Source of the DNA: the human T2T-CHM13v2.0 reference genome, Homo sapiens
DNA: 64,000 bases
Assembly: GCF_009914755.1 (NCBI RefSeq)
Contig: NC_060928.1
Reading direction: 5' to 3' (one strand)
The position numbers were made by a program, and so were the translations under genes. Positions 1-64,000 of this stretch are shown one piece after another. The notes under the pieces were generated by a model. It had not been told where the DNA came from. It was given only the letters and a program-made list of their open reading frames with translations, and did no database searches. Within the stretch, counting starts at the first letter, position 1, and each line of letters starts with the position of its first letter.

Positions 1-8484
<8,484 letters not shown>

Positions 8485-8759
8485 AACAATTACTTTAAAT
8501 GGCAGCAAGAATGTTTCTCACTTACTGTTCTGGAGGGATAGGTGCTTTCCCACAAGTTATTTATGTAACCATTATACAATTTTGTTGAAGCATGCATTAT
8601 TATAGCCAAAGAAATCAACATTGAACAGGATTAAGTTTGTTACCCAATGTCATACATTTAGTAAATTAGTAGGGAAAAAATACCTGTATTTAGGTTTATT
8701 AGATTTCAAAAGCCAAGCCGAGTATCATATTCCATATATGTAGCCACACTACTCACTGC

Positions 8760-9244
8760 CTCCATTAGTTTCCTATTGATGCTGTAACAAATTACCAGAA
8801 ACAACAAAATTGTTTTATCTCACAATTCTGGAGGTCAGAAGTTCAAAATGTGTCCTGTTAGAATAAGATCAAAGTGTTAGCAGGACTGAATTCTTTTCTG
8901 GAGATGCCAAGGAAAATCCAGATATTCTCAACTTTTCTAGCTTCTAGAGGCTGCTTGTATTCTTTGGCTTATAGGCCCCTTCCTCCATGTTCAAAGCCAG
9001 CAATGGCCACTTGAGTCTTCTTATATTACATCACTCTGAACCCTCTGTCTTTCTCTTCCACGTATGAGGACTCTTGTGATTACATTGGGTCCACCTGAAT
9101 AATCTCAACGTTGGTGATAAGCAAATTTAATTCCATCTGCAATCTTAATTTCCCTTTGCCATGTAAGCTAATGTATTCCAAGATTCCTGGAATGAGAATG
9201 AGGACATATTTGAGGGGTGGGAAGGTATTGGTTTGCCTACAACA
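8760..9244. mobile_element. MaLR (MLT1-type) solo LTR
   Basis: ATTAGTTTCCTATTGATGCTGTAACAAATTACCA...TCTCACAATTCTGGAGGTCAGAAGTTCAAAAT...GATTACATTGGGTCCACCTGAATAATC...GCCTACAACA. Confidence 0.8.
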
Positions 9245-9980
9245 CACCCTTAGGATGTAATCAGCTTCTGACTATTAGACGTTAGAAATACCCTGCACTC
9301 AAAGGTAAGGCCTGAAAAAAACAATAAATTGATAATTCAAGTAGACATAAAATGACTATTTTCAAGAACTGGTAAAGAATTGGTACATTCCGTGCACAGA
9401 AAATTTATCTATGCATTAAGGACACTTTTGGTTCTAATATTTTATGATTCCTTAAATATTACTTTGAATGAGAACAAAAGACATTGAAAGAAAGTAAATA
9501 CAAGCTGAGGTCAAAAGAACTGTTCAATATTCATGATGCTTATGCAATACTTCAATTTGGTATCTAATTTTCTGAAGTATAATTAAACATGAAATTACAG
9601 TCATAAGAAAGATAGCTGTATATAAAGATAAATTATACATTTCCACAATGAATGATCATCAAAGTTTCCTCTTCTCAACTATATGTTATATAATCCTAAT
9701 CATTATCATTAATATTGAGTACCTTAATTGAAGACAAGTTTGACTCAGCAGTAATTCACTTTATAGGTGACCAATTATTCTGTCTGTCACAGACAGCATT
9801 AGAATATGAAAATGGAAGAAATAAAATTTCAGTTTCCAAATATTATGGGATCTAAAAAATGATTTTGTGAACTTTTAAGTTGGAGCCAAATCCATTACTT
9901 TCAGAAATTCTACGTAAGCTGTAAAAAATCCATTTTCTATATAATAGCTCCTTAAAGAAGAGAGCAAAGCAGTTAAAAAA

Positions 9981-12214
<2,234 letters not shown>

Positions 12215-12780
12215 TCAACAAATACTTATTGAGTGATGCTAGCTGTCAGGCCTCTTCTGGATGCTAGAGACACAGCAAGGTATAAGACAGATGAAAGCCT
12301 GCCTATGGGGAGTTTACATGGCTGTTTGGAAATACAAACAAGTACAAAATTAATAGGTAATATCTTAGGCGATAAGTGTACTGAAGAAGTATAAGGTAGG
12401 GCTAAGGCATAGATGACATTTTAAATGGAATAGTCAAGAACAGCCTCTTTGATATAGTGACATTTTAGAAGAGATATGAACTAATTATAGAAAGAATATG
12501 AGGAAAGAAATTCTCCAGCAGAAGGAATAGCAAATGTCAATCTATTGTGGTAGAAATATGTTTGTTGTATTTGGGGAAACTTCAAGGAGATTAATATGAA
12601 CAGAGAGAGCAAAAAGTGAATCAAAATAAATTAGGTCACAGAAAAAGGGCATGCAGATAATTCAAGCTCTGTAGGTCAAGCATAGCCTTTGAATTGAGAT
12701 GGATGCCATTGGATGAGTACATGATCTGATTTATATTTTGGAAGTGAGACAAAGGTTGAAGCATAGATACCTGTACTTTG
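12215..12780. mobile_element. Old L2-like fragment
   Basis: CATTCAACAAATACTTATTGAG...CTAGAGACACAGCA...ATAAGACAGATGAAAGCCTGCC is a typical L2 terminal pattern. Confidence 0.6.
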
Positions 12781-14204
12781 ACCTTACAGAAAACTGTAGA
12801 GCCTTGATATTCATATGTTGATTTATTGTCTGTTCATTCTTTATTGTATTTCATTTTCTTCCAACCCAGGACTTCATCTTCATCATTCAATACCTAATAA
12901 TATAACTGAGACAACAATAATGAATTCTGGGTTTTAGAATCTCCTTTCACTAAAATCTCAATCCTAGTAATTGATAAATTTTCCTACACCGCACCTTTAC
13001 CAAGAAAACTCAAATCTACACGAAAAAAAAAGGTTCTTTTTTGTTTTCTAAGTGTGGAGTACAACATTGCTTAGCAACTATTTTTCTTTTATTTAGTTTT
13101 ATACTCTTATCCTTTCCTTCCAACAAAATGTCCAAATATATTACTCATATTCTGAAGCATCCAATTCATCTCACCCACTAATTAATTCCAGAAAAAAAAA
13201 ACTCTAGCTATTTTGAAAAGAAAAAATTAAGCCCATTTTGCATAACCTCTTTAAACTTCCCTATAAATTACTACACACTTAATCAAATTTCTAACTTTCT
13301 CCAACATCTCGATCCTTGAGGTGATTCTCAGGTTTTTCAAAAATATTTTCTTACAGTTATCTGTTTTGCATTTCCTCCTCTATTCTTAAAGAAGTTTTAA
13401 AATTAAGATATTCTTTCCAATGAAGATTTTTATGGTAAAACTATAATGATATAACCTCCTGTTTGCATTTGGGGCATTTTTATTTAAAATGTATTTTTAT
13501 ATATTCTCATTTAGTTAAATTTTAACTATTATTATAATACCTTAAATATAAGAAAAATTTTGTTAGAGAAACTCAGCAACTGCCAAGTTCACAACAACAT
13601 TTGTTTATGGAAATGATTTCCTTCTTGATGGTTCATCCTCTTGGCTTCTGCAACATACAAACTGCTTAGAAATACATCTCTTCTCTGCTCATCTATTTTA
13701 TCACAAATATTTTAATGAGCTTTCTATTGTCTTCCACATATTACATCAGGTTATCTCTCCTCAGCCTAGTTTCTTCTGATTCTATGCATCCTTCCTGTAT
13801 GATCTATTCTAATTTCAGAGTCTTGATTATAATCAATCAGCTTATAAATCCCCAATCATCTGCAGCTCCAGTGTGGCTCTTCATTTTCCAATTTTAGTCT
13901 CACGTAATTAGTCCTCTCCTGAATTTCTCTATCTCTTTGTCTATTAATGTTTTCTGACTCTCAAATTATATGAAAATCTCCTTAAGAGTAGGAGTAAAGC
14001 TAGTCAAATGGTATCTCCAGAATAAAGGAAATTTTATCTCATAGAGTAGAGAGTCACATGTTGTTCCATATAGGTCAATAGCAGTATTTTTCATTTTAGT
14101 TGTTCAAACAGGATTATAACGTAAGATTTTTTAGTTAAATAAATAAACATCATAGATTTTGGTCACATAGCTCTGGTCCATACTTTCATCACAGGTGATT
14201 TGGA

Positions 14205-14334
14205 GAACATGGAGGAGCAGGAGGAGGAGGAGAAGCAGAAAATGGAGGAAGAGAAGCACAAACAAGAAGAGGAGAAAGAGGAGGAGGGGGAGAGGCAAAA
14301 GAAAGTGAAGAAGGAGGATAAAAACCCAGCATAA
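14205..14334 (+). repeat. GA-rich (GAG/AAG) low-complexity tract; paralogue at 36517-36647
   Basis: GGAGGAGCAGGAGGAGGAGGAGAAGCAG... seen directly. Confidence 0.85.
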
Positions 14335-15044
14335 ATATCACTATAAAAACCCATTCATGGATTGTATCCATAAGCAACCAGTGTATTGCCACAACTGTGA
14401 TAAGACAGTGGCTCTTTGTTGATACTTCCCTTGTAATTGAAAGGCATGGCCTTTCCAAAGAACATGATGTTTGCTTATAGAAGACAAGATATCTGTTTTA
14501 CTTAATTATAAAATATGAAGCCATGTTCTGGTCCATCAGTCTTCTAAAATGGCCTACTGTTTCTGGAGGGTGAGACCATAACTAGCATGAGAAGGTCACT
14601 ACTGTATTTCTATGCCACTATGCTTGTTCCACCTGTCATACATAATCCCCACACTTCCTAACTTGGAGAAGCAGAAAATCATGGGTGAAATAATGCCTAC
14701 ATTTTGGTGTTCCAACATAAAATGTATATGCCTTAGGTTTAATTGTAGTTTTTAAATGAGTATATTGACATCTGCCAGTATATCTTACTTGTTAGTTTGC
14801 TGTCTGGTAGTGCTTTTGGACTATTAGTTTTCTTTTTGTGCACTAGAACACGGATATCTTAGATCCACTGGAAGTGCACCTAATATTGTTAGAAAAACAA
14901 ACTAGGGAAGAAAACACCACAGGGAAGAAATGAGAGGAGATGGAAAAGAAAACAAAGAAAGGAAACCATTTGACATTTAGCAATTAATTAAAGCAGGGTA
15001 TATTTTTTTAAAATCAGACATAGTTCAATAGTTACTGAACCATG

Positions 15045-15342
15045 AGATGGTGCAGTGGCTCATGCCTGTAATCCCAGCACTCTGGAAGGCCTAGGCATGA
15101 GGACCACTTGAGATCAAAAGTTCAAGAACTGTGCTGACAACATTGTGAGACCCCCATCTCTACAAAAAATAATTAAAAAAAAATTAGTCAGGAGCAGTGG
15201 TGCATATCTGTAGCTCTAGCTATTTAGGAGTCTGAGGGGCGGTTCAATTGAGCGCTGTAGTTCCAGACTTCAGTTAGCTATGAGTGCGCCACTGCACTCA
15301 AGCCTGGGTGATGAATGCAGACTATGTATCTATAAAAAAAAT
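15045..15342 (+). mobile_element. Diverged Alu (AluJ-like); paralogue at ~37342-37637
   Basis: GGTGCAGTGGCTCATGCCTGTAATCCCAGCACT...CCACTGCACTCAAGCCTGGGTGA followed by an A tail. Confidence 0.9.
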
Positions 15343-15497
15343 AGTCACTGACTCCTATGTAATTCTTTTTCATTGAGAATGTAAAGAGAATGGCTTTGTT
15401 TTGCCCCAGAGAAGAGACCTTGTATCTCTGATGTTTAGAAATTTCATGCCAAAAGAACAAGAATAATAATATAATTTACTTGAATTATATATTTGTG

Positions 15498-15700
15498 AGT
15501 TATGGTCTCACTCTCCAAGAACAATAGGCCATTTTAGAAGACTGATGGACCAGAACATAGCTTTATATTTTATAATTAAGTAAAACAGGTATCTTGTCCT
15601 CTACAAGCAAGCGTCATGTTCTTTGAAAAGGCCATGCCTTTCAATTACAAGGGAAATATCAATAGCTACTGCCTTATCACAGTTGTGGCAATACACTGGT
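15498..15700 (-). repeat. Inverted copy of 14377-14583
   Basis: CTTATCACAGTTGTGGCAATACACTGGT is the reverse complement of ACCAGTGTATTGCCACAACTGTGATAAG; similarity extends ~200 bp. Confidence 0.92.
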
Positions 15701-15867
15701 ATGTGAATTATATATTATATATAAATTACATGTGCCTAATAATATTAGGTACAATAATATATATTGTTGTATATTACCTAGAGAATAACCATAATTTCCA
15801 ATGGGACTGTTCAAATTAGCATAAAACATTTACCTAATAAATATTTCCTTTAAAAACCACACAAATT

Positions 15868-16080
15868 CATTTTATTTTATTTTATTATTTTACTTTAAGT
15901 TCTAGGATACATGTGCAGAATATGCAGGTTTTTTGCACAGGTAAACGTGTGCTATGGTGGTTTGCTGTATCTATTAAGCCGTCGTCTGGATTTTAAGCCC
16001 CGCATGCATTAGCTATTTGCCCTGAGGCTCTCCCTCCCTCCCCAGCCACCAGCCCTGATGTGTGTTGTTCCCTTTCCTGT
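15868..16080 (-). mobile_element. Short L1 3'-end fragment; paralogue at ~37913-38135
   Basis: T-rich tail then ACTTTAAGTTCTAGGATACATGTGCAGAATATGCAGG. Confidence 0.85.
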
Positions 16081-16154
16081 ATGAGACTCAAATTAAAAAC
16101 ATAATCTCTATTAGTGGGATCAATCTAAAGACAATGCGTTTACAAATCTGTTAT

Positions 16155-16340
16155 ATAGTTTTTCAAACTCTAAAGTACACAAATAATGTTCTGGACATGT
16201 TCTTAAAATTCAGGTTCCAGGTGTACACCCCAAGATTCTGACTCAGTAATTTTGGAAAAGTAGACTAAGAATTTGCATTTCAACAGGTATGAGCTGATGC
16301 TGATTGTGATGGTAGTATGTGGGACATCCTGAGGAACAAT
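16155..16340. mobile_element. MER5-like DNA transposon relic; paralogue at ~38210-38395
   Basis: CCCCAAGATTCTGACTCAGTAA...AAGAATTTGCATTTCAACAGGT...GCTGATGCTGAT. Confidence 0.6.
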
Positions 16341-17234
16341 GGACTGAGCTGTACAACTTATCTGAACTTAGAAGTTAGTTTTTAATACTCGGTTCTTAGC
16401 ACATTGAATTAAACAACCGGTAGTGAGTAGGTGATCTTTTATACATGTTTGTCTATTAATTTAATTAAAATTCTATTTTTCTCTTTCTGTCTAGTGTACT
16501 TATTTCAATAAATGACCTCTGTGAAGATATATGGGCCCCTGAAAACTCCAGGGAAGTAAATTCAAATTTCTAAACATAAGAAATCAGTTTTATGTGAGAG
16601 ATATGTGACCAAGCACCTAGAAACGTTTGACATTAAATATGAGAATACTTTTATCATATGGCATCCAAAAGATGACTGAATTTTGGCCAATGTTTACATT
16701 CATTTTATTACTTAAAATATTCTAAGTCAATGTAAGCAGGTAAAAATACAAGATAAATGATGATTTGTAGGAAAACTTTTGAAGTGTAGAATGACTCCAA
16801 TTTTATTATGCCAATTATCACTATTTACTAGAGAACGTGTAAAATTTTTCATAACATGGTAAGTATTATTTTTGACATAGCGTTGTTCCATCTTGGACAT
16901 ATATTTGTTGAAAAGTAGTAGATGGTATTCTACAGAAACATCTTTATCACTGCAATCATTTCTATGCCTGGTTTCCTCCAGCGTGCTTTTCCGTTGTCTG
17001 ACTCACTCAGGGCTAGACTAACACTGGGATTAGCATGTGATGGGTCCATTCGCTTTCCGGTTGCCTTGTCTTCACAATGATCTATTGCAGAATCACCTGG
17101 TTAAGTTTATTTTTAGAATTTGTAGAGACAGATTTTGGGCATTACTTTCCGTCTCGATCATATGATCTCATAATTGATGTTATTTTGAAAAACAAAAGGG
17201 AGATTTCAAAAAACAAAAGGGAGATTTCAACGTG

Positions 17235-17242
17235 TTTAAATA
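17235..17242 (+). promoter_or_regulatory. HTN3: HTN3 TATA-like box TTTAAATA
   Basis: About 25-30 bp upstream of exon 1. The same non-canonical TATA occurs at HTN1 and CSN1S2AP and is typical of calcium-sensitive casein genes. Confidence 0.85.
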
Positions 17243-19154
17243 CATCAGCCATCTAGGAAAGGACATCTCTTGAGACTTCACTTCAGCTTCACTGACTTCT
17301 GGATTCTCCTCTTGAGTAAAAGGTAACATGTTCAAGTACAATCTAATATTATATATTAGCATAAGCTTTTGTTTGCTAAAATCAATAGTAACCCACTTAT
17401 GAAAATGTATATTATCTATGATAATTTCTTATAAAGAAATAATTACCATTTATTGGCATCTGAAGATGACTTCTAGATCTCAATTCCTATGAATTAACAC
17501 CAGCAATCATCATGCAAAGTAACTAATGTGGAATATGGCAATGTATTACATCCTCGCTGATGGTGGGACCTCAATGAACTCTTTTTATTTCCTTGCCTAG
17601 ATACCTGATATCTACTTTCTTATTACTTTTATATTAAACTTAATGTAGAAGTTCACATTTTACAAGATACTGATAGATTCTGTCTTGCAAATTCATTATT
17701 ATAAAAATTTATTTTTTAATTTACTTTCCTCTTAGTCATAAACTATTTTATTACTTTTTCATTGGCCTTTCCATCATTAAAAACAGTTCTGATATAAATC
17801 AAAATATATACTGTATAACAATTAGTCTTCTCAATCTTACTAATTTATTTAACTCATTTTCATTCATTTGTGTTATGGCAGAAAAGACAGTTTATTATTC
17901 CAAATTTTTATTATTGATTTACTCGGGAAATATGTTTTTCAAAACTATTAATTATACATTGATTATCTATGTTCATTTATCATTTTATCTGTTAGTAAAA
18001 GAAGGGCACTTTCTTACAGCCTTTTTTGATTTTCTATTTGCAACACAATTGACAGTCACAAACAACGGTAAAATTGTCTTTTTATATCATAAAAAGAGTC
18101 ATAATTTGATTTATCTATTAGGTAATAGAAAAACTTCAAGAAATATATAATTTTTATAGTTAGTCCTATACAAGAAGTTTCCATTTAAATGAGTGAAGCA
18201 AAATGAATGAAGAAATAATAAGGCAAATGGGTTCTGCTTTCTGTGATAGAGATGTAGGGCTGTTTAAGAGTAGGACATTTTTATTATAATTAGATGAAAA
18301 ACGTTACTGTAATGTTCTATCACAAGTGACAGGTAAGAGAGATTAGAAAAATTTTTTAAAATATTATCTATTAATGAATTACTTTATAGCTAGCAACTAA
18401 CAAATAAAAATGCCATGTAATTCTAAGTTTTGTGGTAATTGTATTTTCCAGTGGAAATGCTTTTATTTACATGTTTGTAATTTAGAAATAAGTAATCCGC
18501 TTTACTTTTTTATATCAGCCGAAGAACTGGATTCACTTGCATATGCATAATTATAAAAACATATCAGAGTCCCAGATGAGGCTTTGAATAATATTATTTG
18601 AAATATTGAATAATCTTCACCAGTTCAACTTCTCAAAGTAGATACAATCATTTTCCCTGTGACTTCTCTTCATTTTATTTTTCTCTAACCAATACCATTA
18701 ATGTTCTAATCTCAAGGTTGCACCATCTGTGCTATTCTTTAATAGAAATCTGGCTCATATTCACTGACTTTATTATAAAGAAAGTCCCCATTACTTGCCA
18801 TTCTACTTTCTAAATATGTCTTTACACTGTACTTTAATTAGCATTCTTAATGTCATTATCTAAATCCCTTGTAATGTCACAACAACCTAAGTGGTCATCT
18901 TTTCTCCAGTTTTGTCCTCCCTACATGCTAAACTGTTTGAACTTTCAACATGCTTTCCTCTCTGTTGTATTTCATTGCAGTCTCCCAACACCTCCCTTTA
19001 CTCATTCCATATAATCCAACTCAAGCTTGCCTTTCTTTGTTATCTTCTTACTCCCATTATCTTGGTCTATTTAAGATGTCCATTTGTGTGTTTCCTTAGC
19101 ATATTAATAATTCCAAATTAGAGCACTCACCTTTATTTATCAATTAATGAAGCT

Positions 19155-19436
19155 ATGCCCTGGGCTCACACCGAAGATCCAAGCATTTTGAAAGGCCAAG
19201 GCAGGAAGATTCCTAGAGCCCAGGAGTTTCAGAACAGTCTGGGCAATATAGTGAGACTAAAAATATTCTCTACCAAAAGAAAAACAAATTAGCTTGTCAT
19301 GGTGTCACACACTTGTAGTTCCACCTACAAGTGGAACTAGGGAGGCTAAAGTGGGAGGATGGCTTGAGCCCAGGTGGTCCAGGATGCAGTGATCTGTGCT
19401 CATGCCCCTGCACTCCAGCCTGGAAAACAGAGCATG
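19155..19436 (+). mobile_element. Diverged Alu in HTN3 intron 1; paralogue at ~41531-41826
   Basis: GGCAGGAAGATTCCTAGAGCCCAGGAGTTTCAGAAC...TGCACTCCAGCCTGG. Confidence 0.85.
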
Positions 19437-19546
19437 TCTCCCAGTGCTTTGAAGCATAGTGTCATCAGTAGAAGTTTGATGAATGAATGCATGAAAGAAT
19501 GTGATTACTGATTTTTCATGTTTGATTTTATAGGACTCAGCCAACT

Positions 19547-19597
19547 ATGAAGTTTTTTGTTTTTGCTTTAATCTTGGCTCTCATGCTTTCCATGACT
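19547..19597 (+). CDS. HTN3: HTN3 coding exon 2: signal peptide MKFFVFALILALMLSMT
   Basis: tag|GACTCAGCCAACT ATG...ACT|gtaagt; 17 codons, phase 0. Confidence 0.97.
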
Positions 19598-20784
19598 GTA
19601 AGTATATCTGGAAGTTTTAAAGGATACATTCTCAGTACTTATCCCAAGGATCTTTCTTATTCCTTACGTTCTGCCATATATTCATGTTCACCTCAATACA
19701 GCTTTAATATTTCTATGTAAAGATTTTCCTTGAATTAACCTATATAAGTTCTTAAAGGACTTAGAATAAATATTCATTACATACCTGCGAACACTCAAGT
19801 ACAATTACTTGAATATAAAAATAAAAGAAAATTAAGCAAGCTTCATAAATATGTGGGACTGAGAACTGTGAAAATATCTTTAAATATTAAAAGCTCTAGA
19901 CCACCTGAAGTTAGAAATCTGAGGAAAGAACAAGGTACACTTCAATGGAACCTAAGTATTAGAGGGTGTCAAAATATGAATTTTCAAGTAATTTCTTGCA
20001 CAACCAAACTGTTCAAGTTAGCATACAATTTATTTTACTCTTTCTAAAATAAAGCTGCCTATTTTAAGCCATAAAACAAATCTATATCTGTTAAGTGTCA
20101 TGAGTTCCCAGCTTGTATCGTCATTTACTACTGTGTAATAGTAGAAAAGGCACTTGACCTCTCTGGAGCTCTTTCTCCTTCTCTACTTTCTCATCCTCTT
20201 CCCACTCCTCCTCTTCTTTCTATGAAGTTAATAGAAAATTGGTCACAAAAGAATACTAATACTTCAACCTATCCACTAAATTCAAATGAATGTTTCAAAA
20301 ACAAAATTGGTTATGGCATCACAGTTTATCACATGATTTTATTATAGAAGGATAGAAGTAGAAAAATAAACATATAAGAAGAACAGAGAAAAGCACAATG
20401 CCTGTCTCTATCAGCAAATAAAATATTTGTATGTTGGTAGCTTTTGAGCTACATAGAACATATTCATATAAAAAACAATCCAATGTTTCATTTTTCAGTT
20501 TCCACTCTCTTATTCACCAATGATAGACTTTTCTTGCCTTTCATAAAAAAGATATATAAACCAAAATGAGTTGATACTTTAATATAGCATATTAATTATA
20601 GAGAAGTTTACCCTTCACTCATTTTAAAGATGTCATAAAGCTAAAATAACTAATTTAGCATGTCATCATCCAAAGAATGCCTCCATTCTATTTAATCATA
20701 AATGTGGCTAAGTCAATTTTTACACATATTCTTGAATTATGAAATTAAGATATTAATTATTTTCTCATTTTCTTCTTTTCCAAG

Positions 20785-20805
20785 GGAGCTGATTCACATG
20801 CAAAG
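20785..20805 (+). CDS. HTN3: HTN3 exon 3: GADSHAK
   Basis: ccaag|GGAGCTGATTCACATGCAAAG|gtaag. Confidence 0.97.
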
Positions 20806-20883
20806 GTAAGACATTTTCATTTACTGGAAAACTTGATAATTAATCATATATTGAATTTTTAATCTTTTCTTTTTATTTCATAG

Positions 20884-20913
20884 AGACATCATGGGTATAA
20901 AAGAAAATTCCAT
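20884..20913 (+). CDS. HTN3: HTN3 exon 4: RHHGYKRKFH
   Basis: catag|AGACATCATGGGTATAAAAGAAAATTCCAT|gtaagt. Confidence 0.97.
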
Positions 20914-21972
20914 GTAAGTGTTCTTCTGATAATGTGCACTCTGAATAAGTTTTCTTCTCTGACTATTTATTCTCCTAGAATAATTGATAGTTATCTCTCA
21001 AATATATTTATATCATTAATTGCTAAAGTGTACATTGATTTCATTTATTCTTGTTACAGAGGTAAAAGGTCACAAAAATCTTGTGTTCTAACAGCATTTC
21101 AACGGAAACTCAATTACACTCTGAATAAGTCAATTTTCAATTATTCTTTGAGAGCTTAAGTATCTTTCTCTTATAAATAATTACATTGACCTAAAGAATA
21201 GTTCCTAATTCTATGAATAATTCCTAATTCTATGAAGTATAACATATGCCTAATGAAGCATAGAGGCTACCCATGTAATGTGGTTTCTATCTTATAATAT
21301 TTGAGGATGATAAAGTCTTTAAATTAAACTTACTGTGCTAAATTAGACAGAAAATTTTATTTAACATTTTTCTAAATGTATGTATAAAAATATCATATTA
21401 TTTTGACCTCTAATATCAGTATGAATAGGGGTTCAAAAGTTCTGCTTACTAATATAGCAAGTATATGTGTTAAAAAAGCACTAAGTAAAATGATGCATAA
21501 AAAGGAATGAGGACTGTTTGTGTTAACAGCAGTGGGTATGAAAGAATGTAGGAGTTGTAAGAGAAAGTAAGCTCATTAAAAGAATAAGATGAAGAAACAC
21601 CACCTAAGTTGGAAACGGTAACTTTCTCCTCCCCGTTATACTCAATGTTGGGCAAAATAGTAACTTGGAGGTAATGTTGTTAAGAAGATTTAAAACCTGT
21701 TTGGAGAGGTTGCCTATAATCAGTGTTCCAACATTTATTATTGCCACAAAAATATCAACACACAGTAAATACTTTATCATTTTTACTTGCTTTTAAACAT
21801 TTTTCTGAAAGAAGAAAAATGTAACTAAAAATTTGAAAACATTTATGTAGATAACACACGAGGTCATAACAACTTTAACAATCTAAGCTTTCAGTGACAG
21901 TTTTTGTGAAGCATTTTTACTGTCATTGCCTCTATTCTCTGCAATTTGCTCTCTCCTTTTGTGTGTATGCAG

Positions 21973-22026
21973 GAAAAGCATCATTCACATCGAGGCTATA
22001 GATCAAATTATCTGTATGACAATTGA
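21973..22026 (+). CDS. HTN3: HTN3 exon 5, coding part: EKHHSHRGYRSNYLYDN*
   Basis: tgcag|GAAAAG...GACAAT TGA. Full-length allele with Arg22 CGA at 21991 and Tyr28 TAT at 22009. Donor at 22060. Confidence 0.97.
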   Translation, partial: EKHHSHRGYRSNYLYDN

Positions 22027-22220
22027 TATCTTCAGTAATCATGGGGCATGATTATGGAGGTAAGCTGACTCTAGTTACTTTTCTTTCTAGAAGTATCAAC
22101 ACTGACAGTTAAAACAAGGAAAAATAAAAAAAAAGCCATTAAGCCAACAATCATTCCAGTTTAAGAAATGTAGCGTGGGTTAGCTCTTTGAAGTGTGTTG
22201 ATTTATATAGATGCTTCTGA

Positions 22221-23990
22221 CTTTGTAGATATGTGGTGTTATTTCTGAGGTCTCTGTTCTGTTCCATTGGTCTATATGTCTGTTTTGGTACCAGTACCAT
22301 GCTGTTTTGGTAACCGTAGCCTTGTAGGGTAGTTTGAAGTCAAGTAGTGTGATGCCTTCAGGTTTGTTCCTTTTGCTTACAATTGTCTTGTGTATATGAG
22401 CTCTTCTGTAGATAATTATGAAATTTAAGTACTTATTTCTAATCCTGTGAAAAATGTCAATGGTAGTTTGATGAGAATAGCATTGAATCTATAAATTACT
22501 TTGGGCAGTAAGGCCATTTTCATGAAATTGATTCTTCTTATCCATGAGAATGGAATGTTTTTCCATTTGTTTGCATCTTCTCTTATTTCCTTGAGCAGTG
22601 ATTTTTGGTTCTCCTTGAAGAGGTCCTTCACATCCTTTGTTAGTTGTATTTCTAGGTATTTTATTATCTTTGTTGCAATTGTGAATGGGAGTTCATTCAT
22701 GATGCAGGTCTCTGCTTGCTATCTGATCTACGACAATCCTGACAAAAACAAGCAATGGGAAAAGGATCTCCTAGTCAATAAATGGTACTGGGAAAACTGG
22801 CTAGCCATATACAGAAAACTGAAACTGGACCCCTTCCTTACACCTTATACAAAAATTAACTCAAGATGGATTGAAAATTAAATGAAAAACCCAAAACCAA
22901 AAAAAGACCCTAGAAGAAAACCTAGGTGATATCATTCGGGACATAGGCATGGACAAAGACTTCATGAAGAAAATGCCAAAAGCAATGGCAACAAAAGCCA
23001 AAATTCACAAATGGGATCTAATTAAACTAAAGAGCTTCTGCACAACAAAAGAAACTATCATCAGAGTGAACAGGTAACTTAGAGATTGGGAGAAAATTTT
23101 TGCAGTCTACCCATCTGACAAAGGTGTAGTGTCCAGAGTCTACAAGGAACTTAAACAAATTTACAAGACAAAAACAAAAAACCCGTCTAAAAGTGGGCAA
23201 AGGATATGAACAGACACTTCTCAGAAGAAGACATTTATGTGGCCAACAAACATGAAAATAGCTCAACATCACAATCATTAGAGAAATGCAAATCAAAACC
23301 ACAGTAAGATACCATCTCACACCAGTTAGAATTGTGATTACTAAAAAGTCAAGAAACGATAGATGATGGCTAGGTTGTAGAGAGATAGGAACACTTTTTC
23401 ACTGGTGGTGAGAATGCACATTAGTTCAACCATTGTGGAAAACTATGGATTCCTCAAGGATCTAGAACCAGAAATACCATTTGACCTAGCAATCCCGTTA
23501 CTGGGTATATACCCAAAAGAATATAAAGCATTCTACTATAAAGACATATGCCTAGATATGTTTATTGCAGCACTATTTACAATAGCAAAGACATGGAACA
23601 ACCCAAATGCCCATCAATGATAGACTGGATAAAGAAAATGTGGTACGTATACACCATGGAACACTATGCGGTCATTAAAAGGAACGAGATCCTGTCCTTT
23701 GCAGGGAAATGGATAAAGCTGGAAGCCATCATCCTCAGAAAACTAAAACAGGAACAGAAAACCAAACAGCACATGCTTCACTCATAAGTGGGAGCTGAAC
23801 AATGAGAACACATCAGGGAGGGGAACAACACACACCAGGGATGGGGGGTAGGAGGTGACAGAAGGTAACATAGAGGGCTGATCAATAGTGCAGCAAACCA
23901 CCATGGCACATGTATACCTATGAAACAATCCTGCACATTCTGCACATGTATCCCTGAACTTAAATTAAAATAAATCATAAAATAAAATAA
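22221..23990. mobile_element. 5'-inverted (twin-primed) L1 in HTN3 intron 5
   Basis: Minus-strand ORF2 piece 22221-22718 joined to a plus-strand 3' part from 22719 to the A tail. TSD ATGCTTCTGA / ATGCCTCTGA. Confidence 0.92.
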
Positions 23991-25730
23991 AAATGCCTCT
24001 GAGGGAAAGCTTCTGTTTGCTACTGTTAAGAGACAGAGTTCTGGGTAGGGGAACCCCTGTGTTTTTATCCTGACCCTGACAACTAGTTTCATGACCTTAA
24101 AGTATTCCTAATCTTCTCTTAACCTTAATTTTATAAGAGACAAATACATGTTATAATAATACTTAAGCTCTTTATAGAATTTGTAGGGCTATTGAGAGAC
24201 ATTATAGGGAAGCCCTTGTTCTGGAAGGTGTATGGTTGTGGCCATGGGTTTCTCTGCCACTAAATCTGTACCTGGTTGTTATTTGAAGTTTTCTGTCCTA
24301 AAATGTAATCTTTGGAGAAGCTGCACAACCGCCATCTGGGAACTCATGAGAAATTTACGTTTTATGCCTAAGTAACTCTAATGAGCAATGGCTATAGGAA
24401 TGACTAATAAAATATCAACAAGGAGATGGGAATTTTCAAGGAAATATGATATGGTAACAATGTCCTTTTTAGAAAGTCATTTTTACTTATCTATATTCAC
24501 AGCATAAAATGTTCCAAAATCTATGAAATATTAAATATTATACTTCAAAATAAAGTAATATTTTGGAGATAAAAGAGTACTGTTCTACAATTCAAAATTG
24601 AAATAGTTCAAAAGATTTCAAATATTTTTAAATGTATTGGGACATTTTATTCATATTGAATTCCTGCTCTTTGTGATATTAGAAAAGGCCTGATCTTGAT
24701 CCTCCAGGTGTTAGATAATTGCTGATGACATTTAATCAGGGGAGGATATAGGTAAAATATTATTTGAGGGAGATAGATGAAATGTGTAGGCTATATTTAA
24801 GTGAGAGAATAAAATAAGATGATGATGGAAAACCTCAAGAAAAATTTAAATTTAAATTGCAGATGCTGAATGATAATTTTTATTTATTCTGATACCCACT
24901 TAATGAGTATTTAATTGTTTAATTGTCTACTCTGTCTCAAATATTATTTTGGTCCCTGCATTATAATAAATAAAACTATCTATAAATAAATACTTTGTAC
25001 CAGGAAAAGTATAAATTTATTTACAGGAATATCAATTTGGGCGATAAAGTGTTATTTTCTTTTTCTTCATAGGTTTGACTGGCAAATTCGCTTTGGACTC
25101 GTGTATTCTCATTTGTCATACCGCATCACACTACCACTGCTTTTTGAAGAATTATCATAAGGCAATGCAGAATAAAAGAAATACCATGATTTAGTGAATT
25201 CTGTGTTTCAGGATACTTCCCTTCCTAATTATCATTTGATTAGATACTTGCAATTTAAATGTTAAGCTGTTTTCACTGCTGTTTCTGAGTAATAGAAATT
25301 CATTCCTCTCCAAAAGCAATAAAATTCAAGCACATTATTATGTGTATGCTCTTTATTTCTCTTTTTTATATTTACAAACATAAAGACTTACTTCTTCACT
25401 TTATTTTCCCAGTTCGAGTAGCACTGACTATAGTACTTTATACCATAGCTCTTTTGAAATGATTATTTTTAATTTAGCATGTTATATTCATTTTATCTTA
25501 CAAACATATGGTCCTCAATCACATCTAGATTACTAGATATGATTTGTCTCTGGTGTCTTTTGCCACAGGACATTTCTTAGCCTTGAACATTCTCACATCA
25601 ACTTATCTCAGGCCCTACAGGCCAGCAGATAACCCCTATGTCACTCCACAGCAGTAGGCAGGCACTCAGAACAAAAACCATCTAATGCTCTCTATCGGTT
25701 TGTCAATATATCCATCAAACAAGTTTATTG

Positions 25731-27265
25731 CCCCTCTCCCTCTCCCTCTCCCTCTCCACGGTCTCCCTCTCCCTCTCCCTCTCTCTCCACGGTCTCCCTC
25801 TGATGCTGAGCAGAGGCTGGACTGTGCTGCCGCCATCTCGGCTCACTGCAACCTCCCTGCGTGATTCTCCTGCCTCAGCCTGCGGAGTGCCTGGGATTGC
25901 CGGTGCGCGCCGCCATGCCTGACTGGTTTTTGTATTTTTTGGTGGAGACGGGGTTTCGTCGTGTTGGCCGGGCTGGTCTCCAGTTCCTGACCGTGAGTGG
26001 TCTGCCCGCCTCGGCCTCCCGTGGTGCCGGGATTGCAGACGGAGTCTCGCTCACTCAGTGCTCAATGTTGCCCAGGCTGGAGTGCAGTGGTGTGATCTCC
26101 GCTCGCTACAACCTCCACTTCCCAGCCGCCTGACTTGGCCTCCCAAAGTGCCATGATTGCAGCCTCTGCCCGGCCGCCACCCTGTCTGGGAAGTGAGGAG
26201 TGTCTCTGCCTTGCCGCCCATCGTCTGGGATGTGAGGAGCCCCTCTGCCCGGCTGCCCAGTCTGGGAAGTGAGGAGTGCCTCTTCCCGGCAGCCATCCTG
26301 TCTGGGAAGTGAGGAGCGTCTCTGCCCAGCCTCCCATCGTCTGAGATGTGGGGAGCGCCTCTGCCCCGCTGCCCCATCTGGGATGTGAGGAGCACCTCTG
26401 CCCGGCTGCGACCCCATCTGGGAGGTGAGGAGCGTCTCTGCCTGGCCACCCCGTCTGAGAAGTGAGGAGCCCCTCCGCCTGGCAGCGGCCCCGTCTGGGA
26501 AGTGAGGAGCTCCTCCGCCCGGCAGCCGCCCCATCTGGGAAATGAAGAGCGTCTCTGCCCAGCAGTCGCCCCGTCCAGGAGGTGGGGGCAGCCCCCACCT
26601 GGCGAGCCGCCCCATCCAGGAGGGAGGTGGGGGGCAGCCCCTGCCGGGCAGCTGCCCCATCTGGGAGGTGGGGGGCACCTCTGCCCAGCTGCCCTGTCTG
26701 GGAAGTGAGGAGCCCCTCTGCCTGGCCACCACCCCGTCTGGGAGGTGTACCCAACAGCTCATTGAGAGCGGGCCATGGTGACGATGGTGGTTTTGTCGAA
26801 TAGAGAAGGGGGAAATGTGGGGAAAAGAAAGAGAAATCAGATTGTTGCTGTGTCTGTGTAGAAAGAAGTAGACATAGGAGACTCCATTTTGTTCTGTACT
26901 AAGAAAAATTCTTCTGCCTTGGGATGCTGTTAATCTATAACCTTACCCCCAACCCCGTGCTCTCTGAAACGTGCTGTGTCCACTCAGGGTTAAATAGATT
27001 AAGGGCGGTGCAAGATGTGCTTTGTTACACAGATGCTTGAAGGCAGCATGCTTGTTAAGAGTCATCACCACTCCCTAATCTCAAGTACCCAGGGACACAA
27101 ACACTGCAGAAGGCCACAGGGTCCTCTGCCTAGGAAAACCAGAGACCCTTGTTCACATGTTTATCTGCTGACCTTCCCTCCACTATTGTCCTATGACCCT
27201 GCCAAATCCCCCTCTCTGAGAAACACCCAAGAATGATCAATAAATACTAAAAAAAAAAAAAAAAA
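25731..27265 (+). mobile_element. Full-length SVA retrotransposon
   Basis: (CCCTCT)n hexamers, antisense Alu-like region, GC-rich VNTR (~26160-26745), SINE-R, AATAAA plus polyA. TSD AAGTTTATTG at 25721-25730 and 27266-27275. Confidence 0.98.
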
Positions 27266-27304
27266 AAGTTTATTGAGTGATACCAACTGTCAGACACACT
27301 ATTT

Positions 27305-28545
27305 TAGTTGTGCTCTTAGAGGTGTTTAAAATTGTCTCTGAGGACCTTTGCAATTTTGTGGGCTTAGTTGTAAAGTTACCTTTGTCATTTCTGTTTGTTC
27401 TTATTTGAATCTTGTCCTTTATTTCTTCTTTATTAACGTAGCTGGCAGTTTATTGATCTTATTTGTACTTCAAAAAACTGACTTTTGGTTTCATTGATTT
27501 CTTGTATGGTTTTTGGTTCCAAGTTTCATTTACTTCTCCCTCGAGATCTGCCTACATGTGGAGTAGAGAAGTCCTCACTGCACCATGACCTACTCACAGG
27601 AATGGCGGGGTGGCTTAGGCTGTTGATCCAGGCAAAACTGTGTTCTCAGTACCTGGAGATCTGCCTGAATGTGGAGAGGAAATGATCCCACTACACCACA
27701 ATCTATGTCCATAAAGGGTGTGGTGGCTCAGACTAATGTTCCAGGCAAGTAGTGGCTCTAAAGGCCTGAATTTCTACCTGGGAGTAGAGCAGAGACGGCC
27801 CTACACACCACAGTCTTGGGGTAGCAGGAGAGGGCACCTAGTAATGACACATGCAGACTGGTTCTAGGTCAGCAATCTTGTACTTGCAGCATGTCTCATC
27901 ACAAAAGAGAAACAACAGCTCTAGCAGCTCTCCTCTGCACCATGATTTTGAGGTGGCAAAAGCACAATTCTGGTGCCTAGTTTTCCAGTGCTTTCCATAA
28001 TTCTGGCTATGAAGGTTCTTAACCCACTCCAGAGCAGGCAGTTTAAACTCTGGCCTGAGACTCAAAAACCTGCATAGCCATGTTCCCAAGTCACCAAAGA
28101 ATGGCTGACTTTGTATGCACCTGTATTAAAAATGGCATCCTGCCATCAGTCCTGGGTCTGTGAAAATGTCTGCAGATGTTCCCAGTGTCTTTCCTTCATA
28201 GTGTCTCATAGCCTCTCCCCAGGTTAGCTTCAAGGCTTGGAAGAAACAAAATGCTCTCCTTTGGGCTAGGTCGCTCAGATTCTCAGTGGAAAGGTGAGTC
28301 ACAGAGGGAGATGCTCTGCATCTCTCACATACTGGGGCTTCACTCACTTCGGTCAGCTGAATGTTATCATGGGGTATGTTTGCACTTGTTCTCCTCTGCA
28401 GGACCTGAAGTGTCCTTCATGATTCCAATACAATCCCACTTTCCTCCTTGAATTAAAGCTCAGAGACATGATCTTTATGAACTATCTTACTACCTTCAAG
28501 TGGCAGAAGCATGTCAAAAGTCTCTACTCTGCAACCTGAAAAAAA
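27305..28545 (-). mobile_element. Old L1 fragments (ORF2 piece plus probable 5' region)
   Basis: 27305-27535 aligns with the L1 at 49741-49975. The remainder looks like an old L1 5' region (less certain). Confidence 0.55.
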
Positions 28546-28579
28546 AAAAGCAGGAAAAAAAAATCACAACTCGCTTTAT

Positions 28580-30855
28580 TTTCTCTTTTTATTTTGTGTT
28601 TGTTTTGATTTTTATTATTTAAGTTCTGGGATACATTTGCAGAACATGCAGGTGTGTTACATAGGTATACACATGCCATGGTGGTTTGCTGCACCTGTCA
28701 ACCCATTATCTACATTAGGTATTTCTCCTAATGCTATTCCTCCCCTCAGCCCCCACTCCACAACAGGCCCAGATGTGTGATGTTCCCCCTGCTGTTTCCA
28801 TGTGTTCTCAGTGTTCAACTCCTGCTTATGAGTGAGAACATGTGGTGCTTGGTTTTCTGTTCCTGTGTTAGTTTGCTGAGAATGATGGTTTCCAGCTTCA
28901 TCCATGTCCATATAATGGACATGAACCCATTCTTTTTCATGGCTGCATAGTATTCCATTGTGTATATCTGCCACATTTTCTTTATCCAATCTATCATTGA
29001 TGGGCATTTTGGTTGGTTCCAAGTCTTTGCTATTGTGAATACTGCTGCAATAAACATACATGTGCACATGTCTTTATAGTAGAATGATTGATTGATAATC
29101 CTTTGGGTATATGCCCAGTAATGGGATTGCTGGTTCTAGATCCTTGAGGAATTGCCATACTGTTTTACACAATGGTCAAACTAATTTATTAATTACTAAT
29201 TTATCTTTGTGGTGTTCTCTGTATTTCCTGAATTTGAATGTTGGCCTGCCTTGCCAGGTTAGGGGAGTTCTCCTGGATAATATCCTGAAGAGTGTTTTCT
29301 AACTTGGTTCCATTCTCCCCGTCACTTTCCGGTAAATGAATCAAAGGTATATTTGATCTTTTCACATAGTCCCATATTTCTTGGAGGCTTTGTTTGTTTC
29401 GTCTCACTCTTTTTTCTCTAATCTTGTCTTCTCACTTTATTTCATTAATTTGATCTTCAATCACTAATTTCCTTTCTTCCACTTGATCGAATCAACCATT
29501 GAAGCTTGTGCATGCATCACGAAGTTCTCGTGCCATGGTTTTCAGTTCCCTCAGGTCATTTAAGGTCTTCTCTACATAGTTTATTATAGCCATTCGTCTA
29601 ACCTTTTTTCAAGGTTTTTACCTTCCTTGTGATGGGTTAGAACATGAAACTTTAGCTCGGAGAAGTTTGTTATTACCGACCTTCTGAAGCCTACTTGTCA
29701 ACTCATCAAACTCATTCTCCATCCAGTTTTGTTCCCTTGCTGGCAAGGAGCTATGATCCTTTTGGAGGAGAAGGGGCACTCTGTTTTTTGGAATTTTCAG
29801 CTTTTCTGCTCTGATTTCTCCCCATCTTTGTGGTTTTATCTACCTTTGGTCTTTGATGTTGGTGACCTACAGATGGGGTTTTGGTGTGGATGACCTTTTT
29901 GTTGATGTTGATGGTATTCCTTTCTGTTTGTTAGTTTTCCTTCTAACAGTCGGACTCTTCAGCTGCAGGTCTGTTGGAGTTTGCTGGAGGTCCACTCCAG
30001 ACCCTGTTTGCCTGGGTATCACGAGTGGAGGCTGCAGAACAGCAAATATTGCTGCCTGATCCTTCCTCTGGGAGCGTCGTCCCAGAGGGGCACCCACCTG
30101 TTTGAGGTGTCTGTCAGTCCATTCTGGGAGGTGTTACCCAGTCAGGCTACACGGGGGTCAGGGACCTGCTTGAGCAGGCAGTCTGTCCATTCTCAGGGCT
30201 CAAACACCATGCTCAGAGAACCAATGCTCTCTTCAGAGCTGTCAGACGGGGATGTTTAAGTCTGAAGAAGCTGTTTGCTGCCTTTTGTTCTAATATGTCG
30301 TGGCCCCAGAGGTGGAATCTATAGAAGCAGTAGGCCTTGCTGAGCTGTGGTGGGCTCTACCCAGTTCGTGCTTCCTGGCCTCTTTGTTTACACTGTGAGC
30401 TACTCAAGCCTCAGCAATGGTGGATGCCCTCTTCCTGCCAGGCAGCAGCCACGCAGGTAGATCTCAGACTGCTGCGCTAGCAGTGAGCAAGGCTCTGTGG
30501 GCATGGGACCCACCAAGCCAGGCATGGGAAGGTATCTCCTGGTCTGCCGGTTGCTAAGACTGTGGGAAAAGCACATTATTTATTCAGGAGTGTACCATTT
30601 CTCCAGGTACAGTCAGTCACGGTTTCTCTTGGCTAGGAAAGGGAAATCCCACAACCCCTTATGCTTCCCGGGTGAGGCGACCCACCACCCTGCTTTGACT
30701 CACCCTCCATGGGCTGCACTCACTGTCCAACCAGTCCCAGTGAGATGAACCAGGTACCTCAGTTGGAAATGCAGAAATCACTCATCTTCTGTGTCGATCT
30801 CTCTGCGAGCTGCAGACCAGAGCTGTTTCTATTTGGCCATCTTGGAAGCCAGCCC
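28580..30855 (-). mobile_element. L1PA with a large internal deletion: 3' end (28580-29190) joined to ORF1 and 5'UTR (29200-30855)
   Basis: ORFs 28815-29069 (ORF2 C-terminus) and 29201-29407 (ORF1, LQEIWDYVKR...ESDGENGTKLENTLQDIIQEN). 5'UTR end GGCCATCTTGGAAG at ~30835-30848. Confidence 0.88.
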
Positions 30856-30857
30856 AC

Positions 30858-32615
30858 TACCAAAGTAATCTTACCAAAGATTACCAAAGTCATGTGAAAT
30901 GAAAGGCATCTGAGTTAGCCTCTATTAGTCTGATAAGCACTGACTTTTCTTTAAGCCAATAGATAAAAACTCTTTCAAATAATTTGGTAGTGAGATACCA
31001 CTTCCATGTGACACATTCAATTATATAAATATAACAGACATACAAAGGCAGGTCCAGAAGATTTTTCATTTGGCTGTTTTGAAAAAATTTGCTCCCTTAC
31101 TTTAGATTATTAATAAAGAAATGTTACAGGAGCCAACAAAAGGTGAAGGAGAAAATTACCGTCTCTGGCCTTTTCAAATGAGAGAAAGCACCGAACTTCA
31201 GGGATATCAATCTGAAGAATTAGAAACAGAAACGTTTCTTGAGCAAACAGTCATATTATTTTAGAAGAAAAAATCACAATATAAGATTATTTCTCATATA
31301 AAATTAAATTTCTATTATCCTTTTTGTTTACCAAAGGTACCTTTTAATATGTATAACTTTCCTTACATTTCTCTTGTTTCCTTTTACTTCATTTTATATA
31401 CCTCTAAATAATCTTTGAATTAGATAAAAAATGTTTACCTTTTAATAAAAAAAAACACTTTTTAACGTGTTTCTCTGTATTTTTTAAATTGGAAATTAGT
31501 CAGACATTTAATTAATATCTATTACTTAATATAACCTGGAAATTAGTCAGACATTTAATTAATATCTATTACTTAATATAACCTCAGATTATAAATTATA
31601 TGACAACTTTAATATAATGGATTGAAGTGTCCTGATAGTGGGTACGTATCCACAGTGTTTCACCCCTAAGTTATTTCTGCCCTCTTACATGCCTTGTTTT
31701 CTCTCTTCAGAGGTCTGGCACCTCCAAGAAGGCTCAAAAGATGGAGTAACCAGCTCCCATATGCATTTACCTATGAGCCTTGTTTAACTACTTTTGTTGG
31801 GGGTTCCCTGCAGGGCTGCTGTACATCACAGGGGGTCAAACCCCCAGACACTTTCACTTGGCTTCTGGTCACCCAGGGGCACCGTTTGCCTGGGAGGGGC
31901 AAAATGCCTTTTCTCTTCAGAGTGAGAAAACTCAGTCTCCCATTTATCTACGAAAACAACAGTTCAGTTCCTCGCACAAATGTGCAGACAAGACAATTGT
32001 GCTTAATTTGGGGAGAAAAAGCAGTAGAGAAGACCCTTTAGAATATACCTCTCTGAACCAGATACCAAACAGGTTGCCCAAAAAGGGGTCATTTTCCTTG
32101 TCTTTAGAAAAAGGCAATGGAAAAGATCCTTTAGAATGCACCTCTCAAATAGAATTAGAATCCTAAACAACTTCCTAGGAGGAAAAAAAAATGCAGCTCA
32201 GAACAAATCAAGGACCGGCAACCAAAGGGATGTTCAGGGCTCAGGAGGACTTGCCAGTTTCACTAGAGGAGAAGCTCAAAATCAGGGAGGCTTTCAATGG
32301 GTCCTTGCTTGTACCCTAGCTCCAAGTTTGGGCCACTCCTTCAGTGTTCTGACTCTTCTCTGAGGCCCCACATGTTCAGGCAACAAATTGTTGTTGACAA
32401 AAAGAATCAAACTCTGTAAAATATTTGAAGAGATTTATTCTGAGTCAAAAATGAGTGACCAATGGCCTTTGACACAGACCGTAGGAGATTCTGAGAACAT
32501 GTCCCCAAAAATGGCTAGGGTACAGCTTAGTTTTATACATTTTAGGGAGACATGAGACATCAATCAAATCCATGTAAGATATATTATACAATGGATTTGT
32601 ACAGATAGGTGGACA
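30858..32615 (-). mobile_element. MER4-group ERV internal sequence plus LTR truncated at the duplication junction
   Basis: Aligns with 51606-53446. LTR end TGTTGACAAAAAGAATCAAACTCTGTAAAATATTTGAAGAGATTTATTCTGAG starts at ~32392. Confidence 0.8.
31490..31583 (+). repeat. Perfect 47-bp tandem duplication
   Basis: TGGAAATTAGTCAGACATTTAATTAATATCTATTACTTAATATAACC x2; single copy in the paralogue at ~52247. Confidence 0.95.
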
Positions 32616-32788
32616 CTTCAATTTGTCCACTAAGTTCTAAGGGATGTTTCAAGAAACAACCTATGTATGATATCAGAGTTTATCATATTATTTTTGTATA
32701 AAAGGATAGAAGTGAAAAAACTTTTATACTTGATCTTTAGTTATAAAATTAAGATACTAACTATTCTCTCATTTTTCATTTTTCCAAG

Positions 32789-34032
32789 AGAGCTGACGTA
32801 TCTGAAGAGGTAAGTCACCTTCATTCACAGGAAAACTTAATAATCAAACACATATTGAATTTTTACTCTTGTCTTTATTTTCACAGAAATATCATGAGTG
32901 TAAAAGAAAATTCCTTTCAAGGATTCTCTTGATAATGTTGTGCAGTCCAAACAAGTGTTCTTTTCTGATTATTTAATCTCCTGGTATAATCTGTGATCAT
33001 TTTTGAAATATATGTATATTATGAATGGCTAAAGTGTATATTAATTTCACTTACTCATGATACATTGGCAAAAGTCCCACATGTCTTAGAGAATTTAGGT
33101 GGAAGTTCATAATGCCAATTTAAAGAAGTCAATTATTCTCTGAGAACTAAAATAAATTTGGTAAATAATTATGTTGACATAAATAATAGTTAAAAGCCAA
33201 TTCTACTAAGTATAATATATGCCTATACTGCCATATTACATGTGCTGGCAATCACACAGGTAATATGGGAAGTTCCAATCATTTGATTTGTTGATGGTGA
33301 TAAAGTCTTTCAGTTAAACTGGCTATTCTAAATAAAATAGAATATAGTATTTCTTTAATATATTTCTTAATGTGTATCTTTGATATGTCATTATTGTTTG
33401 ATCTCTCATCTTAATGTGATGGAGTTTAAAAAAATTCTTCTTAGTAATATAATAAATACATTGATAAAATGGCACTAAATAAAAACATAAACATTGGGGA
33501 AGGACAGTTATTTGGGTTAAGAGAAGGCAGAGTTAAAGAATGCAGTAGTGACATGGAGAAACTCCACTTAAGTTGGAAGTATTAAATTTTTCTTTCCCAT
33601 AATACTCAATGATGGGCAAAGTAGTAGCTTAAAGGTAGTATTATAAAAAAAAAAGTTTTAATCCTCATTTGGAGTGGTTGCCTGTAATCAGTATTCCCAT
33701 GTGTACTGTAAAACAAGAACTGGCAACAAAGAGTAAAAAGGTAAATGCTTTATGATTTTTACCTACTTTTACATATTTTTTTATAAAAATGATAAATCTA
33801 ACTAGTAGTTTAAAAATGATATTGCAGTTGATATACGAATTGCAGTTGATACAACAAACTAAGCTTTTAAACACATTATTGTGAAACTCTTGCACTGTCA
33901 CTGTCCCAATTATCTACAGCTTTCTCTAGTTCTTGTGTCTGTATGCAGGAAAGGTCTAACCAACATCAGCCATATCCAGACTATTGGCCATATCCAGCAT
34001 ATCCACCATATTACCTATATCCCTATCCATAG
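32789..34032 (+). pseudogene. Histatherin/statherin-histatin-like pseudogene fragment: ex3 32789-32809 (RADVSEE), ex4 32887-32916 (KYHECKRKFL, donor lost), ex5 33949-34032 ([27 protein letters not shown]); 3'UTR homologue ~35608-35800
   Basis: Exon sizes (21 and 30 nt), acceptor contexts (ttccaag, ttcacag, gtatgcag), intron spacing and intron sequence all match HTN3/HTN1. Exons 1-2 are absent. Confidence 0.88.
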
Positions 34033-34331
34033 CCTTACAGTGTTCCTCAGTAACCACAGGACGTAAGTATAAAAGTAGGCTAGGTCTAGTGATATTCTTT
34101 ACTTTCCAAAAATATCCATGCTCACAGTTAAAAGAGGAAAACAAACACGAGATATCAAACAAACAATAGACCCAGTAAGAGATGTGGGAAGGTTTAGCTC
34201 CTTGAAATGTATTTATTTATATAAACACCTCTGAGAGAAAGTTTCTGTCCTGTCGTGGTTAAGAGGCTGGACTCTGGAGAGGAGGAACCCTGAGTTTGTA
34301 TCATGTTCCTGACAACTACTAGTTTCTTTAC

Positions 34332-34685
34332 TGTATTAGTCCGTTCTCATGCTGCTAAGAAGACATACCCAAAACTGGGTAATTTATAAAGGAAAGAGGG
34401 TTAATGGACTCACAGTTTCACATGGCTGGGGAGACCTCACAATCATGGCAGAAGACGAAGGAAGGGGAAAGGAACTTCTTACATGGCTGCAGACATGAGG
34501 GCATGTGCAGGAGGACTCCCATTTATAGAACCATCAGATCTCCTGAGACTTATTCACTACCACAAGAACAGTATGGAGGAAAATGCTCCCACCATTCAAT
34601 TATCTCCATCTGGCCTGCCTTTGACATATGGGGTTTATTACAATTCAAGGTGAGATTCCAGTGGGGACACAGCCAAACCATATCA
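34332..34685 (-). mobile_element. THE1-type MaLR solo LTR
   Basis: TGTATTAGTCCGTTCTCATGCTGCT...GGGGACACAGCCAAACCATATCA, ~354 bp. Confidence 0.92.
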
Positions 34686-36227
34686 ACCTTGAAATTAGTA
34701 GTTTCTTAATCTTCTTTAAACATCAGTTTTCTTATCAACAAAATAGATATTATAATAATACTTAACCTCATTTTAGAATTGGGAAGACTATTAACAAATA
34801 TATTACGTAAAATCCCCTGATTAGAAAGGTGTACAGTTATGACTGCAGATTTCCATGCCACTAATTCTGTTTCAGAATGTTGTTCAAAACTATGCCTTCT
34901 AAAACACAATCTTTGGAGAAGATGTACAAGCACTATATGGGAAATTGTGGGAAATTTACATTATATGCCCTAAGTAAATCCAAGAGCAATTACTGAAAGA
35001 ATCACTAGTATAATACCAACAAGGAGATATAAAAACGTCTTCAATTTCTTTTTTAGAATATCAGTTTTATCTAACTATACACAACATTAAATGTTCTGAA
35101 TTCTGTGCAATATTAAATATTTATCTACAAAATAAAGCAAATTTTTAGAGATTAAAGATAACTTCTACATTCATCAAAGTTGAAATATTTCATGGAATTT
35201 TAAATATTTCTCAGTGCATTGTGAGATTTTATTCCAATTGAATATCCTGTTGACATTAATGATATGGGAAACAGCCTGAACTTGATCTTCTAGGCATTTG
35301 ATAATAGCTGATGAAATTTAATCAAGAAAGGATACATTTAAAATATTATTTGGGGAAAATAAATATGAATAAAGTATGTAGGCTGTATTTAAGTGGGAGA
35401 AAAAATAGAATAATAATGGAACTTAAGAGAAATTTAAATTTAAATTGCAGGTGTTGGATGATAATTTTTATTTATTCTGATACCCATTTAACAAGTATTT
35501 AATTGCGTATTATGTGTCAAATATTATTTTGAGCCCTGCATTATATTAGCCTAAATGATCTGTAAATAGCTATGCTGCACTAGGAAGAATATAAATGTTT
35601 TCTACAGGAGTTGGTTGAATTACCAAAAAGACAAAGTAAAATGAAAGACTATGATTTAGTGTATTTTCTCTGTTTCAAGATGACTGACTTCCTAATGGAT
35701 GTTTGATTGGATAGTTGCAATTTCAAACCATTAAGCTGTTTGCAGTGCTGTTTCTGAGTAATAGAAGTCCATTCTTTTTATAAGTGCAATATATTTTAAA
35801 CAATTCTTATGCAAAAGTTCTTTATTTCTATTTTCTATATTTACAAATATAGCTATTCCTTACATCACTTCTTTTACCCAGTTTGAGAAGCACTGACTGA
35901 AGCACTCTATGTCAGAGGTCCTTTAGAGTCAATTATTCCTAATTTAGTCTGTAGTATTTTATATTTTACAAGCATATAATCCTTAAGCTCAGCTAGATTA
36001 TTGGGCCTATTTATTCTGACATTTGATTGGCTCTGGGTTTCCTTTGGTACACCTAATTTTCTCACCCTGGAAGTTTCTCACATTTTTTACCTCAGTTTCT
36101 ACAAGACAGAAGGTAACCGCACCGCCCCCCAGCCCCCACCCACCCCACTCATTGTCACTGCACAGTAAAGGGAACACAGACCCCAAACCATCTAATGCCC
36201 CCCATCAGTTTGTCTGCAATGACTTTC

Positions 36228-36272
<45 letters not shown>

Positions 36273-36506
36273 CTTTAAGTTTTAGGGTACATGTGCACAA
36301 CGTGCAGGTTTGTTATATATGTATACATGTGCCATGTTGGTGTGCTGCACCCATTAACTTGTCATTTAGCATTAGGTATATCTCCTAATGCTATCCCTCC
36401 CCACTACTCCCACCCCACAATAGTCCCCGATGTGTGATGTTCCCCTTCCTGTATCCATGTGTTCTCATTGTTCAATTCCCACCTATGAGTGAGAACATGC
36501 AGTATT
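36228..36506 (-). mobile_element. Short L1PA 3' fragment whose tail has become a (TTA)n microsatellite
   Basis: (TTA)~14 then TACTTTAAGTTTTAGGGTACATGTGCACAACGTGCAGG...GAGTGAGAACATGC. Confidence 0.93.
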
Positions 36507-39268
36507 TTCATCACAGGAGATTCGGAGAATAAGGAGGAGGAGGAGAAGCAGAAAATGGAGGAAGAGGAGCCCAGAGAAGAAGAGGAGAAAGAGGAGGAGG
36601 GGGAGAAGCAGAAGAAGGTGAAGAAGGAGGATAAAAACCCAGCATAAATATCACTATAAAAACCCATTCATGGATTGTATCCATAAGCAACCAGTGTATT
36701 GCCACAACTGTGATAAGACAGTGGCTCTTTGTTGATACTTCCCTTGTAATTGAAAGGCATGGCCTTTTCAAAGAACGTGATGTTTGCTTATAGAAGACAA
36801 GATATCTGTTTTACTTAATTATAAAATATGAAGCCATGTTCTGGTCCATCAGTCTTCTAAAATGGCTTACTGTTCCTGGAGGGTGAGACCATCCCTAGCA
36901 TGAGAAGGTCACTACTGTATTTCTATGCCACCATGCTTGTTCCACCTGTCATACATAATCACCACACTTCCTAACTTGGAGAAGCAGAAAATCATGGGTG
37001 AAATAATGCCTACATTTTGGTGTTCCAACATAAAGTGTATATGCTTTAGGTTTAATTGTAGTTTTTAAATGAGTATATTGACATCTGCCATATCTTACCT
37101 GTTAGTTTGCTGTTTGGTAGTGTGCTTTTGGACTATTAGTTTGCTTTTTGTGCACTAGAACATGAATATCTTAGATCCACTGGAACTGTACCTAATATTG
37201 TTAGAAAAACGAACTAGGGAAGAAATGAGAGGAGGCAGAGAAGAAAAGAAGAAAGGAAGGAAACCGCTTGACATTTTGTAATTAATTAAAGCAGGGTATA
37301 TTTTTTAAATCAGACATAGTTCAGTAGTTACTGAACCATGAGATGGTGCAGTGGCTCATGACTGTAATCCCAGCACTCTGGAAGGCTTAGGCACGAGGAC
37401 CACCTGAAATCAAAAGTTCAAGAACAATGTTGACAAAATTGTGAAACCCATCTCTATAAAAAATAAAATTAAAAATTTAGGCTGGTGCAGTCGTGCGTAC
37501 CTGTGTCTCTAGCTACTTAGGAGTATGAGGGGAGGTTTGCTTGAGCCCTGTAGTTCCAGACTGCAGTTAGCTATGATTGCACCACTGCACTCCAGCCTGG
37601 GTGATGAATGCAGCCTATGTACCTATTAAAAAAAAATAGTCACTGAATCCTATGTAACTTTGTTTCATTGAGAATGTAAAGAGAATGGGTTTGTTTTGTG
37701 CCAGAGAAGAGACCTTATATCTCTGATGCTTAGAAATTTCATGCCAAAAGAACAATTTAAATCTAATATACTTGAATTACATATTTGCCTAAATAAATAA
37801 TTTACATTTTTGTATATTACCTATAGAATACCATAATTTCTAATAGGACTGTTCAAATTAGCATAGATGATTTATCTAAGAAATATTTCCTTTAAAAACT
37901 CACACACAAATTCATTTTATTTTATTTTATTTTACTTTCCTATTTTACTTTAAGTTCTGGGATACGTGTGCAGAACATGCAGATTTGTTGCATTGGTAAA
38001 CGTGTGCCATGGTGGTTTGCTGCACCTATCAACCCATCATCTAGGTTTTAAGCCCCACATGCATTAGCTATTTGCCCTGATGCTCTCCCTCCCTTCCCCA
38101 CCACCAGGCCCTGGTGGGCGTTGTTTCCTTCCCTGAATCAGACACAAATTTAAAACATAATTTCTAATTAGTGGGATCAAGCTAAAGACCATGCGTTTAT
38201 AAATCTCTTAAGTAGTTTTTCTATCTTTAAAGTACACAAAGAGTTTCCTGGACATGTTCTTAAAATTCCGGTTCCAGGTGTACACCACAAGATTCTGACT
38301 CAGTAAGTTTGGAAAAGTAGAATAAGAATCTGCATTTCAACAGCTACTAGCTGATGCTGATCATGATGGTCGCATGTGGCACCCTCTGAGGAACAATGGA
38401 CTGGGCTGTATAACTTATCTGAACTTTAGAAAAGAGTTTTTAATACTCAGTTCTTAGCACATCAAATTCTCCAACCGGTAGAGAGTAGGTGAATGCTTAT
38501 ACATGTTTGCCTATGAATTAAATTAAAATTCTGTTTTTCTCTTTCTGTCTAATATAGTTATTTCAACAAATGGCCTCTATAAATATATATGAACCTCAGA
38601 AAACTCCAGGGAAGTAAATTCAAGTTTCTAAACATAAGAAATCAGTTTTATGTGAGAGATATGTGACCAAGCACCTAGAATCTTTTGACATTAAATATGA
38701 GAATGTTTTTATCATATGATATCCAAAAGATGATTGAATTTTGGCAAATGTTTACATTCACTTTATTACTTAAAACACTCAAAGTCAATGTAAAGGTAAA
38801 AATACAAGATAAATAATGATTTGTAGGAAAACTTTTGAAGTATAGAATGACTCCAATTTTATTATGCCAATTATCACTATTTACTAGAGAATGTGTAAAA
38901 TTTTGATAACATGGTAAGTATTATTTTTGACATAGCGTTGTTCCATCTTGGACATATATTTGTTGAAAAGTAGTAGATGGTATTCTACAGAAACATCTTT
39001 ATCACTGCAATCATTTCTATGCCTGGTTTCCTCCAGCGTGCTTTTCCGTTGTCTGACTCACTCAGGGCTAGACTAACACTGGGATTAGCATGTGATGGGT
39101 CCATTCGCTTTCCGGTTGCTTTGTCTTCACAATGATCTATTGTAAAATCACCTGGTTAAGTTTATTTTTAGAATTTGTAGAGACAGATTTTGGGCATTAC
39201 TTTCCGTCTCAATCATATGATCTCCTAATTGATGCTATTTAGAAAAACAAAAGGGAGATTTCAACGTG

Positions 39269-39276
39269 TTTAAATA
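39269..39276 (+). promoter_or_regulatory. HTN1: HTN1 TATA-like box TTTAAATA
   Basis: Paralogous position to the HTN3 box, just upstream of exon 1. Confidence 0.85.
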
Positions 39277-39451
39277 CATCAGCCATATAGAAAAGGACAT
39301 CTCTTGAGACTTCACTTCAGCTTCACTGACTTCTTGACTCTCCTCTTGAGTAAAAGGTAATATGTTCAAGTACAATCTAATATTATATATTAGCATAAGC
39401 TTTTGTTTGCTAAAATCAATAGTAACCCACTTATGAAAATGTATATTATCT

Positions 39452-39781
39452 ATTTAAATCTAGTTTACTTGAATTGCGTATTTGCCTAAATAAATAATTT
39501 ACATTTTTGTATATTACCTATAGAATACCATAATTTCTAATAGGACTGTTCAAATTAGCATAGATGATTTATCTAATAAATATTTCCTTTAAAAACTCAC
39601 ACACAAATTCATTTTATTTTATTTTATTTTACTTTCTTATTTTACTTTAAGTTCTGGGATACGTGTGCAGAACATGCAGATTTGTTGCATTGGTAAACGT
39701 GTGCCATGGTGGTTTGCTGCACCTATCAACCCATCATCTAGGTTTTAAGCCCCGCATGCATTAGTTATTTGCCCTGATGCT
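39452..39781 (+). repeat. 330-bp direct copy of 37755-38084 inserted in HTN1 intron 1
   Basis: Near-identical sequence from ATTTAAATCT to GCCCTGATGCT; absent from HTN3 intron 1. Confidence 0.93.
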
Positions 39782-41639
39782 GTAATGTGTACAATTTTGT
39801 ACTCGGGATCTGAAGATGACTTCCAGATCTCAATTCCTATGAATTAACACCAGCAATCATCACGCAAAGTAAATTATGTGGAATATGGCAATGTATTACA
39901 TCCTCTCTGATGGTGGGACCTCAATTAACTCTTTTTATTTCCTTGTCTAGATACCTAATATCTACTTTCTTAATTATTAATTCTACATTTAACTTAAAGC
40001 AGGAGTTCAAATTTTACAAGAAGATACTGATAAATTCTCTCTTGGTAAATATATTATTATAAAGGTTTATTTTTAAAAATTTACTTTCTTCTTAATAGGA
40101 AACTATTTTATTACTTTTTTATTGACCTTTCCATCATTTAAAACAGTGCTGTTATAATGCAAAGCATATACTGTGTAAGAGTTAGTCATCTCAATCTTAC
40201 TAATTTGTTTAACTCATTTTCATTCATTTGTGTTATGGCAGAAAAGAAAGAGTTTACTGTTCCAAATTTTTATTGATGTGTTACTTGGGAAATATGTTTT
40301 TCATAACCATTAATTGTATATTGATTATCTATGTTCATTTATCTATCAGTTTATGTGTTAGTAAAAGAAGACCAATTTCTTAGAACCCTTTTTTATTTTG
40401 TACTTGCAACAGAATTGACAATCATTAACAACAGTAAAATTCTCATGCCTTTTGTATCATAAAAAGAGTTGTAGTAGGATTTATATATTAGGTAATAGAA
40501 AAACTTCAAAATACATAATTTTTATAGTTAGTCCTATAGTAGAAGTTTCCATTTAAATGAGTGAAGCAAAATGAACGAATAAATAATATGGTAAATGCCA
40601 TAAATCTTGGGTTCTGCTTTTCATGATAGAGATGTAGGGCTGTTTAAGAGCAGGACATTTTATTATAATTAGATGAAAAATGTTACTGTAATGTTATATC
40701 ACAAATGACAGGAAAGAGAGATTAGAAAAAAATTTTTAAATTACCTATTAATGAATTACTTTATAACTGCAATTAACAGCCAAAAATGCCATGTAACTGT
40801 AAGTCTTGTGGTAATTGTATTTTCCAATGGAAATGCTTTTATTTACGTTTGTAATTTAGAAATAAGTAACCTGCTATACTTTTTTATATCTGCAGAGGAA
40901 CTGGATACACTTGCATATACATAATTATAAAAGCATATCAGAGTCCCAGATGAGGCTAACTTTGTTGAATAATATTATTTGAAATATTGAATAATCTTCA
41001 CCAGTTCAACTTCTCAAAGTAGATACAATCATTTTCCCTGTGAATTCTCTTCATTTTATTTTTCGCTACCCAATATCACTAATGTTCTAATCTCAGGGTT
41101 ACACCATCTGTGGATTCTGTAATAGAACTCTGGCTCATAGTCACTGACTTTATTATAAAGCCAGTCTCCATTGCTTTTCATTCTACTTTCCTAATATCTC
41201 TTTACACTGTACCTTAATTAGCATTCTTAATGTCATTATATAAGTCCCCTGTAGTGTCACAACAACCTAAGTGGTCATCTTTTCTCCAGTTTTGTCCTCC
41301 CTATGTGTTGAACTGTTTGCATTTTTAACATGCTTTCCTCTCTGTTTTATTTCTTTATAGGCTCCCAACACCACCCTTTACTCATTCCATATAATCCAAC
41401 TCAAGCTTGCCTTTCTTCATTACCTTCTTACTCCCATCCTCTTGGTCTGTTTAAGATGTCCATTTGTGTGTTTCATTAGCATATTAATATTTCCAAATCA
41501 GAGCACTCACCTTTACTTATCAATTCATGAGGCCATGCCTGGGGCTCACACCTGTAATCCAAGCATTTTGAGAAGACAAGGCAGGAAGATTCCTAGAGCC
41601 CAGGAGTTTCAGAACTGCCTGGGAAATATAGTGAGACTA

Positions 41640-41852
<213 letters not shown>

Positions 41853-41937
41853 TCATCAATAGAAGTTTGATGAATGAATGCATGAAAGAATGTGATTACT
41901 GATTTTTCATGTTTGATTTTATAGGACTCAGCCAACT

Positions 41938-41988
41938 ATGAAGTTTTTTGTCTTTGCTTTAGTCTTGGCTCTCATGATTTCCATGATT
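41938..41988 (+). CDS. HTN1: HTN1 coding exon 2: MKFFVFALVLALMISMI
   Basis: ATG at 41938; donor gtaagt at 41989. Confidence 0.97.
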
Positions 41989-43182
41989 GTAAGTATATCT
42001 GGAAATTTTAAATACTACATTCTCAGTACTTATCCCAAGTGTCTCTCTTATTCCTTGTGTTCTGGTATATACTCATGTTGACCTCAATACAGCTTTATAA
42101 GCTTTAATATTTCCCTACAAGGAGTTTCTTTGAATTAACTTATGTAAGTTCTTTAAGGACTTGGAATAGATATTCATCACATACCTACAAACACTCAAGT
42201 ACAATTACTTGAATGTAAAAGTAAGAGAAAATTTAGCGAGCTTTTTAAATATGTGGGACTAAGATCTGTGAAAGTATCTTTAAATGTGAAAAGCTCTAGA
42301 CCATCTGAAGTTAGAAATCTGAGGAAAGAAAAAGGTGCACTTCAATGGAACCCAAGTATTAGAGGGTGTCAAAATAGGAATTTTCAAGTCATTTCTTGCA
42401 CAACCTACTCTTAAAGTCAGCATACAATTATTTAATTCTTCCTAAAATAAAGCTGCTTATTTTAAACCATAAAACAAATCTCCATATTTATTAAGTGTCA
42501 TGAGTTCCCAGCTCTATTGTCATTTACTACTGTGTATTAGTAGGAAAAGCACTTGACCTCTTTGGAGCTCTTTCTCCTTCTCTACTTCCACCGCCTCTTC
42601 CTCCTCCTCCTCCTCCTCCTCTTTCTATGAACTTAATAGAAAATTGGTCACAAAAGAATAATAATACTCCAAACTATCCACTAAATTCTAATGAATGTTT
42701 CGAAACTGAATTGGTTATGATATCACAGTTTATCACGTGATTTTATTATAAAAGGATAGAAGTAGAAAAATAAACAAATAAGAACAGAGTAAAGCATAAT
42801 GCCTGTCTCTATCAGCAAATAAAATATTTGTATGTTGGTAGCTTTTGAGCTACATGGAACATATTCATATAAAAAACAATCCAGAGTTTCATTTTTCAGT
42901 TTCCACTCTCTTATTCACCAGTGACAGACTTTTCCTGCCTTACATAAAAAAGATATATAAACCAAAATGAGTTGATATTTGAATATAGCACATTAATTAT
43001 AGCATTTACCCCTCACTCATTTTGAAGATGTCATAAAGCTAAAATAACTAATTTAGTCTGTCATCAACCAAAGAATGCCTCCATTCTGTTTAATCATATA
43101 TGTGGCTAAGTCAATATTTATACTTACTCTTGAATTATAAAATTAAAATATTAATTATTTTCTCATTTTCTTTTTTTCCAAG

Positions 43183-43203
43183 AGCGCTGATTCACATGAA
43201 AAG
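43183..43203 (+). CDS. HTN1: HTN1 exon 3: SADSHEK (S-x-E phosphorylation motif)
   Basis: ccaag|AGCGCTGATTCACATGAAAAG|gtaag. Confidence 0.97.
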
Positions 43204-43281
43204 GTAAGACATTTTCATTTACGGGAAAACTTGATAAATAAACATATATTGAATTTTTAATCTTTTCTTTTTATTTCATAG

Positions 43282-43311
43282 AGACATCATGGGTATAGAA
43301 GAAAATTCCAT
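43282..43311 (+). CDS. HTN1: HTN1 exon 4: RHHGYRRKFH
   Basis: catag|AGACATCATGGGTATAGAAGAAAATTCCAT|gtaagt. Confidence 0.97.
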
Positions 43312-44358
43312 GTAAGTGTTCTTCTGATAATGTGCACTCTAAATAAATTTTCCTCTCTGACTATTTATTCTCCTAGAAGAATCAATAGTTGTCTCTCAAA
43401 TATATCTATATCATTAATTGCTAAAGTGCACATTGATTTCATTTATTTATGATGCAAAGGCAAAAAGTCACAAATATCTTGTGTCCTAAAAGCATTTCAA
43501 CAGAAACTCAATTCCACCTGAAATAAGTCAATTGTCAATTATTCTCTGAGAACTTATCTTTGTCCTGTAAATAATTTCATTGACCTAAAGAATAGTTGAA
43601 ATCCTAATTCTATTAAGTATAACATATGCTTAATAAAGCATAGAGGCTACTCATGTAATGTGGTAAGTTTCTACCTTCTGAATTTTTGAGGATGATACAG
43701 TCTTTAAATTAAACTGACTGTGCTAAATTAGACAGAAAATTGTATTTCTCTAACATTTTTCTCACTGTATGTATATAAAGTCTCATGTTATTTTGACCTG
43801 TAATATCAATATGAATCTGGGTTCTAAAGTTCTCCTTACTAACATAGCAAGTATACATGTTAAAAAAGCACCAAGTAAAAAGATGCATAAAAATGGATGA
43901 AGACTGTTTGTGTTAACAGCAGTGGGTATGAAAGAATGTAGGAGTTGTAAAGGAAAGTAAGATCACTAAAGGAATGACATTAAGAAGCACCACCTAAGTT
44001 GGAAACAGTAACTTAATCCTTTCCATAATACTCAATAGTGAGCAAAATAGTAGCTTGGAGGTAATATTTTAAAGAAGATTTGAACCCTGGTTAGAGAGGT
44101 TACCTATAATCAGTGTTTCCACCTGTGCTATTGTCACAAAAATATCAGCAAACAGTAAATACTTTATCATTTTTACCTACTTTTAGACATTTTTCTGATA
44201 AAAAAGAAAAATGTAAAAGTTTGAAAACATTTATGTAGATAAAATACAAGGTCTTAACAACTTTAGCAATCTAAGCTTTTAATGACAGTTTTTGAGAAAC
44301 ACTTGTACCGTCATTCTCTATTCTCTGCAATTTGCTCTCTCCTTTTGTGTGTATGCAG

Positions 44359-44430
44359 GAAAAGCATCATTCACATCGAGAATTTCCATTTTATGGGGAC
44401 TATGGATCAAATTATCTATATGACAATTGA
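44359..44430 (+). CDS. HTN1: HTN1 exon 5, coding part: [23 protein letters not shown]
   Basis: tgcag|GAAAAG...AAT TGA; 18 nt longer than HTN3 exon 5. Confidence 0.97.
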
Positions 44431-44609
44431 TATCCTTAGTAATCATGGGGCATGATTATAGAGGTAAGCTGACTCTAGTTACTTGTCTTTCTAGAAGTGT
44501 CAACACTGACAGTTTAAAAAAAAAGCCATAAGCTAACAACCATTCCAGTTTAAGAAATGTAGCATGGGTTAGCTCCTTGAAGTGTATTCATTTGTATAAA
44601 TGCTTCTGA

Positions 44610-46392
44610 AGCTGTAGATATGTGGTGTTATTTCTGAGGTCTCTGTTCTGTGCCATTGGTCTGTATGTTGTTTTGGTACTGGTACCATGCTGTTTTGGTA
44701 ACTGTAGCTTTGTAGTATAGTTTGAAGTCAGGTAGTGTGATGCCTTCAGCTTTGTTCTTTTGCTTACAATTGTCTTGGGTATATGAGCTTTTCTTTGGAT
44801 CCATATGAAATTTAAAGTAGTTATTTCTAATTCTGTGAAGAATGTCAATGGTCATTTGATGGGAATAGCATTGAATCTATAAATTACTTTGATCAGTATG
44901 GCCATTTTCATGATAATGATTTTTCTTATCCATGAGAATGGAATGTTTTTCCATTTGTTTGTGTCCTTTCTTATTTCCTTGAGCAGTGGTTTGTAGTTCT
45001 CCTTGAAGAGGTCCTTCACATCCTTTGTTAGCTGTATTTCTAGGTATTTTATTCTCTTTGTAGCAATTGTGAATGGGAGTTCATTCATGATTTGGGTCTC
45101 TGCTTGCCATCTGATATTCAACAAACCTGACAAAACAAGTAATCAAGAAAGGATCTCCTATTGAATAAATGATGCTGAGAAAACTGGGTAGCCATATGCA
45201 GAAAACCGAAACTGGACCCCTTCCTTACACCTTATACAAAAATTAACTCAAGACAGATTAAAAACTTAAATGTAATACCCCAAACCATGAAAACCTGAGA
45301 AGAAAACTTAGGTGATACCATTCAGGACAGCCTTTGGCAAAGACTTCATGTAAAAAAATGCCAAAAGCAATTGCAACAAAAGCCAAAATTGACAAATGGG
45401 ATCTAATTAAACTAAAGAGCTTCTGCACAACAAAAGAAACTATCATCAGAGTGAACAGGCAACCTAGAGAATGGGAGAAAATGTTTGCAATCTACTCATC
45501 TGTCGAGCTCTAATATCCAGAATCTACAAGGAACTTAAACAAATTTACAAGACAAAAACAAACAACCCCATCTAAAAGTGGGCAAAGGACATGAACAGAT
45601 AGTTCTCAGAAGAAGACATTCATGCAGCCAACAAACAAGAAAAAAAGCTTATCATCACTGATCATTAGAGAAATGCAAATAAAAATCACAATGAGATACC
45701 ATCTCACTACCAGTCAGAATGCTGATTATTAAAAAGTCAAGAAACAATAGATGCAGGTGATGCTGTGGAGAGACAAGAACACTTTTACACTGTGTGTGAG
45801 AATGTAAATTAGTTCAACCATTGTGGAAGACAGTATGGTGATTCCTCAAGGATCTAGAACCGGAAATACCATTTGATGCAGCAATCCCATGACTGGGTAT
45901 ATACCCAAAGGAACGTAAATCATTCTACTATAAAGACATATGCCTACATATGTTTATTGCAGCACTATTTACAATAGCAAAGACATGGAACCAACCCAAA
46001 TGACCATTAATGATAGACTGGATAAAGAAAATGTGGTACATATACACCATGGAGTACTATGCAGCCATACAAAGGAATGAGATCCTGTCCTTTGCAGGGA
46101 CATGGATGAAGCTGGAAGCCATCATCCTCAGCAAACTAACACAGGAACAGAAAGGAAACAGCACAAGGTCTCACTCATAAGTGGGAGCTGAACAGTGAGA
46201 ACACGTGAAGACAGGGAGGGGACAACACAAACCAGGGATGGAGGGGAGGGAGTAAGGGAAGGTAACAGAGGACTGATCAATAGGTGCAGCAAACCACCAT
46301 GGCACACATATACCTATGTAACAGAACTGCATGTTCTGCATATGTATTCTAGAACTTAAAGTAAAATTAAAAAATAAAATGAAATAAAATAA
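44610..46392. mobile_element. 5'-inverted L1 in HTN1 intron 5 (same insertion as in HTN3)
   Basis: Inversion junction at ~45106 (TCTGCTTG|CCATCTGAT). TSD AAATGCTTCTGA / AAATGCCTCCGA. Confidence 0.92.
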
Positions 46393-48431
46393 AAATGCCT
46401 CCGAGGGAAAGCTTCTGTTCACCAGTGTTAAGATGCTGAGTTCTGGGTAGGAACTATAGTTCCAGTTCTGACCTGGAACTATTCCTAATCTTCTCCATAC
46501 CTCAGTTTTCTAATCGACAAATACATATTATAATACTACTTAAGCTTTTTATAGAGTTGGAAAGACTATTGAGAGACATTATATAGAAGCCCTTGTTCTG
46601 GAAGGTGTATGGTTGTGGCCATAGGCTTCTCTGCCACTAACACTGTACATGGATGTTATTTGAAGTTTTCTGTCCTAAAATGAAATCTTTGAAGAAGTTG
46701 CACAACCACCATCTGGGAACTCATAAAAAATTTACATTTTATGCCTAAGCAACTCTAATGAGCAATTGCTATAGGAATGACTAATATAACATCAACAAGG
46801 AGATGGGAATTTTCAAGGAAATAGAAAATGGTAACAATTTCCTTTTCATAAAGTCAGTTTTATTTATCTATATTCACAGCATAAAATGTTCCAAAATCTA
46901 TGAGATACTAAAGATTACATTTCAAAATAAAGCAATATTTTGGAGATAACAGAGTACTGTTCTACAATTCAAAGCTGAAATAGTTCAAAAGGTGTCAAAT
47001 ATTTTTTAATGTATTGGGACATTTTATTCATATTGAATTCCTGCTCTTTGTGATATCAGAAAAAGCCTGATCTTTATCCTCCAGGTGTTAGATAATTGCT
47101 GATGACATTTAATCAGGGGAGGATATATTTAAAATATTATTTGGGGGAGATAGATGAAATGTGTAGGCTATATTTAAGTGGAAGAATAAAGTAAGATGAT
47201 GATGGAAAACCTCAAGAAAAATTTAAATTTAATTGCAAATGCTGAATGATAATTTTTATTTATTCTGATACCCACTTAATGAGTATTTAATTGTCTACTC
47301 TATATCAAATAGTATTTTGGTCCCTGCATTATAATAAATAAAACTATCTATAAATACATACTTTCTGCCAGCAAGAGTATAAATTTATTTATAGGAGTAT
47401 CCATTTTGAAGATAAAGTGTTATTTTCTTTTTCTTCACAGGTTTGACTGGCAAATTCACTTTTTACTCATTTATTCTCATTCATCATACCGCATCACACT
47501 ACCACTGCTTTTTGAAGAATTATCATAAGGCAATGGAGAATAAAAGAAAGACCATGATTTAGTGAATTCTGTGTTTCATGATACTTCCCTTCCTAATTAT
47601 CATTTGATTAGATACTTGCAATTTAAACTGTTAAGCTGTTTTCACTGCTGTTTCTGAGTAATAGAAATTCATTCCTCTCCAAAAGCAATAAATTTCTAGC
47701 ACATTATTATGTGTATGCTCTTTATTTCTCTTTTTTATATTTACATATATAAAGATTTCTTTCTTCACTTCGTTTTCCCAGTTTGAGTAGCACTGACTAT
47801 AGTACTTTATACCATAGCTCTTTTGAAATGATTATTTTTAATTTAGCATGTTATATTCATTTTGTGTTACAAACATATGGTCCTCAATCACATCTAGATT
47901 ACTAGACCTACTGATACGAACATTTGATTTGTTTCTGGTGTCCTTTGCCACAGCACATTTCTTAGCCTTGTACATTCCCACATTTCTTATCTCAGGCCCT
48001 ACAGTCCAGAAGATGACCCCCATGTCACTCCACAGCAGTAGGCAGGCACTCAGAACACAAACCATCTAATGCTCTCTATCAGTTTGTCAATATAGCCATT
48101 GAACAAAAATTTATTGAGTGATACCAGCTGTCAGATACTGTTCTAGAGGCTGCAGTCACAGAAAAAGAGTCAGAGCCCTGTTGTCAGAGCTTTTACATTG
48201 CAATTGGGAGATGCAGACAAAAAGTAAACAAAGAACACATGACTTAGGCAATAATAAGTGTGCTAAAGAAGTGTAAAGCAGGACTAGGATATAGAAGCAG
48301 CCTCAAATAGGATAGTCAAGGATAACCTCTCTGGTATAGGTGACCTTTTAGAAAAGATATAATTTAAATATGGGAGTAAGCATGAAGAAAGACATTTTCA
48401 AGCAGAAGAAATAACAAGTACAAATCCATTG

Positions 48432-50331
<1,900 letters not shown>

Positions 50332-50334
50332 ATA

Positions 50335-53225
<2,891 letters not shown>

Positions 53226-53226
53226 T

Positions 53227-53826
53227 GTTCACAAAAATAATCAAACTGTAAAATATTTGAAGAGGTTTATTCTGAGTCAAAAATGAGTGACCAATGGCCT
53301 TTGACACAGACCATAGGAGATCCTGAGAACACGTCCCCAAGGCAGTCAGGGTACAGCTTAGTTTTATACATTTTAGGGAGACATGAGACATTGATCACTA
53401 CATGTAAGCTATGTTATACATTGGTTTTGTCCAGAAAGGTGGGACAACTGGAAACAGGGGCTTCCAAGTCATAGATAGATTCAACAATTGTCTGATTGCC
53501 AATTGAGTCAAAAAGTTAGGTTATTGTCTAAAGACTTAGGAAAGACTGGGTTAAGATAAGGGGATGTGGACACCAAGGTTCTATCATGCAGGTGAAGCTT
53601 CCATGTAGCAGGCTTTGGAGAAAATAGACTGTAAATGTTTCTTATCAGACTTAAAGAGTCTGTTCTATCAGTAATTCCAACAGGGACGAGAGTATAAAGA
53701 GGCATGTTTAACCCTCTGCTTCCCATCATGGCCTGAACTAGTTTTTCAGGTTAGCTGTGGAATGTTCTTGCTGAGAGGAGTCCGTTCAGATGGTCAGGGG
53801 CCTTACAATTTTAGTTTTGGTTTGCA
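53227..53826 (-). mobile_element. Complete MER4-type LTR
   Basis: Reverse complement starts TGCAAACCAAAACTAAAATTGTAAGGCCCCTGACCATCTGAACGG and ends ...CAAATATTTTACAGTTTGATTATTTTTGTGAACA. Confidence 0.8.
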
Positions 53827-54082
53827 CCTGTAGGTATTAACACACTCAAGGTTGTTTTACAGTTCATTTAAGTCCTGTGTTGTTTTCTTAGTTTTTCTCT
53901 ATTATTTTTGACATTTTTATTCCTATATTTTCAATTTTCTTCCTTACAATTTTAGTTTTGGTTTATATCTGTAGGTATTAACACACTCAAGGTTGTTTTA
54001 CAGTTCATTGAAATCCTGTGCTGTGTTTTTAGTTTTTCTCTATTATTTTTGATAGTTTTAGTCTTATATTTTCAATTTTCTT
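53801..54082 (+). repeat. ~141-bp tandem duplication spanning the LTR terminus
   Basis: CCTTACAATTTTAGTTTTGGTTT...TTTTCAATTTTCTT occurs at 53801-53941 and 53942-54082. Confidence 0.9.
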
Positions 54083-56098
54083 AACTTTTTTCTTTATTAT
54101 CTGGCATGCTGTTAATTATGTACTTTTTATGTCAGATATTGTATTTTTAAATATACTCATGCTCCCTCTAGTTTAACATAGACAATATAGTTACAACACA
54201 TATTTGTATTATTGTTTACTAATTCTATCATTTGTATCACTTCTAGGACTATTTGTATTGATTGATTATTTTTCTTCACTGCAAGTCATGTTTTCTTTCT
54301 TTGTTACATGCCTGGTAATTCTTTATTGGCTGACAGACCTTGTGATTAGCTTGTTTGAGCCCTGAATTTTTTTATTCATTTAAATATCATTGAGCTATGT
54401 TCTAGGTCATAGTAAAGTTGCTTTTAAACAATTTTCACTTTAGACTTGCTTTAAAGCTTTACTAGGAAATGCAGAACAGAAAATTCATTCATTTATAGGT
54501 AAACTTAACACATTACTCAAGCAATACCTTTCTAAGTATTCTAACCATGCCATGTATACTACAAGGTATTTCCACTCTGGCTGATGGTAACATGATCTAT
54601 TCCCAGTCCTGTTTGTGCTCCAGGCATTATACCATCTGCTTCTTTCTGATGTTCTTTCCCCAGCCTCATAGAGTTTTCTTGCATTCATTCCTGCTAATCA
54701 AAACTCAGCAGATAATTAAAGATAACCCTCTTTAGATCTCCAGAATTCCTTCCCTGTGCAATTCCTTCCTATCTTTGAAATCTTTTCCTCTTCAGTATTA
54801 GGTATTAATTTTAGAGGCTTCCATCCATTAATCTCAACTATATCTCTTCAATTAAGGGAATTGCTTATTCTATTTAAACGCTTCCTTTCTCTGTTGCAAT
54901 TTGTACATTTTTTCCTCATAATAAGGTGAGATAATTATTATAGGGCTCATCTCACTCTTTTCCCTTCTCTTGGGAATCACCATCCTGCATTTCTTATTGT
55001 ATAAGACAGGAAAATTTTTATATCATTTATTTTGTTATTTGTCTAGTTACTGAAAACAGGAGTTAAGGTAAATGCAGTCCCTGATACGCAATTCTGGCCA
55101 AAAACTGAATTCCAGAGTAAAAGTGTTTTGAGGTTTTCACAAGGCCCTAAAAGTCCTGCGTTATTTGGCTCCTTTTGTTTCTCTGACCTCAGGTTAACCA
55201 GATTTACTCAACCCCAGCCACACTCTTCTATTTGTTATTTTTAAACATGCCACGCATGATCCTATTTTAAGGCCTGCACTAGGTTGCTCTTCTCCCAGCA
55301 TTCTTCCTGGTTTATACATTTACTTCTTTACATTTTTACTCTTTTGCTCAGGGAGGATTTCCTAGCTATGCTATCTAATATTGAAAACCCCTTCCCTAAC
55401 AAAACTTCTTATTTCTTTTTCCAATTCCGTTTTCCCCTTAGTATTTATCACTATCAAACCAACTATAGATTACTTAATTATCATGTTTATTAGTCTCCCT
55501 TTCAGTTAAACCATAAACTCCATAAAGCATGGAACTTTTCTTTTTTCATGACTCTATTTTATGTGTTCAAAAGAGTTCATGGCATATAGTAGGTTCTCAG
55601 TAAATCTTTGTTCAGTCAAATATAGTTATATATTAGCACCTATCTACATATAAATTTTTATATTTTCTTTTAATTAAATGTAAAAAACCATACACCAACT
55701 GTATAAGGAATTGTGTTTGTATGAGAATCACAGGATATTTTCACAGCTTTGTCCAATTTTAAGCTGATGTTTTAAAACAGAAATTTATCAGGCATTTCCA
55801 ATGAGAATTTGAGAGACGGAAATTCTTGCTCACACAAAATGAGGAGTCACAAAGACACAAGAATTCATGTTGTGCTCAGGAAAGGGTCTGAATGAGGTAT
55901 AAAGAGTAACAAGAAATGGGGCACAAATATTAGCTATGGGAAATTTGATAACAGGAGACAAGGAAATAAAAAAATACTTATCTTAAATCAAAAAACTATT
56001 TCATGAATGAGGCTACATACAAAATACAGCCAATTATTAAGTATTATAACATCCTCATTTCCTGTTATCATGTTCTAAATCAAACTGTCCTAAAGCAC

Positions 56099-56227
56099 TC
56101 CTTGGAATTTGTGGAACAAAAATCAAGAAAAAAATTTCTAACCATTCTGACTTCTCAGAATTCAAGTGCCTTTTTAGATATTTTAAAGCACAGAATTACC
56201 CTATTATGGAGGAACAAGGTTTAAATA
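56099..56227 (+). promoter_or_regulatory. CSN1S2AP: Casein-type promoter: GAS/STAT5 site TTCTCAGAA (56152-56160), near-GAS TCCTTGGAA (56099-56107), TATA-like TTTAAATA (56220-56227)
   Basis: TTCNNNGAA in the ACTTCT..GAATT context about 95 bp upstream of exon 1, as in casein promoters. Confidence 0.8.
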
Positions 56228-56249
56228 GTATTAAAATAACCCACTGCAG

Positions 56250-59200
56250 ATTTTCCACTGTGTAGTCCACTGGTCTTCTATTTGGGAAACAAGGTAATAT
56301 CTTCATATATTATTTTTCTTGTATTAGGTGCTAATAAAAAATATTTTAAAGCTTATTACTCTTCTGTACAATAAAAATGCAATTATTTTTAAAGGTGTCA
56401 ATATCAACACACCATAAATTGCTTAAGAAATATTTTTATTTATGACAAACTTCTTTGTTATTTTATTTTTTAATAATACAATTAATATGTTATGCTTATT
56501 ATGACACAGTCTTATAGGTACTGAGGTTATTTTCTGAAGTCATGACCAAGATAATCAGTTTGTATATGGCCTCTCGACCACTTTCTCCGTCTGGAAATGG
56601 GAGGCAAAAATTCTGACATTACATAGTTATTCTGAAGATTACAGATAACAGTAAAATGTCTAGCACAATATTTGCCATAGTTGTTGCTTAGTAGTTACAG
56701 CTATTTTTAATTTCCTTTCCCAAAATATTAAGAATATGTCTAATTAAGAACTAACAGTTTCCATGTTTTAATTCTTTCATCTATGTAAAATGCTATTTAT
56801 AGGTAAAATTGATATAAACACAGCCATATAAAATATATTACTTCAGGTATTTATTATAAAGATAACGAAATATGCCTTACAATTGTGAACAAAGCTTTGC
56901 CTATATGAAATATGCTCTATACATATTTATTATTTGCATCTTAGAAGAATAAATAATTATTTCATCAACTATATGGTATTATTAATGATTATTTCATCAA
57001 CTACATGGTATTATTATTCACTTCAAGGGTGAGATATTTTATACTATATAATGGAGAAATCTTTCAAAAATTATGCAATAAAATATGAAGGTGTAATTTG
57101 ATGCCTGTATAGACACACCCTCTGTATTCACAAAGGTGTGGATCATAAGCCCATTTTGTTATCATTGGGTAAGCTTTAAATTATCCTTTAAAAATAAATT
57201 GTAAATATGTACACTATAAAGAGTTACATATATCAAAAATATTTTAGAATAACTTTAATTTTTACTTATTCATTTAAACATAAGGAAGAGAAATTTAGTG
57301 ACACGTATTCAGAAAACCTTGTGGATTTGTTTATATCAATAATATGAGACATCAGTCTAGCTGGAAGGGATCTTAGAGATCGTGTAGTCAACTCACATTT
57401 ATTAAATGTGTTAAATAAGGTATGGTGATGTTCACTGGCTTACTGAAGCTTTAGTGGCCAGTCCAGGGTTAAACGGGGACCTGCAGGATTCTTTATTCCC
57501 AATCCAGTGTTAATTCTATCTGCTATTTCCTATTAGGGAGCCAGGCTGCATGTTTTGACTCCTTGAAATCTGATTTTAAAAGGAGTTCCTGTTGTATTTT
57601 GTTTTTCTGATAATCATTCGTCACAAAATGCCTGTCATTGGAGATTAGCCCCAAGAACCAATGATATTTGAATGAATCTTCCACATTTTAACAAATATGC
57701 CTTTAAATTAGTCCTGTTGAAAAAAAAGTCTCTTTCAAAATAAACTATTATATTCATATTCATATTTATGAGCTTCTCAAAAGCAAATGCTTTCAATCTT
57801 CATTATCTTTTCTCAATCATCTGGTATAAAAATAATAATAGGTAAATAAATAAAAGAATGTATAAGTTTTGGAACTATAAATTATGTGATTAATTTTCTG
57901 TACATGTTTTTACAGGACCAAACAACCATGAAGTTCTTCATCTTTACCTGCCTTTTGGCTGTTGCTCTGGCACATCATGTAAACATACTGGGACATATAG
58001 TGATATCAATTCTTATTTAAGTGTATAAGAAAAATGAACTTTTTACTATATGCAGAAGATTCAGGCATTAACAGTAATAAACAGAGACTAAATATGTGAC
58101 CTTTTAGTCTGTGATCAATGACATTATTGACTCTACCTTAAACAGAGTGTTCAGGCAAATAGTCTTTCTACAAAGTGACTTCACTTTAGTATTGGATAGG
58201 CTGTATGTATAGGGAAAAAAGGCAGGAATTTTCCTCCGTAATATGTTGGAATATATGTTGAAATTTTCTGGAGGGATTATTTCCACTCTGCCACATGTTT
58301 CTAGAAGTGTAAGAAAGCCTCACCACTATAATTGCGGATTCCAAAGGTAGCTATCAATGGAGTAACAGAATTTCAGCATTCTTGATAAAAGTAATTAAGA
58401 AGCCATGATGATCAAATATACACAAGGACATGTTACAGAGGATGGAGTTAGTAGCTCTAGATTTTCAGTGGCAACTTTGTAAATTATTTGCCAAATAACC
58501 CAGTGAGGATACAATAATGATATTCATGTCACAAAACTGTAAGTATGTAATAGACAATACATATAAAACTGCCTTGCATACATGGATATAGATACATATA
58601 TATACATACATATATACATTTTGTACTACCTATAATTTTAATCTTCTAACATTATTAGCACCCTCATTCACAGGAAAAAAAAACTCACATACCCACCTCC
58701 TTCCCACTCCAACATGTCACTCTTCCCATAAAGTCATCTTTTACTTTTATAGTGCTCAGTGTACTCTTTTATAATGCACATCCCCATATGTAAGAGATAT
58801 ATACATGCAGGCATTTGTGCCTTCTTAAATTTGTAGCCAACTGAGTAAATCTAAAGTGAGAATTTCATTTTTAATATGAACAGGTTGGTTTAAAAAGTAA
58901 AAAAAAAAACAATGCTTTAGTAATCAATAATACACAGGATCAATAATTTCTTCTATCTTATGCTCTACTGGTGGTTACTAGATGTAACCACTCTCCTTCA
59001 CTTTTAAAAATTAAATAATTGGCCTCAATTGTTCCATTTAATAGACAAGGACTCTCAGCTAAAAATCAAGGGACATTTGTTTCAGAGTTTTCCGGGGAAA
59101 TTCAGAGTAATGTTTTCATTATTTATTGACAATATTAGAAACAGAGGTAATTTGTTAAAGGAGGCCTCATTTCATTAAATTTCCCCAAGAAGCAGTGTTA

Positions 59201-62200
59201 CAATATTTTATTCCCATTAAATAGTAGAGACAAAGATTCACATTGGTATTTTAAATTAAATTTGTGTTTGTTTTTTGTGACTTATATAGGAGATAAAGCA
59301 CTCCTCCTCTTCCAGTGAGGTAAGGTACTTTATTATAAAAACACTTCTTGGCACCTGATAATACAAATGTCCTGGGTTAGTTCCATTTTTGTGATCAGTA
59401 ACAGCAGAGTTACAGAATCATGGAAAATTTGAAGTGCAATTATTGCTTGAACGTATGGGGAGAATAAACTAAAATGCATGCATCCAAATGTGACAAGATT
59501 AGATTTGTGCACTTTTCCACTTGATTCTTTGGTAGTTATCCAATAACGGTGATATTAGTATGGAAGTAATGGTGTCCTTTACATATTATTATGGAGTCCA
59601 TTACATATTATTATGGAGAAAGGGGCTCAGGTACACCTACATCTATATTAAGTGCTCATTTCTAAATGTCTTCTTGCTCATGGCTACATACAAGGTGTCC
59701 AAAGCTCTTTAAGGTTGGCCAAATAATTGCCATGTTATGCTACTATATATTTCACTTAGAAATCAAAGAGAGAAAAAGACAAAGAAAAAAAAACTGTGCA
59801 GAAGACAAATAAAATTATTCCTTTGCTGTTTGCTGTTAGCATTTGCAAAAATATTGTATCTGGCTTATCCCACAAGTATATTAAGAGTTCAGATCAAGTT
59901 ATTTAACTAGAATATAATAATAAGTTAATTAAGGAGAGTAAAATTTTTGGTCAGATTCACTCTGTAATTCAGGAAAAGACCAAGTATTTTATCTTGAGCT
60001 ACTGTATAATGAGTATGAATTGATGCTAATTTGGGTAGTATGAATAAAATATTTCACAAGTAATCAAATGTATTATTAATTTATTTTTCTAAGTAATCTG
60101 CCAGCATCTACCAAGAAGTAAGTCATAACTTCTTACATTAAATGTTTTTAAATAATTTGTCATTTTTATATAGCTATAAAATGAATATTATTTATTTTTT
60201 CCAGAAGTTTAAGCTTAACAATAATATGGTCTTCCAAACCAGTCAGGTAAAATTCATCTGTTAATGTTGTGTTTGATTAATGAGGTGTATTTTTATCAAT
60301 TATAAATTATTTTCCATGTGAGTATTATTTTTTCATCTCCAAGTGTAAAGTGAGTGATGTTTGTATTGTCTTAACTGCTATGAAATTATGTGAAAGGATC
60401 ACGTGAAAACATATTTGTGGCCCATTTGTGAACCAAGTTTTCAAAGCGTCATCTCTTTGAATGGAGTTATTTATGATCAATCATCTACTCTTCACCTCAC
60501 TAATTCTTGACTTTTTGGATGACCATTTAATGTATTTTACTTTATGCTAAAAAATCTATATAAGAATTATGGAAAATTATGTTTCTCTTGAATCAGGATT
60601 TGAATCAATTCCAATTTCATTTTTGGAAGGACATTTGCTCCAAATTCTAGCAAGTATAAGACCTTGATTTCAAATCTGATCTTGAGTAAAGTTGAAATTA
60701 GCACATATAAAAAGTATACTTGTTGTAAGAGAAATTTGAAAAACAGGACAAAAGCATGCACTTGTCCTAATTCAATGAATAATTCAACTGAAGAATATTA
60801 ATTTGTGCAAGAATCAATGAATCCACTAAACACTTCCACAGTTATTTCCAACAAAGAATAGAGACCTAGTAATTTTGTGATTTTTAATTCCTTCAGCTAA
60901 TTTTTAATATTTATCTCAAAATTTTGTCTTTTAAAATTAAATACATTTATTTTTAATGAAAACTTTTATAATCTATCTGCAAATCACAGGTTTAAGTCCT
61001 AATTATGTATTTCAAATATACATTAAAATGTTTACAGTTATTTAAAGTTAAAAATAATTATCCAGCTGCAGACTAAATTAATTTTGTGTATTCACTTATT
61101 CATTTAACAAATATTATTGAGGAAGAACTGTATCCCAAACAATATTCTAGGCTCTGAAATACCACAGCAAATAAATACAACAAACAAATTCCCTCCCTCA
61201 TGGGGCTTACATTTGAATTTACTACTGTTGGCACGTTTATTATGAAATGAACAATTTTGATATAATTCTTTCAAATCCCTAAAATGAAAATGAATGCTTC
61301 TCTCTGTGGTAGGTGGGTTTTTTCTTTACATTCAGTAGAATATACCTTATAAGCAATGCTACAGGAATAATATGTCTAATTCTTTTTTAACTAGGAAACT
61401 GCAAATAAAATAGATACGATGGTGAGATATTTTTATTCATCTGAACTATATTTGATTGACAATATGTATACCTAATATTAAATATTAATAATAGTCTGTA
61501 ACATATCTGGAATATTCCTCTTTTAATAATCCAGAAATTATTTTTAAAAATTTTTTTAAATTATAACTTCATCCTGCATCCATTCTTTTTATTCTCTTAA
61601 ATTTGCCCTTATTCTCATAATGGAGATACTTCCATTTAAATAACAGATTATGTGAATCCCTCCCATTTGTTTTGCAAAGATGATTCATAATAAGAACCTA
61701 TGAAACCTGATTATATTGTTTTTATTTCAATCCTTCTTTTGATGTTTAGTACAATGATGAAGTAGGTAATTAATGTGGAACATATCTAAAGTAACTACTG
61801 CTATTCAAGGATTCAATTTATTCCTATCACCAAATTATTTTATTTTTATTTTCATTTCAACTTATCAGCAATCTTCTAGCAGTTTATCCAGTGGGGTAAG
61901 ATACTGTTTCTTTTAAAATCAAAGAAATAGCAGCTTTCTAGTAGTAGTATACAATAGTTTGATAATTTACATCTAAACACTCAAAGGGAGAAGTGGAAAA
62001 ATCACATACATGACTCAAAATCATTTTGAGTGGCTGAAATTGACTATATTGAGAATTATTATTTATTCTGCCCTATTCTCTCTGCAAATGTATACATGAC
62101 TCAATAGGAAATTGCATTTTTGTGCCAATCAAGAGCTTGCCAATTTCCTTCAGCATCATTTCTCTTTGGAAACCCTCTCAATATTGTTTAGCACAGCAGC

Positions 62201-63132
62201 TCTCAAATGGTAGCCCCCAGATAAGTAGCACCACAGCACCTGGAAAACAGTGAGAAATACAAAATCATAGTCCTCACAGCTGACTTACTAAATCAAAAAC
62301 TCTGGTTTGGAGCTAAGCAATCTGTATTTTAGCAGGGCCTCTAGGTGATACTGATACACATAATACTTTGAGAACCACTTTTAAAAAGATTGAATGAAGA
62401 TTTGGGTTAGGAATTGTGTAAGTCACCAACCCATGAAACATTCTGTGGTGGCGAGCCAGGTTGTAAGAGTGCCCTAGAATAGCAGGCAGTGTCATCGTGG
62501 ATTATTGTCCAGTGTCCCATGACCTTGGACAAAGCCTAAGTTCTTTATAATCAGTGCCTTAGGAAGCTCACCTTAGTCTTTCCTTAATTTTAAGTGTTGA
62601 TCTCAATCTGAGAGCCTTGAGCCATGTCTGTCATTTCAACAAAAAGCATGTAGGGTTTAGTTTATTACACCCTCACCAGGTCTATTTTGCATATTTTTGG
62701 TCACCTGCCTGTACTCTGTAGTCATACGAAATTGCCTGAAAAATGTTAAATTAATAAAGCATTCAAAATAAAACACATTTTAGTCCTTTTATTATGTTGA
62801 CAGAAAAAGTCCTGGTGATAAATAATGTCACATATTTAATTCTTAATAAATGAGAGTATCTTAGTGCTAGTGGGTTGGACCCTGAATAATTACTCATCCC
62901 TAACTTTCTCCTAAAATTATGTAGAGACAATTATCACTATGTCATTCAAGTAAAGCTATTTATCATTTTGCTCCTTTAGGAATCTGCTCAAGTATCCACT
63001 GAAGTAAGTCATTATTTAAATAAAATTAATACCATTAGTAACATTTTTATTTCGTATTTCTCTAATATGTCCTTTGGGTTTCAATAGAACAATGAACTGA
63101 CTAAGGAAGGAAGGATCTACTTAAAGCACATG
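56250..63132 (+). pseudogene. CSN1S2AP: Alpha-s2-casein-like A pseudogene, 5' part (continues beyond the window)
   Basis: Ex1 ~56250-56293. Ex2 57916-57978 (ATG 57928, [17 protein letters not shown], an alpha-s2 signal peptide). 59290-59319 [10 protein letters not shown]; 60094-60117 *SASIYQE (TAA); 60205-60246 [14 protein letters not shown]; 61395-61421 ETANKIDTM; 61869-61895 QSSSSLSSG; 62980-63003 ESAQVSTE; 63088-63132 [15 protein letters not shown]. All AG/GT flanked and phase 0. Confidence 0.92.
62195..62380. mobile_element. MER5A-like DNA transposon relic
   Basis: CAGCAGCTCTCAAATGGTAG...ACTTACTAAATCAAAAACTCTGG...CTAGGTGATACTGATACACA...TTGAGAACCACT. Confidence 0.7.
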
Positions 63133-63404
63133 GTAAGTTTTTCATACAATGTATTATTTCAAGTAAAAGAATATATTTCACAATTATTTCTTCTTCCAAA
63201 TGATCACATCATTTCTTCTCAATGAAATATTTAGCACCACATTGAAATATCTAGCACCACACTTATGATAAAATTACTTTTTCCTGTTGTTGTTACTGTG
63301 ATACATAAATACTATGTTAACAAATATATCTAGAGTTATCTTTTAAGAAAAATGAGCAATCCAACTAAATTTGGAAGAATTACAAACATAATAATAAATT
63401 ATTA

Positions 63405-63533
63405 GGCTGGGCATGGTGGTGCATACCTGTAATCTTAGCACTTTAGGAGGCTGAGGAAGGAGGATTGTTTTAGGCCAGGAATTCAAGACCAGCCTAAGCA
63501 ACATAGCAAGACCTCAACTCTCAAAAAAAAAAA
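63405..63533 (+). mobile_element. Alu monomer (FLAM-like)
   Basis: GGCTGGGCATGGTGGTGCATACCTGTAATCTTAGCACTTT...CAACATAGCAAGACC plus A tail. Confidence 0.88.
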
Positions 63534-64000
63534 GGAATTAAAGTGATCTAATGGAGACATCACCGTAGCTTAACAAACACAAAATTCATCACTCAGCTCT
63601 ATGAAGTAGCAACAGGAATTTATAAGCTTTTAACCACTTTCATTCTAAGCCATAGGAAATCACATAACTCATCCTCTGTGGACTAGAGAAATGTGCAGTG
63701 CAAGGAAAGAGGATAGGCTTCAGGGTCAAGTGATTTCCCTTCCAACTTCAGCTCTCTAAGTTATTATTTAACCTCTGGACCTTACATTTTTCTCGACTGT
63801 AAATGAATTTAGTAATACTAATCCTACAGGTTTTTATGAGGATGATGCTAGATAATATAGGTAAATTATATAATCAATTACTTGAAAAATTTCCAAGATG
63901 TGCCAAAAGTAGCAATTATTATTAAATGTATACACAGACAAAAAATCCATTTTAAATCTTGGTCATGTTAAAACAAGATATCTAAAATAAAACTATTTTA

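What the first reader, a model, noticed from the sequence alone, without database searches (positions are those of the whole stretch)
32580..32650. Breakpoint of the duplication that created HTN1 and HTN3 is readable at base level
Seen: the MER4-type LTR downstream of HTN3 matches the complete LTR downstream of HTN1 up to ...CAGATAGGTGGACA (cf. CAGAAAGGTGGGACAACT at ~53432-53449). It then switches abruptly to ACTTCAATTTGTCCACTAAG, homologous to histatin intron 2 (HTN3 20261 ACTTCAACCTATCCACTAAA), with only ACT-scale microhomology. Inference: the duplicated unit ran from intron 2 of the histatherin-like gene through the proto-histatin to mid-LTR. This explains why the relic lacks its promoter and exons 1-2, and dates the duplication after the MER4 insertion.
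Basis: partly seen in the sequence, partly recalled or inferred. Interest (0 to 1): 0.7.

Follow-up and report, generated by a model that had tools for sequence, protein, structure and literature searches.

The report
Histatin gene duplication junction
A half-cut retroviral-type repeat is joined to the middle of a dead salivary gene exactly where the HTN3 copy meets the HTN1 copy; this is likely the original seam of the known histatin duplication, though a later deletion would leave the same scar.

Summary
The junction is real. 32135-32612 is 91-92% identical to the LTR element behind HTN1. 32615-32719 is 79% identical to intron 2 of HTN3/HTN1 (E 3e-12 genome-wide). It is the present boundary between two tandem copies of a unit of at least 22.5 kb, 90.8% identical over 14.0 kb. 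The LTR element predates the duplication: its two local copies form a clade with 100% support.

(1) The donor copy of 32615-35230 is gone from the human genome, so the join is placed only to 32612-32618 against about 20%-diverged surrogates; an ACT overlap needs two single-base gaps. (2) Five later deletions of 1 kb or more hit this unit, one with the same kind of join, so a deletion across the true seam remains possible (about 25%). (3) All four relics in the cluster lack exons 1-2, so that loss is weak support.

New here: a 7-bp inverted repeat straddles the join, as snap-back end joining would leave (chance 2-16%). The duplication itself is published; I found no paper on its breakpoint. This is an ordinary mechanism of modest interest, directly testable in primate assemblies.

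The parts
32612..32618 (.). Junction between copy 1 (HTN3 side) and copy 2 (HTN1 side); six possible positions
32609..32615 (.). Left arm of a perfect 7-bp inverted repeat (GTGGACA) that spans the junction
32624..32630 (.). Right arm of the inverted repeat (TGTCCAC), 8-base loop
32392..32612 (-). Truncated LTR of copy 1 (about 220 of about 600 bases); strand inferred from the position of the internal sequence; MER4-group name recalled
30858..32391 (-). Internal remnant of the same LTR element in copy 1, 88-92% to the HTN1-side copy
53226..53829 (-). Full-length LTR behind HTN1; 53426-53449 is the stretch matching the left side of the junction
50337..53225 (-). Internal remnant of the LTR element in copy 2 (with a short Alu insert at about 52845-52968)
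32615..36230 (+). Statherin/histatin-family relic gene of copy 2, from mid-intron 2 to past exon 6; about 350 bp of intron 2 missing at 32719
32789..32809 (+). Relic exon 3, splice sites intact, reads RADVSEE (STATH exon 3 reads GADSSEE)
   Evidence: read by hand from the alignment
32887..32916 (+). Relic exon 4, reads KYHECKRKFL (histatin-like); splice donor lost
   Evidence: read by hand from the alignment
33949..34074 (+). Relic exon 5, 27 open Pro/Tyr-rich codons then a stop
9980..12215 (+). What is left of the same relic in copy 1 (end of intron 5, exon 6), 89-93% to 35231-36230, split by an L1
9980..32612 (+). Copy 1 of the duplicated unit as it survives (contains HTN3, 17265-25344)
32615..53449 (+). 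Copy 2 of the duplicated unit (contains HTN1, 39299-47709)
27298..27305 (.). Control: join of a later 1.6-kb deletion in copy 1, abrupt, with 3-4 shared bases

Best explanation
The join at 32612-32618 is the boundary between two tandem copies of a unit of at least 22.5 kb, and is likely the original seam of the duplication that made HTN3 and HTN1, likely sealed by non-homologous end joining with at most a few shared bases. Shown: boundary, tandem order, no long homology and no mobile element at the join, LTR element older than the duplication. Inferred: the unit ran from intron 2 of the relic gene to mid-LTR, and the upstream (donor) relic later lost everything left of 9980 in a separate deletion. 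Weakly inferred: the right-hand end folded back on a 3-base primer, copied four bases matching the LTR and annealed (snap-back, synthesis-dependent microhomology joining).
For: Collinear blocks 9980-32612 versus 35231-53452: 12730 of 14018 aligned bases identical, after dropping three spurious blocks of 55, 46 and 43 bases. The LTR is cut in copy 1 and whole in copy 2, as a tandem duplication ending in the LTR predicts. No paralog of anything right of 53452. No exon 1-2 trace in 25345-32614, with scores at shuffle level while STATH scores 131-152. The two half-LTRs are 89.9% identical versus 78-86% to 19 dispersed copies, group at 100% support, and share 9 rare bases; only 1 other pair of 210 reaches 9. 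Crude odds from deletion coverage give 0.81-0.90 that the original seam survives, given no mobile element at the join. Annotated HTN3-HTN1 spacing is similar in gorilla and baboon. A 7-bp inverted repeat spans the join and meets the three SD-MMEJ criteria of PMC5728401.
Against: The donor is absent: the best other matches to 32615-34234 are 66-79%, so the left end is unverified and needs an extra deletion. Five later deletions of 1 kb or more exist in the unit, two without a mobile element at the join. Orangutan and gibbon have 3.6 and 2.8 kb more DNA between HTN3 and HTN1 than human, judged from model coordinates; where it lies is unknown. An inverted or direct repeat of 7 bp or more occurs at 8-16% of ordinary positions, and an inverted one at 2-6%. 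I noticed the repeat after the fact, and the LTR itself carries nearly the same bases.
Confidence: 0.62

Rival explanations
1. The duplicated unit was larger (possibly with the whole relic gene and the whole LTR, possibly made by unequal crossing-over between repeats), and a later deletion removed the true seam and fused mid-LTR to intron 2.
For: A deletion across the seam gives the same picture in one genome. Later deletions removed 19% of the unit, and 32% outside the HTN gene and promoter. The control deletion at 27298-27305 has the same abrupt join with 3-4 shared bases. All four relics lack exons 1-2. Orangutan and gibbon intervals are longer.
Against: Only 2 of the 5 deletions are free of a mobile element at the join, which gives about 10-19% by coverage. 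The orangutan and gibbon excess can be covered by known gaps: a 1.6-kb deletion, a 2.0-kb deletion and 2.5-3.9 kb missing inside the L1 at 29188-29202 if that is one element. The baboon gap between models is 14.9 kb versus 14.0 kb in human, though the baboon model ends are uncertain.
Confidence: 0.25
2. One complex replication event made both the join at 9979|9980 and the join at 32612-32618 (template switches giving a deletion plus a duplication), so the upstream copy never kept the front of the relic.
For: Both joins are free of inserted elements and fall in the same relic, 2.6 kb apart in copy-2 coordinates. One event replaces two.
Against: No templated or shared sequence links the two joins; the longest repeat at 9979 is 4 bases. 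Separate deletions are common here.
Confidence: 0.1
3. The two LTR elements are independent insertions and the join is an LTR landing in, or deleting part of, an intact relic gene.
For: The shared left insertion site is lost in both copies, so no shared target duplication can be shown.
Against: Same position, order and strand. Identity of 88-92% equals that of the host flanks. The two copies form a clade with 100% support. The local partner is the only hit covering query 1-1288 in one piece among 40 candidates scored.
Confidence: 0.02

Closest known systems
HTN3/HTN1 gene duplication (Pajic et al. 2025, PMC12457735; Sabatini et al. 1993, seen only as cited there)
   Same: [quoted passage not shown] The 9.8% corrected divergence found here fits that age on recalled primate rates.
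   Different: That paper works at gene level; 'breakpoint' has 0 occurrences in its main text. Unit size, the co-duplicated relic, the LTR and the join are not in the passages I saw.
Tandem duplications with microhomology joins; snap-back SD-MMEJ (PMC5728401, PMC7407515)
   Same: Non-homologous join with 0-3 shared bases, and a repeat motif of at least 4 bp within 30 bp holding primer and microhomology parts. Tandem duplications of 3 kb-1 Mb often show such ends.
   Different: Those are fresh breaks with known parents in flies or tumours. Here the join is tens of millions of years old, the donor is missing, and such joins also form deletions.
Bovine histatherin (HSTN)
   Same: Described as a histatin-statherin chimera. 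The relic has a statherin-like exon 3, a histatin-like exon 4 and a Pro/Tyr-rich exon 5.
   Different: No HSTN sequence was available to compare. Pajic et al. regard HSTN as a lineage-specific duplicate in artiodactyls. The relic is 70-76% identical to HTN, STATH and LOC105377269 alike, and groups with the last in one of three segments.
MER4-group LTR elements (name recalled)
   Same: About 600-bp dispersed terminal repeat with 4048 first-look candidates and an adjoining internal region with dispersed copies.
   Different: No repeat library was on hand, so the family and subfamily are not confirmed.

Membership tests
Tandem segmental duplication breakpoint | Two collinear same-strand copies in tandem | tested here: met
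   12730/14018 identical bases in collinear blocks
Tandem segmental duplication breakpoint | Left arm of the join continues in the downstream copy, with single-copy DNA beyond | tested here: met
   LTR whole at 53226-53829; no paralog beyond 53452
Tandem segmental duplication breakpoint | Right arm of the join has its donor, in original context, in the upstream copy | tested here: not met
   No match above 79% to 32615-34234 elsewhere in the genome; the upstream relic begins at 9980. Needs a later deletion.
Tandem segmental duplication breakpoint | Join shared by all carriers of the duplication and absent from single-copy outgroups | not testable with these tools
   No primate genomes held; only gene coordinates from a supplement
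Snap-back SD-MMEJ junction | Repeat motif of at least 4 bp, within 30 bp, holding primer and microhomology repeats | tested here: met
   7-bp inverted repeat 32609-32615 / 32624-32630; criteria
Snap-back SD-MMEJ junction | Motif beyond chance and present in the parental donor | tested here: inconclusive
   Background 2-6% (inverted) or 8-16% (either kind); HTN3 and HTN1 differ from the junction at one base in each arm and the donor is missing
Non-allelic homologous recombination junction | Extended homology across the join | tested here: not met
   0-3 shared bases
Histatherin (HSTN) ortholog | Statherin-like start plus histidine/basic middle | tested here: met
   Exons 3-5 read (resemblance only)
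Histatherin (HSTN) ortholog | Groups with bovine HSTN in a tree, syntenic position | not testable with these tools
   No bovine sequence on hand
Statherin (PF03875) | Exon 5 peptide matches the Pfam profile | tested here: not met
   Relic exon 5: no family at E 10; STATH exon 5 control E 4e-12
MER4-group LTR element | Match to the family model | not testable with these tools
   Only dispersed-copy searches; name recalled

The most novel reading that the evidence does not exclude
The seam is the untouched 25-35 million-year-old join, with a readable snap-back repair signature. The duplication copied the back half of a then-working histatherin-type gene (statherin start, histatin middle, Pro/Tyr tail) that primates had beside STATH and HTN and that New World monkeys may still carry intact.
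Probability: 0.15. Interest if true: 0.5.

Novelty: new member of a known kind. Interest (0 to 1): 0.3.

Why it matters
It gives the extent (at least 22.5 kb), order of events and a single diagnostic join for the duplication that gave catarrhines a second salivary antimicrobial gene. The join can be typed across primates in one alignment. It also shows that the STATH/HTN cluster holds four unannotated or mis-typed relics, which bears on the unresolved origin of statherin-, histatin- and histatherin-like genes. It changes no view of gene function or of how duplications form.

Tried and rejected
Donor copy of the right arm: not found in the genome search or in 60 kb upstream and 20 kb downstream.

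Exon 1-2 relics between HTN3 and the join: none.

The relic at -6.3 to -3.2 kb as the missing front of the upstream copy: rejected, as it is only 73-80% identical to the 32615 relic.

Origin of 9220-9979, left of the upstream relic: single-copy, unexplained.

ACT as a true 3-base overlap: needs two gaps, not preferred. A longer overlap via family variants was also rejected: 0 of 19 dispersed LTRs have ACTCAA there, and 12 of 19 have ACTGGAA like the local copy.

Rfam over 30000-37000: 0 matches. Searches were out of frame and were repeated.

Baboon spacing is of limited use because the model ends are unclear. Chimpanzee rows of the supplement repeat human coordinates and were dropped. Macaque and green monkey rows have no HTN coordinates.

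Kawasaki and Weiss 2003 was not held. Sabatini 1993 and Rijnkels 2003 were not read.

Full report
1. The observation. A self-comparison of the window gives 32135-32612 against 52969-53442 at 91.2%, and 32615-32719 against HTN3 20261-20366 (79.4%, E 1.8e-16) and HTN1 42666-42770 (78.5%). The HTN1 match holds genome-wide at E 2.8e-12, and the HTN3 match scores 95.5 against a shuffle maximum of 34 in 1000. Dispersed copies show that the LTR behind HTN1 spans about 53226-53829, so the HTN3-side LTR keeps only about 220 bases. Internal sequence of the element lies to its left in both copies. The name MER4 is recalled; no repeat library was available.

2. The unit. Piecewise alignment gives collinear blocks from 9980/35231 to 32612/53452, with 12730 of 14018 bases identical (three short spurious blocks dropped), or 9.8% corrected divergence. 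Each copy is relic gene, histatin gene, old L1, LTR element. Adding pieces kept in only one copy, the unit was at least 22.5 kb. Nothing beyond 53452 has a paralog in copy 1. The join is therefore the present boundary between copies; this step is shown.

3. Order of events. The two half-LTRs are 89.9% identical, against 78-86% to 19 dispersed copies; those 19 are the other loci returned of 40 candidates scored out of 4048. The two group at 100% support and share 9 rare bases. An L1 at about 28570-30857 is in copy 1 only, while copy 2 runs through that point unbroken. Its 5' part is 85-89% identical to its best relatives, so it likely came soon after the duplication. Pajic et al. [quoted passage not shown]

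4. What 'base level' can mean. A simple tandem duplication leaves the donor of the right arm in the upstream copy. It is gone: other matches to 32615-34234 are 66-79%, and the upstream relic starts abruptly at 9980 after single-copy DNA. The 32615 relic is collinear with STATH and HTN across that point, so the upstream copy is the derived one. The join can only be read against HTN3, HTN1 and STATH. Three parses fit: the LTR ends at 32612 with no overlap and one substitution; it ends at 32615 with one gap in a G run and a 1-base overlap; or it ends at 32617 with two gaps and ACT shared.

5. A possible repair signature. Folding 32580-32650 shows a 7-bp stem across the join, 32609-32615 with 32624-32630 (z -2.2). 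It meets the three criteria for synthesis-dependent microhomology joining in PMC5728401 (passages seen), with a 3-base primer and four copied bases that match the LTR end. Among 1500 ordinary positions per set, an inverted repeat of 7 bp or more spans 2.3-5.9%, and an inverted or direct one 7.9-16.1%. It was noticed after the fact, HTN3 and HTN1 differ by one base in each arm, and the LTR has nearly the same letters. It is suggestive only, and it does not separate duplication from deletion.

6. The main rival. A later deletion across the true seam would look identical. Five losses of 1 kb or more are visible: copy 1 left of 9980 (at least 2.6 kb), copy 1 equivalent of 48140-49740, copy 1 equivalent of 50337-51604, copy 2 equivalent of 12216-14183, and copy 2 equivalent of 27535-28560. 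Direction is backed by paralogous flanks of STATH and LOC105377269 or by dispersed copies. The 1.6-kb one has an abrupt join with 3-4 shared bases at 27298-27305, so the look of the join is no proof. Three of the five have a mobile element at the join; this one has none. Coverage arithmetic gives 0.81-0.90 that the original seam survives; this is crude and rests on five events.

Model coordinates in the Pajic supplement give HTN3 start to HTN1 coding start of 24.7 kb in human, 28.3 kb in orangutan and 27.5 kb in gibbon, taking their short HTN1 models to begin at exon 2. Gorilla start-to-start is 22.2 kb against 22.0 kb, and the baboon gap is 14.9 kb against 14.0 kb. The excess can be met by known gaps, but it could include the join.

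7. The relic. It has an intact exon 3 (RADVSEE, like STATH GADSSEE), an exon 4 like histatin (KYHECKRKFL) whose donor site is lost, and a Pro/Tyr-rich exon 5 open for 27 codons. It is 70-76% identical to HTN, STATH and LOC105377269, so it is an old paralog. It resembles the description of bovine histatherin (PMC10074679, passages), but orthology was not testable and it misses Pfam Statherin. No exon 1-2 relic lies between HTN3 and the join. In the window and the 80 kb of flanks only STATH, HTN3 and HTN1 have exons 1-2, and all four relics lack them. Several changes at the exon-4 donor hint that the relic was already decaying; this is an inference.

8. Literature. Eight searches gave no paper on this junction. 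'histatin + MER4 + LTR' gave 0, and no paper listed held all four of HTN1, HTN3, segmental duplication and breakpoint (listing only). Also seen as passages: PMC12155162, PMC11505306, PMC7407515. Older subscription papers (Sabatini 1993, Rijnkels 2003, Kawasaki) were not readable and may describe the relics. Supplement figures and 70 of 73 supplement parts were not read in full.

9. Verdict. A real copy boundary of a known duplication. It is probably the original seam (0.62, or 0.72 with the complex-event variant), with a later deletion at 0.25. The mechanism is ordinary and the detail appears undescribed. Interest 0.3.

Noticed in passing
L012/L013, window -24.5 to -17.7 kb (LOC105377269): The annotated lncRNA locus is a STATH/HTN-family relic with exons 3-6, stops in exons 4 and 5 and no exons 1-2; it groups with the 32615 relic in the exon 3-5 segment.
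   Followed up: partly
L014, window -6298 to -3200: A further unannotated relic: histatin-like upstream region joined directly to the end of exon 5 and intron 5.
   Followed up: partly
window 51680-52879 and about 30930-32134: The RefSeq enhancer lies inside the internal part of the LTR element behind HTN1; its 88-89% paralog behind HTN3 is not annotated as an enhancer.
   Followed up: no
window 25731-27268: SVA-like insertion (name recalled) with a 10-base target duplication just behind HTN3, absent from the HTN1 copy.
   Followed up: partly
window 37755-38084 and 39452-39781: A 330-bp stretch from upstream of HTN1 is repeated in HTN1 intron 1 at 97.6%, a recent local duplication absent from HTN3.
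   Followed up: no
window 53801-54082: 141-bp tandem duplication (91%) across the outer end of the full LTR.
   Followed up: no
window 8486-9979: DNA left of the upstream relic has no paralog in the cluster although other intergenic stretches do; holds one old repeat at about 8755-9216.
   Followed up: partly
window 29188-29202: 5' and 3' parts of an L1 meet with about 2.5-3.9 kb missing, if they are one element; the 3' part is less like the same relatives (74-82% versus 87-88%).
   Followed up: partly
window 34320-34700: About 380-bp insertion in intron 5 of the relic, THE1/MST-like by recall.
   Followed up: no
PMC12457735 Supplementary Table 1: The chimpanzee rows repeat the human accession and coordinates.
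   Followed up: no
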